This document shows positions 1 through 64,000 of a stretch of DNA of 64,000 nt, piece after piece. The notes below the pieces were generated by a model. That model searched no databases. It had not been told where the DNA came from and worked only from the letters and a program-made list of their open reading frames with translations. How positions within the stretch are numbered: the stretch's first letter is position 1; the number at the start of each line of letters is the position of its first letter. This DNA comes from Planctomycetota bacterium (GTDB taxonomy: Bacteria > Planctomycetota > Planctomycetia > Pirellulales > UBA1268), in contig QWPN01000032.1 of assembly GCA_003671185.1 (NCBI GenBank), positions 15,805 to 79,804 of the forward strand. Direction: 5' to 3'. The translations under genes and the position numbers were made by a program.

Positions 1-1278
1 CACGCGGCGAACGCCGCCTTTCGCATGCGCATCCCACTGGGTTCGGCGCAGGCTTCCGCCACCCAATGGGCGGCCGGCGGCGATCGCGGCTACGGCCCGG
101 CCCGCGACTACCGCGGTGAGGACGTGGCAGCCGCCTGGTGCTACGTCCCCAGTTTCCGCTGGGGACTGGTCATCAAGCAGGATGCCGACGAGGCCTTCGC
201 CCTGGTGAGATTCCAGCGACTCGCGATCATCGGCCTGTCCTTGGCCACGATCGTGGGAGTGACGGCGGCGGCACTGGTCGTGGCCCGCACGATCTCCAAT
301 CCGATCCGCACCGCGGTGGCGGTGGCCAAGCAGGTGGCCGGCGGCGACCTGCGCGCCGACGTGGGGATCGTCTCCAACGACGAGACCGGCGCCCTGCTGG
401 CGGCCGTGCAGACGATGACCAACGACCTGCGCGGGCTGATCGGCCGCATCCAACATTCCTCGGTGGCGCTGATCTCCACGGCCACCGCCATCCAGGCCAC
501 CTCCAGCGAGCAGCAGCAGGTGATCGCCGACTACGGCGCCTCGACGAGCCAGGCCGTGGCGGCCGTGAAGCAGATCTCGGTCACCAGCCAGGAACTGCTG
601 CGCACCATGACCGAGGTCAACGACATGGCCGGCCACACCGGCACCATGGCCGCGGCCGGCCGCGTCAATCTGGCGGGCATGGACGGCACGATGCGGCAAC
701 TGGCCGCCAGCACCTCGTCGTTCGGCGCCAAGCTGGCGGTGATCAGCGAGCGGGCGGCGAACATCAACCTGGCGGTGACCACGATCACCAAGGTGGCCGA
801 CCAGACCAACCTGCTCTCCATCAACGCCGCCATCGAGGCGGAGAAGGCGGGCGAGTACGGGCTCGGCTTCCTGGTCGTGGCCCGGGAGATCCGCCGGCTC
901 GCCGACCAGACGGCGGTGGCATCCCTCGACATCGAGCGCATGGTCAAGGAGATGCAGTACAGCGTGTCCGCCGGTGTGATGGAGATGGACAAGTTCGCCG
1001 AACAGGTGCGGGCGGGGGTCCGAGAGATCGGCGAGGTGTCGGAGAAACTCGGTGAGATCATCACGGCCGTGCAGGGCATCTCCGGCCGCTTCGGCCAGGT
1101 GACGGAAGGCATGCGGGCCCAGTCCCAGGGAGCGGAGCAGATTCGCGAGGCCATGATCCGCCTCGCCGAGGGTGCCGCCCGCACCGCCTCCTCGCTCAAC
1201 GAGTTCAACGGCGCCACGGTCCACCTCCGCGACGCGGTGGGTGATCTCAAGGAGGAGGTGTCGCGGTTCACCATCTGA
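1..1278 (+). CDS. Methyl-accepting chemotaxis protein (5' end cut by window edge)
   Basis: ORF 25..1278 stays open in frame back to position 1. It has a Cache-like tail ([25 protein letters not shown]), a TM helix, a HAMP domain, and an MCP signalling domain with the conserved tip [39 protein letters not shown]. Confidence 0.92.
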
Positions 1279-1316
1279 CGTCGCGTCCCCGCGGCGCGGT
1301 GCCCCCGGCAGCCGGC

Positions 1317-1796
1317 ATGCAACTCCTCACTTTCACCGTCGCCGGACAGGCCTACGCCATCGAATCGCGGCGGGTGGTCGAGGTGCTGCCCCTCGTGCCG
1401 GCCCGCCCCATCCCGCACACGCCCGCCTACGTGCGCGGCATCTTCCCCTACCGCGGCCGGCTCGTGCCCCTCATCGACCTGAGCCTGCGGCTCGCCGACC
1501 GGCCTCCCGACGAACGACTCAGCACGCGGGTCATCGTCGTGGAGCCTGCCGGCCGGGTCCCGGACTGCTCGCAGTCGGTGGCCCGGTTGGGCCTGATTGC
1601 CGAAAATGTGATCACGATCGGCTCCGCGGAGGATGCCGATGCCGCCTTGCCGGCCCTCGATCTGCCCGACGCCGCGTTCCTGGGACGCATCCTGCGCATC
1701 GCCGGCCACACGGTGCAACTCCTCGACGTCGACCGGTTGCTGCCCCCCGAACTGGCGGCCGGGCTGTTCCCCGCCACCACGCCGAGCCCGACATGA
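1317..1796 (+). CDS. cheW: CheW coupling protein (WspB-like position)
   Basis: The tracked ORF 1299..1796 starts at a GTG; the first ATG is at 1317 (MQLLTFTVAGQAYAIESRRVVEVLP...YVRGIFPYRGRLVPLIDL, a CheW fold signature). The stop overlaps the cheR start (ATGA at 1793-1796). Confidence 0.85.
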   Translation: MQLLTFTVAGQAYAIESRRVVEVLPLVPARPIPHTPAYVRGIFPYRGRLVPLIDLSLRLADRPPDERLSTRVIVVEPAGRVPDCSQSVARLGLIAENVITIGSAEDADAALPALDLPDAAFLGRILRIAGHTVQLLDVDRLLPPELAAGLFPATTPSPT

Positions 1797-3016
1797 ACCT
1801 GCAGGGTCCCGAAACGCTGCTCCGCACATGGATCGGGCTGGATGCGGCCACGATCGGGTCCGCGGCCCTGCGCCGCGCGGTTCGCGCCCGGATGGACGCG
1901 CTGGGGCTCGCCGACCCGGACGCCTTCACCCTGCTGCTCAATTCCGATGACGCGGAGCGGGATCGGCTGGTGGAAGAGGTGATCGTCGCCGAAAGCTGGT
2001 TCTTCCGCGACCGCCAGGTGTTCGACTTCGTGGCCGACTTCGCCGTCACGATCGCGGCCCTCCCGGGCCGTGCGCCGGTGCGGGTTCTCAGTGCACCCTG
2101 TGCGTCGGGCGAGGAGCCCTACTCCGTGGCGATGGCGCTGCTGGACGCCGGCCTGGCAGCCGGACAATTCACCATCGACGCCGTCGACGTGAGCCGGGCG
2201 GCTCTGGAACGAGCCCGTCAGGGCCGCTACTCGGCGAATGCGTTCCGGAACGCCGACACCTCGTTCCGCGACCGCTGGTTTCGCCTGGAGGGGGGCACGG
2301 CGACGATCGACGAGCGACTGCGGGCGGGCGTGTGCTTCGAGTGGGCCAACCTGCTGGACGCCGGGTTCGCCACGACACGGGGACCGTACGACGTGGTGTT
2401 CTGTCGGAACCTGCTCATCTATCTCGGCGACGAGGCCCGCGGCCGCGTGGAGCGGCTCATCGACGGCCTGCTGGCACCGGACGGCATCCTCGTGCTGGGG
2501 GCGGCCGAACCGCCGATCATGAAGGGGGACTGGATTGCGGCCGGCGCGGCCTCGGTGTTCGCCTTACGCCGCGGCATTCATCTGCCCCGGGCCCCGGGCG
2601 GAACGGCAACGGCCCCGCGCCGCCCCAGACCGCCCCTGCCCCAGCCGGTGGCGCCGCCGCCGGTCACCGCAACGATGCCGCCCGCCACCGCCCCCTCGTT
2701 GCAGGAGATCCTCGACGCGGCCGGAGCCCTGGCCAATGCCCGACGGCACGTCGAGGCGCTCGAATTCTGCGAACGGCACCGCAACGCCGTGCCTCCCGCA
2801 GCGGAACTCTTTTTCCTGATGGGCATGCTGCACCAGTCGCTGGGCGACCTCGACCGTGCCGAGGGATGCTTCCACAAGACGCTGTACCTCGACGCCACGC
2901 ACGAGGAGGCGCTGTTGTCGCTGGCGCTGCTCGCCAAGCGCCGTGGCGACGACCGCATGGCCGAAACCTACCGGCAGTCGGCGGCCCGCGTGCTGGCGCG
3001 AAAGGCGGCCCCATGA
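1793..3016 (+). CDS. cheR: CheR-type chemotaxis methyltransferase with C-terminal TPR region (WspC-like)
   Basis: In-frame ATG at 1793 inside the long ORF 1172..3016; the upstream part is Arg/Pro-rich GC noise. Motifs include ESWFFRD, VLSAPCASGEEPYSVAM and VVFCRNLLIYL. The C-terminus is TPR-like (FLMGMLHQSLGDLDRAEGCFHKTLYLDATHEEAL). Confidence 0.9.
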   Translation: MNLQGPETLLRTWIGLDAATIGSAALRRAVRARMDALGLADPDAFTLLLNSDDAERDRLVEEVIVAESWFFRDRQVFDFVADFAVTIAALPGRAPVRVLSAPCASGEEPYSVAMALLDAGLAAGQFTIDAVDVSRAALERARQGRYSANAFRNADTSFRDRWFRLEGGTATIDERLRAGVCFEWANLLDAGFATTRGPYDVVFCRNLLIYLGDEARGRVERLIDGLLAPDGILVLGAAEPPIMKGDWIAAGAASVFALRRGIHLPRAPGGTATAPRRPRPPLPQPVAPPPVTATMPPATAPSLQEILDAAGALANARRHVEALEFCERHRNAVPPAAELFFLMGMLHQSLGDLDRAEGCFHKTLYLDATHEEALLSLALLAKRRGDDRMAETYRQSAARVLARKAAP

Positions 3017-3717
3017 TCGACCGCCGCCCCCCCCAACCCGTCGTCGCCCCGATGCCCGACTGCTGGCGCGTGATCGGCGTGGGCGGCGACCGCAGCTGCC
3101 CGGAACTCGAGCAGTTCATCCACTGCCGCAACTGTCCCGTGCTGGCCGACGCCGCCCGCACCTTTTTTGACCGTGCCGCCCCCGCTGGCTACCTCGAGTC
3201 GTGGCACGACATCCTGGCAGAGCCGGCCCAGGCGGCCGACACGGAGGCCACGAGCCTGCTCGTGTTCCGCATCGAGAGGGAATGGCTGGCCCTGCCCACG
3301 GCACTGCTCGTGGAGGTGACGCCGGTGCGAACACTGCACAGGGTGCCGCACCGGGCCGGTGGCGGGCTGGCCGGACTGGTCAACATCCGCGGCCAGCTGC
3401 AGCTTTGCATGTCGCTGCACGCCGTGCTCGGTCTCCCAGGTGGGCCTTCGGCTCGCCCCCACGGGGACACGTCCACCCCCGCCCGCCTGCTGGTCGTGGA
3501 ACGGGAGGGCGAGCGGCCACAGCGCTGGGTGCTCGGCGTCGACGAGGTGGCCGGCGTTCAGCGCGTGGCCCGATCCGCCCTGCGACCCGTCCCCTCCACG
3601 GTGAGCCAGGCTTCGGCTCGCTGCTCGACGGCGCTCTTCGAATGGCAGGACAGGACGGTGGCCCTGCTCGACGAAGGCCGGCTCCTCGAGGCCCTGGCGG
3701 GCATGGTGACGTCATGA
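3013..3717 (+). CDS. CheW-like protein with N-terminal Cys/His-rich motif (WspD-like position)
   Basis: ATG at 3013 lies inside ORF 2332..3717 and forms an ATGA overlap with the cheR stop. The CheW-like core reads LLVFRIEREWLALPTALLVEV...GLVNIRGQLQL. The N-terminus carries CW-x12-C-x9-HC-x2-C. Confidence 0.8.
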   Translation: MIDRRPPQPVVAPMPDCWRVIGVGGDRSCPELEQFIHCRNCPVLADAARTFFDRAAPAGYLESWHDILAEPAQAADTEATSLLVFRIEREWLALPTALLVEVTPVRTLHRVPHRAGGGLAGLVNIRGQLQLCMSLHAVLGLPGGPSARPHGDTSTPARLLVVEREGERPQRWVLGVDEVAGVQRVARSALRPVPSTVSQASARCSTALFEWQDRTVALLDEGRLLEALAGMVTS

Positions 3718-3756
3718 GCCGTACGCCGTTTCATCGGGTCTGCGGAGGACAGCGCC

Positions 3757-6108
3757 GTGGCTGAAGATCTGAGCGGTTTCTCGATGTTGGAGTTGTTCCG
3801 GCTGGAGGCCGAAAGCCAGACGGCCGTGCTCTCGGCCGGTGTGCTGGCGATCGAGGAACTGCAGCGCTCCCCGCAGACGGTGGAGTCGATGATGCGGGCT
3901 GCGCATTCCCTCAAGGGCGCAGCCCGGATCGTGGGCCTGGAACCCGCGGTGGGGGTGGCGCACGGTCTGGAGGACGTGTTCGTGGCGGCGGGCTCGGGAC
4001 AGCTCCGCGTGCAACCCGAACACGCCGACCTGCTGCTGGCCGCCATCGACTTCCTGGCCTCGATCGCCCGTGCCCCCGACGCCCTGGACGTCGACGGCCC
4101 CTGGCCTGCTCGCGCCGCGGAGTTGGTGGCCGATCTGGCTTCATTGCTGGCCCATGACGGCGCCGCGACGCAGGCCGGCCCAGCGCCCGGCGGCGGTGGG
4201 GCCACACTGATTCCGGAGCCGGCCCCGCCCGCCCCTGCAGCGGAGCCGGCCACCGTGTCGGCAGCAGCGCCGCTCGCGTCGGCGGCCCCGTCGCCCATGA
4301 CCCCGGCTCCCGACCAAGCCGACCGGGTGGTTCGCGTCTCGGCAGACAGCCTCACCAGGCTCGTGGGCCTGGCCGGCGAGTCCCTTGTGGAGACGCGGCA
4401 GTTGCGGCCCTTCGTCGACTCGCTGCTGCATGTGCGATCCACCGAGGTCGATATCTGCGACGCCCTGTCCGCGCTCGAAGAGAAACTCAAGGCCGGCGAC
4501 GCGGCGCTGCCCCCCGCCATCACGGCCCTGCTGGCGGGCATCCGCGAGCGGGCCGACGCCGGCCTGGCGCTGCTGAACCGGCACGTGGAGGACTTCGAGG
4601 GCTTCGCCCGGCGCAACGAGGACCTCTCCAACCGCCTTCACACCGAGGTGATCGCCAGCCGCATGAGGCCGCTGGCCGATGGCATTCGCGGCTTTCCGCG
4701 GCTCGTCCGCGACCTGGCCCGCACGCTGGGCAAACAGGTGCGCTGGGAGGTGCGCGGCGAGCAGACGGGCGTCGACCGCGACATCCTCGACAAATTGGAG
4801 GCGCCCCTCTCGCACCTCATCCGCAACGCCCTCGATCACGGCATCGAAACCGCTGCGGAACGCGCGGCGGCCGGCAAGCCGCCCCTGGCCACCGTGCGTC
4901 TGGAGGCCCGCCACCGGGCCGGCATGCTTCACATCACGCTGGCCGACGATGGTCGCGGAATCGACGTCGAGCACCTGCGGGCCAGGGCCGTGGACCGCGG
5001 GCTCGTGGCCCGGCAGGTGGCCGACCAGCTCGGTGAACTGGAGTTGCTCGAGTTCCTCTTCCTGCCCGGTTTCTCCACCAAGGATCAGGTGACGGAGATC
5101 TCCGGCCGCGGCGTGGGGCTCGACGTGGTGCAGAGCATGGTCAAGGCGGTGGGCGGCGGCGTCCGCGTCTCGACGCAGCCCGGCCGGCAGACCGTATTCA
5201 TCCTGCAGTTGCCGATCACGATGTCGGTGATCCGGGCCCTGCTGGTGGAGATCGGCGGCGAACCCTACGCCTTTCCCCTGACCCGCATCGATCACATCCT
5301 CCACTGCCACCATGCCGATATCCGCACGGTCGAGGGCCGACAGTACTTCAACCGGGACGGCGCCTCGATCGGGCTGGTGGCGGCGGCTCAGGTGCTGGAG
5401 TCTGCGACCGCGGCCCCGCCCGATCCCATGCCGGTGGTGGTGATCAGCGACCGCGGCCAGCAGTTCGGCATGATCGTGGACGCCTTCCTCGGCGAACGCG
5501 ACCTGGAGGTGCGGCCTCTCGACCCGCGCTTGGGAAAGGTGCCCGACATCAACAGCGCGTCCTTGCTCGAGAACGGCGACCCGGTGCTGATCGTCGACGT
5601 CGAGGACCTGGTGCGCTCGATCGACAACGTGCTGATGGGCCGGCGGCTGTCACGGGTGGAATTCGAGCGGCTGGCGGACCAGGCCCGGCAGCGCAAGCGC
5701 ATCCTGGTCGTCGACGATTCGATCACGGTCCGGGAACTGGAGCGGCAACTGCTCCACGCCCGCGGCTTCACCGTCGACGTCGCGGTCGACGGCATGGACG
5801 GCTGGAACGCCATCCGCGGCACCCACTACGACCTCGTCGTCACCGACGTGGACATGCCGCGCATGGACGGCATCGGCCTGGTGTCGCTCATCAAGGCGGA
5901 TGCCGCCCGCCGCGACATTCCCGTGGTCATCGTGTCCTACAAGGACCGCGAGGAGGACCGGCTGCGGGGCCTCGACGCGGGGGCCAACCGCTATCTCACC
6001 AAGAGCAGTTTTCACGACGAGACGTTCGTCGATACGATCATCGACCTGATCGGTGAACCCGATGCCGCACCTGCCGTGCCGGCGCCGGGCGGTGACAGGG
6101 AGCGATGA
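3757..6108 (+). CDS. cheA: Hybrid CheA histidine kinase with C-terminal receiver domain (WspE-like)
   Basis: GTG start with a GGAGGA 7 nt upstream. Domains: Hpt (AAHSLKGAARIVG), HATPase (HLIRNALDHGIE, DDGRGID, GRGVGLDVV), a CheW-like domain, and REC (ILVVDDS...DLVVTDVDMPRMDG...K). Confidence 0.95.
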   Translation: MAEDLSGFSMLELFRLEAESQTAVLSAGVLAIEELQRSPQTVESMMRAAHSLKGAARIVGLEPAVGVAHGLEDVFVAAGSGQLRVQPEHADLLLAAIDFLASIARAPDALDVDGPWPARAAELVADLASLLAHDGAATQAGPAPGGGGATLIPEPAPPAPAAEPATVSAAAPLASAAPSPMTPAPDQADRVVRVSADSLTRLVGLAGESLVETRQLRPFVDSLLHVRSTEVDICDALSALEEKLKAGDAALPPAITALLAGIRERADAGLALLNRHVEDFEGFARRNEDLSNRLHTEVIASRMRPLADGIRGFPRLVRDLARTLGKQVRWEVRGEQTGVDRDILDKLEAPLSHLIRNALDHGIETAAERAAAGKPPLATVRLEARHRAGMLHITLADDGRGIDVEHLRARAVDRGLVARQVADQLGELELLEFLFLPGFSTKDQVTEISGRGVGLDVVQSMVKAVGGGVRVSTQPGRQTVFILQLPITMSVIRALLVEIGGEPYAFPLTRIDHILHCHHADIRTVEGRQYFNRDGASIGLVAAAQVLESATAAPPDPMPVVVISDRGQQFGMIVDAFLGERDLEVRPLDPRLGKVPDINSASLLENGDPVLIVDVEDLVRSIDNVLMGRRLSRVEFERLADQARQRKRILVVDDSITVRELERQLLHARGFTVDVAVDGMDGWNAIRGTHYDLVVTDVDMPRMDGIGLVSLIKADAARRDIPVVIVSYKDREEDRLRGLDAGANRYLTKSSFHDETFVDTIIDLIGEPDAAPAVPAPGGDRER

Positions 6109-7112
6109 ACATGAGGATCGGCATCGTCAATGACGTGAGGGCTGCCTGCGAGGCGCTGCGCCGCGTCGTCGACAGCCTGCCGGACCACGAGGTGATCTGG
6201 ACCGCCGGCGACGGCGTCGAGGCCGTGGCGCTCGCCCGGCGGGACCGGCCCGATCTGATCCTCATGGACCTGCTGATGCCGCACATGGACGGTGCCCAGG
6301 CCACGCGGCAGATCATGGCCAATGCCCCGTGCGCGATCCTGGTCGTCACGGCCACGGTGAGCGGCAACATTTCCCTGGTGTACGACGCGATGGGGTACGG
6401 CGCGCTCGACGCCGTCGACACGCCGATGCTGGGGCCGGGCGGCGAGGTGAGCGGGGCCCGGGCGTTGATCGACAAGATCGGCATCATCGCCAAGCTGGTG
6501 GGCAGCGGCGAACCCCGGCGGGGGACGCGACCGGCGGCGGCTGCTGGCCCGCCGCGGCTCGTGGTGGTGGGCGCGTCGACGGGAGGGCCCAAGGCCGTCT
6601 CCGACCTGCTGCTGCCGCTGCCCCGGGACTGGAACGCGGCCGTAGTCGTCGTGCAGCACGTCGACGTGGCCTTCGTCCAGGGGCTGGCGAAGTGGCTCGG
6701 TGACCGCACCGGCCGGCCAGTGCGGGTGGCCGAGCACGGCCAGACGCCGCAGGCCGGCGACGTGCTGCTCGCCGGCACGAACGACCACGTGGCGCTCACC
6801 CGGTCCGGCACCCTGGAATACCGCGTCGAACCCCGCGACGTGTTTTTCCGACCCAGTGTCGACGTGTTCTTCGAGAGCGTGGCCGAACACTGGCCACACC
6901 CGGGCGTGGCCCTGTTGCTCACCGGAATGGGCCGCGACGGCGCCCGGGGCCTGCTCGCGCTGCGCCGGCGTGGCTGGCACACGATCGCCCAGAACGAAGC
7001 CTCGAGCGTCGTGTTCAGCATGCCCAAGGCCGCCATCGACGCGGGCGCCGCCTGCGAGGTGCTGCCGGTCGATCAGATGGCGCGGGTGATCGCGGCGCAG
7101 TTCAGCGTCTGA
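6105..7112 (+). CDS. cheB: CheB protein-glutamate methylesterase (REC + esterase; WspF-like)
   Basis: ATGA overlap with the cheA stop. REC domain (IGIVNDV...DLILMDLLMPHMDG) and esterase domain (VVVGASTGGP, VVQHV, LLTGMGRDG). Confidence 0.95.
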   Translation: MNMRIGIVNDVRAACEALRRVVDSLPDHEVIWTAGDGVEAVALARRDRPDLILMDLLMPHMDGAQATRQIMANAPCAILVVTATVSGNISLVYDAMGYGALDAVDTPMLGPGGEVSGARALIDKIGIIAKLVGSGEPRRGTRPAAAAGPPRLVVVGASTGGPKAVSDLLLPLPRDWNAAVVVVQHVDVAFVQGLAKWLGDRTGRPVRVAEHGQTPQAGDVLLAGTNDHVALTRSGTLEYRVEPRDVFFRPSVDVFFESVAEHWPHPGVALLLTGMGRDGARGLLALRRRGWHTIAQNEASSVVFSMPKAAIDAGAACEVLPVDQMARVIAAQFSV

Positions 7113-8595
7113 GCCTGGCGCCGTGGTCGGTCCCCTCGGAGCGGCCTCCCGCCTCCTGTGCGATCACCCGCATCACCCGCAGCACCGTGGCCTCGTCGCG
7201 GCCCGGCCCGGCGATCACCTGCACGGCGACGGGCAAACCGGCGCTCCCCTCGTCGGCACGCGCGGCGGCCCGCAGCACCGGATCGCGGGCCGGAGGACGG
7301 CAGCGTTCCTCGTCGCCGCGCACCCGCGTCACGGGGACGGCCCCGGCCGGCAGGTCGAGCAGGTTCGCCAGCAGGCAGGGAGCCGCCGCAAGGAGCAGTT
7401 GGTCGGCACTGCCATGCCGCAGGGCCGGCAGCGCCGACACCGGGCAGACGATGGCATCGCAGCCGGCGTACTCGGCCGCGAACCGCATGGCGATCGCGTC
7501 ACGGGCCGCCTCCAAGGCCGCCATACCGGCCGCGCCGCGCGGACCAGTCGAGCCCAGGGCACGGGCCTCGAGCCGACTGCCCAGCAGCCCGACCAGCGCC
7601 GCCAGGGGACCCCGCAGCGGCCGGGACAGGCCGCCGATCTGCAACAGCCGCCGCACAGCGCGGATCGGCCGCGTGCGTCCGAACAGTGACCGGACCTGGG
7701 ATCCACCGTCGGCCGAGAGGATCGCCAGGTGCAACCAGGCCGCCTCGCACGCCAGCGCCCCGTCGCGGGCACTCGCCTCCGCGCCGGCATCGCGGAGCCA
7801 CCCCACGGCCTCGTGCACACCGCGCACGATCGCCGCGGACGCGGGAACCGGACCTGCGTCATCCCACCAGGCCACGCGTAGCGGCAGCTCGCAGGCCCCG
7901 GGCTCCGTGGCACCGACGGCGACCAGCGCCAGTTCCAGGTCATCGATCGTGCGGCCCAGGAAGCCGGCCCGCGGCCTCACCACCCGCAACAGCGGCATCG
8001 TGTCGAAGGCCCCACCATCACCTAGGACGGCACTGCGTGGCATGATCGTGGCGATTCCGCAGGCATGGGCCGGCTGCCGCAGGCTGCCCGCCAGATCATT
8101 GCCCACGGCCAGCGGCACCACGCCGGCCGCCACCAGCGCCGCGTCGCCCCCGCTCGATCCGCCCGGGCCGCGCTCGGCGGCCTCGGGATGGACGCTGCGG
8201 CCCCAGACGGGATTGTCGGTCTCGTGCAAGTACATCGCCTGGGGCACGTTCCCCTTGCCGATCACGATGGCGCCGGCCGCCCGCAGCCGCGAAACGAGCG
8301 GCGCATCGGCCGCATCCACACACGAGCGCCGCGACTCGATGCCCAGCGAGGTGAGCATTCCGCGGACCGGAAAACATTCCTTGATGCTGACCGGCACGCC
8401 GGCCAACAGGCCGGTTGGCGCCGCATCGACGGCCGCCGCATCATCGGCCGCGGCACGGAACCGCTGCTGCACGAGCGCGTTGAGACGTCCGTGCAGGGAC
8501 GCGTGCCGGCTGAGGTGGTCGTCGAGCACGTCGACGGCCCGAACCCGGCCGGCCACCACGGCCGACGCGATGCCTGCCGCCGATCCGACGGTCAC
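7102..8595 (-). CDS. Amidase-signature family amidase
   Basis: 497 aa with the AS signature GGSSGGDAALVAAG and an upstream K (PVSIKE). The GTG start forms a GTGA overlap with the upstream gene's stop (8592-8595). The 3' end overlaps cheB convergently by 11 bp. Confidence 0.9.
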   Translation of the reverse strand: MTVGSAAGIASAVVAGRVRAVDVLDDHLSRHASLHGRLNALVQQRFRAAADDAAAVDAAPTGLLAGVPVSIKECFPVRGMLTSLGIESRRSCVDAADAPLVSRLRAAGAIVIGKGNVPQAMYLHETDNPVWGRSVHPEAAERGPGGSSGGDAALVAAGVVPLAVGNDLAGSLRQPAHACGIATIMPRSAVLGDGGAFDTMPLLRVVRPRAGFLGRTIDDLELALVAVGATEPGACELPLRVAWWDDAGPVPASAAIVRGVHEAVGWLRDAGAEASARDGALACEAAWLHLAILSADGGSQVRSLFGRTRPIRAVRRLLQIGGLSRPLRGPLAALVGLLGSRLEARALGSTGPRGAAGMAALEAARDAIAMRFAAEYAGCDAIVCPVSALPALRHGSADQLLLAAAPCLLANLLDLPAGAVPVTRVRGDEERCRPPARDPVLRAAARADEGSAGLPVAVQVIAGPGRDEATVLRVMRVIAQEAGGRSEGTDHGARLRR

Positions 8596-10190
8596 GGGGC
8601 CGAGAGGCCGCTGGCCCCCGTGGCCGGGCGCAGATCGGCTGCCCAGATCACGTCGTCATCCATCACCAGCCCCGTGACGGCGAGCACGTCGCCACGCACG
8701 GCGGACGGTTCGGACCGCGAGATCATCGTGATGTCACGCTCGCCGTCGGGTTCCTGCAGCTTGGCATCTGAGCACCAGTACGGTCCCACGCGCCGGGCCT
8801 TGCCGAACTTCAATTGCAGGAAAATGCCGTCACTGCCCCGGTTGGGAAACTTCAGCCAGGCGACCGCGAGGCCGGCGAGATCGTCCCGCAGGGCGGGGCG
8901 GGCCGCCATCCGGTCATGCAATGCCGAAACCGCCTCGGGCGGCCCGGCCAGCGGTCGACCGGTGTCGGCCGCGGTGCGTTCCAGCTGCGCGAGTTCGTCG
9001 GCCATCTTGGCCAGCGCCTTGTAGCACTTCACGAGCAACTTCTTCCGCGCCGGATCCTCCGGATCATCGACGGCCAGCACGGCTTCGAGGGCCGTGGAGG
9101 CGGCGGCCACAGCGTCATCGAGCGCCGCCGTGTCGAGGGGTTCAGGCTCCGGCGGCGCGGGGGGTGCCGGGGGCGGCGCCGGCGGCTCCTCTGGTGCAGG
9201 CACGACCGCCACGGAATCGGGCTCCACCGCAGCCGTTTCAGGCACGGGCTCGGTGCTTGCCCCAGCCGCGGGCTCCACGACGTCGGGAATCTGGTCAAGC
9301 GGCGAACCGCCCTGCTTCGGGCCAGGCTTTTTCGCGCCGCCGGCACGGAATTTTTCCGGCAGCAGGAACCCGCCGTAGTCCTGGACCCAGGCGATCTCCG
9401 TGACCTTGAAGGGGTCTTTCTGCAGTCCCCAGATCAGGATCGCCATCGTGATCGGGATCGCCATCGCGCCGCCAAGCACGACTCCCAGCATCTGCCCAAT
9501 GCCGCCTGCCTTGCGCCGCTTCGCCTTGGCACGTGGGCGAGATGGGGCCGCGGGCCGGCTGGTGGCGGCGGCAAACGACGCACCGGGAACTTCTGAGGAC
9601 TCGTCACCGGTCACGTGCTCGGCGGCTTCATCGACGGCCGCGAACGATTCGTCTGCAACGGCCGCAGGCCGCCCCTCGGCTTCGTCGGCGCCATCCAAGA
9701 CGTCTGACTCGCGTGCGGCGGCGGATGTATTCTCCAGGCCATCGGATGCGGACCAACCGTCTCCGTCCGTCCCGCTCCATTCCGGATCGGCCTCGGTCGT
9801 GCTCCACTCGCCGGCGGCCTCGGCATCACCCCACGCGGAACCGGCCTCCGTCCCCACATCATCGGCGGGCTCGTCGAACCCGCCCACACTACTCGGAGTC
9901 GAAATGCCCGACTCACCCGTGCCGATCTGCACGGCCGAGTCGCCGGCACCGGCATCGGCCTCGTCGGCCGATTCGTCGAGCCACGAGTCGATTTCGGCGT
10001 CTGCCTGGGCGTCTGCGGACTGGTCTGTCGGCGATTCGGCAGCGGCCTCATCCGCGGCGGGCTCGGCATCTCCGCCGGATGCGTCGTCGAACGAGAAGCC
10101 GAATTCACCCGCCAGGTCCGGCAGGCCCTCCGACTCGATGCTCGACCACGGGTCGGATTCGGCATCCTTCTGGTCGTCGTCCGCCGCCAT
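8592..10190 (-). CDS. Hypothetical single-pass membrane protein with acidic Trp-repeat N-terminus and Pro-rich linker
   Basis: ORF 8592..10286. The start at ATG 10190 is preferred because GGAGGA lies 7 nt upstream. It has a ~215-aa D/E/A-rich region, one TM helix (MLGVVLGGAMAIPITMAILIW), the tract PPAPPPAPPAPPEPEP, and a C-terminal globular part. Confidence 0.6.
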   Translation of the reverse strand: MAADDDQKDAESDPWSSIESEGLPDLAGEFGFSFDDASGGDAEPAADEAAAESPTDQSADAQADAEIDSWLDESADEADAGAGDSAVQIGTGESGISTPSSVGGFDEPADDVGTEAGSAWGDAEAAGEWSTTEADPEWSGTDGDGWSASDGLENTSAAARESDVLDGADEAEGRPAAVADESFAAVDEAAEHVTGDESSEVPGASFAAATSRPAAPSRPRAKAKRRKAGGIGQMLGVVLGGAMAIPITMAILIWGLQKDPFKVTEIAWVQDYGGFLLPEKFRAGGAKKPGPKQGGSPLDQIPDVVEPAAGASTEPVPETAAVEPDSVAVVPAPEEPPAPPPAPPAPPEPEPLDTAALDDAVAAASTALEAVLAVDDPEDPARKKLLVKCYKALAKMADELAQLERTAADTGRPLAGPPEAVSALHDRMAARPALRDDLAGLAVAWLKFPNRGSDGIFLQLKFGKARRVGPYWCSDAKLQEPDGERDITMISRSEPSAVRGDVLAVTGLVMDDDVIWAADLRPATGASGLSAP

Positions 10191-10301
10191 GTTTCGTCCT
10201 CCAGCAAACGGTCCTGCCCGGTGCCCCCGGGCCGCGTCCCCGACGGGGGCTGCCGAGTGTACCACCGGGATTTCCACGACCGCCACCCGCCAGGACGGCC
10301 C

Positions 10302-11849
10302 TCACAGGCCATGCGCCGGCGCGTACCGTTCCCGCAGGCTGTCGAGCAGCCAGTGTTCCGACACCGGCTGGCCCGTGGCCCGCTCCACGAGCGGCTCCGA
10401 TTCCAGCAGCCGGCCGGTCGTGTGAATCTCCTGCCGCAGCCAGTCGAGCAGCGGACGAAAGCGTCCTGCGGCGAAGCATGGATCGAGGTCGGGAATCCGG
10501 CGCCGCGCCGCGGCCATCAATTGGGCCGCATAGATGTTGCCCAGCGTGTACGTGGGGAAGTACCCGACCAGTCCCACGCTCCAGTGGATGTCCTGCAGCA
10601 CGCCCCGGGCGTCGTCGGGTGGACGCAGGCCGAAGTCGGCCTCGAACCGCTCGTTCCATGCGCCGGGCAGTTCGGGCACCGGCAGGTCGCCGTGAACCAC
10701 GGCCCGCTCGAGGTCAAAACGCATCATCACGTGCAGGTTGTAGGTGACCTCGTCGGCCTCGACGCGAATGAACGAGGGCTTCACCGCCAGCAGCGCCGCA
10801 TGCACGCCGGCCGCGTCTGCGGCGCCAAGCGCCGCGGGAAAGGCGGCGCGGGCCGAAGGAAAACACCACTCCCAGAAAGCCCGCGACCGACCCACCAGGT
10901 TTTCCCAGAGCCGCGACTGCGATTCGTGGATGCCCAGCGAGGCGGCCTCGCCCGGTGGCAGGCCATACCAATTCGGCGGCAGCCCCTGCTCGTACATGCC
11001 GTGGCCGGCCTCGTGGAGCACGCCGAACAGCGCCGTGGGCAGGGAACGCTCGTCCCAGCGGGTCGTGATCCGGCAGTCGCCGGGGCCGAGCGTGGAGCAG
11101 AACGGGTGATTCGTCGTGTCGAGTCGGCCGCGATCGAAGTCGAAGCCGATCCGCGCGGCGACCTCGCGCACGAAACGGCGCTGGTCATCCACGGGGAACA
11201 CCGACTCCGTGAGCAGCCGGTCGTCCGGTCTGATCGCCGCATCGGCACACTGCCGGACCAACGTGACGATCCCACGGCGCAGGCTGGCGAATCGCGGCAC
11301 GATCGCCCGCCACCGGGCGCCGGGTTCATAGTCGTCGAGCAGGGCGTCGTAGGCGTCGCACCCCGGTGCCTGGCAGGCGGCCTGCTCCCGCTTCAGGGCG
11401 AAGACGCGTTCCAGCCAGGGCTGCAGCCGTTGCCAGGACGATTCGGCGCGGGCCAGTGCCCAGGCCTGCTGGGCCTCGACGCAGGTCCGCGCCAGTTCCT
11501 CGACGAGCCTGCCCGGCAGCCGGGACTGCTTGTCGAAGTCCCGCTTCAGGAGCCTGATCGTGGCCTGCTGCCGCGGCGTGCCTGACGTCGCCAGGGATCC
11601 GGTCGCCAGTTCCGCCAGCCGCTCGCCCTGGGCGGGATCGGTGCGCAGGCGGTGCGTGACAGCCGCCAGTTCCGCCGCCTGGTCGGCTCGATGCGGGGCG
11701 GCGGCCGCGGGCATCATCGTCTGTTCGTCCCAGCCGAGGAGCGCCTCCACGGAGGAGAGCACGGCGGCCCGGCGGGCATGCCGGCAGGCGGCCTCGAACG
11801 TGGCGTCCCCGGTCGGCTGGTCATCACCTGATTCTGTGGGTGGTGTCAT
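10302..11849 (-). CDS. Carboxypeptidase Taq-type (M32) metallopeptidase
   Basis: In-frame ATG at 11849 within ORF 10302..12614; the upstream part runs antisense to the PIG-L gene. M32 motifs: HPF(CSTLGPGDCRITTRW), HEAGHGMYEQG, GIHESQSRLWEN, IRVEADEVTYNLH. Confidence 0.9.
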   Translation of the reverse strand: MTPPTESGDDQPTGDATFEAACRHARRAAVLSSVEALLGWDEQTMMPAAAAPHRADQAAELAAVTHRLRTDPAQGERLAELATGSLATSGTPRQQATIRLLKRDFDKQSRLPGRLVEELARTCVEAQQAWALARAESSWQRLQPWLERVFALKREQAACQAPGCDAYDALLDDYEPGARWRAIVPRFASLRRGIVTLVRQCADAAIRPDDRLLTESVFPVDDQRRFVREVAARIGFDFDRGRLDTTNHPFCSTLGPGDCRITTRWDERSLPTALFGVLHEAGHGMYEQGLPPNWYGLPPGEAASLGIHESQSRLWENLVGRSRAFWEWCFPSARAAFPAALGAADAAGVHAALLAVKPSFIRVEADEVTYNLHVMMRFDLERAVVHGDLPVPELPGAWNERFEADFGLRPPDDARGVLQDIHWSVGLVGYFPTYTLGNIYAAQLMAAARRRIPDLDPCFAAGRFRPLLDWLRQEIHTTGRLLESEPLVERATGQPVSEHWLLDSLRERYAPAHGL

Positions 11850-11924
11850 GGCGGAGAGTATGCTCGTCGCCAAGGCCGGGCGGCAAACCGCCGCCCGTTC
11901 CGGCCAGTAGCCTGGATCTGGACC

Positions 11925-12608
11925 ATGCTCGACGCCCTCGTCATCGCCCCTCATCCCGACGATGCCGAACTGGGCATGGGAGGCACGATCGCATTCATGC
12001 TGTCGAAGGGCATGACCGTGGGGGTCCTCGACCTCACCGACGGCGAACCCACGCCGCTGGGATCGATCGAGACCAGAGCCCGCGAGACGGTCGCGGCTTC
12101 GGTCGCGCTGGGCGTGACCTGGCGTGAGAACCTGGGGCTGCCCAACAGGCGGCTCCGGGCCACGCTGGCGGCGCGGGCCGCCCTGGCGGGAGTGATCCGG
12201 CGCACGCGGCCCCGCTGGCTGTTCGCCCCCCATTGGGTCGACGCGCATCCCGACCACGTCGCCGCCGCGCGGCTCACGGAGGCGGCGCGATTCTGGGCCA
12301 AGCTCACCAAGTGCGATTTGCCGGCCGAACCCTGGCATCCGCAGCGGCTCTACCACTACGCCTGTGTCCACCTCAAGGCGGTGCGGCGCCCAGCCTTCAT
12401 CGTGGACATTTCGGCAACCTGGGAGACCAAGTGCCGCAGCCTGGCCTGCTACGTGAGCCAGTTTCCGCCAAGCGCCCCGTCGCCCACCGTCCTGCAACGG
12501 GTCGCCGCGGCCGACGCCTGGTGGGGCGCGATGATCGGCACGGCGCATGGCGAGCCGTTTTGGTCGCGGGAGCCCATCGGGCTGCGGGGCTTCAGCGACC
12601 TGTGGTGA
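11925..12608 (+). CDS. PIG-L/LmbE family deacetylase (BshB1-like)
   Basis: N-terminus LVIAPHPDDAELGMGGTIA, followed by the HPDH motif (VDAHPDHVAAARL). Confidence 0.85.
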   Translation: MLDALVIAPHPDDAELGMGGTIAFMLSKGMTVGVLDLTDGEPTPLGSIETRARETVAASVALGVTWRENLGLPNRRLRATLAARAALAGVIRRTRPRWLFAPHWVDAHPDHVAAARLTEAARFWAKLTKCDLPAEPWHPQRLYHYACVHLKAVRRPAFIVDISATWETKCRSLACYVSQFPPSAPSPTVLQRVAAADAWWGAMIGTAHGEPFWSREPIGLRGFSDLW

Positions 12609-12810
12609 CGCCATGCGCGGCGATCAGGCGACCGGCCCCGCCCGCACAGTCTGCCCAGTGTCATGCTCGATTGACGGTCGCCGTACCGGGTTGGCCCGAT
12701 CGCAGAAAGTTGGCCGGCTGCCCGGGAGAAGGCTGCGGCGGCCGGCGCCGGGTGGCCGATACTCCCACGGTGGCCACAGGGTTGGCCGCGGCACTCGTCC
12801 GGGGATTTCG

Positions 12811-13044
12811 ATGGCCTCTCGCGACATCAACGTCATCGCACTCGTCAAGGGGGGTGAACGGTACGTGTTTCTGTACGACGACGAGAGCCGCGACGAGGCG
12901 ATCCGCATGCTGGGCCGGCATGCCGCCAACCCGGAATTGAGTTTCTCCTGGTATGACGCGGCGGTGCTCAGCGACAAGGTTCGGCAGAACACGCCGCGCC
13001 CCAGCCGCCTGCGCTTCGTGCCCCGCGCCGATCGTCCGGCCTGA
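12811..13044 (+). CDS. Small hypothetical protein (77 aa)
   Basis: ATG at 12811 within ORF 12547..13044. The composition looks like a normal protein (MASRDINVIALVKGGERYVFLYDDESRDEAIRML...), and the gene ends 17 bp upstream of the recombinase gene. Confidence 0.4.
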   Translation: MASRDINVIALVKGGERYVFLYDDESRDEAIRMLGRHAANPELSFSWYDAAVLSDKVRQNTPRPSRLRFVPRADRPA

Positions 13045-13061
13045 GGTCGGCCGCGCAGGCC

Positions 13062-13973
13062 ATGGCAGCCACGTCCTCGCCACGGCACGACTTTCCCGAG
13101 GCGCTGGAGCGATTCCTGCGCTACCTGGCAGCGGAACGCGGCGCCTCACCGCTGACGACAAAGGCCTACCGCGAGGACCTGTTGCAACTGGAGGAGTTCC
13201 TGCGCTCAGCAGGCTGCCGCGGCCCCGCCGAGGCGTCCAGCCTCGTGCTGCGGCGCTTCGCTTCGGGGCTGCATGCGGCGGGCTACGCCGCCTCGACCGT
13301 GGCCCGCAAACTGGCCACCATGCGGAGTTTCTACGCCTTCGGCCAGCGCGAGGGCTGGGTGAGAGCGAACCCGGCCAAGCCGCTGCGCAGCCCGCGCCGG
13401 CCGCGAAAGCTCCCCCGCTTCCTCACCGCCGACGAGATCGGCCGACTCCTGGCCGCCCCGCAACCCCGCGCAGCGGGCGGACTCCGCGACCGCGCGATCC
13501 TGGAACTCATGTATTCGTCAGGCTGCCGCGTGCGCGAACTGGTGAGCCTCGACGACGCCGATCTCGACCTCGGCAACGCCACGGTGCGGATTCGCGGCAA
13601 GGGCCGACGTGAGCGGCTGGGGATCGTGGGTTCGCATGCGCAGCGCGCCCTGCGCGACTGGCTGGCCGCCCGCCCCAACGGGCCGGGACGGGCCCGTCCC
13701 TTGTTCACCAACAAGCTCGGCAGCCGGCTCTCGGTGCGGGGCGTGGCCCGCCTCCTCGACAAGCATCTGGCGGCAGCCGGCCTGGCCGGCCGGGCCAGTC
13801 CGCATACGCTGCGACACAGTTTCGCCACACACCTTCTCGATGCGGGCGCCGACATCCGCAGCGTCCAGGAACTGCTCGGCCACAAGAGCCTGGTGACGAC
13901 GCAGATCTACACGCACGTGACGACGAGCCGCCTGCTCGACGCCTTTGACAGGGCACACCCCCGCGCGCGATGA
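13062..13973 (+). CDS. Tyrosine recombinase XerC/XerD family
   Basis: N-terminal SAM-like domain (FLRYLAAERGASPLTTKAYREDL). Catalytic residues are present: R..., HTLRHSFATHLL, LLGHKSLVTTQIYTHV. Confidence 0.9.
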   Translation: MAATSSPRHDFPEALERFLRYLAAERGASPLTTKAYREDLLQLEEFLRSAGCRGPAEASSLVLRRFASGLHAAGYAASTVARKLATMRSFYAFGQREGWVRANPAKPLRSPRRPRKLPRFLTADEIGRLLAAPQPRAAGGLRDRAILELMYSSGCRVRELVSLDDADLDLGNATVRIRGKGRRERLGIVGSHAQRALRDWLAARPNGPGRARPLFTNKLGSRLSVRGVARLLDKHLAAAGLAGRASPHTLRHSFATHLLDAGADIRSVQELLGHKSLVTTQIYTHVTTSRLLDAFDRAHPRAR

Positions 13974-14036
13974 CGGCACCAGACCGCAGCCTGGCGCGGC
14001 GGCCCTTGAATCAGTCGTCCAGGAGCGACTGCGGCG

Positions 14037-14672
14037 TCACACCAGGCCGCGGCGCACGGCCCATACGGCGGCCTGCGTGCGATCCGTGACGGCGATCTTG
14101 CGCAGGATGTTTTGCACGTGCTCTTTCACCGTCTCCACGCTGATCGTCAGCGACTGGGCGATTTCCTTGTTGGACAGCCCCAGAGCCATGTGGCGCAGCA
14201 CCTGGGTCTCCCGTTGCGTGAGCGGGATGTCGGGATCCGGGGCCTGCACGCGGTTGGCCATCGTCGTGGCCACGCGCCGCAATTCTCCGGCCCGCATCGG
14301 CAGTTGACCGGCAGCCGCCCCCGTGATCGAAGTGATGAGTTCGGCCCGGGTACAGCCCTTGAGCATGTAATCGTGGGCGCCGGCGGCGACCGCCCGAGCC
14401 ACATAGGTCGGGTTGTCGAACGTGGAGAGCATCACGCAGCGCACGGCAGGCATGTCGGCGCGAATCTTTTCCAGGGCCGCCAGGCCGTCCTTACCCTGCA
14501 TACGGATGTCGAGCAGGGCCACGTCGGGCTTCAATTTCTTGGTGAGCTTCACGGCTTCTTCGCCGCTCGAAGCCTCGCCGACGATCTTCACCTCCGACCC
14601 GGCCAACAGGCTGACAAGGCCGCGTCGCACCACCTCGTGATCGTCCGCAATCACCACCTTGATCGCCATCAT
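14037..14672 (-). CDS. NarL/FixJ-family response regulator (REC + LuxR-type HTH)
   Basis: REC domain (KVVIADDH...DVALLDIRMQGKDG) and HTH (LTQRETQVLRHMALGLSNKEIAQSLTISVETVKEHVQNILRKI). Confidence 0.9.
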   Translation of the reverse strand: MMAIKVVIADDHEVVRRGLVSLLAGSEVKIVGEASSGEEAVKLTKKLKPDVALLDIRMQGKDGLAALEKIRADMPAVRCVMLSTFDNPTYVARAVAAGAHDYMLKGCTRAELITSITGAAAGQLPMRAGELRRVATTMANRVQAPDPDIPLTQRETQVLRHMALGLSNKEIAQSLTISVETVKEHVQNILRKIAVTDRTQAAVWAVRRGLV

Positions 14673-14714
14673 TGCCTCTACCTTCGTCGCCGGGATGTCT
14701 CACGATACCGACAT

Positions 14715-14743
14715 ACTTTACCTGTTCAACTTTTTTGATTCAA
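14715..14743 (-). promoter_or_regulatory. Putative sigma70-like promoter for the response regulator gene
   Basis: The minus strand reads TTGAAT-17 nt-TAAAGT inside a locally AT-rich patch, about 40-70 nt upstream of ATG 14672. The patch also contains a TTCAAC direct repeat. Confidence 0.3.
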
Positions 14744-14830
14744 CAGCCGAGTCGACGCTTCGCCACTCCGCGCTCCGCTGCGATGCAAGCGGCACTCACC
14801 CCCTCACGTGACCCCCTTCCCTGATGTGGG

Positions 14831-15784
14831 TCACCCATTCTTGTTTCGAAGGCGCATCCGAGCGAGCATCTCTTCGGCGCCAGCGGCCAGCAGACCGGCC
14901 GCGACATCGGTCCCCAGGTGCCGGAGGGCCGCACTGGACACCTGCGTGGTCCGCGCGTCGGCCTGTCGTTCGGCCACGATGCGCCGCACCCGGCCCTCCT
15001 CGTCCTCCAGCACGCAGGCGCCGAGCGTCATGGACCCGTCATCCTGGATGCGGGCCCAGGCACCGATCGGCGCCAGGCATCCACCCGCCAGCCCGGCCAG
15101 ACAGCTCCGTTCGGCTACCACGGCCGCGTGCGTCGGCATGTGATCGAGCGGGGCCAGGATGTCGTGCAGGCGCCGATCGGCGGCGCGAACCTGCACCACC
15201 AGCGCCCCCTGGGCCACCGCCGGCCAGAACGCCGGAGGCCGCAGCAGTTCGCTGATCCGTCCGGCGAGTCCCAATCGTTCCAGCCCCGCCGCGGCGAGGA
15301 TCAGGCCGTCGTATTCGCCGGCGTCGAGCCGCCGCAGCCGGGAGTCGACGTTGCCGCGAATCGGCCGCACGTCGAGATCGGGCCGCAGGGCCCGGGTCTG
15401 GGCCACGCGACGGATGCTCGACGTCCCCACCACGGCCCCGGACCGCAGGCCGACCAGCGTGGCCCCCGGACCCGCCACCAAGGCGTCGAACGGGGTGGCC
15501 CGCTCGGGGACGCAGGCCAGCGACAACCCGGGCGTCTCCGCCGTGGGCAGGTCCTTGAGGCTGTGAACGGCGGCGTCGATGCGGCCGTCGAGCAGTGCCT
15601 GCTCGAGTTCGCGGACGAAGACACCGTCGCCACCGATGCGGGCCACGGGCACGTCGGCTCGGGCGTCGCCCTGCGTCGAGATCGTCTCCACCTGCACGAC
15701 CGCGCCCAGCGCGCGCAGCCGGTCGGCGACCCAGCCCGTCTGAGTGCGGGCCAGGGTGCTGCCGCGGGTGCCGATGCGGACCAT
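14831..15784 (-). CDS. hemC: Hydroxymethylbilane synthase (porphobilinogen deaminase)
   Basis: Motifs VRIGTRGSTLARTQ, VHSLKDLP, VGTSSIRR, RGNVDSRLRRLDAGEYDGLILAAAGLERLGL and LAGGCLAPIG. The ORF extends to 15805, but the ATG at 15784 matches the canonical N-terminus. Confidence 0.95.
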   Translation of the reverse strand: MVRIGTRGSTLARTQTGWVADRLRALGAVVQVETISTQGDARADVPVARIGGDGVFVRELEQALLDGRIDAAVHSLKDLPTAETPGLSLACVPERATPFDALVAGPGATLVGLRSGAVVGTSSIRRVAQTRALRPDLDVRPIRGNVDSRLRRLDAGEYDGLILAAAGLERLGLAGRISELLRPPAFWPAVAQGALVVQVRAADRRLHDILAPLDHMPTHAAVVAERSCLAGLAGGCLAPIGAWARIQDDGSMTLGACVLEDEEGRVRRIVAERQADARTTQVSSAALRHLGTDVAAGLLAAGAEEMLARMRLRNKNG

Positions 15785-15834
15785 CTCGACGTGCTGCATG
15801 AGCATGGATCTCGGGGAAGGTCTGTGTCAGTGTG

Positions 15835-16611
15835 TCAGGAGGGTGAACCAGCGCCGCGGTCGGCGCGGGCCACGGCGGCGGCGAACACGGCAGCCGCACC
15901 GGCGGCGACCAGGGCCCGTCGGCACTCCGCCAGCGTGGCGCCAGTGGTCGTCACATCGTCGACGATCAGCACGCGACGGCCGGCGGCGCGACCCGCGGCG
16001 CGAAACGCGTCTCGCACGTTGCCACGCCGTGCGGCAAACGGCAGTTCATTCTGCATGGGTGTGGCCCGGCGGCGACGCAGCAGCCTGCGATACGGCAGCC
16101 TCAGCCCGGCGGCCACGCCGCGCGCCAGCTCGTCGGCCGCGCTCGTGCCCCGGGCGGCGCGCCGCATCCAGTGCATCGGCACCGGTGACACCACGTCGAT
16201 GCGCCACTCGGCGAACGTGGCGGCATGTTTGCGCACGAGCAGCGCCGCCAGCCCCGCAGCCCGCGCTTCGCCGCCGGGCCGCTTGGCGAGGATCACGGCG
16301 TCGCGCACCTCGTCCGCATAGGAAGCGAGCACCAGCATCCCATCCCAGTCGCGGGCCTCGCCCGGGCAGTGGCGGCATGCGCCGCCCATATCCGGCTCGC
16401 CACAGGCGGGACAGCGGGGCACGTCGTGCGACAGGGCCGCCGCGCAGGTGGCGCACACCACGGGCGTGCCCGGGCCGGGCAGTACGCCGTCGCCGGTTTC
16501 CTGATCGACCGCCTCGCTGCCGCAAAACACGCAGTGCGGCGGACAGAGCAGGTCCAGCCCCAGCCCGGTCCACCGGCATGCCTCGCGTCCCAGCAAGTTA
16601 AACCACGCCAT
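15835..16611 (-). CDS. comF: ComF-family phosphoribosyltransferase-like protein
   Basis: ATG at 16611 (MAWFNLL...) within ORF 15835..16722. N-terminal Cys-rich Zn finger (CPPHCVFCG...CPACGEP) and a PRTase motif (VLIVDDVTTTGATL). Confidence 0.8.
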   Translation of the reverse strand: MAWFNLLGREACRWTGLGLDLLCPPHCVFCGSEAVDQETGDGVLPGPGTPVVCATCAAALSHDVPRCPACGEPDMGGACRHCPGEARDWDGMLVLASYADEVRDAVILAKRPGGEARAAGLAALLVRKHAATFAEWRIDVVSPVPMHWMRRAARGTSAADELARGVAAGLRLPYRRLLRRRRATPMQNELPFAARRGNVRDAFRAAGRAAGRRVLIVDDVTTTGATLAECRRALVAAGAAAVFAAAVARADRGAGSPS

Positions 16612-16754
16612 GACCGCGTGTTTCCCCAGGCTCGGCCCAGATTGACGCTTCCGCCCGTGTTCCGTACCCTCCGCCGCCCCGCGCCGCGTGGGCCGGTCAG
16701 CGACTGCAGCCGAGCCGATCATCGTCCACCGGCCCCCCTGCCCGTCAAGCGCCC

Positions 16755-17885
16755 ATGCTCATCGACCGCTACATCGGCCGCGCCCAGTGTCACGCGTTCG
16801 TGATCGTGTTCGTGAGCCTCGCCGGCCTGTACTTCGTGTTCGACGCGTTCACGAACATGGAGGAGTTCATAGCCCACACGGCCGAGAAGGGGGGCCTGGC
16901 TGCCGTGTTGGCGTCCTATTACGGCTGCCGGATTGTCTGGTTCTTCGACGCCACCAGTCCGGTGATCTCGTTGGCCAGCGGCATGTTCGCGCTCTCCTGG
17001 CTGGAGCGGCACAACGAGTTGACGGCGCTGCTGGCCGCGGGCGTACCCCGGTGGCGGATCGCGAAGTCCGTGATCGTGTTCGCCGCGGCCGTCAGCCTGC
17101 TGGCCGCCGCGAACCGGGAACTGCTGCTGCCTCGCATCCGCCAGGCCTTCGCCCGCAACGCCCAGGATCTGCGCGGCGAGACGGCCCATCCGTTCGAGCC
17201 CCGGTATGACCAGCGCACCGAGATCTTGTTCCGCGGCCGCGGCGCCAAGACGGCGGGGTGCTGCATCGAGGCCCCCAGCCTGCTCATGCCCCCGCAACTG
17301 GGCGACTACGGTCCGCAGATCACCGCCGCCGATGCGGTCTGGCTGCCCGCCTCGGACACGAGGCCCGCGGGCTACCTGCTGAACGCGGTGACGGAACCCG
17401 CCGACATCGACGGCCTGCCGCCGCTGCGCTGCGGCGACCGGCCCGTCGTGCTCACCCGCAGCACGGAGAACTGGCTCGAACCACGGAAGTGCTTCGTGGT
17501 CAGCGACGTGACCTTCGAGCAACTGCTCGGGTCGACCAACTGGAGCAACTACTCCTCCACGGTCGAACTCGTGCGTGCCATCGCCAACCCCAGCCTCGGC
17601 GTGTCGGCAGACATCCCGCTGCGGGTCCATGCCCGGCTGCTGGCCCCGTTCCTCGACATGGCGCTGGTGATGCTCGGCATCCCGCTGGTGCTGGGACCGA
17701 GCCGGCGTGGCGTGTTCGTGGCGGTCGGACTCTGCGTGGCGATGACGGTCCTGTTCTTCGTCGTCGTGATGGGCTGCCATGCCCTGGCCGGGAGCGACAT
17801 CCTCAGCCCGTCGCTGGCCGCCTGGTCGCCGCTGCTGGTGCTGGCGCCGTTGGCCGCCTGGCGGGCTCAGCCGATGTGGCAGTGA
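16755..17885 (+). CDS. LptF/LptG-family (YjgP/YjgQ) permease
   Basis: N-terminus MLIDRYIGR, multiple TM segments, and the typical ELTALLAAGV motif. Confidence 0.8.
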   Translation: MLIDRYIGRAQCHAFVIVFVSLAGLYFVFDAFTNMEEFIAHTAEKGGLAAVLASYYGCRIVWFFDATSPVISLASGMFALSWLERHNELTALLAAGVPRWRIAKSVIVFAAAVSLLAAANRELLLPRIRQAFARNAQDLRGETAHPFEPRYDQRTEILFRGRGAKTAGCCIEAPSLLMPPQLGDYGPQITAADAVWLPASDTRPAGYLLNAVTEPADIDGLPPLRCGDRPVVLTRSTENWLEPRKCFVVSDVTFEQLLGSTNWSNYSSTVELVRAIANPSLGVSADIPLRVHARLLAPFLDMALVMLGIPLVLGPSRRGVFVAVGLCVAMTVLFFVVVMGCHALAGSDILSPSLAAWSPLLVLAPLAAWRAQPMWQ

Positions 17886-17898
17886 GCGCCCCTTCGTC

Positions 17899-18609
17899 TT
17901 ACTTTCCTGCTGCCGGTGCAGAAGGCGGCGGGAACTGCACCGTGCGGGCCACCGTGGTCGATAGCATAGCGAGCGGCACGTCCAGCATGCCGGCCACGTC
18001 GTTGGGCACGCGCCACGCGAGCACCACGCCCAGATCCTGCCGTGGTGCCGCGAGCACCCAGATCTGGCAGGCCCCGTCCCATTTTTTCAGTTCCGGGTTA
18101 CCGACCACCTGGCTCTCGAAGACCTGCTTGCCCTCCAACACCAGCCTGCTCCAGGCGGCGGGCTCACCGTTCCCGTCGGTCACCGTCACCTTCTCCCAAC
18201 GCGGCTTGGCGGCCGCGAAGGCCTCGTCGGCCACGACCTGGGTGAGGATCGACTTCTCGACGTCGGCTTGTTTGCCGCGCCACACGCCGATCGACAGTCC
18301 GGCGGACAGCCGCAGGTTCTTGATCTGAAGCCACGCCTCGTGGGCGGCGACGAAACCTGGAAAATCCTTGACGAACGGCGGCTTGATCCGGCTGGCATCG
18401 GCGTCGTCCGGCACCGGCGCGGCGAACTGCCGTGGCAACCGCAGCCGCAGACGGTCGTCGGCGAAGCCCGTGGGCTCGGCGGCCAGACAGGCGAAATCGG
18501 CTTCGTGGCGGTACGCCTTCAGCCGCTCGGCGTAATCGACGTCGTACCGAGACGCCGAGCAACCGCCCAGAAGCGTCAGGACGAGGATCACGGCGGCGCG
18601 GAAGATCAT
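17899..18609 (-). CDS. Hypothetical lipoprotein
   Basis: Signal peptide with a lipobox (MIFRAAVILVLTLLGGC-SAS). No recognisable domain. Confidence 0.6.
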   Translation of the reverse strand: MIFRAAVILVLTLLGGCSASRYDVDYAERLKAYRHEADFACLAAEPTGFADDRLRLRLPRQFAAPVPDDADASRIKPPFVKDFPGFVAAHEAWLQIKNLRLSAGLSIGVWRGKQADVEKSILTQVVADEAFAAAKPRWEKVTVTDGNGEPAAWSRLVLEGKQVFESQVVGNPELKKWDGACQIWVLAAPRQDLGVVLAWRVPNDVAGMLDVPLAMLSTTVARTVQFPPPSAPAAGK

Positions 18610-18880
18610 GACGTGGGCTCCAGCCTCAACCGGGCACGGCGGAATACCGCCTCATCGCAGCGATTGTGCGGAATTTAGCGGCCGGTCAAGCCGCCCGAAA
18701 AAACCCCGCCAGCGGACACAACTCCCTACACGGCAACCCCTTCCGCATCCCCCCTGTTTCGCCAGTCCTTTTTTTCTCACCCGAACAGCCCGCGCTGCCG
18801 ATTTCACTGTAGGCGAACGGGAGTTCGCGCGGCCGGTCCACCGGCCGTCGGTTTCCACCGGGCAATGGAGTGCCACTGAC

Positions 18881-19321
18881 ATGCGCATCACCACCAGCCG
18901 ATTCGGCCGCATCGACGTCGATACCGACGACATCCTGCGGTTTCCCAGCGGTTTGCCGGGACTGGAGGACTGTCGAGAATGGGCCCTGCTCGCCGACGCG
19001 TCGAACGACGCCCTCGGTTGGCTGCAGAGCACGAACCGCGGCGATGTCGCCCTAGCGGTGGTCAGCCCGCGGCGCTTCGTGCCCGACTACCAGGTGCGAA
19101 TTCCACGAAGTGAACTGTCGCCGCTCGCCATCAGCGACATGCGGCAGGCACAGGTGGTGGTCGTCGTCGGCACGAACGGAAAGTCCCTCACCCTCAATTT
19201 GAAAGCGCCGATCGTCATCAACCTCGAAACCCGCACGGGCCGTCAAGTCGTCGCCAGCGGCGAGCTGCCCCTGCAGTATGAACTCACGACCGAACGACCG
19301 CCTCTGAAAAAGAGTGCATAA
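18881..19321 (+). CDS. fliW: Flagellar assembly factor FliW (CsrA antagonist)
   Basis: ATG at 18881 within ORF 18608..19321. The sequence RITTSRFGRIDVDTDDILRFPSGLPGLEDCREWALL...NLKAPIVIN is the FliW signature. It sits directly upstream of csrA, as in Bacillus. Confidence 0.85.
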   Translation: MRITTSRFGRIDVDTDDILRFPSGLPGLEDCREWALLADASNDALGWLQSTNRGDVALAVVSPRRFVPDYQVRIPRSELSPLAISDMRQAQVVVVVGTNGKSLTLNLKAPIVINLETRTGRQVVASGELPLQYELTTERPPLKKSA

Positions 19322-19382
19322 TCAAGGGTGACCGCCGGCGCAGGATCGCCGCGGCCCCGCCGGGATCAGGAAGGAACCAGCG

Positions 19383-19640
19383 ATGCTCGTGCTCTCCAGA
19401 CAACGTGACGAAAGCATCATGATCGGCGACAATATCGTCGTCACGATCGTGGATATCCGGGGAGACAAGGTCCGGCTGGGCATCAACGCGCCTTCGGAGG
19501 TCCCGGTGCACCGCCAGGAGGTGTACGAGGCGATCCAGCGGGAGAACCTGCGGGCCACACGTCTGGAGCCAGGCGACACGCAGGACATCGGCAAGTTTGC
19601 CAACCGGGGGCCCCAGCGGCCCAACGATCGGCCGCGCTGA
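19383..19640 (+). CDS. csrA: Carbon storage regulator CsrA (copy 1, FliW-linked)
   Basis: MLVLSRQRDESIMIGDNIVVTIVDIRGDKVRLGINAPSEVPVHRQEVYEAI. The leader carries four GGA motifs, including the SD AGGAAGGAA. Confidence 0.95.
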   Translation: MLVLSRQRDESIMIGDNIVVTIVDIRGDKVRLGINAPSEVPVHRQEVYEAIQRENLRATRLEPGDTQDIGKFANRGPQRPNDRPR

Positions 19641-19760
19641 ACCACCCCGGGGCGGAAATCGGCTGCATGGCCGGGCAACCGCCCCCTCGTCAGGCCGGGC
19701 GGGGAGCCTGCCCGTGGGCGGCACACTCCCCACGCCACCGGCAGCCGCTATCATCCCGTC

Positions 19761-20636
19761 ATGAGCACCGCATCCAGCCGGGCCACACACACCATCCGTG
19801 TCGGCCACAGTCCAGATCCGGACGACGCGTTCATGTTCTACGCGCTCGCCGCGGACAAGATCGACACCGGTCCCTACCGTTTCGTCCACGAACTCGTCGA
19901 TATCGAGACGCTCAACCGCCGGGCATTTGCCGGGGAACTCGAGCTCACGGCGCTCAGCATCCACGCCTACGCCCATCTCGCCGACACGTACGTTCTCTGC
20001 CCCTGCGGCGCGAGTATGGGAGACGGCTACGGGCCGATCGTGGTCGCCAAGCGTCCGCTCACGAAGGACGAAACCGCGGCGTCCGTGATCGCCGTGCCCG
20101 GCACGCTGACGAGCGCCTTCCTGTCGCTTTCGCTGTGGCTCGGCCGGCCGTTCCAGCACGTGGTCGTGCCCTTTGACCGGATCCTCGACGTGGTGGAGGC
20201 GGGCCAATTCGAGGGCCACAAAGTCGACGCGGGCTTGGTGATCCACGAGGGCCAACTCACCTACCGCGAACAGGGACTCGACCTCGTCGTGGACCTTGGC
20301 GTGTGGTGGAAGGATCGCCACGGCCTGCCGCTGCCGCTGGGCGCCAACGGTATCCGCCGTGACCTCGGGCACGAGGTGATCCGAGACGTCACGCGGCTGC
20401 TGTCGGAAAGCATCAACTGGGGGCTCGACCATCGCCAGGAGTCGCTGGCCTACGCCGGCAAGTGGGGCCGCAACCTCGACGCCGCGCGCACCGACACCTT
20501 CGTGGGCATGTACGTCAACGACTGGACCCGCGACTTCGGGACCCCCGGTCGAGCGTCGGTGCAACTGTTCCTCGACGAGGCCCATGACGCCGGCCTGATC
20601 CCGCGAAAGATCAGTCCCGAATTCGTGTCGGGTTGA
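19761..20636 (+). CDS. MqnA/MqnD-family (futalosine-pathway menaquinone biosynthesis) periplasmic-binding-fold protein
   Basis: N-terminus IRVGHSPDPDDAFMFYAL and overall length fit the MqnA/MqnD family. The specific step cannot be assigned by eye. Confidence 0.65.
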   Translation: MSTASSRATHTIRVGHSPDPDDAFMFYALAADKIDTGPYRFVHELVDIETLNRRAFAGELELTALSIHAYAHLADTYVLCPCGASMGDGYGPIVVAKRPLTKDETAASVIAVPGTLTSAFLSLSLWLGRPFQHVVVPFDRILDVVEAGQFEGHKVDAGLVIHEGQLTYREQGLDLVVDLGVWWKDRHGLPLPLGANGIRRDLGHEVIRDVTRLLSESINWGLDHRQESLAYAGKWGRNLDAARTDTFVGMYVNDWTRDFGTPGRASVQLFLDEAHDAGLIPRKISPEFVSG

Positions 20637-20655
20637 TCACCGGCGCGGGATCCGA

Positions 20656-21237
20656 TCACGGGCTGAAGTACGACGGGTGGTTGCCGGCCTTCCACTTGAT
20701 GTTGCAGCCCAGGCTGGGGATTTGTTCCGCCGCCGGCGCGGCACCTGACAGCAGCCCGTCGATCGCCGTCCGCAGGTCGTCGCCCGTCACCGGAATCCCG
20801 CTGCCCGGCCGACTGGCGTCGAGTTGTCCGCGGTACACGAGCTTCCGGCCCGCATCGAACAGGTAGAAGTCGGGCGTGCAGGCAGCGTGGTAGGCCTTCG
20901 CCACATCCTGGGTCTCGTCGTAGACGTAGGGGAACGGATAGCCCCGCGACTCCGCCTCGTGCACCATCTGCTCGGGCGAATCGGCAGGGTGACTGGAGAC
21001 GTCGTTGGAACTGACGGCCGCGAACCCGATGCCCCGGGGCATGTAGTCCCGGCCCAGGGCGGCCAGATGATCGGCGACGTGCTTCACGAACGGGCAGTGG
21101 TTGCAGATGAACATGATGACGGTGCCCTTGGGGCCGGCGGCATCGGCGAAGGTGATGCTGCGGCCGTCGACGTTGGGCAGCTCGAAGTCGGGGGCAGCGG
21201 TGCCCAAGGGCAACATCGTGGAGGGGGTGCGTACCAT
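20656..21237 (-). CDS. Thioredoxin-fold redoxin (AhpC/TSA-like, CxxC = CNHC)
   Basis: ATG at 21237 within ORF 20656..21399. Sequence features: LPLGTAAPDFELPNVDG...IMFICNHCPFVKH and C-terminal LGCNIKW. Confidence 0.75.
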   Translation of the reverse strand: MVRTPSTMLPLGTAAPDFELPNVDGRSITFADAAGPKGTVIMFICNHCPFVKHVADHLAALGRDYMPRGIGFAAVSSNDVSSHPADSPEQMVHEAESRGYPFPYVYDETQDVAKAYHAACTPDFYLFDAGRKLVYRGQLDASRPGSGIPVTGDDLRTAIDGLLSGAAPAAEQIPSLGCNIKWKAGNHPSYFSP

Positions 21238-21410
21238 GCAGGCGAGCTCCGGGGGCTTCAGATTTTGCCATCGTACCCGCCGCGCGGGGCAGGGAAAGCC
21301 TCTCGGTTGGTTCGGGGTCGCCCATGCCCCGTCGCCGGACGTTCGCTCCGGCCCTCCGGGCCTCCACTCTCTCGGAGCTGCCTGCGCTCCGGCATCCATG
21401 CCTGCGCTGG

Positions 21411-22136
21411 TCAGCTACGCCGGCTCCCGGGGCATGGGCACCCCCTCACAGATCCGTCGTTTGATCGCATCATCCATACCGCGTACCCCATCAGACCCAG
21501 GCAGACGAGGTGGAAGAGATTGAGCGGCCCGAGCACCGGGGCATAGGGCTTGAGAAACTCCCAGCAGAATCGCTGCGCCGCGTACCAGAGCACCATCAGG
21601 TAGAAGCCGTTTCGCAGGAAGAAGGGGTCGCGACGGGCGAGCATGACGAGGGCAGAGACGAGGAACGCCGCCATCGCGGCCGATTCGTAAATCTGCACCG
21701 GATGGCGGGGCACGCCGTCGCCGAAATCGTGGCCCCAGGGGACCGCGGTCAGTGCACCGTGGGTGTGATCCGTGAGCCCCGAAAGGAAGCAGCCCCAGCG
21801 ACCGATCATGACGGTCGTGCAGAAGGCGGGAACGAAGATGATGCCGGTCGAGCCCGTGATGCCGCGAGCCCGCTTGAAGATCTCGATCGCCACGATCGCG
21901 CCGGCAAGAGCCCCGACGATGCTCCGGGCCACGCCGGCTTCACTCGAGAGCCAGAGGTTCGCGGTGCCAGCGGCATAGCCCCCGAGGACCGCCCCGATCA
22001 CGAGCGCGCAGGCGTAGCCGAAACCCGCCTGGTCGATCCGCGTCGCCGCATCGCGGAGCCGCCAGAAGAAGCAGCCCACGGTCATGACCGCCGCGGCCGT
22101 GGCGGCGGCGATGTCGAACCAGGCGTGGACGTTCAC
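21411..22136 (-). CDS. lgt: Prolipoprotein diacylglyceryl transferase
   Basis: Polytopic membrane protein with MIGRWGCFLSGLTDHTHG and PRHPVQIYES motifs. The GTG start at 22136 forms a GTGA overlap with the upstream small ORF; the tracked N-terminal extension to 22307 looks like noise. Confidence 0.85.
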   Translation of the reverse strand: MNVHAWFDIAAATAAAVMTVGCFFWRLRDAATRIDQAGFGYACALVIGAVLGGYAAGTANLWLSSEAGVARSIVGALAGAIVAIEIFKRARGITGSTGIIFVPAFCTTVMIGRWGCFLSGLTDHTHGALTAVPWGHDFGDGVPRHPVQIYESAAMAAFLVSALVMLARRDPFFLRNGFYLMVLWYAAQRFCWEFLKPYAPVLGPLNLFHLVCLGLMGYAVWMMRSNDGSVRGCPCPGSRRS

Positions 22137-22369
22137 GAGTCGCGTGCGTCCGCGGAGCCGTCTGGCGGTCGAACAGGGCCGCGGAAGAGCCGGTAGGCCG
22201 CCCAGAGCAGCACCGCGGCCAAGCCGACGTTCACAGCGATCAGCCACACGATCCCCGCATCGGGCAAGCCCTCCCGGAGCACCGCGATCGTCCACCCGCC
22301 CGCACAACCGCCGAAGACAAGACCGAACAGGGCCAAGAACGTTCCGAGAATGACGGCGAGGATTCTCAT
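22133..22369 (-). CDS. Small two-TM membrane protein (78 aa)
   Basis: MRILAVILGTFLALFGLVFGGCAGGW...VWLIAVNVGLAAVLLWAAY. It is translationally coupled (GTGA) to lgt. Confidence 0.45.
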   Translation of the reverse strand: MRILAVILGTFLALFGLVFGGCAGGWTIAVLREGLPDAGIVWLIAVNVGLAAVLLWAAYRLFRGPVRPPDGSADARDS

Positions 22370-22418
22370 GGTGTCCCCTGGTTGGACTATCGAACGAACT
22401 GAAAGCCGTCGGGGTCGC

Positions 22419-23831
22419 TCATCGCCCCTCCAGCGACCGCCGCATCCGAGCCCGGGCGGCCGCGTCGCGGTAGAACAGGTTATAGGTCTCGAAAGGGATG
22501 ATTTTTTCGTCCGGCGTCACGAAGTGGATGCACGACCGCTTCACGCGGCCGAGGCAGAAGTTGTGGGCATCCATGAACTCCACGATCACCACGCGGAACG
22601 TGTCCTCGTAGCCAAGGCCCGCGGGCAGTGGCACCTCCGGCAGGCAGCAGAGGAGTTCGGCCAGCTTCTGCTCGTTGTTGCACTCGGCCGTGGCGAGTGA
22701 GAAGAACTCGAGTACCCGGCGATGCAGGTCGGGGTATTTCTCGAACGTGATCGCGTTGGGCAGCGTCTCGACGAGCAACTCCCGCGGGAAGAACGAGGTC
22801 ACCGGGGCAATCCGCGACCCTTTCCGCAGGGCGTAGCCGATGGCGATGCTCTCCGGGTTGCAGGGCAGCGGGATGATGTCGCCCGGACCGAACGGGCCGC
22901 CGGAGCCGACGATCCGCCGCCTGATCGCCGACAGGGGAAACCGATCTCGCGACGGATCAAAACCCTCGTTGCGGCCGGCGTCCTGGATGGGCTGGAAGAC
23001 GACGCCGCGGACGCACCGCCACTGGAGCGCGTGGTCGATGATCGCCGGAAGCTCGTCGTCGTTCACGCCCTGCTTGACCACGACGACGAGCGTCGTGGAA
23101 ATGCCGGCCCGCTCCAGCGCCTCGAGGGCCTGCCGCCGGATCCGCGTCAGGTCGGCACCCCGCAGGTTCAGGTGGGCCTCCGGCCGCAGCGAGTCGAATT
23201 GCAGGTAGACCTCGAAGCCGGGGCGAAGTTCGGCGAGCCGGCGGACAAACTCGGGGTCCTCGGCGATGCGGATCCCGTTGGTGTTGAGCATCACGTGGCG
23301 GATCGGCCGCCGCTTGGCCGCGGCCAGGATCTCGAGGATCTCTGGGTGGATCGTCGGCTCCCCGCCGGAAATCTGCAGCAGGTCGGGCTCCCCTTCGCTC
23401 CGCACAAGCGCGTCCATCATCCGCTCGATCTCGGCGAGCGGCCGATGCAGGGACCGCTGCGGCGAGGAGTCGGAGAAGCAGACCGGGCAGGAGAGGTTGC
23501 AGGCCTCGTTGACGTCGATGAGGGCCAGGCAGGAGTGCTGCTCGTGGTCGGGGCAGAGCCCGCAGTCGTAGGGGCAGCCCCGCTCGGTGTGCGTCTGGAG
23601 CACGAGCGGCCGGTCGCCGGGCTTGAGGTAGTCGTGGCAGAGCCGCCAGTAGGCGGCGTCGGTGGAGACGAGCACCTTCCGCGGCCCATGGGCCCGGCAG
23701 CGCTTGAGATAGTAGACCCGCTCCTCCTCGATCACGATCTTGGCCGGCACGAGCGCGAGGCACTCGTCGCACAATGACGTCGTCTGCCCGAAAAAGACGT
23801 ACGGCGTCTGCCTGCGGACGGTCACTGACAT
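22419..23831 (-). CDS. Radical SAM enzyme with N-terminal Zn-ribbon/Cys cluster (MJ0619/Tes-like architecture)
   Basis: ATG at 23831. Sequence SLCDECL...ERGCPYDCGLCPDHEQHSCLALIDVNEACNLSCPVCF contains the radical SAM CxxxCxxC cluster, followed by GGEPT. The protein is 470 aa. Confidence 0.85.
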   Translation of the reverse strand: MSVTVRRQTPYVFFGQTTSLCDECLALVPAKIVIEEERVYYLKRCRAHGPRKVLVSTDAAYWRLCHDYLKPGDRPLVLQTHTERGCPYDCGLCPDHEQHSCLALIDVNEACNLSCPVCFSDSSPQRSLHRPLAEIERMMDALVRSEGEPDLLQISGGEPTIHPEILEILAAAKRRPIRHVMLNTNGIRIAEDPEFVRRLAELRPGFEVYLQFDSLRPEAHLNLRGADLTRIRRQALEALERAGISTTLVVVVKQGVNDDELPAIIDHALQWRCVRGVVFQPIQDAGRNEGFDPSRDRFPLSAIRRRIVGSGGPFGPGDIIPLPCNPESIAIGYALRKGSRIAPVTSFFPRELLVETLPNAITFEKYPDLHRRVLEFFSLATAECNNEQKLAELLCCLPEVPLPAGLGYEDTFRVVIVEFMDAHNFCLGRVKRSCIHFVTPDEKIIPFETYNLFYRDAAARARMRRSLEGR

Positions 23832-23879
23832 GCAGCCTCCCCGGCCCGGGAGCATAGCCGGTGCGGGGCGATCCCGGAT

Positions 23880-24650
23880 TCAGATGCCGAACAGACGGCG
23901 GGCGTTGGCGGTGGTCGCCGCCGCCAACGCCTCCAGTGGCTCTTCCCGGGCCAGCGCCAGGCAACCGGCCGTGTGCACGACGTGCGCCGGCTCGTTGCGT
24001 TTGCCGCGCAGCGGCTCGGGCGACAGGAACGGGCTGTCGGTCTCGACGAGGAGCCGGTCGAGCGGAACGGTCTTAGCCACCTCGCGCAGGTCGGCACCCG
24101 ACCGGAACGTGACCATGCCCGCAAAGCCCAGGTGACAGCCGAGGTCGGCCGCCTCCGCCGCCTCCAACGCCGTGCCCGTGAACGAATGCAGGACGGCGCG
24201 GAGCGGCCCGCGGGACGAAGCCTCGCGAATCATGTCCAGGACGTCGCGAATGCTTTCCCGGGTGTGGATCACGACCGGCAGCGAGTGCCGCTGCGCGAGC
24301 CTGAGATGGCGATCGAAAAACTCGCGCTGCAGGTCTGCCGGCGCCGTCGTGCGATACCAGTCGAGGCCCGTCTCGCCGATGGCGGCCACACGGCCTTCCC
24401 TCGCCAGCCGCTCAATTCTTTCCCATTCACCGGGCTCGGCGTCGGCCACGTCGTTGGGGTGAAGGCCGGCCGCGGCGACAAGTCCCGGTTCGCGCGCGGC
24501 CAGGTCCGCGGCGGCCTCGCTATCTGCGGCCCGCGTACCGATCACCGCCATCCGCGTCACGCCGGCGGCCCGGGCCCGCGCCAGCACGTCGGGCAGCTCC
24601 GCCCCGAACCGCATGGGGTCGAGGTGGCAATGGCTGTCGAAATACTCCAT
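23880..24650 (-). CDS. tatD: TatD-family metal-dependent hydrolase/DNase
   Basis: N-terminus MEYFDSHCHLD, then IGETGLDWY, VVIHTRE, HSFTG and ETDSPFL. Confidence 0.9.
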   Translation of the reverse strand: MEYFDSHCHLDPMRFGAELPDVLARARAAGVTRMAVIGTRAADSEAAADLAAREPGLVAAAGLHPNDVADAEPGEWERIERLAREGRVAAIGETGLDWYRTTAPADLQREFFDRHLRLAQRHSLPVVIHTRESIRDVLDMIREASSRGPLRAVLHSFTGTALEAAEAADLGCHLGFAGMVTFRSGADLREVAKTVPLDRLLVETDSPFLSPEPLRGKRNEPAHVVHTAGCLALAREEPLEALAAATTANARRLFGI

Positions 24651-24653
24651 GGC

Positions 24654-25133
24654 TCAGGACGCCGCGGCTGGCGCCGCCGACACCGCACCTGACGGAGCGG
24701 TTCCCAGAAGGCCGGCCCGCGACCTGGCCACCAGTTGCTCGAGCGCGTCGGCATGACGCCTGGCCGAGTGCACCGCCTCGATCGCGAGTTCGGCGGCCGC
24801 CGCATCATCCGCGGCGTTGGCGGCCAGCGCGTCACACTCGGCCGCCTGCGCCCGCAGCCGATCGATGACCCGCGACATCAGGTAACCAAGGTCGAGATCG
24901 TGCCAGGCCGTGTAGGACAGTGGATAGGCCACCCGGGGCAGGTTCACCCCACGATCCTCGAGAATCGCGGCCGCCCGGGCCGACAGGCTCTTCTGATCGC
25001 CCACCAGATCGGCCAGCGCCACTTTCAAGCCCTCGTCGCCGGGATAGGACCAGATGCCGGACTCGGCCAGATACATGGCCGGCGACGACTCCAGCGTTTG
25101 CAGCACACGCACCAGCAGGTCGGTCTTGGCCAT
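24654..25133 (-). CDS. Hypothetical protein (159 aa), packed between nuoN and tatD
   Basis: GAGGAA SD upstream of ATG 25133. The gap to the nuoN stop is 12 bp and the gap to the tatD start is 3 bp. No recognisable domain. Confidence 0.55.
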   Translation of the reverse strand: MAKTDLLVRVLQTLESSPAMYLAESGIWSYPGDEGLKVALADLVGDQKSLSARAAAILEDRGVNLPRVAYPLSYTAWHDLDLGYLMSRVIDRLRAQAAECDALAANAADDAAAAELAIEAVHSARRHADALEQLVARSRAGLLGTAPSGAVSAAPAAAS

Positions 25134-25145
25134 GGTGAGATTTCC

Positions 25146-26786
25146 TCAGGACGCAATCCGACCGGCCAACTGTGCGAAGGCGTAGAGTCCGGACCAGAAC
25201 ACGCCCAGTACGACGATCGGCAACGCCAGAGCCGCCACCAGTCCGCCCGACAGCCAGACCGGCGCATTGGCATCGATGAAGCGGTCGGCCGGAGGTGGGT
25301 CGAACGTCATCACCTTGAGCACCCGCAGGTAGTAGAACAGGCTGATCACGGTGTTGACGCCACCCACCACGAGCAGGGCCAGCAGCAGCGACCGGACCGC
25401 GGGGCTGGCGGCGCCCGACGAGATGGCCTGTGCCAGCGAGGAGAACACGAGGAACTTGCCGACGAAACCGGCGAGCGGTGGCAGACCGATCAGGCTCACG
25501 AGCACCACTGCCGTGGCCACCACGAGGCCCGGGCTGCTGCGCACGAGCCCCGCGTAGGCGGAGATCTCCTCGCTGCGCAGCCGGTTCCGCAGCACGGCAA
25601 CGATGGCGAACGCCGCCAGGTTCATGAACAGGTAGGTGCCCAGGTAGAAGGCCAGCGCGCTGACGGCGTCCCGGGCCTGCCCTGGGGCCACTCCCATCAT
25701 CGCCACCGCAGCCGCCACACCCATCATCAGGTAGCCGGCGTGTGCGATCGTCGAGTAGGCGAGCATGCGCTTCATGTTCGTCTGGCCGTAGGCGGCCAGG
25801 TTGCCCAGCGTGCAGGTCGCGGCCGCCATCAGCGCCACGACCACGAGCATGAAGAAGCGGACGTCGGCCAGCCCCTCGCCGCCGGGCCCCGCGGCCAGCG
25901 TGCCCAGGCCGAACGCCAGCCGCACCACCAGGGCCACGGCGGCCGCCTTGCTGGCCACCGACAGGAACGCCCCCACCTCGGCCGCCGCTCCCTCGAACAC
26001 GTCCGGGCACCAGAAGTGAAACGGCACGGCGGAGAGCTTGAACGCCAGGCCCACGGCCACCATCAGGCCGCCCAGCACGAGCACCATCGTGGTCCCCTGA
26101 TCGGCGCCGACCACCCGGGACAGTTCGGCGGCCATGCTCGGCAGATGGCAGGTGCCGAGCACGCCGGCCAGCAGGCTGATGCCGTACAGCATCACGCCGG
26201 CCGCGCCGGCACCGTAGACGGCGTACTTGAGAGCGGCCTCGGAACTCGCCTTGCGCCCCTTCAGCATCCCCGCCAGCGCGTAACTCGGCACGCTCGCCAT
26301 CTCCACCGCCATGAACACCATCAGCAGGTGATTGGCGGAGGCCATCAGGCACATGCCCAAGGCGGCCCCGAGTACGAGCGTGTAGAAGTCCGCACCATCC
26401 TCACGATCGGGAATTCCCGACACTTTGGTGAACGGGATGTAGAGGAGAAGGAAGCCCGTGAGCAACAACCGGATGATGGCGGTCAAGGCGTCAAACACGA
26501 GCAGGCCACCGAACAACTCCTGCCGCCCCGGCACAGCGTCGGCCCCCGGCCATCCGGACAGCGGCAGGCCGGTCGCATCGCACCACGCGTACCAGAAGGC
26601 GAAGGCCACGCCCCCCAGCGCCACGAGTCCGGAATCAAGCCAGCGCAGCACCGGCAGCATCCGGCAGAGCAGCACGAGCACCACCGTCGCCGCCAGCGCC
26701 GCTTCGGCACGAAACAGCGGCAGCGACACCCTGAGCGTGTCATCGATCGTGCCGGCGACGAGTGATCCGAGTTCCATGGGCTGCAT
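25146..26786 (-). CDS. nuoN: NADH-quinone oxidoreductase subunit N
   Basis: 546-aa polytopic antiporter-like subunit and the last member of the L-M-N series (FKLSAVPFHFWCPDVFEGAA, MLAYSTIAHAGY). Confidence 0.9.
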   Translation of the reverse strand: MQPMELGSLVAGTIDDTLRVSLPLFRAEAALAATVVLVLLCRMLPVLRWLDSGLVALGGVAFAFWYAWCDATGLPLSGWPGADAVPGRQELFGGLLVFDALTAIIRLLLTGFLLLYIPFTKVSGIPDREDGADFYTLVLGAALGMCLMASANHLLMVFMAVEMASVPSYALAGMLKGRKASSEAALKYAVYGAGAAGVMLYGISLLAGVLGTCHLPSMAAELSRVVGADQGTTMVLVLGGLMVAVGLAFKLSAVPFHFWCPDVFEGAAAEVGAFLSVASKAAAVALVVRLAFGLGTLAAGPGGEGLADVRFFMLVVVALMAAATCTLGNLAAYGQTNMKRMLAYSTIAHAGYLMMGVAAAVAMMGVAPGQARDAVSALAFYLGTYLFMNLAAFAIVAVLRNRLRSEEISAYAGLVRSSPGLVVATAVVLVSLIGLPPLAGFVGKFLVFSSLAQAISSGAASPAVRSLLLALLVVGGVNTVISLFYYLRVLKVMTFDPPPADRFIDANAPVWLSGGLVAALALPIVVLGVFWSGLYAFAQLAGRIAS

Positions 26787-26805
26787 CAGCGGGGGCGGCT
26801 CCGGT

Positions 26806-28593
26806 TCAGCGGCGGGCGGTGGCGTCGGCGGCCAGCGGCGGCTGCGCCGCCGGGGCGTCGGGCTTCACCGTGCGGGTCCATTCGGCGAGCGTCTCCACCT
26901 GGCGGTTCACCGTCGGGGTGACGTAATTGAAAAGCGTCTGCGGGGCCACCCCGAAGAGGATCGCCAGGAACACGAGCGGGGTGGCGATCGCCAGTTCCCG
27001 GCCGGTGATCGGCGTCAGGTGATCGCCATGCGGACCCTTGTATTCGGCGCCCAGATAGACCCGCTGGATCGCCCACAGGATGTAGGCCGCCGTGAGGATC
27101 ACCGTGAAGGCCGAGATCACGGCCAGCACTCGGCTGTAGTTCCAACTGGAGAGCGTCACCAGCACCTCGCCGATGAAACCGCACAGCCCCGGCAGGCCCA
27201 GGCCCGCGAAGAAGATCGCCACTGCCAGGCCGCTGTACACCGGCATGCGGTTGAAGATGCCGCCGAATTCCTCGAGATTGCGATGGTGCACCCGGTCATA
27301 GAGCACGCCCACCATGAAAAACATCCCGGCCGACGAGATGCCGTGGGCCAGCATTTGGAACATGGCCCCGTTCACACCCTGGGCCCAGGCGTCCCAGCGG
27401 AACTCGTTGCCGGCCACCGCGCTCCACACGCCCAGGCCCAGCATCACGTAACCCATGTGGCTCACGGAGCTGTAGGCCACCATCCGCTTGAAGTCCTTCT
27501 GGGCCAGCGCCGCAAAGGCGCCGTAGACCATCGACACCACGCCCAAACCGCACACCAGCCAAGCGAGCGCCAGCCCTGCGCCGGGACAGATCGGATAGCA
27601 GATGCGCAGGATGCCGTAGCCACCCAGCTTGAGCAGCACGCCGGCCAGGATCATCGAGATCGGCGTCGGCGCCTCGACGTGGGCGTCGGGCAGCCAGGTG
27701 TGCACCGGCACCACGGGCACCTTGATCACGAAACCGACGAGCAGCAGCAGGAAGGCCCACGTCTCCAGGCTCAGGCCCCAGAGGTTGACCGCAGCGAACG
27801 GCGACTCGGGCAGTTGGCCGAGCTGGGCCAGCGCCAGCAGGTTGAACGTATGGACTGGCGACGTGGCCGTCTTGATCGCCGCCACGGCATCAGCCTGAGC
27901 GGCCGCGTCGAGCACGGGACTGACGACGTGTGCGGCCACCAACTGCTCGGCCGACAGATCCCGCAGATCGCCCGTGAAATACAGCATCAGGATCGCCAAC
28001 AGCATGAGCACGCTGCCGAGCAGCGTGTAGAGGAAGAACTTGATGGCGGCGTATTCCCGCCGCGGACCGCCCCAGATGCCGATCAGGAAGTACATCGGCA
28101 GCAGCATCACCTCCCAGAACACGTAAAACAGGAAGAAGTCGAGCGACACGAACACGCCCAGCATGCCCGTCTCCAAGAGCAGAAACAGCACGTGGTAGGC
28201 CTTCACGTGCTTGGTGATCGGCCAACTAGCGGCGGCGGCCAGCATCGACAGAAACGTGGTGAGGACGACGAGCGGCATGCTGATGCCGTCGACACCCAGC
28301 AGGTACTCGATGTTGAAGGCCGGAATCCACGGCTGCTTGACCATGGCCTGCATGCCGGCCTCGCCCACCCTGAACTGTGCCGGGCCGACCGCTCCGAACA
28401 GCGTCGGCCACGCCATCCACAGCGACAGCACGAACACCACCGCCGTGGTGAGCAGCGTGATCCAGCGGATCGCCTCCTCGCGGCCCTTGGACACGATGGG
28501 CAGCGAAAGCAGCGCGGCCACGAGGGCCGGCAGGAACACGATCGCCGTGAGGGGCCAGAGGGCGGGCTGGTCGAGCGTTGCGACGGGAAGCAT
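26806..28593 (-). CDS. nuoM: NADH-quinone oxidoreductase subunit M
   Basis: 595-aa antiporter-like subunit (FVFWEVMLLPMYFLIGIWGG, HTWLPDAHVEAPTP, MVAYSSVSHMGY). Confidence 0.92.
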   Translation of the reverse strand: MLPVATLDQPALWPLTAIVFLPALVAALLSLPIVSKGREEAIRWITLLTTAVVFVLSLWMAWPTLFGAVGPAQFRVGEAGMQAMVKQPWIPAFNIEYLLGVDGISMPLVVLTTFLSMLAAAASWPITKHVKAYHVLFLLLETGMLGVFVSLDFFLFYVFWEVMLLPMYFLIGIWGGPRREYAAIKFFLYTLLGSVLMLLAILMLYFTGDLRDLSAEQLVAAHVVSPVLDAAAQADAVAAIKTATSPVHTFNLLALAQLGQLPESPFAAVNLWGLSLETWAFLLLLVGFVIKVPVVPVHTWLPDAHVEAPTPISMILAGVLLKLGGYGILRICYPICPGAGLALAWLVCGLGVVSMVYGAFAALAQKDFKRMVAYSSVSHMGYVMLGLGVWSAVAGNEFRWDAWAQGVNGAMFQMLAHGISSAGMFFMVGVLYDRVHHRNLEEFGGIFNRMPVYSGLAVAIFFAGLGLPGLCGFIGEVLVTLSSWNYSRVLAVISAFTVILTAAYILWAIQRVYLGAEYKGPHGDHLTPITGRELAIATPLVFLAILFGVAPQTLFNYVTPTVNRQVETLAEWTRTVKPDAPAAQPPLAADATARR

Positions 28594-28651
28594 GGCGGGA
28601 TCCGTGCGAGGTTCCGGAGGGTGACTGGTGAACGGGGACGTGCGGCCGGGG

Positions 28652-31096
28652 TCAGCCGGCCAGTGACGACGAGAGCAGCATGCTGGCCAAGACGTACAGC
28701 GCGACGGTGCCGACGACGATGAACATCACGTACTGCCGCAGCCGGCCCGTCTGCAGCTTCTTGAGCTCCAGGCCGGCATTCCACGTGGCGTTGGCCGTGG
28801 CGTTGACGAGGCCGTCAACCAGCGTGCGATCGATCCAGGCGTCGATGCCCGCCAGTTGCCGGGCCGTCCAGGCCACGCCATCGATGATGCGGTCGATAAT
28901 GCCCCGGTCGACCCCGCTGGCCAGGCTGGCGATCCCCAGCACCGGCTTCACGAACAGCGCGTCGTAGAGTTCATCGAAGTACCAACGGCCGGCCAGAAAG
29001 GCATACAGCGGCCGGAACACGGCGGCCACGGCGGCCGGGGAGATCGACCGCCACACGTACATCGCCGCGGCCAGCAGCACGCCCGCCAGAGCGGTCCCAA
29101 AGGCGGTCCAGGTGGCGATCGTGTGGAACGGCTCGCCGTGGCTGAGGTGCTCGGCGGGAATGGTGATGCCGGCGGCGGCGAAGCCCTCGGCCGTGCCCGC
29201 GGGCCGGGCCTGCTCGAGCAGGTTCGCGATGCCGAAGCCACCCGGCAGCGTCCAGCCCGCCACCACGGCCAGCACCGCCAGCGTCACGAGGGGCGTGACC
29301 ATCACGTTCGGCGACTCGTGGGCGTGGTCGGCGATATGGTGATCCCGGGGCTGGCCCGCGAACGTCATGAACCAGAGTCGGAACATGTAGAACGCGGTCA
29401 GGAATGCACCCCCCGCCACGGCCCAGAACAGGATCGCGTGCCGGGGGTTCGCCTGGGAGAAGCAGAGGGCCTGGGCGAGGATCGAGTCCTTGGAGTAATA
29501 GCCCGAAAGCCCGATCACGAAGGGCACGCCGGCCCCGATGATGGCCAGGCAGCCGACGAGCATGGTGCCGGCCGTGTAGGGCATCACTCGGGCGAGGCCA
29601 CCCATCTTCCGCATGTCATTCGTGTGGCAGGCGTGGATCACCGATCCCGAGCAGAGAAACAGCAGGCTCTTGAAGAAGGCGTGCGTGACGAGGTGGAACA
29701 GGCCGGCCACCCAGCCGCCCACGCCCAGCGCCAGCATCATGTAGCCGAGCTGACTGACGGTGGAGTAGGCGAGCACCCGCTTGATGTCGTTGGCGACCAG
29801 CGCGATTGTGGCGGCGATGAACAGCGTGATCGCGCCCGCGTAGGCGATCACGAGCAGCACTTCGGGCGTGAGCACGGGAAAGAACCTGCCCACGAGGTAC
29901 ACGCCGGCGGCCACCATCGTGGCCGAATGGACGAGCGCCGAGACCGGCGTGGGGCCTTCCATGGCATCAGGCAGCCAGACGAAGAGTGGAAACTGGGCGC
30001 TCTTGCCCACGCAGCCGCAGAAGATGCCGAGACCGGCCACCACGAGGAGCCAGTGTCCCAGGCCGATGGCCCGCCAGTCGGAGATGCGGCTGGCCACTTC
30101 GCTGGCCGCATCGGCCGGGTTGCCCGCGTGGTCGGCCGCGATCCGCGCCACCTCGTCGGCCGCCGCGAACGTCACCATCCCGTCCGGCACCTGGAGCGCA
30201 TGACCGCCAGCGGCAGGACGCACGAGACTGAACAGGCCGGGCGTCGTGACGACGCTGCCATCGGGGCCCGCCACCTGCGCGTCGGCGAACTGCAAGGTCC
30301 CCAGCGCGCCCCACAGGGCCATCAGCCCGATGAGCATGCCAAAGTCGCCCACCCGATTGACGATGAACGCCTTGTTGGCGGCGGTCGAGGCGCTCGTGCG
30401 CTCGTAGTAGAAGCCGATCAGGAACCAGGAGCAGATGCCCACCAGTTCCCAGAAGATGAAAACCATCGCCAGATTGCCGGCGATCACGATGCCCAGCATC
30501 GAGAAGCAGAACAGGGACAGGGCCTGGAAGAACCGCGGAAAGCGGCCGGGCCGGTGGAGGTGGCCGCCACCCGCAAGATGCACCTCGTGATCGGTGACGT
30601 CGTGGAGCTCGTCGTGCATGTATCCGGACGCATAGACGTGAATGCACGTGGCGATGAACGTCACCACCACGAACATCAGCACCGTGAGCGCATCGACGTA
30701 CCAGCCGATGGAGAGCCGCAGCCGGCCACCCTCGTAGAGGGTGTACCAGTCTCCGGCGTAGTGGGCCGGCACCTCGGCATGGCCGCCATGGACGGCGGCG
30801 TCGGCATGAGCACCGGCGTCATCTTGCTCGGCAGCCGCAGCGTCGGCATGGTCGCTCGCGTGGGCGGCTGCATGCCCGCCGTGGGCCGCCGCCTGCACGG
30901 GATGCACACCCAGCCAGGTCACGAACGCCGCCAACGAGAGCACCAGCGACGTGACGATCGCCGCGGTCGCCACCCAGGCGGCGTTCCGACCGTGCGACCC
31001 CATGCGCGGCCCGAAGAACAGGATGGCCAGGAAAGACGCCAGGGGCGCCAGCCAGGCCAGGCCGAGGAGCATCGGGAGTTGGGAGGCGGGATCCAT
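28652..31096 (-). CDS. nuoL: NADH-quinone oxidoreductase subunit L (expanded, 814 aa)
   Basis: Motifs FIFWELVGICSWFLIGFYY, GKSAQFPLFVWLPDAMEGPTPVSALVH and VLAYSTVSQLGYM. It contains two large insertions relative to typical NuoL (~610-670 aa). Confidence 0.92.
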   Translation of the reverse strand: MDPASQLPMLLGLAWLAPLASFLAILFFGPRMGSHGRNAAWVATAAIVTSLVLSLAAFVTWLGVHPVQAAAHGGHAAAHASDHADAAAAEQDDAGAHADAAVHGGHAEVPAHYAGDWYTLYEGGRLRLSIGWYVDALTVLMFVVVTFIATCIHVYASGYMHDELHDVTDHEVHLAGGGHLHRPGRFPRFFQALSLFCFSMLGIVIAGNLAMVFIFWELVGICSWFLIGFYYERTSASTAANKAFIVNRVGDFGMLIGLMALWGALGTLQFADAQVAGPDGSVVTTPGLFSLVRPAAGGHALQVPDGMVTFAAADEVARIAADHAGNPADAASEVASRISDWRAIGLGHWLLVVAGLGIFCGCVGKSAQFPLFVWLPDAMEGPTPVSALVHSATMVAAGVYLVGRFFPVLTPEVLLVIAYAGAITLFIAATIALVANDIKRVLAYSTVSQLGYMMLALGVGGWVAGLFHLVTHAFFKSLLFLCSGSVIHACHTNDMRKMGGLARVMPYTAGTMLVGCLAIIGAGVPFVIGLSGYYSKDSILAQALCFSQANPRHAILFWAVAGGAFLTAFYMFRLWFMTFAGQPRDHHIADHAHESPNVMVTPLVTLAVLAVVAGWTLPGGFGIANLLEQARPAGTAEGFAAAGITIPAEHLSHGEPFHTIATWTAFGTALAGVLLAAAMYVWRSISPAAVAAVFRPLYAFLAGRWYFDELYDALFVKPVLGIASLASGVDRGIIDRIIDGVAWTARQLAGIDAWIDRTLVDGLVNATANATWNAGLELKKLQTGRLRQYVMFIVVGTVALYVLASMLLSSSLAG

Positions 31097-31117
31097 GACC
31101 TTCTCGCTGCCGCGATC

Positions 31118-31489
31118 TCAACCCTTGAGATCATCCGCACGATCGACGTCGACCGTGGCGTGGTTGTTGTAGAAGTTGAGGGTGATTGCCAGGGCCACGG
31201 CGGCCTCGGCGGCCGCCAGCAGGATCACGAACAGGGCGATCGCCTGCCCATCCAATCCCAGCGACTTCCCCCCCTCGGCCTGCAGGTACGGGGAAGCGAA
31301 GGCCACGAAGTTCACGTTGGCGCCGTTGAGGACGAGTTCGATGCCCATCAACACGCCGAGGGCGTTGCGTTTCACCGCCATGCAGGCCACGCCGGCCGTG
31401 AACAAGATCGCCCCCACCACCAGGTAGTGCGTCACGCCCACGGGCTCCGTGAGCAAACTGGCCACAAGCGGGGACAGGGACGGCTGCAT
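31118..31489 (-). CDS. nuoK: NADH-quinone oxidoreductase subunit K
   Basis: Three-TM protein with the motif LGVLMGIELVLNGANVNFVAF. Confidence 0.9.
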   Translation of the reverse strand: MQPSLSPLVASLLTEPVGVTHYLVVGAILFTAGVACMAVKRNALGVLMGIELVLNGANVNFVAFASPYLQAEGGKSLGLDGQAIALFVILLAAAEAAVALAITLNFYNNHATVDVDRADDLKG

Positions 31490-32178
31490 CAGCGTGCCCC
31501 TCCCGCCAGCACCGACCCGCCACGTGACCCCTCGCGTCCCACGGCGGCGTGGGCGGCGACGGTCGCCGGGGGTTCCATCGACGCGGCCACCTCGATGGCG
31601 CGTGGCGTCCGGCGCCGCTTGGCACGGGCCAGGTACGCGGCGCCTACGAGCACCACGAGCAGATGCACAGAAACGATTTCGAACGGCAGCAGGTAACCGC
31701 TACGAACACCGCCGGGAGCACCTGCCGACGCCTCGTCGACCCGCGTGCCCAGCAGCGCCATGCCGAGCGGCGTGGCGGCAGGCTCGCCGTCTCGACCGGC
31801 GGCCGGCTTCCGCCATTCCGGCACGGAGAACGCCGACTGCAGCAGCACGGCGAGCAGGGCGGCGCCGATCACGCCCGCCAGCACGCGATCGCCCGGCGCG
31901 GTCTTGATCGACACGAATGGAGCCTGGGCCGTGAGCATCACGCCGAACACCAGCAGCACGAGCGTGCCGCCCACATAGATCATGAGTTGCATGGCACCCA
32001 CGAACTCGGCGCCGGCCAGAAAGAACAGCCCCGCCGTCGCGCCCAGCGAGAGTACGAGGTACAACGCCATGCGCACCACGTTTTCCGCCGCCACCACGGC
32101 CACGGCACAGCCGCAGGCCAGCGCCGCGAACAGAAAGAAGAAGACGGAGTGCCAGTCGATGGCGGCCAGCGGTATCAT
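31489..32178 (-). CDS. nuoJ: NADH-quinone oxidoreductase subunit J
   Basis: ATG at 32178 within ORF 31489..32553, forming an ATGA overlap with the nuoH stop. Sequence FFFLFAALACGCAVAVVAAENVVRMALYLVLSL...AEFVGAMQLMIYVGG. Confidence 0.88.
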   Translation of the reverse strand: MIPLAAIDWHSVFFFLFAALACGCAVAVVAAENVVRMALYLVLSLGATAGLFFLAGAEFVGAMQLMIYVGGTLVLLVFGVMLTAQAPFVSIKTAPGDRVLAGVIGAALLAVLLQSAFSVPEWRKPAAGRDGEPAATPLGMALLGTRVDEASAGAPGGVRSGYLLPFEIVSVHLLVVLVGAAYLARAKRRRTPRAIEVAASMEPPATVAAHAAVGREGSRGGSVLAGGAR

Positions 32179-33371
32179 GGGAGCACCCCGGCGACAGCGG
32201 AGGACCGAGCCGCGGCAGACCGGCCACCCGGTCCCTCGAGCCAGCCCTCGCGGATCTCGCCCGCGGGCCGCGACAGCCCTGGCGCCACTCCACCCGGCAG
32301 CATCAACTGCCAGAGCATGGCACCAGCGAACATCGCCGCGGCGATCGGCGTGCAGTACTTGAGGCAGGTGGTCATCACCTGGTCGATGCGGAGCCGGGGC
32401 AGCGTCCAGCGCACCCACATCATCACGAGCACGCCCAGCGTGGCCTTGCCGAGCAGGTTCGCCATGCCCAGCAAACGCACGAAATAGTTCGCCGTGTCGC
32501 CCGTGCCCTCCGAGAGGCCCACCAACCGTGCCACCGGGATGGGGCCGTTCCAACCGCCCATGAACAGCACCGCGGCCAGGGCGCTGACGAGGAACATCGA
32601 TCCGTACTCGGCCATGAAGAAGTAACTCCAGCGCAGGCCGGAGTATTCAGTGTGGAAGCCGGCCACGAGTTCACTCTCCGCCTCAGCCAGGTCGAAGGGG
32701 GCGCGGTTGACGCTGGCCACCGCACAGGTGACGTACACCCAGAAGATCACGAACGTGAAGGGGTCGTGGAACAGGTACCAGTTCGTGACCCAGCCCGCCT
32801 GCTTCTCCGCGATCGTCACCAGATCCATGCTGCCGGCCAGCATCACGGGAACGACCACGCACATCCCCAGCGGCACCTCGTAACTCACGACCTGGGCCGC
32901 CTCGCGCATGGCCCCGAACAGCGACCATTTGGAGGCCGACGCGTAGCCGGCGAGGATCACCCCGAACACCTCCAGGCCGAGCACCGCCACCACGAAGAAC
33001 ACGCCGACGTTGAGCCGCTGGCCCACGAAATCGAAGGCGAACGGGAGGGCGATGAAGGCGCAGAAGGAGGCGCAGAAACTGACGTATGGGGCCAGACGGA
33101 ACAGCATCCCGTCAGCACCCTCGGGCATCAGGTCCTCCTTGGCGATGAGCTTGATGCCATCAGCCAGGGACTGCAGCCAGCCGAACCGGCCGCCCGTGCG
33201 CGTGGGACCGAGGCGATCCTGGATCCGGGCGGCAATCTTGCGCTCCGCCCAGATGAACACCAGTGCGCCGCCGGCGATCACGTTGAGGATCAACACGGCG
33301 GCCACGACGGCCGTGACCGTCCATGCCAGCCACTCGGGGAAGCCGACCGAGTTGATGAGGAATTCAGCCAT
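32175..33371 (-). CDS. nuoH: NADH-quinone oxidoreductase subunit H
   Basis: Motifs WAERKIAARIQDRLGPTRTG, QSLADGIKL and RAPFDLAEAESELVAGFHTEYSG. Confidence 0.95.
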   Translation of the reverse strand: MAEFLINSVGFPEWLAWTVTAVVAAVLILNVIAGGALVFIWAERKIAARIQDRLGPTRTGGRFGWLQSLADGIKLIAKEDLMPEGADGMLFRLAPYVSFCASFCAFIALPFAFDFVGQRLNVGVFFVVAVLGLEVFGVILAGYASASKWSLFGAMREAAQVVSYEVPLGMCVVVPVMLAGSMDLVTIAEKQAGWVTNWYLFHDPFTFVIFWVYVTCAVASVNRAPFDLAEAESELVAGFHTEYSGLRWSYFFMAEYGSMFLVSALAAVLFMGGWNGPIPVARLVGLSEGTGDTANYFVRLLGMANLLGKATLGVLVMMWVRWTLPRLRIDQVMTTCLKYCTPIAAAMFAGAMLWQLMLPGGVAPGLSRPAGEIREGWLEGPGGRSAAARSSAVAGVLP

Positions 33372-33656
33372 CAGTCCGAGTCGTGCGGCGGCGAAACAAC
33401 GGGCTGCCCACGGTTTTCCCGGGCAGAAACCGACTTCGTGAAAATTCGCACGAAGTTTGCCCTACACCAACTCTTTTCACAAGCCCCGGCGGGGGATCGG
33501 GCCGGTTTCGCACGGTGCACCCACGGAGCCACGGGTCGGGGGACGCCGAGACCATGTGCGCCATGGGCACGCCCGGCGACGCCGCGCCATCCCACTCTCC
33601 GCAGCCGCGGCTTTCACTCCCGCGCGGCACGCACCGGTGCCGCGAGCGGCGGCCGG

Positions 33657-34862
33657 CTACCGGTCGATCTCGCCCATCACGATGTCGAGACTGCCCACGA
33701 TGGCCGGCACGTCGGCGATCAGGCAGCCACGGCACAACTCCGGCGCCACCGCCAGGTTTGAGAACGAACTCGAACGGGCCCGCACTCGCCAGGGAATCGC
33801 TGACCCGTCGCTCACCAGATAGAACCCCATCTGGCCCTTCGGTGCCTCGGTCTCCAGGTAGGCGTCGCCGGCCGGAATCTTCTCCGCGAGTTTGAGCGGC
33901 TCGCCCAGCGGCCCCTTGCAGGCCGAGTAGCGGTCGATCGACTGGCGAACCAGGTCCATCGACTGCACCACCTCCAGCATGCGCACGAAGAACCGGTGCC
34001 AGCAGTCCCCCAGCACCGCATCGGCCGGCACGGGCGGATATTCGTGGTCGCGGGGATAGTGTCCGTCCTTCATCACGGCCACCTCGAAGGCGTAGCCGTC
34101 GTACATCGCCGTGTAGATGGCTTCACCGTCGCGCCGCATGTCCTGGTCGACGCCGCTACCGCGGAGCACGGGGCCCGAGCAACCGTATTCGATGGCCAGA
34201 TCCCGCGACATGACGCCGATGTTCGCGGTGCGCTTCACGAAGATCGCGTTGGTCGTGAGCAGCGCGTGGTATTCCTTGATGATGGGCTCGAACTGGTCGA
34301 GAAAGGCCTCGCAGCGGCCCAGCCAGCCCGGCGGCAGGTCGGCCGTCAGGCCGCCCACGGTGATGTAGCTGTAGGTGAGGCGGGCCCCGCAGGCCTCCTC
34401 GAACAGGTCGAGGATCTTCTCGCGCTCGCGGAAGGCGTACAGGAACGGGCTGAACGTGCCCAGATCGAGGCCGTAGGCCCCCATGCCCACCAGGTGGCTG
34501 GCGATGCGACCCAACTCGGCGATCAGCACGCGAAGGTGTCGGGCCTTCTCGCTGACCTGGTACTTCATCAACTTCTCCACCGCCAGCGCCCAGCCGAGAT
34601 TCATGTTCATCGCGGCCAGATAGTCCATCCGGTCGGTGTAGGGAATCCACTGCCGGGCGGTGAGGTTCTCGCCGATCTTCTCGGCGCAGCGGTGCAGGTA
34701 GCCGATGTGCGGCTCCACCTCCGACACCACCTCGCCATCGGTGCGCAGCACGAGCCGCAGCACACCGTGCGTGCTGGGATGCTGTGGCCCCATGTTGACG
34801 AGCATCTCGTCGGTGCGGACATCGAATTCGATGATGCGGGGGTCGTCGGCGACGTGCGACAT
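33657..34862 (-). CDS. nuoD: NADH-quinone oxidoreductase subunit D
   Basis: Motifs MLVNMGPQHPSTHGVLRL, GYLHRCAEK and a C-terminal LDIVMGEIDR. Confidence 0.95.
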   Translation of the reverse strand: MSHVADDPRIIEFDVRTDEMLVNMGPQHPSTHGVLRLVLRTDGEVVSEVEPHIGYLHRCAEKIGENLTARQWIPYTDRMDYLAAMNMNLGWALAVEKLMKYQVSEKARHLRVLIAELGRIASHLVGMGAYGLDLGTFSPFLYAFREREKILDLFEEACGARLTYSYITVGGLTADLPPGWLGRCEAFLDQFEPIIKEYHALLTTNAIFVKRTANIGVMSRDLAIEYGCSGPVLRGSGVDQDMRRDGEAIYTAMYDGYAFEVAVMKDGHYPRDHEYPPVPADAVLGDCWHRFFVRMLEVVQSMDLVRQSIDRYSACKGPLGEPLKLAEKIPAGDAYLETEAPKGQMGFYLVSDGSAIPWRVRARSSSFSNLAVAPELCRGCLIADVPAIVGSLDIVMGEIDR

Positions 34863-34877
34863 GGTGATGTCCCTGGT

Positions 34878-35408
34878 TCAGCGGCCGCGGATGCCGTGGT
34901 ATTCGAGCGGTTGTTCGTAGTCCTTGCGCAGCGGGTACCCCTCCCAATCCTCCGGACAGAGGATGCGGCGCAGGTTGGGGTGGCCCGTGAACCAGACGCC
35001 GGAGAGGTCATACACCTCGCGCTCGTGCCAGTCGGCGCCCCGCCACACGCCGCACAGGCTGGGAACCTCGGGCAACTGTCCGGGCACGTCCCCCTTCCAG
35101 CGCGGCACCTTCGCCTTGAGCACGAGGCTGACACGGGACGCCGTGCTCCACAGGTGGTAGACGAGTTCGAGGTGGGGCTGCCACGACACCTTCGCCGCCT
35201 TCTTGGGGTCGGGCTCGCACCAATCCACCACCGTCATGCACTGCAGCGAGTCGAACCGCACCGGGCTCCGGGAATTCAGCCAGCCGCAGACGTCGGCGAT
35301 CCGTTCCGGGGCGATCTCGACCCAGGGGTCGATCGCTTCGAGGTTCCTACCCACCACCGCGCCAGGCAGGGCCTCATCAAGTTGTTCCAGGAAGCCGGGG
35401 CCTCGCAT
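34878..35408 (-). CDS. nuoC: NADH-quinone oxidoreductase subunit C
   Basis: ATG at 35408 within ORF 34878..35663. Sequence [34 protein letters not shown]...[10 protein letters not shown]. Confidence 0.9.
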
Positions 35409-35451
35409 GGTCGCTCCGAGAAGTGATTTGCAGCTGGAAGTAGCCGCCTGC

Positions 35452-36093
35452 TTACGGTGCGGCCGCGCGTTCGGCCGACACGGCCCGCACCCAGTCGAGA
35501 TCGCCTCGATACCACACGTAGGCGAACCCGATGAGGAGCACGGCAAAAAATGCCACCATGTCGACGACCGCCGTTCGTGCCAGGAGGGAGCCGGCCCGGG
35601 CCACCGACCATTCCCCGAGCGCCTGCTGATCCGATATCTCACCGCGTCCGGCCTGTAGCGCACGCTTCCGTGCCCACACGATCTTCTCCTGCATCGGCTC
35701 GCGAAGCGTGTCCGTCTCCGGCGCGGCCGGTCGCGACAACCCCAGCTCCCGTTGCAAGCCGACGGCGGCCGGCGTCAGCGTCCCGTCGGCGCACACCGTG
35801 GCCAAGGCCGGATCGGTGAGTTGCGTGGCCTTGCCGAACACCGTGGCCCAAGGAAAGAATAAGGCAACTTCCACGTCGAAGATGATGAACAGCAGGGCGA
35901 CTACGTAAAATCTCAGGTCGAACTGCACGAAACTGGATCCGATGGCCGGTTCCCCACACTCGTAGACCTCGAGTTTCTCCGTGTTCGGAGCACGGGGCCG
36001 TACCAGCCAGCCGACCAGCAGGTTGACGGCCAGGAAGGCGCCGCCCACGGCCACGAACAGGGCCACGTAGCCGGCAGTCAGGGTGGGGTGCAT
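35452..36093 (-). CDS. nuoA: NADH-quinone oxidoreductase subunit A (expanded, 213 aa)
   Basis: Motifs [39 protein letters not shown] and a C-terminal [14 protein letters not shown], separated by a ~80-aa insertion. Confidence 0.88.
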
Positions 36094-36134
36094 GGCGGGA
36101 GAGGCTCGTGGGGGACGGTTGGGCCGCGGGGCTG

Positions 36135-36698
36135 CTACTGGTTGGGGCCACCGTGGACCGGTTCCACGATCACCTTCGAGGCGGCCACGGCCGTGGGGTT
36201 GAGCGTTGACCGGCCCCAGGCCACTTCGACAGGCAGACGGGCGAAGTCGACGATGGTTCCGTCACGGCTGTAGCAGGACAGGTCGAGCGTCGATCCCATG
36301 AAGATGCAGTCGACGGGGCAGGGTTCCACGCACAGGGCGCAGAACATGCACTTCGAGTAGTCGATGGTGAATCCGCTCACGCGAAAGCCCTTGCCGTTCT
36401 CGACCCGCTCCTTGCCGATGTAGATGCAATCGACCGGGCAGGCCTTCGAGCACTGGTCGCAGGCGATGCAGGTGGTGAGATCGTAGCGGTGGAAGCCGCG
36501 GTAGCGGGCCGCGACGGGGGCCGGCAATTCGGGATATTCGAAGTGTTCTGTAAACGTGCGGCGTGTCTGATCGTAGGTGCTGCCGAACACCCGTAGCGTG
36601 ACAAGCATCCCCTCGGCGACGGTTTTGACCGCGGAAAACAGATTGCGGAACCACTCGTTCATGACGGATCCGGAGGAGGAATCGTCGCGGGAGAGCAC
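36135..36698 (-). CDS. nuoI: NADH-quinone oxidoreductase subunit I (2x[4Fe-4S])
   Basis: Two ferredoxin motifs: CIACDQCSKACP and CMFCALCVEPCP. The tracked start is a GTG at 36698; the ATG at 36662 (MNEWFRNLF...) is probably the true start. Confidence 0.88.
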   Translation of the reverse strand: MLSRDDSSSGSVMNEWFRNLFSAVKTVAEGMLVTLRVFGSTYDQTRRTFTEHFEYPELPAPVAARYRGFHRYDLTTCIACDQCSKACPVDCIYIGKERVENGKGFRVSGFTIDYSKCMFCALCVEPCPVDCIFMGSTLDLSCYSRDGTIVDFARLPVEVAWGRSTLNPTAVAASKVIVEPVHGGPNQ

Positions 36699-36709
36699 AT
36701 CACGTCGCC

Positions 36710-36737
36710 AGTATAGGAACGCCCGTCAGGCCAACAA
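36710..36737 (-). promoter_or_regulatory. Putative promoter of the nuo gene train
   Basis: The minus strand reads TTGTTG-16 nt-TATACT, ending ~10 nt upstream of the GTG at 36698 and ~45 nt upstream of the ATG at 36662. Confidence 0.25.
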
Positions 36738-36907
36738 GCCTCGGTGTTGGCCGCCGCCGTGAAGCCGCGCCCCGGCCGTGAGTCCACCGCGGACGACGGA
36801 TGGCGACCGGTTCTCCAAGCGGCAGAACCGGCCAGCAACTCGGGGGTCGACGGGCAACTGAAACCACGGTTTTGCCGGGTGATTCCAGACCGTGGCCCGG
36901 AATTTGC

Positions 36908-36935
36908 TTGACTCGACCGGGGAAACCTTTACAGT
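36908..36935 (+). promoter_or_regulatory. Putative sigma70-like promoter of the orphan csrA
   Basis: TTGACT-16 nt-TACAGT, about 65 nt upstream of ATG 37002. Confidence 0.35.
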
Positions 36936-37001
36936 TAAGGGGTTTGACGAAAGATGCGCGAGGTCGCAAAAAGCGGATCGCGCCACGCCAAGGAATGGCT
37001 C

Positions 37002-37259
37002 ATGCTCGTGCTGTCGCGGAAAAAAGACGAGAGCATCGTCATCAACAACGACATCACTATCGTCGTCGTGGAAATCCGCGGCGACAAGGTGAGGCTCGGC
37101 GTTGAGGCGCCCAAGGAAGTGCCTGTGCACCGACGTGAGGTGTATGAGGCGATCGCGCGGGGTGACGCGGCGGACGTGCCGTCCGTCTCGTCGGCCGCCG
37201 CTGGCGATGACCTGGGAAACGCGGCGGTGCCGCCACAGGGCGGTGCCGACGCTGGCTAA
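37002..37259 (+). CDS. csrA: Carbon storage regulator CsrA (copy 2, orphan)
   Basis: ATG at 37002 within ORF 36954..37259, with SD AAGGAA. Sequence MLVLSRKKDESIVINNDITIVVVEIRGDKVRLGVEAPKEVPVHRREVYEAI. The C-terminal tail is unrelated to that of copy 1. Confidence 0.9.
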   Translation: MLVLSRKKDESIVINNDITIVVVEIRGDKVRLGVEAPKEVPVHRREVYEAIARGDAADVPSVSSAAAGDDLGNAAVPPQGGADAG

Positions 37260-37477
37260 CTGTCCGCGGGACAGGCAGTGGCGACATGTTCGCCGCCCGG
37301 TCGATCCCGGGCCGAACCGCAGGTGTTCTTGCACCGGCGGTCCCCGCATCATGCGACGAATAGCTCGTTCCACGGTCTGTTTGGACGGCCGATGAACGGC
37401 AGCCTTCCGCGCCCGGCCGTTACGCGGTAACCTTGAGGACGGTTTCCCTTGATGTCGCGCTCGACGGCCGGCGTCTC

Positions 37478-37550
37478 GGCCCCATCGTCTAGAGGCCTAG
37501 GACATCGCCCTTTCACGGCGGTAACCGGGGTTCGAATCCCCGTGGGGTCA
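37478..37550 (+). tRNA. tRNA-Glu (anticodon UUC)
   Basis: 73-nt cloverleaf: acceptor stem GGCCCCA/TGGGGTC plus discriminator A, D-arm GTCTAGAGGCCTAGGAC, anticodon loop CTTTCAC, and T-arm GGGGTTCGAATCCCC. CCA is not encoded. Confidence 0.95.
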
Positions 37551-37579
37551 TAGCTCCGGCGGCCGCCCGAGCTCTCAAC

Positions 37580-38671
37580 ATGCCGGAATTGCCTCCCATC
37601 GAAACTCCAGCGGACTCCCGGCACCCGGTCTACGATGCCGTTCTGCTGGTGTCGTTCGGCGGACCTGATGGCCCGGAGGACGTGCTTCCGTTCTTGGAAA
37701 ACGTGCTGCGCGGCCGCAACGTGCCCCGCGAGCGCATGCTCGAGGTGGCCGAGCACTACAACCACTTTGGCGGCAGGAGCCCGATCAACGAGCAGAACCT
37801 GGCGCTGCTGGCCGCCCTGCGGGCCGAACTCGAGCGCCGAGGCCCGCGACTGCCCGTCTATTGGGGTAATCGCAACTGGCATCCGCTGCTCACCGACACG
37901 CTCCGCGAGATGGCGGATGCCGGCGTGAAACGGGCCATCGCCTTCGTGACCAGCGGCTTCAGCAGCTACTCCGGCTGCCGGCAGTACCGGGAAAACATCG
38001 CGGCCGCCCGCGAGGCGGTGGGCGAGCGGGCTCCCCAGGTCGACAAGATCCGCGTGTTCTTCAATCACCCGGGGTTCGTGGGGCCGATGGCCGCCAACCT
38101 GCGCCAGGCGCTCGAGCATTTTCCCGCTGCCGACCGCGCGGCCGTGCCGGTGTTGTTCACGGCCCACAGCATTCCCTCTTCGATGTCGGATGGCTGCCGC
38201 TACGTCGCCCAATTGCAGGAATCCTGCCGCTTGGTCGCCGCCGAGGCAGGTGTGACGCACTGGCAACTCGTCTACCAGAGCCGCAGCGGTCCACCCTCGC
38301 AACCATGGCTCGAGCCCGACGTCGGCGATGCGATCCGCGATCTGCACGCACGCGGCGTGAGGCAACTGGTCGTGGCTCCGATCGGATTCATCTCCGACCA
38401 CATGGAGGTGCTCTACGATCTCGACACGGAGGCCGCCGACCTGTGTCGAGACCTCGGCGTCGACATGAAGCGTGCCGCCACCGTGGGCACGGACCCGGAG
38501 TTCGTGGCCATGGTCCGCGACCTGATCGCGGAACGGGCCTGGGATCTGCCCAATCGCGTCGCCATCGGCACCCTGCCCGCCAACCACGACGTCTGCCCGG
38601 TCGACTGCTGTCCGGCACCGCAGCGGCCCACGCTGCCGGCCGCCGGCCGCCCCGGGGGACCGCCCGGCTGA
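37580..38671 (+). CDS. hemH: Ferrochelatase
   Basis: Motifs AVLLVSFGGPDGPEDVLPFLENV, YWGNRNWHP, FTAHSIP and IGFISDHMEVLYDLD. Confidence 0.9.
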   Translation: MPELPPIETPADSRHPVYDAVLLVSFGGPDGPEDVLPFLENVLRGRNVPRERMLEVAEHYNHFGGRSPINEQNLALLAALRAELERRGPRLPVYWGNRNWHPLLTDTLREMADAGVKRAIAFVTSGFSSYSGCRQYRENIAAAREAVGERAPQVDKIRVFFNHPGFVGPMAANLRQALEHFPAADRAAVPVLFTAHSIPSSMSDGCRYVAQLQESCRLVAAEAGVTHWQLVYQSRSGPPSQPWLEPDVGDAIRDLHARGVRQLVVAPIGFISDHMEVLYDLDTEAADLCRDLGVDMKRAATVGTDPEFVAMVRDLIAERAWDLPNRVAIGTLPANHDVCPVDCCPAPQRPTLPAAGRPGGPPG

Positions 38672-38698
38672 CCGTCGCTGGCCCGAGGAGTTCGCACC

Positions 38699-39364
38699 AT
38701 GCCCAGCGCCCGTGACGACGCCGGCAGCCGGCCCATCCGTGCCGGCGAACGCGCGGCCCTCGTGCATGGGTATCTGGCCAACACCTTCATGCTCGCGGTG
38801 CTGGGCCGACGACTCCGTGACCACGGCTTCACGACCAGCACCTGGGGCTACTGGAACATCCGCTGTTCGTTGCTCGTACACGCCGAGCGGTTTGCCCGCG
38901 AATTGCAGGTGCTCGATGCCGATCCTCGGATCGACCGGTTGCATCTCGTCACGCACAGCATGGGGGGCATCATCGCCCGGGCTGCCCTCGCCCGCTACAG
39001 GCCGAAGAAGTTGGGGCGATTCGTCATGCTGGCACCGCCCAATCGTGGCTCGTTCGTGGCCACGGCGGCCGCCAGCACCGTGGGGCGCGTGCTCAAACCG
39101 GTCGCTGAACTTTCCACCAGCGACACGAGCCTGGTGAATTCGCTGCCCATGCCGGAAGGTGTGGACATCGGCGTGATCGCCGCCGAATACGACGCCCTCA
39201 TCGACGCGGACAGCACCCGGCCCGACGTGCCGCACGAGCACGTCACGCTCTCCACCTGGCACACGGGACTCCTGTTCCGCCGCGAGACGGCCGATCTCGC
39301 GGCCGCGTTTCTCTCCAGCGGGCGGTTCCCTGCCGAGTCCGTGCCCGCCGGCGAAGCGAGATGA
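38699..39364 (+). CDS. Alpha/beta-hydrolase (lipase/esterase-like)
   Basis: GAGGAG SD. Nucleophile elbow HLVTHSMGG. LVHGY lies near the N-terminus. Confidence 0.7.
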   Translation: MPSARDDAGSRPIRAGERAALVHGYLANTFMLAVLGRRLRDHGFTTSTWGYWNIRCSLLVHAERFARELQVLDADPRIDRLHLVTHSMGGIIARAALARYRPKKLGRFVMLAPPNRGSFVATAAASTVGRVLKPVAELSTSDTSLVNSLPMPEGVDIGVIAAEYDALIDADSTRPDVPHEHVTLSTWHTGLLFRRETADLAAAFLSSGRFPAESVPAGEAR

Positions 39365-39370
39365 CCCACG

Positions 39371-40360
39371 ATGGACCTCACGCCCCGGTCGCTCGGCACC
39401 TCGCCCGTTTCCATAGGACCGTTGGGGCTGGGCTGTTGGCCGCTGGCAGGAATGACCAGGGAGGGCGTCACGGCCGAGGCCGCCGTGGCCACCGTCCGCG
39501 CGGCTGTTGACGCCGGCGTCGCCCATCTCGACACGGCTTACTGCTATGGCGAGCACGGTGAGAGCGAGCGGGCCATTCAGGCCGCCGTGGGCGGCCGACG
39601 CGACCGCGTGGTGATCGCCGGCAAGTGCGGGATCCACTGGGAGAAGGACACCACCAAGACACCACCGCGCCGACAGGTGGTCGACGGCCGTCCGGAACGG
39701 ATCCGCGCCCAGGTGGCCGAGAGCCTGGCCCGGCTCGGCACCGACCATCTCGATCTGCTCTACCTGCACGCTCCGGACCCGGCCATCCCGATCGAGGAGT
39801 CGGCGGGCGAGTTACAGCGGTTGCTCGATGCAGGGCAGGCACGAGCCATCGGGCTCTCCAACGCCTCCACACCGCTCCTCGCCCGGTTCGCCGCCGAGTG
39901 CCCGCTGCACGCCTGCCAGATGCACTTCAACATGCTGCAGCGGGAGATCGAGGCCGAGGTGCTGCCCTGGTGCCGGTCCCGGGGCGTGGCCATGGTCGTG
40001 TACTGGCCGCTTATGAAGGGGCTGCTGGCGGGCACCATGGAGCGAAACCGCGTCTTTCCGGCGAGCGACAGCCGCCACAAGTACCCGATGTTCCAGGGGC
40101 TCGAGTTCGCCAGGAACCTCGATTTCGTCGAGTCTCTGCGGCCCGTCGCCGAGAGGTTGGGCCACACCCTTCCGGATCTGGTGCTGGCCTGGACGGCGGA
40201 GCAGCCCGGTATCACGGGCGTGCTGTTCGGTGCCACCAGTCCGGAACAGGTGTGCGAGAACGCCCGTGCCCTGGCCTGTGATCTGGACGACGAAGCCCGC
40301 ACTGCGATCAGAGCCGCGATCGCGGCCCGCGGGCAGGTTGCCAGCGGCCGCGCGGTCTGA
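39371..40360 (+). CDS. Aldo/keto reductase
   Basis: Motifs LGLGCWPL, HLDTAYCYGEHGESE, DLLYLHAPD and IGLSN. Confidence 0.9.
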   Translation: MDLTPRSLGTSPVSIGPLGLGCWPLAGMTREGVTAEAAVATVRAAVDAGVAHLDTAYCYGEHGESERAIQAAVGGRRDRVVIAGKCGIHWEKDTTKTPPRRQVVDGRPERIRAQVAESLARLGTDHLDLLYLHAPDPAIPIEESAGELQRLLDAGQARAIGLSNASTPLLARFAAECPLHACQMHFNMLQREIEAEVLPWCRSRGVAMVVYWPLMKGLLAGTMERNRVFPASDSRHKYPMFQGLEFARNLDFVESLRPVAERLGHTLPDLVLAWTAEQPGITGVLFGATSPEQVCENARALACDLDDEARTAIRAAIAARGQVASGRAV

Positions 40361-40427
40361 CATCCCGGCCCGGTCCTGCCGGCAGATGGGCGCTGACACG
40401 GCCATCCTGTCTCGCCCGGGGCACCGC

Positions 40428-40943
40428 TCAGGAACCGGGCTTCGCGCCGCCACCTGGAAAAAAGTTGAACGCCTGGGCACTGGCCGCCTGCGCCGCCGCC
40501 ACGGCGGCGGCCAGTTCGGCGACGTCGCGCACCGTGACCCAATCGAGGAGCCCGTCGCGCCACACCAGTTCCTCGGGACCGACGTCACCACTCGCCACGA
40601 GCTGCTGGAGCGTCCCCGTGTCTGCCGTCGTCTCCTGCTGGGCCCCGTGCACCGTGTAATGCCACACGAAACCGTCGTTCACCGGGGCTGGAGCCGCGGC
40701 CGGCGTGGCGCTGGTGGTCGTGGTGGACGGCGCGGGTGCGGCGACGGCTGCCCCGACGATGTCCGGGCAGTCGGCCAGCGGCACCCAACTCTGACGATCC
40801 GTCGAAACCTTGTCCGATCGGGCCGCCCTGCCTCGATGCAGCATGCCCCGCAGTTGCTGTGCACTGAAGGGGCCGCTGATCTTGGTCTGCTGTCGCAGGT
40901 AGTACATGTTCACGGCGAGCCTCCGGCCCGCCCTCCCGGTCAT
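40428..40943 (-). CDS. Double GYF_2(DUF4339)-like domain protein (array B, gene 5)
   Basis: The ATG at 40943 forms an ATGA overlap with the upstream stop; an alternative ATG is at 40907 (MYYLRQQ...). There are two repeats of the pattern [WY]-Y-x-n-G-x-n-L-x-n-W-V-x-V/L: MYYLRQQTKISGPFSAQQLRGML...QSWVPLADCPDI and WHYTVHGAQQ...LQQLVASGDVGPEELVWRDGLLDWVTVRDVAEL. Confidence 0.6.
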   Translation of the reverse strand: MTGRAGRRLAVNMYYLRQQTKISGPFSAQQLRGMLHRGRAARSDKVSTDRQSWVPLADCPDIVGAAVAAPAPSTTTTSATPAAAPAPVNDGFVWHYTVHGAQQETTADTGTLQQLVASGDVGPEELVWRDGLLDWVTVRDVAELAAAVAAAQAASAQAFNFFPGGGAKPGS

Positions 40944-42943
40944 TGTGTCGGCGATTGCAACATCACTTCGATCTCGTGGATCGCCGCCACCTCGTCGGGC
41001 GCCACACGACGCCGCACACTGCCGCCCAGCAGCGCATCCACCGTCGCACACTTGTCCATGGAGGCCTTGTCCCGCAGCGAATGGAGTCGCTGGAGGAGGC
41101 TCCTGGCGCGCTGTGCGTCCTTGCCGGCCAACGCCGCGTCGGCCTCGCCGCGAATCGTGGCCAGTTCCTCCTTGAAGGCCTGTGTGGCGGCCTCGCGGAA
41201 CTCGTTCTCGAGTTCCTTTTGCGCGTCGCCTCCGGCCACGATTTCACTCTCTTCCTTCTTCAGCGCATGGCGTGACTCGACGCAGTCTTCCGGCGGTACC
41301 TTGGCGGCACGGTCGCCCTGTCCCACGCGATGGCCCGGGTCACCACCCAGCGATCGCGCTACGCGCCACGCCTTGGCCGCGGCCGGCACGTCGTCCGGCC
41401 AGGCTTCGAGCCGCTGCAGTCCCGTGCGTTCCGTGAGCTTTCGTCTCGCCGTCTCCACGTTGGCGGCATGACGTGCCAACGCTTCCTGCACCTGCCCGCG
41501 CCGTTCACGTTCCTCGTCGACGGCGACACCGATTTCCTCGATCAACAGCGCGATTTTCTCATCCGCCGCATACGCGGACGCGACCTCGGCCACGAACTTC
41601 GGCGGTTCCACGAAATTGCCCGCCTGCGCCTGATGAAGGGTTTTTTCCAACCTCGCCCTGTCTTTCTCCAATTGCTGCGAACGTCGAGCCCCGAACATGA
41701 ACAGCCCGATCGCCAGGACCGCCATCACCACCCCGGCCACGACGGCTCCGAGCAGCATCGTGTGCCGGCGGGCTCCTCGGGCCCGCACCTCGGCCAGAGC
41801 CTCCTCGACGCGGACACGGAGCGGCTCCGGGTAGGCCAGGTCCGGCACTTCTTGGCACAGCCTCGCCACCTCGTCCTGCCGTTCGGCCACACTGTCGAGC
41901 CAGGCCGTCTCCACCTTCCAGTGCGGGAGCCGCTCGACGTGCTGCTCCAGTTGTTCGCAGGCATGCGCAAACCGGCTCGCCGTGTCGTCCCTCGTGTCCT
42001 GCTCGCCAAGCCAGTCGAGCACCGGCTGTGTTCGCGCCGGGAGCACGTCGAACCGGCCGAACAGCCCCTCGTCGCGGACGAGGGCGGCGACGTTGGGACT
42101 CTCGGCAAGCGCGGCACGGCAGCCGGCGGCTTCGTCGCGGGTCTCCTCCCAGCGCTGCCGCAACCGTCTGGCCTCGTCCACCATCTCCAGGGTGGGCGGC
42201 TGCAGCACCGCCCTGGCATACCAGGCCTCGAGCGCCGCGGCCGCTGCCTCGCCCTCGGTCACCACGTCCCGCAGCCGCAACCAGGCATCGGCTCCCCGAG
42301 TGGCACGCACGTATTCCTTGGGCACCGGCACCGTCCATCCGCTGGCCGTCAGTTCGTCGTGCAAGGTGGCTATGGCCGCGGGGTCGCGGGCCGCCAGCGC
42401 CTGCCGCACGGCGTCTTTCAGCTCCCCATGACGCACCTGTTCGTGGGCCGCGATCAACTCAGCCCACACCGGCTTCGTGGGATCGAGTTCGCCGAGCTTC
42501 CGCAGCACCGCCAGCCGCCGACCGAGCGGCGCCCGTTCGAGGGTCATGCGCCGCAACTTGTCCAGGGTTCGGCTCAACGGCTCGAGTTCCGAGTGCGCCG
42601 ATTCCAACGCCGAGAGCGTGTCGAAATCGACCGCCGGCGGCGGACCGATGCCCTCGCTGGCGAAGTATTGCTCGACCTGGGGCCACGTAGCTCGGTCCTG
42701 GAGATTGAGCCGGGCGGCGAGCGCCGGAAACTCGGGGTCGTGCAACGCGATGGCCTCGTCGCGAAGGCCCTCGAACAGCAATGCCTCCACCTCCCCCAGC
42801 GCGGCGTTGACCGCGTCGACCGTCTCGTGCAGGTTGGGGAGCAGGTCCCGGATCGCCACCAGCCCCTGCTCGTCGTGCCGCGCCATGGCGGTATCGATCG
42901 CGTTGACGAGCTTGGATAGGTCCTGGAGTCGCGTGAACGGCAT
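40940..42943 (-). CDS. Hypothetical all-helical protein with one central TM helix (array B, gene 4; 667 aa)
   Basis: GAGGAA SD. The sequence is predicted helical/coiled-coil-rich (by eye), with the TM helix MLLGAVVAGVVMAVLAIGLFMF at about aa 395-416. No known motif. Confidence 0.65.
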   Translation of the reverse strand: MPFTRLQDLSKLVNAIDTAMARHDEQGLVAIRDLLPNLHETVDAVNAALGEVEALLFEGLRDEAIALHDPEFPALAARLNLQDRATWPQVEQYFASEGIGPPPAVDFDTLSALESAHSELEPLSRTLDKLRRMTLERAPLGRRLAVLRKLGELDPTKPVWAELIAAHEQVRHGELKDAVRQALAARDPAAIATLHDELTASGWTVPVPKEYVRATRGADAWLRLRDVVTEGEAAAAALEAWYARAVLQPPTLEMVDEARRLRQRWEETRDEAAGCRAALAESPNVAALVRDEGLFGRFDVLPARTQPVLDWLGEQDTRDDTASRFAHACEQLEQHVERLPHWKVETAWLDSVAERQDEVARLCQEVPDLAYPEPLRVRVEEALAEVRARGARRHTMLLGAVVAGVVMAVLAIGLFMFGARRSQQLEKDRARLEKTLHQAQAGNFVEPPKFVAEVASAYAADEKIALLIEEIGVAVDEERERRGQVQEALARHAANVETARRKLTERTGLQRLEAWPDDVPAAAKAWRVARSLGGDPGHRVGQGDRAAKVPPEDCVESRHALKKEESEIVAGGDAQKELENEFREAATQAFKEELATIRGEADAALAGKDAQRARSLLQRLHSLRDKASMDKCATVDALLGGSVRRRVAPDEVAAIHEIEVMLQSPTQ

Positions 42944-42958
42944 GATCTCGGTTCCTCG

Positions 42959-44797
42959 CTAACGCGGCGCCGCGCCGGATGCATCGTCGGCCGCGGCAGT
43001 GGTGTGGGATCGGTGCCGCGCGAACGACACGAGCACGCTGCGGCCGATTCCGGGAAAACTTGCGCCCAGGTCACCGCTGAACGCTGCATCGCCGGCTCCG
43101 ATATCCTTCAAGAGCTGCTGGGCGGCCCGCTTGCCGTCCGGAACGGCGTCCAGTTCCTCGAGCATGCAGCAGAGGGCGACTTCGGTCGCCTCCTCCCGGT
43201 GTGCAGCCAGATCAGCCTGCAGGTGGCTCCAGTATGCACTGGTATCGGCATGTCCGTCCGCGATCTCCCGTCGTCCGTCGGCGCTCGCCTGCCAGGCCCG
43301 ATATCCGGGCGTTTCCCGCAGCAGCTCCCTGAACCTATCCTTCCACATGGCCAATGGGAGCGCCTCCTCGGGGCTCAATTTCTGCAGGCACTCGTGCAGT
43401 GCCCGCGGCGCTCCCGGCACCTGCAAGCGGTAACGCCGCACGACGTCGGCGAACTGCGCGATGGCGCCGATACCCGCTCGGTCGGCTTGGGGAACCCGGG
43501 CCTGCACCACGTCTGCGAATGCGTGCGGTTCGGGAAGCACAGCCAGCCCCGACCGCTCTTGGCCCGCATTTTGGACGTCCGCCAGACGGCGATACGAGTC
43601 CCAGGGATCGAGCACCCGAGACGAAGTCAGCCTGAACGGAAGTTCGAGCCGCTCACCGGACGAGAGCGGACCGCTCGGCCCCAGCGTCAGCGTGGTCTCC
43701 ATGAACGGCTGGCCCGTGGCGCCGGCCCACGCCCAGAGCAACGTGCATCCGGGCGGTTCGGCGCCGGGCTGGAGCCGTCCGGCATGGGGCGAAGCCGACG
43801 ATGACGAAGAGCCGCACGTCCCGTCGAGCCTCAGATCGACCACCCAGGGGCTGACCGGCACCTCGACGTGCAACAGGGGCTTCCCGCCGGCGGACGCGTC
43901 CACACGCAACGCCTCATCAAAAAAGAATCGCTTCACGTGCAGGGGACCGTGCTCGACGGGACGGCCCAATTGGACGTGGGTTTCCTGCCCCTCATGTCCT
44001 GCCGCGGAGATGGCGATCACCGTGCTGGCCAGCGCCTCCCGGGCCCGCCACTGCTCGACGTGCCCCGGCACAGTGACCGACTCGCGGACGTCGATCCACG
44101 CCGTCAGCATGCCACGCTCCACGGCGGCACCACCGCAACGCCGATCGCGGCCCGCCGTGACGCTCACAAACGTCCAGGACTGGTCGCCGTCGGGTCGGCA
44201 TTCGAGCACCGAAGGCGGACCGTCCGGGAGCAACTGCACCTTTTCGGCCGGGAGCCGCAGCGAGATGGGCACGTTGCCCACGGTGCACAGTTCCCCGCGC
44301 TGCCGCCGCGGATCACCGCCGTCGAGCCCCTGCAGCGGAAGGTGGCGGTTGTGCTGCAGTTCGGTGCCGATGGCAGCAAAATGCGAGACCGCCGCCGGTG
44401 CGGCACGCCGGCCATCGCCATCGGCACGCCGGCCGTCGCCTTCGGCGTGGGCGGCCGTGCCGTGAGACCGCATGGTGGAGCCGGCCCGGGAGCGTTTCGG
44501 GGCCCCCGCCGACATGTCGGTGCCGATCACCAGCGCGGCGATGCCACCGGCCACGAGACAACCGGCCACCGCCGCCAGGGCGAAGATGGTCTCGTTGCGA
44601 CGCATCTTTCGCCACTTTCGCGGCCGGGACAAACTCGCAGTTACCGCGTTCTGCTCGGCGGCAGTGGCGGCGGCAGCGGCGGCCGCCGGGGCGATTGCCG
44701 GCGGACGGACCGGTGCTCGACCTGGCACGGGCGCGGGCCGAGACGCCCCCGGTAGCGAGGGCGGCTTTGGCGGTGGCGGTGGATCCCGAAACGGCAT
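42959..44797 (-). CDS. Hypothetical Pro-rich single-pass TM protein, paralogue of the C-terminal half of the upstream gene (array B, gene 3; 612 aa)
   Basis: N-terminus MPFRDPPPPPKPPSLPG and TM helix IFALAAVAGCLVAGGIAALVI. The ~500-aa C-terminal region aligns by eye with 44814..~46350 (HLPLQGLDGG/HLPIQGLDSG; THVQLGRPVEHGPLHVKRFFFDEALR/THVQLCRPTAGGPIVVEQFFFDDKLR; AYWSHL...VALCC[ML]LEELD). Confidence 0.7.
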   Translation of the reverse strand: MPFRDPPPPPKPPSLPGASRPAPVPGRAPVRPPAIAPAAAAAAATAAEQNAVTASLSRPRKWRKMRRNETIFALAAVAGCLVAGGIAALVIGTDMSAGAPKRSRAGSTMRSHGTAAHAEGDGRRADGDGRRAAPAAVSHFAAIGTELQHNRHLPLQGLDGGDPRRQRGELCTVGNVPISLRLPAEKVQLLPDGPPSVLECRPDGDQSWTFVSVTAGRDRRCGGAAVERGMLTAWIDVRESVTVPGHVEQWRAREALASTVIAISAAGHEGQETHVQLGRPVEHGPLHVKRFFFDEALRVDASAGGKPLLHVEVPVSPWVVDLRLDGTCGSSSSSASPHAGRLQPGAEPPGCTLLWAWAGATGQPFMETTLTLGPSGPLSSGERLELPFRLTSSRVLDPWDSYRRLADVQNAGQERSGLAVLPEPHAFADVVQARVPQADRAGIGAIAQFADVVRRYRLQVPGAPRALHECLQKLSPEEALPLAMWKDRFRELLRETPGYRAWQASADGRREIADGHADTSAYWSHLQADLAAHREEATEVALCCMLEELDAVPDGKRAAQQLLKDIGAGDAAFSGDLGASFPGIGRSVLVSFARHRSHTTAAADDASGAAPR

Positions 44798-44813
44798 GGA
44801 ACGAATCCTGTCC

Positions 44814-47768
44814 TCAACGATCGACCGGCGGAGGCACGTCGAGCCTGTCCTCGATGGCGGGTGCGGCGGGGCGCTGAACTTTTGGCTTGTCGCGTTGGGC
44901 GGTCGGCTCCGGCTTTCTCGCGCTCACAAAGGTCGGGGGCTTGTCGCCAAGGACCAGAAGCACGCAGTTCCGTCCGTTTCCGAAGTCGATGGCGACGTCG
45001 CCACGAAACTCGGCATCGCCCTCGCCGAGCGCTTCGATCAGGCTCCTGGCCTGCTGTTTGAGCGGTGGCAGCATGTCCAGTTCCTCGAGCAGGCAGCACA
45101 GCGCCACGTCGGGGTGCGTGGTCTTGGTCCGGTCTTGCCCGGACTTGAGATGCGACCAGTATGCCGCGATGTCTCGCGGCGTTGGGGGACCTGAAGGCAC
45201 ATCCTGGTTCGCACCTCGGGCCGCAGTCGCGGTCCAATCCCGATATTCCGCCGACTCTGCCAACGCGCCGCGAATCCGCTCCTTCCACAGCGACACGGGT
45301 TGCTGGCCCTGCATTTCGATCTGTCCGAGGTCGAGCGGGGCCTTGGGATACTGCCGGCACACCTTGGTGCTGAATTTCTTGATGAGGTCGAAATCGACTT
45401 CGTCGTGGTCCGAGTCCGCCGGCACTTCGACGCCGATTTTCAGCAGGCTGACCCTCGGCAACTGGTGCAACGGGATCCGCGGCGGGACGGCCTGGTTGAG
45501 GTCCGCGCAGAAGCGGAACGTGTTCCACGGTTCCAGGACGTCGGACGACTGCAGCCAGAATTGGGTGTCGCATGGATCACTGTCCGTCGCCGGCACCTCT
45601 TTGTTGGCGAGTTGCAATTCCGTCTTCATCACGGGCTTGCCGGCGGGTGTCGACCATTCGATCGTCCAACTGGCGGGGGAGTTGAGCGCGGCGGAAGGAT
45701 ACCCTGCCCCTGACGTCGTGATTCTCCCCGCCAGTCCCCCGGGCACGCTCGTCCCCTCGAAACGCACCTGACATTGCCAGGGGGTCGAGGGCAGAGAGGC
45801 TCCCAGAAACAGTTTCACGGGGGTGTGCTTGAGCGATTGCGGCCGCAGTTTGTCATCGAAAAAAAACTGCTCGACCACGATTGGCCCGCCAGCGGTCGGA
45901 CGACACAACTGCACGTGCGTCGTCTGTTGGGGATGCTCCTCATCGGCCAGGATCACGATCGCGGTCGCCACCGCTGCCCGGGCGCCGAGATGTTCGCTGA
46001 ACCGCGGATCGTTGGGGGCGACCCGCTGATTCAGCGTGGCGCACACGGTATCGTCACGGATCGCCAGACGGCCAACTTCTATGGGCTCCGGAGCGACCGC
46101 GGCTCCGACTCGCGAACAGAGGATCCTCCAGTCGCCCTCCGCTGTCGGCACACACGACACTCGCGACTGCGGGCCGTTTGGTGCCAGGTTGAGCACGGCA
46201 TCCGGCAACTGCGGCCTGACCCTGGCGCCGTGCAGAGCGCACAGCCGTGCCGTCTGCTCCTGGAGAATGCCGCTGTCGAGTCCCTGGATGGGCAGATGCT
46301 CGGCGCTGTCGAGCGCTGAGCAGAGCTTGGGAAACGCGTCGACCGCTGGGGGAGCAGGCCGGGGCGGCCCGGGCGGCAGCGGCGGCGGTGGCGGTGGCGG
46401 TGGCGGTGGTGATGGTGAGGTGCGGCGGTCGATCGGCAAGCCGTCAGCCGACCGGGATGATGAATCGGCCACCACATCGGGACCGCCGACGACGAGGGGC
46501 GGCGGCACGGAAGACGGCTGAGCCACGATTGGCGCTCGTCCACCGCGGTCGGTTGCCAGTTCTGTTGGCGAAGGATTTCTTGGCCTCTCCGTCTCGCCGC
46601 TGGCGCCGGGGCGTCTCGAATTCGTGCGCGGCGGTGTCCCGGCGTCGCGCAATCCCATGAATCGCGTGCGCACACCGGGCACGACCAGGGCGATGAGTGC
46701 CACGATCACCGCCGTTGCCAGGGCGACCACGACGAGGGGCACCCATGACCGCCGTTGCCCCCGCTCCGCCCCCTCCGGTGCCGGCACGGCGGCGCGGGGC
46801 TGGCGAGCGGCGGTCGTGGAAAATGCGAACGGATTGGCGAGTGGCGGCGGAGCTCCAGGACGACCGGCCGCGATGCGTGGCGGCCTTCCGGGAGCGGCGG
46901 CCGCAGCGGCGCCGACGGCTGCGACCGCCCCGCCCCCACTCGCCGTTCCGGCCGGCAGCGCCTGCCACGGCACTTGTGCCTTTCCGCGAGCGGCGTCGAC
47001 CAGCGCCGATGCAGCCGTGAGCGGCGGCTTGCGGACGAGATCGACGACCGCGACCCGCGACTGCCCGCGGGCTGCCTGTGCTTCCGGCGAGCCATCCACG
47101 GTCCCCAGCCAGAGCATGTCGGGCTGCCCGACCGCGTACGTCGTGAACGTCACGCCCCAGCGCTGCGCGGGCGGCACGAGCGACAGGGCCTCCGCGAAGA
47201 GTTCGATGAGTTCGCAGTCTGCGGCGGCGATGATCCAGGTCTGTTCCCGACGCAGCGCCCGCTCGACGATGACACCCGCCCAACCGGCGTCACCCGCAAC
47301 ACGCGCCCAGGCATTGCATGGCTTCGGCTCGCACGCCGGCGCGGGTGGGGCGATCGTAGGCGCGGGTTGCTCGCGGGGCTGGCCCGACCATCGCCGCAGC
47401 AATCCGCCGGCATGATCGAGGGCCATCAGTACGCTGGCCGGACTCGACATGGCCCGCGCCGACACCTCGCCGCCGTCAAGCGCCAGATGATGGGCCAGCT
47501 TGTTGGAGCGGCCATCGTAGCCATTGCCCGCGTCGACGATGCTGCTGAGCACGGACATTTGGCCCGCCGGCGACTGAAGGAGCGCGTGGGACAGGATGCG
47601 GGGGTTCCGCGCGTCCCCCTGCGGGTACACGTGGCGGTAGGCGCTGCCCTGTTCCAATTTCGACTGCAGTTCGGGATGAATGCCTCGCGTCCGCAGCACG
47701 GTGGTGAAACCACTGCGGCCGGCCTGCAGGCCCCGCGCGGCGCTGGTGACCACGAGTTCGTGGATCAT
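44814..47768 (-). CDS. GAP1-like (GTPase-associated) single-pass TM protein, 984 aa (array B, gene 2)
   Basis: The ATG at 47768 (MIHELVVTSAARGLQAGRSGFTTVL...) forms an ATGA overlap with the GTPase stop. It has a ~330-aa N-terminal module, an Ala/Pro linker, the TM helix WVPLVVVALATAVIVALIALVV, a Pro10 tract, and the shared ~500-aa C-terminal domain. The GAP1 assignment rests on recollection of the family N-terminus and was not searched. Confidence 0.6.
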   Translation of the reverse strand: MIHELVVTSAARGLQAGRSGFTTVLRTRGIHPELQSKLEQGSAYRHVYPQGDARNPRILSHALLQSPAGQMSVLSSIVDAGNGYDGRSNKLAHHLALDGGEVSARAMSSPASVLMALDHAGGLLRRWSGQPREQPAPTIAPPAPACEPKPCNAWARVAGDAGWAGVIVERALRREQTWIIAAADCELIELFAEALSLVPPAQRWGVTFTTYAVGQPDMLWLGTVDGSPEAQAARGQSRVAVVDLVRKPPLTAASALVDAARGKAQVPWQALPAGTASGGGAVAAVGAAAAAAPGRPPRIAAGRPGAPPPLANPFAFSTTAARQPRAAVPAPEGAERGQRRSWVPLVVVALATAVIVALIALVVPGVRTRFMGLRDAGTPPRTNSRRPGASGETERPRNPSPTELATDRGGRAPIVAQPSSVPPPLVVGGPDVVADSSSRSADGLPIDRRTSPSPPPPPPPPPPLPPGPPRPAPPAVDAFPKLCSALDSAEHLPIQGLDSGILQEQTARLCALHGARVRPQLPDAVLNLAPNGPQSRVSCVPTAEGDWRILCSRVGAAVAPEPIEVGRLAIRDDTVCATLNQRVAPNDPRFSEHLGARAAVATAIVILADEEHPQQTTHVQLCRPTAGGPIVVEQFFFDDKLRPQSLKHTPVKLFLGASLPSTPWQCQVRFEGTSVPGGLAGRITTSGAGYPSAALNSPASWTIEWSTPAGKPVMKTELQLANKEVPATDSDPCDTQFWLQSSDVLEPWNTFRFCADLNQAVPPRIPLHQLPRVSLLKIGVEVPADSDHDEVDFDLIKKFSTKVCRQYPKAPLDLGQIEMQGQQPVSLWKERIRGALAESAEYRDWTATAARGANQDVPSGPPTPRDIAAYWSHLKSGQDRTKTTHPDVALCCLLEELDMLPPLKQQARSLIEALGEGDAEFRGDVAIDFGNGRNCVLLVLGDKPPTFVSARKPEPTAQRDKPKVQRPAAPAIEDRLDVPPPVDR
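46380..46409 (-). repeat. Pro10 tract encoded by a (CGGTGG)n hexanucleotide tandem repeat
   Basis: The plus strand reads cgg cgg tgg cgg tgg cgg tgg cgg tgg, which equals 10 consecutive Pro codons on the minus strand, within SPSPPPPPPPPPPLPPGPPRPAPP. Confidence 0.85.
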
Positions 47769-49087
47769 GGGGATTCCCCACCCCCTGCCTCGACCGCCGG
47801 TTTCGCCGCGTCCGCCGCAGCGGACCGCGGCACGCCGTGCGGAATGATGGCGGCCGAGCCACTGCCGAACTGGCTGAGCGCATAGAGCATGGGCACCTCG
47901 GCCCACATCGGGTTGATGGATCCGGCACGGTGCCAGTAGCCGTTGTCGGGGCCGCGCTGCGGCGGACCGCCCGTGGCACTGACCGGCACGTAGACGATCC
48001 TGCTCGGCTCGACGAAGCTCTCCGCCGTGGCCACGACCGCCGGCATGTACTCGTGCAGCATCTGGCGGATCGCGGCCGAAGCCCCCTGGATCATGTCGGG
48101 CCGCAGGACAGCGAAGCCGCCCGTCGGGTGCATGGTCCAGGGATCGGGCAGCCGCTCCCGGCCCAGGAGTTTCTGCCAGGCGTCGTATTTGTTCACCAGC
48201 ACGAGCAACGGCCGGTCGTGACGGGCATTCACCGCCAGGCCACGGTATGACTTGACGCGGCGGGCGACTTCCGCGAGCAACACTTCCTGCCGGCTGAGCA
48301 CCGCCGGATCGCGGACCTGCTCGTCCTCGGATATGTTCTGCAGGTGCTTGCGGAACTCGGGTTCCTGTGCCGGGTCATAGACGAACATCAGGCAATTCGA
48401 TTTCGCCAGATGCTGCGTCACGGGGTTGTCGGGCCGGTCGGCCCCGGGCTGGAAACTCTCGCCGGCGTTGTCGTAGACGCAGAGCGTGCGGGCCACGGAG
48501 GCGGGCTTGGCGGCATAGGGGTGTGAGCCAACCGGGCTGATCTGGAAGAAGAACGGCTTCGGGTAGAGGATCCGCTTCTCGCCGTAGGTCACCTCGTGAT
48601 ACCAGTCGCCGGTCACGTCGGTCTTCTTGAGATGCACGAGATCGTCGGGTTTGCCGTGCGCGAACAGTTCGTCCTCGTACTCGTGCAGCACCGCGTTGGC
48701 CTGCGGATCGGCATCGCTGAAGTCGATGGCAAACGACTTGGGGAGCAGTTTGCGCAGCCTGTGGATCATCGACGCCAACAGGTAGGACTTGCCGCTCTTG
48801 GGCGAGCCGAAGACCGACGCGAAGAACGCCGGCCGCTCCAGGAACACCCGCGGCACACCCAGATGACAACGCGGGCATGCGAGTTCGTGGCAGGGAGCAC
48901 CCTTGGCGTCCAAAGCCCGGCCTTCCGGATCGAAACGCGTGGGCGGAAAGCGCCGCCGTTCGTTCGGCCCCAGCCGCAGGTCACCGAACAGGTCGTGGTG
49001 CGATGACACATACCACACCCGCTCCGGCGGAAACCGCTCCCAGCAGTTGGGGCAGGTCACTTCCTTGACGAGGCTGGTGTGCTGCAT
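47765..49087 (-). CDS. Zn-ribbon + Ras-like (TRAFAC) GTPase (array B, gene 1)
   Basis: N-terminal CPNC...CPRC motif. G1 GSPKSGKS, G3 VYDNAGE, G4 LVNKYD, G5 VSATG. Confidence 0.8.
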   Translation of the reverse strand: MQHTSLVKEVTCPNCWERFPPERVWYVSSHHDLFGDLRLGPNERRRFPPTRFDPEGRALDAKGAPCHELACPRCHLGVPRVFLERPAFFASVFGSPKSGKSYLLASMIHRLRKLLPKSFAIDFSDADPQANAVLHEYEDELFAHGKPDDLVHLKKTDVTGDWYHEVTYGEKRILYPKPFFFQISPVGSHPYAAKPASVARTLCVYDNAGESFQPGADRPDNPVTQHLAKSNCLMFVYDPAQEPEFRKHLQNISEDEQVRDPAVLSRQEVLLAEVARRVKSYRGLAVNARHDRPLLVLVNKYDAWQKLLGRERLPDPWTMHPTGGFAVLRPDMIQGASAAIRQMLHEYMPAVVATAESFVEPSRIVYVPVSATGGPPQRGPDNGYWHRAGSINPMWAEVPMLYALSQFGSGSAAIIPHGVPRSAAADAAKPAVEAGGGESP

Positions 49088-49353
49088 GGTGGCGCTAGTG
49101 ATCGCGACTCCGGCAGGGACTCAGGCTGTGGGCAGCACCGGTTCGGGCGGTGCCCCGCCCGACGGCCCGGCGGCGTCACGTCCCTCCCTCAAAAGTATGG
49201 ACAGTCGGCATAACCCGCAACCCCCGCACCTGACGGATGGGGATGAAGCCGGGCCGCGGTTTGACCGATCACCGAAAGCGGGCTAGGGTTCCCGAGAGTC
49301 TGCCGTCGGCCTCCCAGACGGACCGTCCCGAACTCCAGCCCGGAGGGCTTTCC

Positions 49354-49908
49354 ATGCGTTCCGCCCGCTCTGCGATTCTGTGCGCGTTGCTCTTGGCCGC
49401 CGCGACCACGGTGCGGGGCGAACCGATCACCCCTGCCATCGCCGATTGGGCCCTGCAGAACGCCGCCGACATCACATCCAGACTGCGGGCCAAACTGGCG
49501 GAGTACGACGAGGATGGCGGTGAACTCAAAGGCTTGGTCGACGTCAACGCCCCCGGATGGAACATTTACAACCGCGACCGGCAACTGCTGATCGCCATCC
49601 CCGTGAAGAAGAACCTGCTGTTTGCCAGCAAGAAGACCGGCGAAACGAACGCCGCCGCACTGGCCCGCAGCATCATCCAGCAGATCAACACCATCCCCCT
49701 GCAAGCCGACAACGAGACGGCTCGCCTCGACGACAACGCGGTTCGCGTGGTGTTCATCGAGCCGGCCGTGGCCGACATCCGCTCCGGATCCTTTTCAGCC
49801 TCGTCCGCTACGACGGCGGCGTGGGCCGGATTCCAGCCGCCTCTCGGGTACGCTCCCTCCGGCTTCTACCCACAGGCTTCGTTCTCCAACGCCTGCGGCT
49901 GCCACTGA
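49354..49908 (+). CDS. Small secreted hypothetical protein (184 aa) wedged between the two arrays
   Basis: ATG at 49354 within ORF 49237..49908, with a GGAGGG SD. Signal peptide MRSARSAILCALLLAAATTVRG. The C-terminus ends ...NACGCH. Confidence 0.6.
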   Translation: MRSARSAILCALLLAAATTVRGEPITPAIADWALQNAADITSRLRAKLAEYDEDGGELKGLVDVNAPGWNIYNRDRQLLIAIPVKKNLLFASKKTGETNAAALARSIIQQINTIPLQADNETARLDDNAVRVVFIEPAVADIRSGSFSASSATTAAWAGFQPPLGYAPSGFYPQASFSNACGCH

Positions 49909-49923
49909 CGGCCGTCGCGCCGT

Positions 49924-51996
49924 TCAGGGCAGGACCTTGAGCGAGTCGTACCAGAGAATGCCGGGCCCGCGGGCGTTGGTGAGCCGCTTCGAACGTTCCT
50001 GGAGGATGGCCGAAACCTCCTGCTTGACCTTGGGCGCCTTGATGGGCCCGCTCACGAACAGCACGGGGTTGCGCACACGCATTCCCATGCGGTCGCGCAG
50101 GAATGCGCCCAGCGTGCGGTCCTGCTCCGGCATCTCGCTCCAGGCCGCCTCGATGGCCGCCTTGGCCTTGGTATGCGTCGAACGCTTGGCGATCAAGTCG
50201 GCGATGAATTTCACGGCCGCCTCTCCATTGAGCCTATCGCTCCGCTCCAAGTCCTTCACCAGGGCCATGAACATCGCCTCCAGAACGTCCACCTCGACCG
50301 GTGCCAGGAAGAGCAGTTCCCGCAGTTGGGGCATCTTCACGTCAGGCTGCAGCGGGTGGAACATCCAACCGGTGGCCGGCACGTAGTACTGCTGGTTGCT
50401 GGCGGCGAACGCCGCCAGCGTGCCACCGTCGTCGACGATCCGCTGTTCCATGCCCGGCCCCGGCACGGCGTACTGGTTGCGACGCTCCAGGGCGTCGATC
50501 TCCCGGGCCAGTGCCGCCTGGCGCCGCTGCTGCTCGGCCCCGGCTTCCCGGATCCGTTGATTGAGCTGGCTCGGATCGTTGATCCCCACGTTGCCTGGCA
50601 GCACCACGCTGCCAGGCTCGCACTTGTCGGCAATCCGCTGGGCCTGCTCCGCGAACGACTTTTGATACGACCTGTCTCCTTGGCCGACCCGGATAAATAC
50701 GAGCCGCACACCGGTCTGGGCCACGAGATCGGCCACTTCGTCGACCAATTTGTCCAGTTCGGCGTCGCGCCGGCGGTCGCCGGTGTCGCCGATCACCAGC
50801 ACCAGGCGTGACGAACCGGCCGAGAACTTCGCCGCCTTGATGCCGGCGATGATGCCGTCGAGCATCAATTCCTCGGGCTGGTCCCCCTCGCCGATCGGCG
50901 CCACCTCCTTGTGGGCGGCGACCTCCGTCGCCACGGCCGCGGCCTTCTCGGCGGTGAGCTTCTCCAAGGGCCCGAGATTCTCCAGGACGGGCTTCCCCTT
51001 GCCCCAGAAATCTCGATACCACACCACCCGCATCGCCGCCCCCACGCTTTCCGTGCCTTTCAGGCCGGCGATGAAGTCGGCCACCGGCTTGAAGTACGGC
51101 TGCATGCTCAGTGTGTCGTCGACCACGAACAGCATCTCGAAGTGAGATTCCTCCCCTTGTTGCTGCTGCTGGGTCCTCTTGCGTGCCAGCACCTTCGGAT
51201 TGACAGGGCCTCCACACACGGCGCCGATATGAAGCAGCCGGTTCTCGGGCCCCAGAGGAAACGTCTGGGGGGTATCCGGCAGTTTTTGCTCTTCCGCCGG
51301 AGCGAGCTCCAGGAAGGGGGGCGCCTCGCTGATCCGGCGCGGATCCCAGCTCGTTGCCCCCTTGCGTTCGGTGATCAGCACCTTGGCCAGATTCCGATCC
51401 GCCGCCTTCTGCACCACCAGGGCGTCGTAGGCATCCTCGGCACTGGCATACAGATCAACGGGATGCTTGCGCTCCAGGTTCGTGAACGAGTAGCCGTAGC
51501 GGCTCTTGAGCAGTTCCAGCTGCTCGCCCGATGCCCAGCCCACCACGGGCGTCTGCCCGGGCCGCGGGTCCTTGACCTGGGCGTAGTCGTTCGCCAGCAG
51601 GCACCAGCCGTTACCCAGCCCGTCCCCAATCTGCGCGTAGACGTAGAGCGGCATGAACAGGGGCTGCCGGGCGACGACCGGTTCCGTGAGCGAGGGGCTG
51701 TTTCGCAACTCCAGGTGGTCGAGCTTGCGCAGGCGTTCATCGGCGCCGGGCCGGCGCACTCCCATCGCCATGCGCGGCACCACCGTGCCCTCCATGAACA
51801 GGCATTCCAGAGCCAGCGGCGACCCGTCCGGCATGACGGGGTTCGGGGCCTTGTCGGGCAGGTAGACGGCCGCGTCGTCGGCAGCCGGGCCGAGCCCGCC
51901 CCCAGCCGCCGCCGGTTGCGCGGTCGCCGGCGTCGCTCCGTGGAGCACCACGGCGATCGCGACGACCGCAGTGCAGACGGCCGAACGTATCGCCAT
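49924..51996 (-). CDS. Secreted von Willebrand factor A (vWA) domain protein, 690 aa (array A, gene 7)
   Basis: Signal peptide MAIRSAVCTAVVAIAVVLHGATPATA. MIDAS-like motif FEMLFVVDDTLSM, followed by LVLVIGDTGD. The ATG overlaps the upstream stop by 1 nt (TGATG). Confidence 0.75.
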   Translation of the reverse strand: MAIRSAVCTAVVAIAVVLHGATPATAQPAAAGGGLGPAADDAAVYLPDKAPNPVMPDGSPLALECLFMEGTVVPRMAMGVRRPGADERLRKLDHLELRNSPSLTEPVVARQPLFMPLYVYAQIGDGLGNGWCLLANDYAQVKDPRPGQTPVVGWASGEQLELLKSRYGYSFTNLERKHPVDLYASAEDAYDALVVQKAADRNLAKVLITERKGATSWDPRRISEAPPFLELAPAEEQKLPDTPQTFPLGPENRLLHIGAVCGGPVNPKVLARKRTQQQQQGEESHFEMLFVVDDTLSMQPYFKPVADFIAGLKGTESVGAAMRVVWYRDFWGKGKPVLENLGPLEKLTAEKAAAVATEVAAHKEVAPIGEGDQPEELMLDGIIAGIKAAKFSAGSSRLVLVIGDTGDRRRDAELDKLVDEVADLVAQTGVRLVFIRVGQGDRSYQKSFAEQAQRIADKCEPGSVVLPGNVGINDPSQLNQRIREAGAEQQRRQAALAREIDALERRNQYAVPGPGMEQRIVDDGGTLAAFAASNQQYYVPATGWMFHPLQPDVKMPQLRELLFLAPVEVDVLEAMFMALVKDLERSDRLNGEAAVKFIADLIAKRSTHTKAKAAIEAAWSEMPEQDRTLGAFLRDRMGMRVRNPVLFVSGPIKAPKVKQEVSAILQERSKRLTNARGPGILWYDSLKVLP

Positions 51997-53954
51997 CAGA
52001 GCGTCCGATTCAGGCTGGCTTCAACGCCCTCTGCCGGCGTCGATTCTTGGGATGGCACGGTTTCGCCCGGCACGCGGCCCGGGGCACCCGCCGCCTCGTC
52101 GTGGGCGTGTTGCATGACGTTCTCCAGGTGCAGCCGCAGTTCCGCCGCCTTCGGCGATCGCACCGTGACCTCGCCGGGCTTAACGCCGGCAGGCACGAGC
52201 CCCTGGTGCATGTATCCCGCATAGGCCGGGTCGGCATCCGGGAACAGGAACGACATCGGAGCCAACCCAGGCCCCTTCGGCGGCTCGAGGCCACGGCCCA
52301 AGATCAGGTTCCGTTCCGGCCAGATGACGATGGCCCGTAGGTCGGGGTTCTGTGCCGCCTCACGTTTCTTGCGCACCGTCTCCTCGATCCGTGCGAGCTG
52401 ACCTGTCACGTCTTCCTGATCTTCCTCGAAAGGACGGAACATCTTGTCCTTTTCCGGGCTGCCACCAGACGGGGTGAGCAGATCTTCGCCCTTGTCCTGC
52501 CGGTTGAGGATGATCGCGCCGTTGTCGTAGATCTCCGCGGCGCGGCTGGCAACCGCCTCGCGGACCTGCTCGGTGATCTTGTCGCCCGGTTCGTGCAAAC
52601 GCTCGTCGTTGACGAGGATGATGATGTAGTCGCCGGTCTTTGGCGGCCCGCACAGCGCCTTGCAGCCGCAGCCCTTTCCGCCGCCGGCACCACTGCCGGA
52701 GCCGCTTCCAGAACCCGAGCCAGAGCCGCTGCCCGAACCCGAACCGCCGCCCTCGCCTGACCCGCCACCGCCGCCGCCACCAGGTGTTGCTCGGACCTCG
52801 ACCTTCGAGCCCATCGTGCCGTCGATCCCACCGAGGTCGGCGACCGACACCGGCTCGCTTCGTACCGCACCGGCTCGGGTCCTCACGCCGACGCCACGAC
52901 CGTCGTCTCCCAGACTGATGAAATCCTCGACGTCGCGTTCCATCGGCCCATTCCGCGCCAGGAGCACGGCGCCGTCCCGCTCCAGGTGGTCGATCTGCCG
53001 GCCGTCGCGATCCAGAAAGACGAGGTTTTCATCCGGCAACGGGTCGTCGTTCGCCGCCACCAGCGTGCAGGTGCGGGGATTGTCGGGGAACAACGGATGT
53101 GGCGGCGTCTCCATCTCGAGTTCGTACACCTCGTCGGGCCCCGGTGCGTTGTCGTCCCGCAGGCCGAACTTTTGTAATTCCTCGGGGGTCAGAACGTCTT
53201 CGAGCCGCATGCTTACGCTGCGATCTCCGACGTCGAACACTCGCTCGAAATGCTTGAGCAACGACCGCGGCTCGCCCGGTGTCGCCCGATACAGGTCGAA
53301 AGCCACCGGCACCCTGGTGTTCACAGCGGAGGCCGCCGGCACTTCGACCGTTGTGGAGGCCAGATCGTGCTCCGGCACCACCACCCTCTCAGTTGCGAAC
53401 TGCACCGGGATCACGCCCTCGGGTGTCGCTTCACGCGTGTCGTCGTCGACGATCGTCACCGTGCACCAGCCGTCGTCGCCCACGGTTGCGTCGGCGGTGG
53501 GCTGCAGCTCCAGACGGAAAGTCCGCCTGCCGTCCTGGCCGGTGAATTCGTCGTCATTGACGATCGTGATGTCCGGTGTCTCGGACTTCGTCATCCGCAG
53601 CTTGCCGTCCACGGCCCCCTCGTCGAAATGCATCACGGCGCCGCTGGGGATGACGCGGAAATCGCGGTCGTGCGTCGCCGACACGTCGGTCCAGACGAGC
53701 GGCACATCCATGGCGTAGGGCGCGGGCTTCGTGAGCTTGGCGCGGAGTCGCAACAGACCGTTGACATCGGGCTCTTCAACGCTGAGGCCCTTGCCGTCGA
53801 AGGCGACCTGGAGTGCCGTGGGCGGGGCGGCAGGCGGAGGCGAGAGCACCAAAAAGCCGGTGATCGTGAGCGAGTACACCCACACCACCCACCAGCCGAA
53901 CATAGAGAGCAGCGATTGACCGTTGAACATGATCTGTTCCCCGCGTGGTGTCAC
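51996..53954 (-). CDS. N-terminally TM-anchored protein with Calx-beta-like repeats, Gly/Ser linker, Cys cluster and C-terminal alpha/beta domain (array A, gene 6)
   Basis: The GTG at 53954 forms a GTGA overlap with the upstream stop; an alternative ATG is at 53930. TM helix [19 protein letters not shown]. Calx-beta-like pattern [21 protein letters not shown]...[11 protein letters not shown]...FRLEL and TVTIVDDD. A (G/S)36 tract is followed by [10 protein letters not shown]. Confidence 0.65.
   Translation of the reverse strand: [652 protein letters not shown]
52674..52781 (-). repeat. Gly/Ser low-complexity tract (36 aa) including a near-perfect (GS)9 repeat at 52689-52745
   Basis: Translation [37 protein letters not shown], encoded by imperfect hexanucleotide repeats (gagcc/gaacc units). 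Confidence 0.85.
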
Positions 53955-54859
53955 CCGTCCCCGAACATCTTGCCGAGCCCCTCGAAATCCTGTGCTGAGA
54001 TCGATGGCAGCGCCGGCTCTGGAGCGGGTCGCGCCTGGCCGGCACCCTTGGGCGTTTCCCGCTGCGTCACCGCAGCCTGTCCCGGCGCAGACGGCCCCGA
54101 CGCGAGTGCCGCGGCCACCACCGGTCCGGTTGCAGCCGGGAGATTGGCAGCCACGAACGCCGACTGCGCGTCAAGCGGGTTGACGCTGGACGACCAACGC
54201 TGCAGCAGGCTGCGCGTCCACTGGTCGATGGCCACGATCAACAGCATCAGCAGAAGAGCCGCCGCGATGGAGAGAATCATCGGCCATGCCACGACGCCGG
54301 CGACGGATCGCTTGCCTGCCTCGACGAGGCCCTTGCTCACGTACTCACCCCAGGTATCCCAGGCGCTGATCAGGCCGAATACGGGTGCCGTGAACGCGGC
54401 GGCACAGGCCGGCCAGAGCCGCTGCCCGAGAAGGCCCCGCGCCCGCGGCGCAAACTCGGTGACGGCATTCGTGAAATCCTGATCGGTGCGGCGCAGGGCC
54501 GGCGTGTTCTGCAGCGCCGCCGCCACGAGCCGAAGCGGCCACCAGGGGTGGTCTGTGTCGCCGTCGGATTCCGGTCCCGGTCGGCGCCCGAGTGCGCCAC
54601 TCAGCCGAAACAGCGAGAGGACTCGTGGCAGAAGCGTGAACACCCCGCCGAGGGCGATGCCATACGCGGCACAAGCCCACGGCTTGAGCGATCCACCGAC
54701 ATCTTCCGATCCAGCCACCATTGGCAGGACGAGGTAGCCCAGGCCGCCGCCCACGGCGATCACGATCCATGACGCCCAAGCGGCACCACCACCGAAAACG
54801 TCCCGGACGGCCGCTGCCAGCCCGTACCCCTCGGCATCACGATCACTTCTGCCCGACAT
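53951..54859 (-). CDS. Polytopic inner-membrane protein, 302 aa (array A, gene 5)
   Basis: About 4-5 hydrophobic helices (WASWIVIAVGGGLGYLVLPMV, ACAAYGIALGGVFTLL, WPACAAAFTAPVFGLISAW, VVAWPMILSIAAALLLMLLIVAI) and an Ala/Pro-rich tail. It starts 6 bp after the upstream stop. Confidence 0.65.
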   Translation of the reverse strand: MSGRSDRDAEGYGLAAAVRDVFGGGAAWASWIVIAVGGGLGYLVLPMVAGSEDVGGSLKPWACAAYGIALGGVFTLLPRVLSLFRLSGALGRRPGPESDGDTDHPWWPLRLVAAALQNTPALRRTDQDFTNAVTEFAPRARGLLGQRLWPACAAAFTAPVFGLISAWDTWGEYVSKGLVEAGKRSVAGVVAWPMILSIAAALLLMLLIVAIDQWTRSLLQRWSSSVNPLDAQSAFVAANLPAATGPVVAAALASGPSAPGQAAVTQRETPKGAGQARPAPEPALPSISAQDFEGLGKMFGDG

Positions 54860-54865
54860 GTTCGG

Positions 54866-57800
54866 TCACTCCGTCTCGACGATCGCGGGCCGCACGAGGC
54901 TGCTGCTCAAGGTTCTGACACCAGGTCGCAAAACCTTGCGGATTCTATTCCCGGACGGCCGCTTGCCGTCCGCACCGACCGCCCACTCGGAAGGGTAGTC
55001 GGTCAGTTTCACGGGCTCAAACACCACCATTCGGCAGGAACTCTTGAGAAGTTGCAGCAAATGGCCTTTGGCGGGCTCGAAGGCGGCCTGCAGGGGGCCC
55101 GGGGCCGCTTCCGCCGCCCCCCAGAGGCTGTCAAACAGGTTCGGCACCACCATGGGCAGCCGTCCGTTTGCAGCCTGCTTAGCCAACTCGTTGAGCCGCT
55201 TGTCCAAGTCTCCCAGCTTCGGAGTATGCCCCAATTCAGGGGTGTTGCCAAGTTCGCTCAAGGCAGCCCGCAGATCGTTGAATCCCGACGGGGCCGGCCC
55301 TGCCGACACGGCCCCTTCAAGCGGCACGCCGCACGGACCGCGGATCCCGAATCGCTTCAGCATGAACGCACCTGCGGGGACGCTCTCGTCGAAGGCGGGC
55401 ATGACTTCCAACTCCCCGAACTGTTCGCCCGGCAGAGCCTCGCCCGCTCGCCATTCCGCGGGCACGACCTCGTGCCCGAGCGCCGCGCACCATCGGGATG
55501 CAGCCGTGTACACCGCCTGCCGCGCGTCGGCATCCAGATCGTGGCCCGCCAGGAGAGCGTCGAGCAAGGGGCCTGCCTTGGTGACGGGATGCGCCGCGGC
55601 CTCGCCGAACGTCTGCCGGCGGTCGGTCGCGGCACGACATGAGGTGGCCAGTCCCTTGAGCCGCTCTCCGGCGTTGGCGGTGGCCGCCACGAGTCGGTCG
55701 GCGAGGTCCGCCGCCGATCCGGGTTCCCGCGGACCGTGGCCGATCACCCGCCGCGCCCGCCGCGGCTCGAGGGCAAATGTCACGGCTAGGTCGGTGCCGG
55801 CTGGTACGTCGGGATCATGGGCCCACGCGAGATACTCGTCATCGACGCCCGGAGGCATCAGTTCACGCCGGTCCGCCGTGAGCGGTGGATGGCAACGGAA
55901 ATCGAACCTGGGATCGGACACCAGCAGGTCGACCCATGCGATCAGCGCCGCGTCGCCTTTCCTCGCGCGATCGATCAGTTCGTGGAAGGCCGGCGCATCG
56001 GCTCCCGCAAAGCGGTCGCGCAGGGCGGGCAGCTCGGCGTCGAGTGGATGCGGGCTCGATCTCGCCAGCGACTCGATCAAACGTCCCTGGAACTCGGCAA
56101 GAACAATCCGCAACGGCCGGCCGCTGCCGGCTATCTCACGGGGCGCCGGCAGCAGGGTGTTGAGACAGCCGATGTCACCTTCTTCGACGGGGCCGGCGGA
56201 CACCGTCACGACCAGCCACCCGCGTCCGTCCAGTCGCTCGTCGAGCACCGTCCCGAACGGCGAATCGGACATCACCCAGGTCAGCCCCGTCTCGTCGGCA
56301 TCGGCATCGGCCGTCAACCGTTGCCTGAGCCACTTGCCCACATGCACCGTCCCGTCGGCCTGTCGGGGCGGCGAACACCGTTCCGTTGCCTGCCCGTCGC
56401 TCGCCGCAGCCTCGGCGAGCGCGACGCGGCCGAGTTCATGGAGGTTGTCGAGAAGGCGGTTGCCCAGATGCTGATTCACCGCCTCGTCCGCTGCGGCGAC
56501 GAGCGGCTGAAGCCCGAGCCTGGCGCGGTGTGCATAGTCGAAAAGCCCGGCCGTCGCCGGCCCACGTTCGGCCATCGTGCCGGCCAACACGTGGTTCTTC
56601 ACCGTTTCCCAGCGACGATGGTTGATGGCCGCCAGGATGCGGTCGCGTTGGTGGGATGCATGATCCGCAAGCGGTGCTTGAGCGAGCGCCCAGATCCGCC
56701 AGTCAACGGCTTCGATCACCTTCAGGAGACCGTCTCCGCACGCTGCCGGGGGCCCCACGGTCCCCACGTCCACGTCCCAGGCGACTGGGGGGCCTCCGGG
56801 AATCGCGAGCGCCGCGCGCAGGGTGAGTTTCGCCGCGCCGCCGGCAGGCTCCGGCGCTGCGTGCGGGATTACGCGACCTTCGGCACCGACTTGAACCGGG
56901 GTGGTGTGGAGCGAAAAGCCTTCGAATGCCATCGCTATCCGCAACGCCTCGCGTGACACTGGGTGGGCCTCGTCAGCGCCATCCGTTGCCGGTTGGCGGT
57001 TTTCTTCGCAGGCGATCGCGGCGAGCAAGCGGGCCGCCGCCACCAACCCGGCGTCGAGATCCTCCGGCGACACGACTGCACGCGCGTCATCGCCCGCGCG
57101 TTTCCACGCGCCGGCCGGCGGCGGTACGGCAGCCGTATCCAGCGCATTGCCACCCCAGCAATCAGCTGCGAACTCGAGCGCCGCCCGCCAATCGGTCACG
57201 GCCGCGTTCCCCGCGAACGTGATTCTCCGGCACATGAACGACGCCGGCGGCAGGACGGCGATACCCTTGATCAGGGTGGCTCGTTCGCCGGCACTCTGGA
57301 TCACGGGCCGCCGCACCTCCTGAATCAGGCCGCCGGCGAACTTCCCCGCGTGCCAGGCAGGAATCCAGTCCCGCACGGTGTCGACCGTGAGCGGGCCACC
57401 GGTCTCCAGTCCACGCTCGCTCCCGAACATCTCCTCGGCGTCCTGGAGCACCCCGGCGAATTCCTCTCTCAGACTCTGCAACCACTCCTGGCTCTGCCGC
57501 GCCGGGTCGGGCCTCCGCGCCCTCGGTCTGCGATGGAGCATCACCCACTTGAGGAGTTTGAGGCGGTAGTCACGGCGATTTTTGCCCACCCCACGCCAGT
57601 CCGGCCCCGGGACTCCCGCCGTCAGGGCACTCTGCTGCCACGCGTCGAAGGAGAAATGCAGCCGCTCGAATCTCCTCATGCACCAGAACGGCGGATAGAG
57701 GCCGCCGCGAGCCGGCGACAACACGGTTCCGTGCTGTTTCAACTCGGCTGCACTCCAGCCACCAAGTGCTTCGCCGGCCTGGAGCCACCAGCCGATCAGT

Positions 57801-58072
57801 TCGGCGTAACTCCACGCCTCCGGCACGCCCACATGCCCCGATTCATCGACGGGCAGGAGCGTCTTCACCCGCTGCACAAGCGACTCGATAGCGGCCCGTG
57901 TCCCGCGCACGGTGACGGTCTCTTCCCGCAACCGGCGTCGGACGTCGGAATCATGGGCCAGGAGCGGCTCGGGCATGCCGACCGCGCCGTCGCCCGCCGC
58001 CTCACGGCTCGCATGCGACAGGGAAAGCAATGCCTGCCTGCGACATTCCTCGACCATCCACGTCTCGGGCAT
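54866..58072 (-). CDS. Large hypothetical cytoplasmic protein (1068 aa) with GrpE-like C-terminal tail (array A, gene 4)
   Basis: ATG at 58072. No TM segment or NTPase motif. The last ~60 aa (VVFEPVKLTDYPSEWAV...PSGNRIRKVLRPGVRTLSSSLVRPAIVETE) resemble the GrpE beta-domain (..[36 protein letters not shown]). Confidence 0.6.
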   Translation of the reverse strand: MPETWMVEECRRQALLSLSHASREAAGDGAVGMPEPLLAHDSDVRRRLREETVTVRGTRAAIESLVQRVKTLLPVDESGHVGVPEAWSYAELIGWWLQAGEALGGWSAAELKQHGTVLSPARGGLYPPFWCMRRFERLHFSFDAWQQSALTAGVPGPDWRGVGKNRRDYRLKLLKWVMLHRRPRARRPDPARQSQEWLQSLREEFAGVLQDAEEMFGSERGLETGGPLTVDTVRDWIPAWHAGKFAGGLIQEVRRPVIQSAGERATLIKGIAVLPPASFMCRRITFAGNAAVTDWRAALEFAADCWGGNALDTAAVPPPAGAWKRAGDDARAVVSPEDLDAGLVAAARLLAAIACEENRQPATDGADEAHPVSREALRIAMAFEGFSLHTTPVQVGAEGRVIPHAAPEPAGGAAKLTLRAALAIPGGPPVAWDVDVGTVGPPAACGDGLLKVIEAVDWRIWALAQAPLADHASHQRDRILAAINHRRWETVKNHVLAGTMAERGPATAGLFDYAHRARLGLQPLVAAADEAVNQHLGNRLLDNLHELGRVALAEAAASDGQATERCSPPRQADGTVHVGKWLRQRLTADADADETGLTWVMSDSPFGTVLDERLDGRGWLVVTVSAGPVEEGDIGCLNTLLPAPREIAGSGRPLRIVLAEFQGRLIESLARSSPHPLDAELPALRDRFAGADAPAFHELIDRARKGDAALIAWVDLLVSDPRFDFRCHPPLTADRRELMPPGVDDEYLAWAHDPDVPAGTDLAVTFALEPRRARRVIGHGPREPGSAADLADRLVAATANAGERLKGLATSCRAATDRRQTFGEAAAHPVTKAGPLLDALLAGHDLDADARQAVYTAASRWCAALGHEVVPAEWRAGEALPGEQFGELEVMPAFDESVPAGAFMLKRFGIRGPCGVPLEGAVSAGPAPSGFNDLRAALSELGNTPELGHTPKLGDLDKRLNELAKQAANGRLPMVVPNLFDSLWGAAEAAPGPLQAAFEPAKGHLLQLLKSSCRMVVFEPVKLTDYPSEWAVGADGKRPSGNRIRKVLRPGVRTLSSSLVRPAIVETE

Positions 58073-58110
58073 GGTGCCATCCGTTGCTGCGCTGGTTGCG
58101 CTGGTGAACG

Positions 58111-60546
58111 CTAGATCTTGCCGCTCTGCGGAGGCGCCAGGTAGGGCGGCACCTCGAACGGATCGGCGATCACGCGGTCTTCCTTGCCGCCATCTCGCTT
58201 CGGGTAGGCGACAAAGGCGTGCGCGTCCTCACTGTCGTACTCCACGAGATACGCCCCTTCCACCGGCTCGGGGAAGCGGAAGATCACGTACGGCTCGGCC
58301 ACCGACTCGCCCGGCCATCGTCGGCTGAGCACGACCTCACGCACGCTAGGCCTGCCGGTCACCGGATCCGGCTTGATGTCGATCGTCCGCGGCAGCAACT
58401 CCGAATACAGTTCGCCCGTGTGATACAGCACACGGTCGCCGACACTGCCCAGCGTGACGTGTACGACGTCGAAGGGCAGCCGGCGCACGACCTGATGATC
58501 CCAGGACACCGTCATGCCCATCTCTTGGTAGCGGAGCTTCATGGCCACGATCGCCCCCTTGGCGACCGAGTTCTTGAAGTCCTCCGGGCGGACCAGCGCC
58601 AGCCGATCCTTGAGGAAGCGCACCCGCAGGCCGCGTTGCGGATCGAGGAGCATCTCGCGAATGCGCGGATATCGCGAGGCGTTGCCGACCAGGTACACCC
58701 AGTGCACCTCCGGCACCTCGAGCGATCCGGGAACGGCCCCGCCCGGCCCCGACTGGGGCGCCAGGCAGGTTTCCAGCAGATCGTTCGCGTATTCGATGGT
58801 GCGCACGATCGGCGCATCGATGAGGGCGTCGACTTCGCGCCGCTGCACCTTGAGCTTTTCCACGAGTTCGTCCGGCATCACGTCCTGGCCCGGGTTCAGC
58901 TGCTTCCACAGCTTGTTGAGCAACCCAGTCTCTTCGGGGCCGGGCGTGCAGAATTGCGCGGTGGGGGCGCTGAGCCGGATCTTGAACCGCTCCGCCAACT
59001 TCCACAGATCCATGACGGTTTCGCGGCGCCGCTTGGCCTCGCTGTTCTGGCTCTGCCGCACGTCGAACGTCGTGGGCACGGCATCGTTGATGGCCTTCCT
59101 GTTTTCAGGGCGGTCGAGGAATTCGGCCAGCTTCGCCGGCGCGGGCAGGGGCTCGACCTTTTCCTGAAGCTCCGCCAGCCTCGCCTTGAGCAGCCGGAAC
59201 ACCTGCTCGGTGATGTAGTCGCCGCCGAACGTGCGGTGGCCGGCCCGGCCCAAGACGCTGATCTTCAGAGCGCCGGCGTCGGACGACTCCAGTCGCACGA
59301 GCGCCAGGTCGGTGGTGCCGCCACCGCAGTCGTAGAGCAGCATGTGCATGCCGTTCGGGTACAGGTAGCGGAAGGCCGGCATGCGGCCAGGTCCGAAAAT
59401 GAAGTCCCTATAGGCGAAATAGAATGCGGCCGCCGACGCTTCGTCCACGACCATCGGCACGCGGGCGTCGATCATCTCCGGACGGAACGAGGCAGCCGTC
59501 TTCCCCAATACCCGGTGAAACGCCCGGGCCACCGTGGTGCGCAGGCGGTTCACCTCCGACTCCGAGAACGTCGTCGGGCAGGTGACGACGATCGGCTCCG
59601 GGACCGACTGGCGGTGGTAGAAGAACCCGCGCAGCATCTGGCTGATGAACACCTCCGCGGGATCCTCCTTGCGGATCACGTGCGGGGTGTTGTTGAGCAC
59701 GATCACTTCACTGTCGGAATTGGCGTCGGACTGGCGGCGATCCGAAAGCAGCCGCTTCGCCCCCAGCACCAGCCACGTATCGTCGCGGGCGTCGTCCATG
59801 GCCCGCTTGCCGATCCGCGACTCGTAGACCATGAACTGCTGGGGGGTTTCCGGATCCCTGATCCCGTAGATGCGCAGAGCGGTCTGCACGGGCCCTGGCT
59901 TTTCGTTGACGTTCACGTCGCCGACCTCATCGGCCTGCACGACCTCGAACTCGCTCTGATTCGTCTCGGAGCAAACGAGCGTGCTGCCGGTATTGCCGAA
60001 GTCGAGGGCCACATAGCCGGCGAAGTGCCCCATCTCCTTCATGGGACTGAGGATCAGCCGGGCGTCGACCCGTGAGGCGAGCACCGCCTTCGTCTCCGGA
60101 TCGACCGCGAACACGTCGATGTCGAGCGTCACGGGCGCGCCCAACTGGGCGGCACCGCCCTTTGGCGACGCCTTCATCTGCTGCGCCTTCTCCACCACCT
60201 TTGGATGGTCGGTGTCGACCTCGATGTCGACGTCCAAATCGGCGGCACCCTGCATCGCCACCACCACGAATTCCTTGGCCTGGAGCACACTGGGCGGAAC
60301 CCGCAGGAACTGCCCCACGTACTTGCGGGCCTCGGCGCCACCCTTGTGCGACTTCTCCGGCACCACGCGAATGAAGCGGCCCAGTTCCCGCGGCAACGAC
60401 ACCACCAGGAACCACTGGTTGCTGGTGGCAATGAAGGCGGGCGTGACCTGCACGTTGTCGAGCAGATCGTTGTTCGCGATCGTGAACTTGTACTTCCGCA
60501 CACCGGTGCGGGGTATGACGCCATGGGCGTGAATCGACGCGGTCAT
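58111..60546 (-). CDS. Atypical Hsp70/actin-fold ATPase, 811 aa (array A, gene 3)
   Basis: Phosphate-1 motif VALDFGNTGSTLV, phosphate-2 motif LLYDCGGGTTDLALV, and adenosine motif VYLVGNASRYPRIREML. It also has a ~180-aa non-DnaK N-terminal domain and a beta-rich C-terminus. Confidence 0.8.
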   Translation of the reverse strand: MTASIHAHGVIPRTGVRKYKFTIANNDLLDNVQVTPAFIATSNQWFLVVSLPRELGRFIRVVPEKSHKGGAEARKYVGQFLRVPPSVLQAKEFVVVAMQGAADLDVDIEVDTDHPKVVEKAQQMKASPKGGAAQLGAPVTLDIDVFAVDPETKAVLASRVDARLILSPMKEMGHFAGYVALDFGNTGSTLVCSETNQSEFEVVQADEVGDVNVNEKPGPVQTALRIYGIRDPETPQQFMVYESRIGKRAMDDARDDTWLVLGAKRLLSDRRQSDANSDSEVIVLNNTPHVIRKEDPAEVFISQMLRGFFYHRQSVPEPIVVTCPTTFSESEVNRLRTTVARAFHRVLGKTAASFRPEMIDARVPMVVDEASAAAFYFAYRDFIFGPGRMPAFRYLYPNGMHMLLYDCGGGTTDLALVRLESSDAGALKISVLGRAGHRTFGGDYITEQVFRLLKARLAELQEKVEPLPAPAKLAEFLDRPENRKAINDAVPTTFDVRQSQNSEAKRRRETVMDLWKLAERFKIRLSAPTAQFCTPGPEETGLLNKLWKQLNPGQDVMPDELVEKLKVQRREVDALIDAPIVRTIEYANDLLETCLAPQSGPGGAVPGSLEVPEVHWVYLVGNASRYPRIREMLLDPQRGLRVRFLKDRLALVRPEDFKNSVAKGAIVAMKLRYQEMGMTVSWDHQVVRRLPFDVVHVTLGSVGDRVLYHTGELYSELLPRTIDIKPDPVTGRPSVREVVLSRRWPGESVAEPYVIFRFPEPVEGAYLVEYDSEDAHAFVAYPKRDGGKEDRVIADPFEVPPYLAPPQSGKI

Positions 60547-60576
60547 GGGACTTCCTGGCAGCTGACGCCGCCGCCC

Positions 60577-62631
60577 TTAACGGAGGGTGGAGAGGCGGGA
60601 ACGGAACTCGGCATACAGTGCCTTCGCCCCGGGGTCGATGCAGTCGACCTCGCTGCCGACGGCCCGGTAGCGGTCGGCGAGATTCTCGATATGGTGGCGC
60701 ATCTCGTCCACCAGTCGCGAGCCGTAGACCTGCGAGGCGCGGCGAACCTTGCGCCGCATGATTTCCAGGTAGTCACCCACGGCGAGCATTTGCTGGCCAC
60801 CGGCGTCGAAGGGGCTGGGGTCCGACTCGATGCCGTTGAACACGGGCTGGCGGAACTCCACGCGTCCGGCGGAGCGGCCGGGCTCCAGAAAATCCTCGCA
60901 CACCTTGGCCCAGTGCTGCAGCGGTGTGTCGAACCCCGGGGCGTCCGGGGCCGCCTGGCGGCTGCTCTCGTCCTCGAATACTTTCTTCACCTCGGCGGCG
61001 ATGAGCCGCGTCTGGGCACCCGCCTCCTCCGCGCCCGACCGGGCCAGCACGCGGGCCAAATTGGAGTGGTTGGCGGCCAGGTTGCGGTCGGCCGGCATGC
61101 CCCAGCCCTCCAGCAGGTTGTCCATGTTTTTCTCGACCACGTCGACGAGCGGTTGGCTGAACCGGGCGTCGTTGGCCACCGTCTCGGCAATCGACGACAG
61201 CCTGCCGCTCCACATGGCGGCGGACCGCATCTGCTCCGTCGACATGCCGGACTGCTGCTCGGCCACCTCCAAGGCCCCGATCAGCCCGTCGATGATCCGA
61301 GTCAGCCGGTCACCGACCGCACGCTTGGTCTGGGAACGGACCGAATCCGCAACCTTCGACTGCATCGTCTCGCGAAGGTTCGACAAGCCGCCGTCGATCA
61401 CGAACCGGCGCCACGGCTCGACCTGGCCGGGATACCGCTGGCAGCGCTCGGGAACAACGGGGTTTCCGTCGGCATCGAACTTCAGCACGGTCTCGAACTG
61501 CGACTGTATCTCAGGCGTGGGACGGGACAACGAGCCGTCGGGCTGGCGGGGCAGGGCCAGCAGCTTCGTGTAGTAGTAGTTGCCCACGAAAATCACGGCG
61601 TCGCCCCCCAGCCCCTGGTTCTTCAGGGTGTCGTTGAGGTGGCAGAAGGCAGAGGGCTGCGAGGCATCCTCTGGTGGCCCGTTGAGCTGCAGGTCGTTGA
61701 GGTTGTCGCACTTCGTGACCACCATCCAGACGCGGCCGCCGAGCGTGTTCTTGTGCTGGTCACGCATCACCTCAGCCAGCGTCGACACGGTGCCCGACTT
61801 CATCTGATGCGATTCCTGGAACATGAACGCACCGTCGACGTGCGGCAGGAACGCGATCGTGAGCGCGTCGTCGCTCTCCTTGTCCACCCCCAGCCCCGGC
61901 AGGTCGATCATGTCGATCTCGTGGCTCATGGCGTCGGTGACGAAGTAGATGCGGACCTCGCGCAGCAGCGTGTACTTGGAGGGCTTCTCCTGGTGGGTGG
62001 CGTAGTCGCGTCGCTTCTTGAAATCACCGACCTCCACCTTGGAGGTTTCCTGGATCACGTCCGGAAACTCGAGGGCCGCCTTGAGCAGGCCGATCAGCAC
62101 GCCGTGGTCCGGCGCCTTGAAGTGGGGCTGTTCGGCAGTCTGCCGCTGCGCGGCTTCGAGCAGCGCGCGGCGATTTTCGTCGTACGTGAGCTTGCAGATC
62201 CGGCACAGATCCTTGAGTCGATCGCGAAACTGCGCCGTGTTCATGTATTGCAGTTCGATGTAGTGCCGTTCGCCGGGCTGGCACTGCGGGTGCGGCGCGG
62301 CACAGGGCACGAGCCGGGTGGGCACGCTGGTGGTCGGTCCACCCGACCCCTGCGGCGCCGGACATTCATCCTTCGACACGGAGAGCAGGTTGCCAACGGT
62401 CGTCGACTTGCCCGCCTGCGATGGGCCGATGAATCCGATCGAGAACCGCTGACGCGTCATCTCCACGGCCAGCTTGGAGAGTTCCTCCTTGACCCGCCCC
62501 ACCACGTCACGATCGGCGAAGCGCGGCAGCTTCGCCGTCGCCTCAGAGAGGATCTGGTCCACGTCGTTGAAGCGCTCGACGAGTCGCTCGTCCTGCAGCA
62601 GCTTGCAGGATTCCTGTGTCAGTCTGCCCAT
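60577..62631 (-). CDS. Dynamin-like large GTPase, 684 aa (array A, gene 2)
   Basis: ATG at 62631 (GGGAGA SD) within ORF 60577..62718. G1 GFIGPSQAGKST, G3 MIDLPGLG, G4 VVTKCD, followed by a ~400-aa helical region. Confidence 0.8.
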   Translation of the reverse strand: MGRLTQESCKLLQDERLVERFNDVDQILSEATAKLPRFADRDVVGRVKEELSKLAVEMTRQRFSIGFIGPSQAGKSTTVGNLLSVSKDECPAPQGSGGPTTSVPTRLVPCAAPHPQCQPGERHYIELQYMNTAQFRDRLKDLCRICKLTYDENRRALLEAAQRQTAEQPHFKAPDHGVLIGLLKAALEFPDVIQETSKVEVGDFKKRRDYATHQEKPSKYTLLREVRIYFVTDAMSHEIDMIDLPGLGVDKESDDALTIAFLPHVDGAFMFQESHQMKSGTVSTLAEVMRDQHKNTLGGRVWMVVTKCDNLNDLQLNGPPEDASQPSAFCHLNDTLKNQGLGGDAVIFVGNYYYTKLLALPRQPDGSLSRPTPEIQSQFETVLKFDADGNPVVPERCQRYPGQVEPWRRFVIDGGLSNLRETMQSKVADSVRSQTKRAVGDRLTRIIDGLIGALEVAEQQSGMSTEQMRSAAMWSGRLSSIAETVANDARFSQPLVDVVEKNMDNLLEGWGMPADRNLAANHSNLARVLARSGAEEAGAQTRLIAAEVKKVFEDESSRQAAPDAPGFDTPLQHWAKVCEDFLEPGRSAGRVEFRQPVFNGIESDPSPFDAGGQQMLAVGDYLEIMRRKVRRASQVYGSRLVDEMRHHIENLADRYRAVGSEVDCIDPGAKALYAEFRSRLSTLR

Positions 62632-62680
62632 CGGTCGATTCTCCCTGTCTTCCCTGCGGGCAGCGGCCCGCGGATCGAGC

Positions 62681-63904
62681 TCACTCCATCGCCCGCAATT
62701 CGGAGACCCACTCCCCAATCCGGTCCGGCACCATATAGCCCTCGGTCATCTTCAAGGGTAGTTTCTCGCCATCCGTCCCCTCGAACTCGTAGACCAAGAG
62801 GGCGTTGTCTCCCACGGCGTTGGCCTGGGCGCCGAGCTGCTTCTTCCAGCCTTCCACGTCGAGTTCGCTGCGGGCCGTGAACCGATCGCCCACCAGCGGC
62901 AGTTCCACCCATCCCGCCGGGGAGTCAGGCCTGAGCGCACCCTTGCGGATGCCCTTGCGGATCACGTCGGGCAACTTCTTGAATCCGTCCTCCTGCGCCA
63001 GGATCGCCTCGATCGACTCACGCTCGCGGGCCAACTGCTCACCGTTGAGCGGAAACAGCACCCACAGCCGCTTGGGTTCCACGTTTCGCGGCTTGGGGAA
63101 GTCGAACACCAGTTTTCCGTCCACGATGCTCACCCGCTTGCCCAGCACCTCGATGAAACTGGCCACCATCAGCGAGGCCGGCTGCAACTCCTTGATCGGG
63201 TTGCCGACCTTCTTGGGATCGCGGAGCGATTCGAAGAGCAACGCTTCATTGCCCACGATGTCGTTGAGTGTCACAAGGTAGCAGCGGCCCACGTTGGGCC
63301 AGGCCTGGGACACCTCGCGCTTGTTGGTCTTGACGCCGTCGTCCTCGGTGACCTCGAAGCGAATCGAGCGCGGCGGGCGTCCCTTGGGCAGCTTGAGGAC
63401 GTAGGTGCCGGGGCTGTGGAAGCGGAGATCGAACCCGTCGGGGTTCGCCACGCCGACGCCAACTTCCAGCGTCTTCTCCCCCTTGCCGTCCCCGGCGTCG
63501 GCCACCACGGTGGCGCTGTCCATGTAGCCGTAGGCGCTGCCGAGGTTGATGCTCCACGAACCGTCCTCGCCTTGCAGGGGCTCTATGAGCGCGGCCTTGG
63601 TCGCCGCAGAGCCATCACGCTTGGCACCGGTCCCGCGCGTGAGCACGGATCGCAGCACGAGATACGTTTCGGCGTCGACCGGCTCGACGACCATGTCCTT
63701 GAACGTGCAGCCGGTCGTGCCCTTGCGCGCCGACTCGAACTTCTGCTTCACCTCGCTGAGCGTGGTGGTGGGCTCGGTCTGGATCACCATGTAGATCACC
63801 CGGGCGTCGGCCGCGGCGGCACGTGCTGCACCGGCGAGCAGCAGACTTGCCCCCAGGCAGGCGCCGAGCGCGGCGGCCGGGATGCGGGCCAGTACGGGAT
63901 TCAT
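62681..63904 (-). CDS. Secreted hypothetical protein, 407 aa (array A, gene 1)
   Basis: ATG at 63904 with an AGGAG 8 nt upstream; the ORF extends to 63952. Signal peptide MNPVLARIPAAALGACLGASLLLAGAARAAAA. No known domain. Confidence 0.65.
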   Translation of the reverse strand: MNPVLARIPAAALGACLGASLLLAGAARAAAADARVIYMVIQTEPTTTLSEVKQKFESARKGTTGCTFKDMVVEPVDAETYLVLRSVLTRGTGAKRDGSAATKAALIEPLQGEDGSWSINLGSAYGYMDSATVVADAGDGKGEKTLEVGVGVANPDGFDLRFHSPGTYVLKLPKGRPPRSIRFEVTEDDGVKTNKREVSQAWPNVGRCYLVTLNDIVGNEALLFESLRDPKKVGNPIKELQPASLMVASFIEVLGKRVSIVDGKLVFDFPKPRNVEPKRLWVLFPLNGEQLARERESIEAILAQEDGFKKLPDVIRKGIRKGALRPDSPAGWVELPLVGDRFTARSELDVEGWKKQLGAQANAVGDNALLVYEFEGTDGEKLPLKMTEGYMVPDRIGEWVSELRAME

Positions 63905-64000
63905 CGGGTCACTCCTGGGGAATGCTGGTGGATGGGCGCTGGGATTGGTCACGGGGTGACGGCGGCGGCCGGCTGATCGGTGGGGAGGGGTCTCGACGGC

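Follow-up and report, generated by a model that had tools for sequence, protein, structure and literature searches.

Do two adjacent genes in a planctomycete operon, one of them coding for a GAP1 protein, share a large domain, and what would such a pair of domains serve for? GAP1-N2 systems of planctomycetes in which a GYF pair occurs and GAP1 is fused to a TM have been described (Kaur, Burroughs, Iyer and Aravind, eLife 2020, PMC7159879). Comparative genomics is so far the only source on GAP1/DO-GTPase systems; the literature searched contained no experimental data on any GAP1 system. The locus investigated here, part of a stretch of 64 kb (the window), offers a concrete, testable input end for such a system. 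All features given with coordinates below lie on the minus strand.

Paralogy of the two membrane proteins

The original prediction was that a 612-aa protein (42959..44797) duplicates the TM and the C-terminal part of the 984-aa GAP1 protein encoded beside it (44814..47768). In a BLASTP comparison of the two products, residues 136-590 of the smaller and residues 475-937 of the larger protein gave a single collinear alignment (E=2e-59; 202 bits; 147/474 identities, 31%; 47% positives; 6% gaps), not short low-complexity matches, and all peptide blocks quoted for the prediction were found. Thus, the tandem paralogy is firm. The shared domain of about 460-470 residues is named X in this report, and the 612-aa protein X2. 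A six-frame HMM scan detected exactly two copies of X in the 64 kb of the window, the copy fused to GAP1 (residues 475-940; 44949..46346; 481 bits) and the stand-alone copy (residues 136-592; 43022..44392; 520 bits).

The similarity of X2 to the GAP1 protein was limited to X in the BLASTP comparison, and neither a GAP1-N nor a GAP1-M domain was detected in X2 with Pfam. Judged by its sequence, X2 is no GAP1 itself but a paralogue of the ectodomain fused to GAP1. In the window, the TM and juxtamembrane segments of both proteins show no significant similarity and the demonstrable homology begins beyond TM and linker, so that the TM is a matter of shared architecture and not of demonstrated homology. 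In the distant locus L016, the paralogy extends through the TM and a coiled-coil stalk of ~250 aa (49% over 783 aa). A poly-Pro tract and a single TM are present in both window proteins as predicted, but in different order: the tract of X2 (residues 6-13) is located N-terminal of the TM, the main tract of GAP1 after it. The divergence, supposed to be concentrated in the middle of the domain, is patchy instead, with identities between the two copies from 17% to 50% per 40 residues.

The gene cassette

The cassette comprises five genes in the order GTPase, GAP1-TM-X, TM-X (X2), 667-aa TM protein and GYF-GYF protein. The first gene (47765..49087) codes for a DO-GTPase-type TRAFAC GTPase of 440 aa with N-terminal Cys4 zinc ribbon. 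The motifs CPNC...CPRC, Walker A GSPKSGKS, DNAG and NKYD were read from its sequence. The end of this gene and the start of the GAP1 gene overlap by 4 nt. Gene order and motifs agree with a GAP1 gene directly downstream of a DO-GTPase; the subfamily assignment is sub-threshold, since the score against Pfam DO-GTPase2 (23.9 bits, E=3.9e-5) is below the gathering score of 27.

The second protein, GAP1-X, is a single-pass membrane protein. GAP1-N2 (residues 1-111; 47436..47768; Pfam PF20013, E=6.9e-17, 62.2 bits, gathering score 24) and GAP1-M (residues 151-245; 47034..47318; PF20014, E=3.5e-8, 34 bits, gathering score 24) were both identified, which assigns this protein, and not X2, to the GAP1-N2 subtype. 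The region after GAP1-M is of low complexity and runs into the single TM helix (residues ~339-373; 46650..46754; Kyte-Doolittle 19-residue maximum 3.26). A Pro-rich stalk follows, with a poly-proline tract (residues 446-470; 46359..46433) encoded by a (CCR)n repeat. This tract is length polymorphic; two Pro fewer are found in P0008, which is near-identical to the window GAP1. X and a short C-terminal tail (44817..44948), for which the alignment gave the conserved motif ED(R/K)LDVPPP, complete the protein. For residues 246-470 and for X no Pfam match at E<=10 was obtained; the library may hold no GAP1-C model. X as a divergent GAP1-C or another known domain was considered improbable on the same result.

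The third protein, X2, is likewise single-pass. It consists of a Pro-rich N-terminal tail, predicted to be cytoplasmic (residues 1-68, MPFRDPPPPPKPPSLPG...; 44594..44797), a TM helix as signal anchor (residues ~69-95; 44513..44593; Kyte-Doolittle maximum 2.47), a short linker and X. Its orthologues are 64-80% identical (dN/dS 0.20).

The 667-aa single-pass membrane protein (40940..42943) shows a helical N-terminal part of ~390 aa, a TM and a coiled-coil-like C-terminal part of ~250 aa. Orthologues occur in L001, L002, L004, L006, L007, L012, L013 and L017. No Pfam or PDB match was found for it, and the PDB sequence search gave none for the GTPase and a 690-aa protein either. The last gene codes for the GYF-GYF protein (~159 aa from Met at 40907; 40428..40907; Pfam GYF_2 in two stretches, E=2.3e-19), whose start was picked by alignment to orthologues of 153-175 aa. 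This GYF-pair gene of the planctomycete GAP1-N2 variant is present in the window, L001, L002, L004, L006, L007, L013 and L017. NCBIfam and PADLOC gave no match for six neighbouring proteins. Rfam detected only a tRNA in the window, and a promoter and terminator scan of the cassette was uninformative.

The cassette is found at the same chromosomal position, beside genes for an aldo-keto reductase (AKR), a hydrolase and ferrochelatase, in the window, L004, L006, L007, L012 and L017. A position fixed in this way across lineages would be uncommon for a mobile defence island; it fits a housekeeping envelope function.

The domain X

X is rare. An exhaustive profile search of 1.84 billion protein representatives yielded only 33 clusters. 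A word-indexed search with the X of GAP1 had returned nothing, not even the query, owing to an index limit; the exhaustive search recovered it as P0008. In a genome collection, the X motifs of the window clade detected no relative and the GAP1-N motifs only two truncated MAG contigs. A metagenome scan with a 7-sequence alignment added two further loci. X occurs in just two architectures, fused to GAP1 or as stand-alone TM-X.

The absence of a recognised motif, as originally stated, was confirmed. No Pfam match beyond the GAP1, GYF and polyproline parts was found for 28 members of the family, and none for X in NCBIfam, PADLOC and the PDB sequences. The stand-alone copy was modelled with AF2 from a 28-sequence alignment (m5d14b8f90edb; pLDDT 91.1, pTM 0.86), replacing an earlier run from 5 sequences (pLDDT 53.6). 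The model consists of an N-terminal helix, a beta-rich region, a helical bundle of 140 residues and a terminal beta-hairpin. Foldseek gave no match at E<=1e-3 in PDB and BFVD; the best weak matches were Fab light chains, which are tandem Ig-like beta-sandwiches. X is a lineage-restricted ectodomain with no known family or solved-structure match in the libraries searched. As these included family, solved and viral structure libraries, X would represent a family not yet catalogued and possibly a new fold.

Conservation is seen at Trp, Pro, Gly and Cys positions and at one Gln, Arg and Lys. Cys171 and Cys200 are merely a possible disulfide, because several members carry one of the two. A disulfide C278-C320 was rejected, as these cysteines do not co-occur. 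The idea that X repeats a single beta module internally was rejected as well (hhalign probability below 1%).

Evolutionary rates and gene conversion

Between the window and L004/L007, identities amount to 79% for ferrochelatase, 78% for the AKR, 67% for the GTPase, 65% for GAP1-N/M and 25-29% for X. In comparison with L011, the GTPase is 95% identical (dN/dS 0.06) and GAP1-N2 96% (dN/dS 0.05, dN 0.030). For the X of GAP1, dN is 0.22-0.23 (dN/dS 0.30), i.e. ~7 times the value of GAP1-N2 in the same polypeptide, and for the X of X2 it is 0.10-0.13. The fused copy changes 1.3-2 times faster than the stand-alone one; X2 is under purifying selection (dN/dS 0.15-0.21). In these alignments, no part of the syntenic, vertically inherited locus evolves faster than X.

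X had been proposed as a diversifying recognition module. Fast divergence is evident, positive selection is not: pairwise dN/dS is 0.15-0.30 and stays below 1 everywhere, with a maximum of 0.73 for a 45-codon window. Hence, diversifying selection is not demonstrated by these values, and relaxed constraint would equally yield fast divergence.

In sister lineages the stalk and the first beta module, or the whole of X, are homogenised by gene conversion (86-97% nucleotide identity). The two copies of L004 share 93-97% of nucleotides and 93-95% of third positions over ~200 codons, with flanks of ~50%. Those of L006 are 86-93% identical in nucleotides over most of X and 70-84% towards the C-terminal end. 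The conversion tracts of L004, L007 and P0034/P0028 (presumed neighbours) all stop near residue 160-175 of the model. In trees, paralogues of one locus cluster by lineage. No gene conversion was detected in the window clade across five loci.

Proposed function of the pair

The explanation we prefer, and to which we would give an even chance, is that X is a variable sensing or recognition arm and that GAP1-X and X2 are paralogous co-receptors in a GAP1-N2/DO-GTPase cassette. X itself probably serves as the fast-changing sensing arm in a predicted conflict system. The arm would be non-enzymatic. GAP1-X would relay its signal through the membrane to a conserved cytoplasmic switch of GAP1-N2/M and zinc-ribbon GTPase, with X2 acting alongside as co-receptor. 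The pair stems from an old tandem duplication, the window copies having since diverged to 31%.

The N-terminus of GAP1 should be cytoplasmic and X outside, because the N-terminal GAP1 domains must accompany the cytoplasmic GTPase. X2 proteins have 6-7 Lys/Arg ahead of the TM versus 2-3 behind it; for the X2 of the window, 7 were counted in the 15 residues ahead and 3 behind. The GYF domain of the L006 orthologue, N-terminal of the TM, agrees with this orientation. For both proteins we infer a cytoplasmic N-terminus and an X held on a stalk outside the cytoplasmic membrane.

The GYF-GYF protein possibly tethers the paired receptors in the cytoplasm via their proline-rich tails. Being bivalent, it would bind both the proline-rich tail of X2, a candidate GYF ligand, and PPP-hydrophobic motifs beside the TM of GAP1, and so join X2 to GAP1 in one cytoplasmic complex. 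The motif PPP[LIVMF] was found 23 times in 1,869 residues of cytoplasmic tails, against 4 times in 2,279 residues of linkers and a single time in 14,424 residues of X. The N-termini of X2 share the motif M..DP..RPP.RPP.P..PPPLPP; the tail of the window protein has PPSLPG and no strict PPP-hydrophobic motif. In the window GAP1, the main poly-Pro tract is situated beyond the TM, on its outer side, and therefore is no possible GYF ligand. In the X2 orthologue of L006, a GYF domain N-terminal of the TM takes the place of the Pro-rich tail. The coupling of GYF domains with proline motifs, the physical association of GAP1-X with X2 and the sensing role of X are, like the topology, inferred. GYF domains binding proline-rich tails would be a simple wiring rule.

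The cassette resembles the GAP1-N2/DO-GTPase systems of Kaur et al. (PMC7159879) in several respects: GAP1-N2 together with GAP1-M, GAP1 directly downstream of a zinc-ribbon TRAFAC GTPase, a C-terminal TM on GAP1, a planctomycete host, and a constant core alongside a non-enzymatic component that evolves fast. In contrast to those systems, it has an ectodomain of ~470 residues and a tandem stand-alone paralogue, for which the text consulted gives no description. The GYF protein of the window lacks a trypsin or TM-rich part, and the locus is inherited vertically at a fixed place in the chromosome. A GAP1-C domain was not detectable in the window. Nor was the FNIII-repeat protein of GAP1-N2 neighbourhoods, the cassette and upstream proteins giving no Pfam match to fn3.

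X may fill the role of this rapidly evolving FNIII-repeat component (PMC7159879), though it is not detectably FNIII. What the two have in common is the proposed role of a highly variable, non-enzymatic, beta-rich sensing module. X differs in having no fn3 match and no internal repeat, in its helical bundle of 140 residues and in its predicted membrane-anchored position outside the cell.

The effector-associated domains (EADs), present both in a core component and in the product of a neighbouring gene, were proposed to recruit by homotypic contact (PMC7159879). X shows the same duplicate-copy pattern, GAP1 as core component carrying one copy and the next operon gene encoding the second. Despite this, X does not belong to the EADs. 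EADs are small cytoplasmic adaptors on enzymatic effectors, whereas X comprises ~470 residues and is predicted to be extracytoplasmic, X2 has no enzymatic domain, and X copies can be as low as 23-31% identical.

Alternative explanations

The heteromeric pair suggested by the original prediction is plausible, since nearly all loci keep both copies. An X2 gene follows that of GAP1-X in the window, L001, L002, L004/L005, L006, L007, L011, L012, L013 and L016. Among the distinct loci with visible neighbours, 10/11 retain the pair, the exception being the close relative L017. This could be taken for an obligate heterodimer, in which GAP1-X and X2 are sub-functionalised, non-interchangeable receptor halves that are both needed. 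The window-clade copies, maintained at ~30% identity under purifying selection, and the matched coiled-coil stalks of ~250 aa on both copies of L016 agree with it. In L017, however, the X of GAP1 was removed by a clean in-frame deletion; X2, GAP1-N/M, the TM and the tail are intact. The same X-deleted GAP1 with its tail was found in P0038, an NCBI MAG protein from an independent assembly. An assembly artefact was rejected, because the sequence is free of N runs, the junction keeps the frame and the second assembly shows an identical junction. Since at least one lineage manages without the fused X, the covalent link of sensor and GAP1 is not essential. Furthermore, the copies of L006 and L004 are 76-80% identical in amino acids where converted, so strict sub-functionalisation is not general, and L007 has two stand-alone X2 copies and thus three X in all. 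The deletion and the conversion to near identity mean that the pair cannot be obligate in general, and an obligate heterodimer is unlikely.

It is improbable, too, that the cassette is no conflict system at all. It would then be a vertically inherited planctomycete machine for the envelope or for membrane remodelling, and X would bind a self component of the envelope, such as peptidoglycan or an outer-membrane partner. The constant chromosomal position, the conserved upstream operon with a dynamin-like and a weak HSP70-like protein, the very strong constraint on the GTPase, the additional MotA/ExbB gene of L013 and the resemblance of the stalk to the TonB polyproline spacer are in line with this. 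A self ligand is unlikely to push X to 25-29% identity while the neighbours hold 65-79%. Arms-race loci typically show copy-number change, domain loss and conversion, and conflict systems were the setting in which the GAP1-N2 family was defined (PMC7159879).

More novel, and also improbable, is X as a new fold and polymorphic self-matching recognition module. Its copies would bind each other via the first beta module, in the same or in neighbouring cells of a planctomycete aggregate; recurrent conversion would keep the match even as the module diverges quickly between lineages, and the switch of GAP1 and GTPase would read match or mismatch. If true, a bacterial receptor for kin recognition or infection alarm would here be wired to a GTPase.

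X2 might instead be a decoy or threshold-setter that competes for the ligand or for GAP1-X and damps the GTPase switch. It is an ectodomain with only a short cytoplasmic tail and no GAP1 signalling module, and its first beta module is near-identical to that of GAP1 in three comparisons, as expected for a common ligand. Multi-level thresholds are stressed for such systems by Kaur et al. (PMC7159879). We regard this as quite improbable: in L017 the supposed decoy is the sole remaining X and is intact, and the conserved N-tail motif and the GYF domain of L006 favour active cytoplasmic coupling over a passive sink.

Tandem paralogous surface receptors under concerted evolution are known, e.g. the pilE/pilS cassettes and the polymorphic TraA receptors of myxobacteria. 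As in these, adjacent X paralogues swap part of a variable outward domain by gene conversion, and divergence between lineages is high. X2 could accordingly be a donor cassette which rewrites the X of GAP1, switching specificity in an arms race similar to pilE/pilS. The recurrent, partial and lineage-specific tracts, the two stand-alone copies of L007 and the higher rate of the fused X would fit. The X locus differs in having one or two partners, which as donors are almost no repertoire, and in consisting of full, expressed-type genes; for a role in adhesion or kin recognition there is no evidence. X2 is no silent cassette, but a complete, closely spaced operon gene under purifying selection, with its own TM and a conserved tail, and the window clade lacks conversion across five loci. 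A donor role is very unlikely.

Finally, X as an effector on the envelope or a neighbouring cell is scarcely credible, since its conserved residues form no catalytic-looking constellation and no enzyme or toxin family was matched, even though domains fused to the GAP1 C-terminus are often effectors, e.g. SLATT (Kaur et al., PMC7159879), and the window cassette has no other obvious effector, its GYF protein lacking the trypsin or TM2 parts seen elsewhere.

Beyond these explanations, the stalk of GAP1-X is comparable to the periplasmic spacer of TonB, a rigid proline-rich tract between an inner-membrane anchor and an outward domain, and one member of the X family matches the Pfam TonB_N polyproline model. 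Unlike TonB, the protein has no TonB C-terminal domain, and other members of the X family use a charged coiled-coil stalk of 60-250 residues.

Gene cassette and system type

Five closely spaced genes, all on the minus strand, form the cassette. The first codes for a 440-aa P-loop GTPase (47765..49087) with the motifs GSPKSGKS, DNAG and NKYD and a Cys4 ribbon; its match to DO-GTPase2 is sub-threshold. GAP1-X (44814..47768, 984 aa counted from ATG) contains GAP1-N2 (E=6.9e-17) and GAP1-M (E=3.5e-8), each of which exceeds its Pfam gathering score, and a fused copy of the ectodomain X. It is followed by the stand-alone X paralogue X2 (42959..44797, 612 aa), a 667-aa protein (40940..42943) and a final protein of ~159 aa with two GYF_2 domains (40428..40907). 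GAP1-X, X2 and the 667-aa protein each have one strong transmembrane (TM) segment. For the 612-aa and 667-aa proteins no match in Pfam, NCBIfam or PADLOC was detected.

The cassette belongs to the GAP1-N2 type of GTPase-centric system that Kaur et al. 2020 (PMC7159879) predicted. Planctomycete GAP1-N2 versions were noted there with a GYF pair and with C-terminal TM segments on GAP1; for GYF domains the paper cites Kofler and Freund 2006. No later paper on GAP1-N2 systems was found in the searched literature; this type of system has so far only been predicted. In the literature and libraries searched, no description was found of the X ectodomain family, its obligatory-looking tandem pairing, its partial concerted evolution or a natural X-deleted variant.

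Paralogy of X2 and GAP1-X

The original prediction described the 612-aa protein as a tandem duplicate of the TM plus C-terminal part of GAP1. The duplication was borne out: X2 residues 136-590 and GAP1 residues 475-937 gave a single collinear BLASTP alignment (31% identity, 47% positives, 6% gaps, E=2e-59), every quoted shared peptide block was found in both products, and a six-frame HMM scan of the 64 kb detected exactly two X copies, X2 and the GAP1-fused one. Hence, the paralogy is real and far beyond chance. In the window it is detectable for the C-terminal part only, starting past the TM and linker. A poly-Pro tract does belong to each copy, but it precedes the TM in the 612-aa protein and follows it in GAP1. 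Divergence had been expected to concentrate in the middle of the domain; instead, identity is patchy (17-50% per 40 residues) with its minimum elsewhere.

In the related locus L016 (2-5223) GAP1-X and the stand-alone copy both carry coiled-coil stalks of ~250 residues, matched in length. These paralogues share 49% identity over 783 aa, TM included; there, the paralogy extends through the TM. A (CCR)n repeat codes for the poly-Pro stalk of GAP1 in the window (46359..46433, minus). Protein P0008 is near-identical elsewhere but two prolines shorter here, showing that tract length is polymorphic between near-identical strains.

Family and structure of domain X

With X2 as query, a word-indexed search yielded only seven close orthologues. 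GAP1's X gave no matches by this method, even to P0008, which was later recovered by exhaustive search; for proline-rich queries an empty word-indexed result is not evidence of absence. The exhaustive profile search of 1.84 billion cluster representatives identified a family of 33 proteins. Four architectures occur: GAP1-N2/M with TM and X (~1,000 aa), TM with X (~550-700 aa), TM with a long coiled coil and X, and, in a single member, GYF with TM and X.

AlphaFold modelled X poorly from 5 sequences (pLDDT 53.6) and well from 28 (pLDDT 91.1, pTM 0.86). The model comprises an N-terminal helix (residues 5-20), a beta-rich region (37-266), a helical bundle (295-437) and a closing beta-hairpin (442-463). 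Foldseek found no match in PDB or BFVD at E<=1e-3; the best weak matches were Fab light chains, i.e. tandem Ig-like sandwiches. The X profile had no meaningful match among PDB sequences. The beta modules were also compared as mutual repeats, and no repeat relation was detectable.

There is about an even chance that X serves the GAP1/GTPase switch as its variable arm for sensing or recognition, with GAP1-X and X2 as co-receptors that are paralogous and joined in the cytoplasm by GYF adaptors. A rival reading of X as an effector has to contend with the lack of a catalytic signature in the domain.

Pairing and concerted evolution

Related loci (n=15) were recovered from metagenomes and MAGs. X2 directly follows GAP1-X in the window, L001, L002, L004/L005, L006, L007, L011, L012, L013 and L016. 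L007 (12995-17055) holds three X copies, GAP1-X and two stand-alone X2 genes (669 and 684 aa). The sole exception to pairing is L017, with ~83% nucleotide identity to the window. Its GAP1 has 471 aa and consists of N2, M, Pro-rich segment, TM and linker, continuing directly into the tail ...EDKLDVPPPER. X and the poly-Pro tract were removed in frame (L017:6063-9342; compare window 44870..46531), the ED(K/R)LDVPPP tail was retained, and X2 is intact. An identical junction was found in P0038 from an independent assembly (NCBI MAG 'Planctomycetia bacterium' EBR23_00230), together with an additional 47-aa deletion in the pre-TM Pro-rich segment. Since L017 is nested within X-bearing relatives, its X-less GAP1 is a derived deletion. 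The fused X copy is dispensable in this lineage.

Within the window clade (window, L001, L011, L012) the two X copies of a locus share 30-31% identity; at third codon positions, the window and L001 show an identity close to background. The L004 copies show 93-97% nucleotide and 93-95% third-position identity over ~200 codons, followed by a drop to ~50%. In L006 nucleotide identity is 86-93% over most of X and 70-84% towards the C-terminal end. In L007 one stand-alone copy, X2b, resembles GAP1's X far more closely over the N-terminal part (67% identity) than over the C-terminal part (36%). The homogenised tracts in L004, in L007 (GAP1-X vs X2b) and in P0034/P0028 span the stalk and model residues ~1-160, and each stops near residue 160-175, just past the motif VQL.RP...FFFD. 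P0034 and P0028 were paired by similarity only; downstream of P0034 its contig has no more than a partial gene of 258 aa. In neighbour-joining trees of the N-terminal and C-terminal parts paralogues cluster by lineage, not architecture, and the two topologies differ. The pattern is that of gene conversion, or repeated replacement, between the tandem paralogues, and it is recurrent and partial. Selection for a matched first module may explain the common end-point, or else the tracts may simply resolve where the DNA is most conserved.

The heteromeric pair of the original prediction is plausible insofar as the two X copies occur together in all but one of the loci with visible neighbours. An obligate heterodimer of GAP1-X and X2 is weakened by the X-deleted GAP1, the copies converted to near identity and the three-copy locus.

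Predicted topology and cytoplasmic wiring

X is predicted to lie outside the cytoplasmic membrane, for three reasons: the GTPase is cytoplasmic, and GAP1-N2/M must be on its side of the membrane; the K/R residues of X2 number 6-7 before the TM vs 2-3 after it; and a GYF domain precedes the TM in one orthologue. Full-length X2 members start with the conserved proline motif M..DP..RPP.RPP.P..PPPLPP; its counterpart is MPFRDPPPPPKPPSLPG in the window and ...GPPGLP in L001. In GAP1-X proteins G-PPP-[LIV] motifs directly precede the TM. PPP[LIVMF] was counted 23 times among 1,869 residues of cytoplasmic tails, once among 14,424 residues of X and four times among 2,279 residues of outer linkers, the proline richness of which is similar to that of the tails. 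GYF domains are binders of proline motifs. GYF-pair proteins, 1-4 per cassette, close every cassette, and in the L006 X2 orthologue a GYF domain replaces the proline motif. This suggests, as the simplest wiring, a two-GYF adaptor that would connect the tail of X2 with the juxtamembrane region of GAP1. A role of X2 as decoy or threshold-setter is weakened by its conserved tail motif, by the GYF domain replacing that motif in L006, and by L017.

The cassette end is expanded to 3-4 GYF proteins, some TM2-fused, in L013 (5468-11158) and L004 (17175-19860). The L013 cassette adds a MotA/ExbB-family gene and two unknown genes. The expanded ends and this gene hint at an energised link across the periplasm.

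Evolutionary rates

Between the window and L004/L007, identity is 79% for ferrochelatase, 78% for the aldo-keto reductase (AKR), 69% for the hydrolase, 67% for the GTPase, 65% for GAP1-N/M, 48% for GYF, 42% for the 667-aa protein and 25-29% for X. Compared with the closest locus L011 (dS ~0.4-0.7), the GTPase has 95% identity (dN/dS 0.06), GAP1-N2 96% (dN/dS 0.05, dN 0.030), GAP1's X 64-69% (dN/dS 0.30, dN 0.22-0.23) and that of X2 79-81% (dN/dS 0.15-0.21, dN 0.10-0.13). L001 gave the same picture. On these comparisons X varies far more than any other part of an otherwise constant machine, and of its two copies the one fused to GAP1 evolves faster. The proposed diversifying recognition module is thus supported in its fast divergence, but pairwise methods showed no positive selection on X, as no 45-codon window exceeded a dN/dS of 0.73. 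X2 as a donor cassette for conversion is weakened, the repertoire being tiny and X2 a complete, constrained gene.

Chromosomal position and neighbouring genes

In the loci with visible flanks (window, L004, L006, L007, L012, L017) the cassette adjoins AKR, alpha/beta hydrolase and ferrochelatase genes and lies downstream of a conserved operon with proteins of ~1068, 302, 652 and 690 aa. The same chromosomal place across lineages means that the locus is vertically inherited. Source labels of the relatives are 'Planctomycetia bacterium', 'Pirellulales bacterium' and, for one MAG, 'Ca. Kuenenia sp.'.

The conserved upstream operon (49924..63952, minus) codes for the 302-aa and 1068-aa proteins, a 690-aa protein with signal-peptide-like N-terminus and, by eye, a vWA-like DxTxS motif (no Pfam match), one of 652 aa containing a long Gly/Ser linker, one of 811 aa whose HSP70 match is weak and sub-threshold, and one of 713 aa matching Dynamin_N (28.4 bits, gathering score 27). 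The order of the orthologues is kept in L004, L007 and L017. As they directly abut the GTPase gene in L007, the operon may be part of the GAP1/GTPase system. Fixed synteny and the nearby dynamin-like and HSP70-like genes would suit a housekeeping envelope machine, though so extreme a divergence of X is difficult to reconcile with it.

Between the two minus-strand operons lies a plus-strand ORF (49237..49908) of 223 aa; translation probably begins at an internal Met, giving ~184 aa, and the start resembles a signal peptide. The ORF is conserved in L004, L006, L011 and L017; in L007 no gene was called there. The only Rfam match in the window is a tRNA gene (37478..37550, plus, 57 bits) just upstream of the ferrochelatase gene.

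Follow-up and report, generated by a model that had tools for sequence, protein, structure and literature searches.

Gene organization of the g5-g7 segment

The window, i.e., the whole 64,000-nucleotide stretch of DNA analyzed here, carries three consecutive, tightly packed minus-strand genes, g5, g6, and g7 (ORF list of the window), the first of which starts with an ATG separated by 6 nt from the stop codon of g4. An earlier note on this DNA described a 302-aa membrane protein, an anchored protein, and a 690-aa secreted protein; this trio is real and present as described, with small corrections.

53951-54859, minus strand: g5, 302 aa
51996-53930, minus strand: g6, 644 aa, bitopic, probable ATG start at 53930
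51996-53954, minus strand: longest g6 ORF, 652 aa from the GTG at 53954
49924-51996, minus strand: g7, 690 aa, exported protein

The start/stop overlaps also reported are found between g6 and g7, where the TGA and ATG codons share TGATG, whereas g5 and g6 overlap only if the GTG at 53954, which lies across the g5 TGA, is used. The likelier g6 start is the ATG at 53930, yielding 644 aa, as judged from the N-termini of the homologs and an SD-like motif: this ATG is located 21 nt downstream of the GTG, behind GGGGAA, and all g6 homologs begin at its position with MFxxQS or MxxGRS.

The g5-g7 genes close a seven-gene cassette comprising secreted g1, dynamin-like g2, Hsp70-like g3 (highly divergent, with GrpE and DnaJ absent), g4 encoding a cytoplasmic protein of ~1000 aa, and g5-g7. 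Opposite-strand genes located after g7 mark the cassette end. All related loci of sufficient length, ~30 from metagenomes/MAGs and nearly all from Planctomycetota, keep the g5-g6-g7 order. Where the contigs of the new metagenome loci allow a comparison, g6 is directly preceded by g5 (15 of 15) and directly followed by g7 (21 of 21); the same adjacency occurs in L001, L002, L005, L006, and L010-L012. In these loci and in L017-L040, the g2-g3-g4-g5-g6-g7 order is invariant wherever the contig permits, and the co-organization with dynamin-like and Hsp70-like genes noted earlier is conserved across loci. The cassette is rare, undescribed, and almost confined to Planctomycetota, and g5-g7 are its envelope part. 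Between clades, identity is 60-78% for g2, g3, and g8, compared to 31-49% for g4-g7.

The genes downstream of the cassette, overlooked by the earlier note, belong to a DO-GTPase/GAP1-N2 system. The window and 10 further loci carry DO-GTPase2 and GAP1-N2 genes downstream of the cassette. In Pfam searches, g8 matches DO-GTPase2 just below the gathering threshold (E 3.9e-5, 23.9 bits; GA 27), and g9 matches GAP1-N2 (7.4e-17) and GAP1-M (3.7e-8), both above GA. It is the neighboring genes g8-g11, not g5-g7, that present the DO-GTPase and GAP1-N2/GAP1-M combination. No such neighbor is present within 7-10 kb of the cassette in L029 and L008, and the linkage is therefore not universal. The setting is a chromosomal housekeeping region with no obvious defence island, and the neighbors of g7 are dynamin-like, Hsp70-like, and DO-GTPase/GAP1 genes, no T6SS family having been found.

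g5, a four-TM membrane protein

All topology calls for g5-g7 are based on hydropathy and charge heuristics. By hydropathy, g5 has four TM segments (about residues 27-50, 60-80, 148-170, and 190-212), in agreement with the multi-pass membrane protein described previously. Its periplasmic loops are short. The TM2-TM3 loop (58-70 aa) is basic, with 8-11 K/R in 7 of 7 homologs and a conserved WWPLRLV motif, and the C-terminal tail ends with a conserved LxGLxKLF motif. Both the basic loop and the tail are predicted to be cytoplasmic (N-in/C-in). No relative of g5 was found in Pfam, NCBIfam, PADLOC, or PDB, and its homologs likewise lack Pfam matches. A MotA/ExbB/TolQ stator (PF01618) was considered and rejected, as neither a Pfam match among the homologs nor a PDB match was obtained; the 4-TM layout with a large cytoplasmic loop is all that g5 has in common with these proteins. 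A conserved acidic TM residue is absent from both TM-bearing partners, the g6 anchor containing neither Asp nor Glu, and no motor or stator was found in the cassette.

g6, an anchored protein with three beta-sandwiches and an orphan head

The features of g6 are as follows:

53844-53912, minus strand: Trp-rich N-terminal membrane anchor, FGWWVVWVYSLTITGFLVL (AF2 helix 7-28, hydropathy)
53448-53813, minus strand: D1, Calx-beta-like beta-sandwich, residues 40-161 (Pfam, family profile, Foldseek)
53052-53411, minus strand: D2, second Calx-beta-like beta-sandwich, residues 174-293 (AF2, Foldseek)
52782-53030, minus strand: D3, third beta-sandwich (Ig-like), residues 301-383 (AF2 strands, pLDDT 74-87)
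52650-52781, minus strand: variable spacer, 36-aa Gly/Ser tract and CGCKALC (sequence)
52086-52649, minus strand: C-terminal alpha/beta (head) domain, orphan family (alignments, AF2)

The single N-terminal hydrophobic anchor is evident from sequence and hydropathy and conserved family-wide, with invariant G12, W14, V15, W17, V18, and L21. An N-in/C-out orientation is probable. The charge rule gives no clear answer for the closest homologs, with 0-1 K/R before the anchor and 1-4 after it. Where the N-flank is long, it is strongly basic (5 K/R in L005, 5 in L037, and 6 in L013). The L013 g6-like protein, which has the longest Cys-repeat region, has an N-terminus resembling a cleavable signal peptide.

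The D-x-D-F, IVNDDE, and F-x-L-x-L motifs, which the earlier note read as Calx-beta-like repeats, all lie within D1. With Pfam Calx-beta (PF03160), window g6 gives E 0.054-0.056 over profile positions 10-119 of 119, its 13.9 bits not reaching the gathering score of 27 bits; the family profile and 3 of 10 homologs (best 3.4e-7) do support the assignment, the only PDB matches of the profile being NCX1/CALX Calx-beta domains (best E 0.004). The fold points in the same direction: the top 11 Foldseek PDB matches of the g6 AF2 model are NCX1/CALX CBD1-CBD2 domains, with a target-normalized TM-score (TMt) of 0.77-0.78 for single CBD1, 0.72 for integrin beta4 Calx-beta, and two-domain alignments to CALX CBD12 spanning 281-292 columns (E about 1e-10). 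D2 is the best-modelled part of g6 (AF2 pLDDT 81-92). The total of three beta-sandwich domains had previously been overlooked. Window D1 keeps acidic NDDE and DDD clusters; in homologs, the NDDE position reads DHAA, GAAE, PDPS, or KDNF. The acidic Ca2+-binding loops are thus not conserved across the family, and the proposed Ca2+ dependence of these modules does not hold as a family trait.

The Gly/Ser tether of 36 aa, the CGCxxxC cluster, and the C-terminal alpha/beta domain are all present as earlier described. Imperfect tandem repeats encode the spacer, whose length is 36, 38, or 26 aa in orthologs of 84-91% identity and 13 to about 215 aa in other homologs, where it may consist of CxxCGGxxGGC repeats. 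Such repeats are absent from L005 and L012 g6, and the window protein has only CGCKALC. No Pfam match to DnaJ_CXXCXGXG (PF00684) was obtained in the repeat-bearing L010, L011, L013, and P0008.

Conserved motifs of the head include VNxxRLHEPGD, WPER, SFLxPDAD, and TVRSP..EL..H, as well as the DYIIILVND...GAIILNR...LRAIVIWPE segments. The head shows no PDB match and no similarity to anything outside its own family; an exhaustive HMMER search among 1.84 billion representatives retrieved 19 clusters (50% identity), all from that family. The degenerate vWA domain suggested earlier is not supported (hhalign against the g7 vWA, probability 0.8%), and the sole pointer to the alternatively suggested Rossmann-like fold is the strand-helix alternation in an AF2 model of low confidence (pLDDT only 36-59). 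The head always co-occurs with g7: L013, a Pirellulales contig, has an extra divergently transcribed pair comprising g7 and a protein with only a signal peptide, Cys repeats, and the head, and a distant Isosphaeraceae variant retains g6-like and g7-like genes.

g7, an exported vWA protein related to TssR

The features of g7 are as follows:

51919-51996, minus strand: Sec-type signal peptide, residues 1-26, ATA/Q (n-h-c pattern)
51202-51825, minus strand: N-terminal conserved domain, about residues 58-265 (alignment, hhalign)
50587-51150, minus strand: vWA domain, about residues 283-470 (AF2, Foldseek, MIDAS-like residues)
49927-50574, minus strand: C-terminal helical domain, about residues 475-690 (AF2 helices, pLDDT 60-80 in part)

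The N-terminus (MAIRSAVCTAVVAIAVVLHGATPATA/Q) resembles a signal peptide with an n-h-c pattern, and comparable signal peptides are recognized by heuristic sequence reading in essentially all homologs, which agrees with the secretion proposed earlier. A word-indexed search yielded only 7 homologs, and 11 loci were found in GTDB genomes, mostly from Planctomycetota. The N-terminal domain, modelled by AF2 with low confidence, contains C65 and C261, both invariant in the family alignment (A1); the two may form a disulfide. The C-terminal helical domain is conserved in the family, with no relative detected.

The MIDAS-like vWA domain recognized earlier from DDTLSM and GDTGD, both present in g7 (the latter within VIGDTGD), is well supported. 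AF2 pLDDT is 70-88 over residues 270-500, and the top 50 Foldseek PDB matches consist solely of vWA domains (E 1.6e-6 to 6e-5, TMt 0.6-0.71). The predicted metal-site residues are D293-x-T295-x-S297 (nt 51106-51120; a DxTxS variant of DxSxS), E376, and D404; none of them varies among 13 sequences, one of which is the TssR-like L014 protein. Profile searches gave a mixed outcome: window g7 has no Pfam vWA match (PF00092/PF13519) at E<=1, but 3 of 13 family members match VWA or VWA_2, and 2 match TssR_VWA. The Calx-beta assignment in g6 and the vWA assignment in g7 are thus both supported.

Sequence comparison identifies g7 as a distant homolog of TssR-like vWA proteins, a relation overlooked by the earlier note. 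The g7 family profile aligns with the L014 protein over the pre-vWA and vWA regions at an hhalign probability of 98.7% (E 2.2e-16; g7 residues 58-426, L014 residues 139-499), and the latter, encoded in a Tubulin_2 neighborhood, has the full Pfam TssR architecture (TssR_VWA, 8.5e-27, together with TssR, TssR_M, and TssR_C). Window g7 itself has no match to the Pfam TssR models. The T6SSiii membrane complex includes a polytopic protein (TssN), a protein made of a TM helix and beta-sandwiches (TssP), and a vWA protein (TssR), and the periplasmic domains of the latter two bind each other (PMC10781749).

Proposed function and alternative explanations

The most likely reading, to which we give slightly better than an even chance, is that g5-g7 form a membrane and periplasmic sub-complex acting as an envelope-spanning anchor or sensor that serves the cytoplasmic NTPases, its architecture resembling TssN/P/R of Bacteroidota T6SSiii. 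In such a complex, g6 would have an N-in/C-out orientation, and its stalk of beta-sandwiches, together with the spacer, would position the head in the periplasm, where the head would pair with g7. The conserved anchor helix may pack onto the g5 TM bundle, and the g5 loop and C-terminal motif may dock g2-g4. With these contacts, periplasmic binding at the MIDAS of the g7 vWA could be coupled to what the dynamin-like and Hsp70-like proteins do at the inner membrane. As the DO-GTPase/GAP1-N2 system adjoins the cassette in several clades and the envelope parts evolve much faster than the cassette NTPases, the likely setting is biological conflict or surveillance of the envelope.

The TssR-like homology of g7 and the parallel of the trio with the T6SSiii membrane complex could also be taken to mean that g5-g7 are the membrane complex of a secretion or uptake apparatus, a trans-envelope scaffold or conduit comparable to TssN/P/R, in which the NTPases would power membrane remodelling or substrate handling, including endocytosis-like macromolecule uptake in Planctomycetota. 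The operon is headed by secreted g1, the dynamin-like GTPase scores above the Pfam threshold, and ABC_tran and FtsX genes directly follow the g7-like gene in distant variants. We nevertheless consider such an apparatus unlikely: baseplate, sheath, secretin, outer-membrane barrel, and other conduit parts are absent from the cassette, g5 crosses the membrane only 4 times and its periplasmic loops are short, and g7 lacks the TssR lipobox and detectable N-barrel and C-terminal TssR domains. In addition, the rarity of the family (19 clusters at 50% identity) is hard to square with a general planctomycetal uptake route.

NCX1 Calx-beta domains are cytoplasmic, and if g6 were inserted in the reverse orientation, with a periplasmic N-terminus, its Calx-beta domains, Cys repeats, and head would be cytoplasmic, leaving only g7 in the periplasm. 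The CxxCGGxxGGC repeats, which we take to resemble the DnaJ CxxCxGxG zinc finger, would then recruit Hsp70-like g3. The distribution of K/R in the closest homologs (0-1 before the anchor, up to 4 after it) fits this orientation, which we consider quite unlikely given the strongly basic long N-flanks of L005, L037, and L013, the last of them signal-peptide-like, the translational coupling of g6 to exported g7, and the constant co-occurrence of the head with g7. Moreover, the Cys repeats give no Pfam DnaJ_CXXCXGXG match, and their absence from L005 and L012, together with their reduction to CGCxxxC in window g6, rules them out as an essential adaptor of Hsp70. Very doubtful is the version put forward in the earlier note, namely Ca2+/metal-dependent adhesion modules, here taken to bind an extracellular or cell-wall ligand, with force passed mechanically across the inner membrane. 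The Calx-beta and vWA folds were confirmed, the g7 MIDAS residues are intact, and window D1 keeps its NDDE and DDD clusters, but the acidic Ca2+-site residues are replaced in homologs, the cassette has no motor or stator (g5 showing neither MotA/ExbB similarity nor a conserved acidic TM residue), and there is no sign of surface exposure beyond the periplasm.

Comparison with known systems

The Calx-beta fold (PF03160; NCX1 CBD1/CBD2, integrin beta4) is common to g6 D1 and D2 (Foldseek E 1e-11 to 1e-6), and its A.xG.DF ... DD.E ... F.l.L motif is recognizable in g6. NCX domains are part of the exchanger regulatory loop, whereas those of g6 are predicted to form a bacterial periplasmic stalk. 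The g7 vWA also has BatB (3ibs), likewise a bacterial envelope vWA protein, as one of its best matches in structure; however, the cassette lacks the MoxR ATPase and Bat operon partners, and BatA/BatB show no sequence-level similarity to g7.

Similar combinations are known from two groups of systems. FtsZl1/Tubulin_2-vWA systems (Makarova and Koonin, 2010; PMC2875224) likewise join a cytoskeletal or NTPase protein to signal-peptide-bearing, MIDAS-intact vWA proteins and membrane proteins, and the Tubulin_2 neighborhood of L014 is of exactly this kind, but they use tubulin, whereas the cassette has dynamin-like and Hsp70-like proteins and neither OmpA nor a kinase. Kaur, Burroughs, Iyer, and Aravind (2020; PMC7159879) describe GAP1-N2 systems whose themes include Hsp70 and extracytoplasmic vWA, as well as linked, lineage-specific arrays of genes for Hsp70, TM proteins, and extracellular vWA, and they report systems of this type from planctomycetes. 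A DO-GTPase2 and GAP1-N2/GAP1-M pair (g8, g9) lies directly downstream of the cassette, which is also found without a nearby DO-GTPase (L008, L029). Neither "dynamin" nor "Calx" occurs in that paper, which has no TssR-like vWA either; the cassette has all three.

A parallel in architecture is TssR, a vWA lipoprotein of the Bacteroidota T6SSiii TssN-Q-O-P-R set (PF17643, PF20780, PF20782, PF20781). The differences extend to all three proteins and to their genomic context. The lipobox of TssR (SPII Cys) is replaced in g7 by a Sec-type ATA/Q end with no Cys at +1, as judged heuristically. Pfam detects neither the N-barrel (PF17643) nor TssR_C (PF20781) in g7 and its close homologs, and the hhalign alignment with L014 begins after the TssR barrel and stops before TssR_C. 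TssR belongs to a locus with tssN/O/P/Q and sheath/baseplate genes, whereas the partners of g7 are dynamin-like and Hsp70-like NTPases. TssP-type proteins have PKD domains in place of the Calx-beta domains and orphan head of g6, and TssN has 5 TM segments and a domain, whereas g5 has 4 and lacks a globular domain in the cytoplasm. What g7 has in common with TssR is export, a multi-domain layout with a central vWA, homology to TssR_M and TssR_VWA, and a position next to two membrane proteins, one polytopic (g5, like TssN) and one with a single TM and beta-sandwiches (g6, like TssP).

Organization of the cassette and its surroundings

The earlier note described three consecutive, overlapping envelope genes, and this observation was confirmed. 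They are g5-g7 of a seven-gene cassette (g1-g7) which, together with g8-g11, forms one run of eleven genes on the minus strand of the window in DNA of ~68% G+C.

Genes of the run and housekeeping context in the window
62681-63952, minus strand: g1, 423 aa, signal-peptide-like N-terminus
60577-62718, minus strand: g2, dynamin-like, 713 aa, Pfam Dynamin_N with 28.4 bits (above threshold)
58111-60546, minus strand: g3, Hsp70-like, 811 aa, weak Hsp70/HscA match at the LLYDCGGGTTDL phosphate-binding motif
54866-58072, minus strand: g4, 1068 aa, cytoplasmic, no family match
53951-54859, minus strand: g5, 302 aa
51996-53954, minus strand: g6, 652 aa from GTG or 644 aa from the ATG at 53930
49924-51996, minus strand: g7, 690 aa
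40940-49087, minus strand: g8-g11, separated from g7 by an 840-nt gap
1172-7112: CheR, CheA-CheW-REC, and CheB
13062-13973: XerC/D-like tyrosine recombinase
24700-35000: nuo (NADH dehydrogenase) operon

The g4 stop codon and the g5 ATG are spaced by 6 nt, the g5 TGA overlaps the GTG at 53954, and the g6 TGA shares bases with the g7 ATG (TGATG). The true start of g6 is probably the ATG at 53930, located 21 nt 3' of the GTG and preceded by a GGGGAA motif, because all homologs start at that position; g6 residue numbers are counted from this ATG. The largest component without explanation is g4, which is present in every cassette despite its lack of a family match. For g5-g7, no match in Pfam, NCBIfam, or PADLOC exceeded the threshold. 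The remaining window is ordinary chromosome, with a che cluster, an M32 peptidase, a XerC-like recombinase, and the nuo operon; a paralogous second cassette, suspected at 24.7-35 kb from an 814-aa ORF, was rejected, as this region is the nuo operon.

Stalk, spacer, and head domain of g6

The full-length homolog search with g6, dominated by its low-complexity linker, returned one protein, and a linker-deleted alignment was used instead; g6 alone compared with PDB sequences (phmmer) yielded only Gly/Ser-linker artefacts. The AlphaFold2 model comprises an N-terminal helix (residues 7-28), three beta-sandwiches, D1 (40-161), D2 (174-293; pLDDT 81-92), and D3 (301-383), a disordered spacer, and a poorly modeled C-terminal domain in which strands and helices alternate five times (pLDDT 36-59). 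In Foldseek, the 11 best matches of this model were the CBD1-CBD2 domains of NCX1 and CALX (E from 1e-11), with two-domain alignments of 281-292 columns and a target-normalised TM-score (TMt) of 0.77-0.78 for single CBD1; integrin beta4 Calx-beta followed next. The window protein aligned nearly full-length with Pfam Calx-beta at a sub-threshold 13.9 bits, 3 of 10 homologs matched this family (best 3.4e-7), and the g6 family profile matched only NCX Calx-beta domains in the PDB. Based on these Foldseek, homolog Pfam, and family-profile matches, the Calx-beta assignment proposed in the earlier note is upheld for D1 and, at the level of fold, for D2. Ca2+ dependence, proposed along with it, does not hold as a trait of the g6 family, since the acidic loops of the Ca2+ site are not conserved (NDDE in the window; DHAA, GAAE, PDPS, and KDNF elsewhere).

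The spacer is the most variable part of g6 and consists in the window of 36 Gly/Ser residues and CGCKALC. It measures 26-38 residues (36, 38, and 26 aa) in orthologs that are otherwise 84-91% identical, and ~13 residues in L005 and L012, two of the related loci from metagenome-assembled genomes (MAGs) and metagenomes. Four homologs carry Cys-rich spacers of 120 to about 215 residues composed of CxxCGGxxGGC repeats (4 Cys per ~17 aa), for which no Pfam match was found, followed by poly-Gly; these repeats may be disulfide knots or metal sites.

g6 homologs with Cys repeats
L010:3965-6250
L011:7845-10004
L013:8232-9917
P0008, a single g6 homolog protein

The Gly/Ser tract of the window (52650-52781) is encoded in imperfect tandem repeats with periods of 6, 18, and 24. 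Together with the length differences among close orthologs, these repeats suggest slippage-driven length variation.

The C-terminal domain (head domain) is strongly conserved, with the motifs VNxxRLHEPGD, WPER, SFLxPDAD, and TVRSP..EL..H. Its proposed identity as a degenerate vWA domain found no support because hhalign against the g7 vWA profile gave 0.8%, there was no PDB match, and a HMMER search run exhaustively over 1.84 billion cluster representatives detected 19 clusters, all of the same family, and no relatives outside it. It can be described only as an alpha/beta domain, and it forms an orphan family. One member of the g6 family, P0020 (1088 aa), is extended at its C-terminus by ~500 aa of HEAT-like repeats, through either a genuine fusion or a read-through gene call; it was rejected as a g6-g7 fusion, the extension showing no similarity to g7. 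A 202-aa secreted protein of L014 was rejected as a homolog of the head domain (hhalign 0.2%).

g7 is a TssR-like vWA protein

The N-terminus of g7 is organized into n, h, and c regions like a Sec signal peptide, with cleavage predicted between ATA and Q, and the N-termini of its homologs are comparable by sequence pattern. A direct Pfam search with g7 gave no vWA match, and PDB sequence searches, with g7 as a single sequence and as a profile, gave no match at all. The AlphaFold2 model has a mean pLDDT of 53, with residues 270-500 at 70-88, and its best 50 PDB matches in Foldseek are all vWA domains (E from 1.6e-6, TMt 0.6-0.71), including integrin I and I-like, BatB, CMG2/ANTXR1, Rpn10, and ITIH1. 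The MIDAS residues D293-x-T295-x-S297, E376, and D404 (VIGDxGD) are invariant in 13 sequences, remote ones included. This residue set is similar to the MIDAS of integrin beta I-like domains. Both the vWA fold and the predicted export of g7, as first read from the sequence, are thus upheld.

The remote 804-aa relative encoded in L014, a locus of a Cytophagaceae MAG, has the complete Pfam TssR architecture, matching TssR_VWA (8.5e-27), the N-terminal barrel, TssR_M, TssR_C, and VWA (8.6e-6). The g7 family profile aligned with this protein over g7 residues 58-426 (hhalign 98.7%, E 2.2e-16), a span comprising the pre-vWA domain and the vWA domain. Judged from its sequence, g7 is an exported, TssR-like vWA protein and not a TssR ortholog.

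g5 and membrane topology

Four hydrophobic segments are present in g5. The loop between TM2 and TM3 contains 58-70 residues with 8-11 Lys/Arg in 7 of 7 homologs, and this loop and both termini are therefore predicted to be cytoplasmic. A WWPLRLV motif is conserved in the loop, and an LxGLxKLF-type motif is conserved at the end of the otherwise variable tail. Relatives of g5 were not detectable by Pfam and PDB searches. A MotA/ExbB-like stator, which has a similar layout, was rejected because sequence support is lacking and the partner has no acidic TM residue; neither g5 nor the g6 anchor, the N-terminal hydrophobic helix of g6, contains a conserved one. The conservation of residues G12, W14, V15, W17, V18, and L21 in this anchor suggests that it makes a specific contact within the membrane, for which g5 is the simplest partner.

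The closest g6 homologs contain 0-1 Lys/Arg N-terminal of the anchor versus 1-4 after it, rendering the charge rule ambiguous, and the addition of 13 N-termini, with two loci in the wrong frame set aside, kept it so. The g6 homologs of L005 and L037, which have longer N-flanks, are strongly basic there, and the L013 paralog has an apparent cleavable signal peptide before the longest Cys-repeat region. These features, together with translational coupling to the exported g7, make an N-in/C-out orientation of g6 likely. The reversed topology, with the Zn-finger-like repeats in the cytoplasm, would accord with the ambiguous charge rule and is quite unlikely given the basic N-flanks and the L013 signal peptide.

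Conservation and carriers of the cassette

A word-indexed search of 5.8 billion proteins found only seven relatives of g7. The order g2-g3-g4-g5-g6-g7 is common to all related loci with long enough contigs, in a set comprising the contigs of protein relatives, 11 loci from GTDB genomes, and 24 metagenome loci. In the new metagenome set, g5 lies upstream of g6 in 15 of the 15 informative loci and g7 downstream of g6 in 21 of 21. Synteny is lost 3' of g7, where L001, L002, and L005 have opposite-strand genes, and g7 is therefore the last cassette gene. Named carriers are Planctomycetota MAGs (Pirellulales, Planctomycetia, Ca. Kuenenia, and Isosphaeraceae), in addition to one MAG labeled Alphaproteobacteria and the Cytophagaceae MAG with a remote relative. 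The Alphaproteobacteria-labeled locus (L011, JAPLPD010000239) is the sole locus outside the PVC group with a full cassette; its g6 has the same long Cys-repeat architecture as that of the Planctomycetia locus L010, which points to horizontal transfer or a binning error.

In comparisons of the window with L001, L002, and L019-L024, identity between clades is 74-78% for g2, 66-68% for g3, and 60-70% for g8, and only 31-49% for g4-g7. This strong rate asymmetry between the NTPases and g4-g7, present in the same locus pairs, fits components facing variable ligands; weaker constraint would also explain it.

The g6 and g7 genes are adjacent in all loci. One Pirellulales contig (JBIIMX010000001; L012/L013) carries, in addition to the full cassette, a divergently transcribed pair (L013:8232-11896), in which a g6 paralog reduced to a signal peptide, Cys repeats, and the head domain, without Calx-beta domains, is followed by a g7 paralog. 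In the Isosphaeraceae variant L015, genes encoding a g6-like protein (hhalign 88%, E 3e-6) and a g7-like protein adjoin Hsp70-like and g4-like genes. The constant adjacency, the extra pair, and this variant are evidence that the g6 head domain and g7 cooperate. The L012/L013 contig also has a 487-aa gene ahead of g1, on the other side.

The literature searched for bacterial systems with dynamin, Hsp70, and vWA contained no description of the cassette, and CoCoNuT Hsp70-like systems, considered as relatives, proved unrelated. The cassette is rare and conserved, has clear domain assignments, and in Planctomycetota combines a TssR-like vWA protein with NTPases of the dynamin-like and Hsp70-like types.

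Downstream conflict system and remote neighborhoods

The g8 gene encodes a DO-GTPase2 with N-terminal CxxC zinc ribbons, and g9 encodes a GAP1 protein (GAP1-N2 7.4e-17, GAP1-M 3.7e-8) with a TM segment; the system also includes two more single-TM proteins, g10 and g11. By their domain matches, g8 and g9 are the predicted core of a GAP1-N2-type GTPase-centric conflict system. The DO-GTPase2/GAP1 pair occurs next to the cassette in 10 other loci, and downstream of it in L001, L002, L012, L017-L020, L023, and L024, at varying distance and orientation, and was not found within 7-10 kb in L029 and L008. GAP1-N2 systems are reported to function close to the membrane, to be present in planctomycetes, and to carry linked arrays that differ by lineage, with Hsp70 and extracytoplasmic vWA proteins among their members; dynamin and Calx-beta are not mentioned in that study (Kaur et al., 2020; PMC7159879).

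Directly 3' of the remote g7 relatives in L014 and L015 (from an Isosphaeraceae MAG) lie ABC_tran and FtsX-permease genes.

Loci of remote g7 relatives
L014:9476-14312
L015:8750-13934

Tubulin_2 and trypsin-like protease genes are also present in L014, and the covered stretch of this locus contained no T6SS genes. These neighborhoods (ABC_tran, FtsX, Tubulin_2) link the TssR-like vWA family to FtsZl1-vWA systems (Makarova and Koonin, 2010; PMC2875224).

Discussion

We lean, by a little, toward g5-g7 forming an envelope sub-complex that serves as the sensor-anchor of the cassette. The 4-TM protein g5 would offer docking surfaces to the cytoplasm, g6 would form a stalk into the periplasm via its three beta-sandwiches and adjustable spacer, and the MIDAS site of g7 would bind the g6 head domain or an external ligand. 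As output, the dynamin-like protein might remodel the membrane or the Hsp70-like protein might handle clients.

That g5-g7 are a transport or uptake scaffold appears unlikely. Ca2+-dependent adhesion combined with force transmission, the interpretation of the earlier note, is very unlikely: the folds and the export of g7 on which it drew stand, whereas no support was found for Ca2+ dependence, a vWA-like C-terminal domain in g6, adhesion, or force. It is a long shot that g1-g7 constitute an unrecognised envelope-spanning machine of Planctomycetota, in which ligand-triggered recruitment of the dynamin-like and Hsp70-like proteins remodels or pinches the cytoplasmic membrane. Here, a periplasmic receptor composed of the TssR-like vWA protein and the Calx-beta stalk protein would capture the ligand, and the 4-TM protein would bring the dynamin-like GTPase and the Hsp70-like ATPase to the cytoplasmic membrane. 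Such a machine would be a bacterial analog of receptor-triggered dynamin/Hsc70 trafficking and would bear on the disputed endocytosis-like uptake in Planctomycetota. As a variant of this long shot, the cassette could act in membrane repair or in an abortive response to phage attack.

If the sensor-anchor sub-complex is real, the range of envelope-spanning vWA/beta-sandwich scaffolds would grow by one phylum and by a new type of cytoplasmic engine, and DO-GTPase/GAP1-N2 conflict systems would acquire a defined partner for envelope sensing. The g6 head domain and the 4-TM protein g5 offer two orphan families for structural work. The cassette is very rare and found in uncultivated freshwater lineages, and its impact therefore depends on a tractable host; its importance would be high only with a link to dynamin-driven membrane remodeling.

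TssR-like vWA proteins have so far been known from the Bacteroidota T6SS membrane complex and tubulin-vWA systems. In the T6SSiii membrane complex, the vWA lipoprotein TssR binds the periplasmic domain of TssP, which is made up of a single TM helix, two PKD beta-sandwiches, and one more domain, and the polytopic TssN is an assembly partner of TssR (PMC10781749). In contrast to TssR, with which it shares distant homology over the pre-vWA and vWA domains, g7 has no lipobox, no detected N-terminal barrel or C-terminal TssR domain, and no T6SS genes nearby. The architecture of g5/g6/g7 parallels that of TssN/TssP/TssR, and the vWA member is a real, if distant, homolog. We regard the module as a variant of TssR-type vWA envelope scaffolds and GAP1-N2-associated arrays that includes two orphan families.
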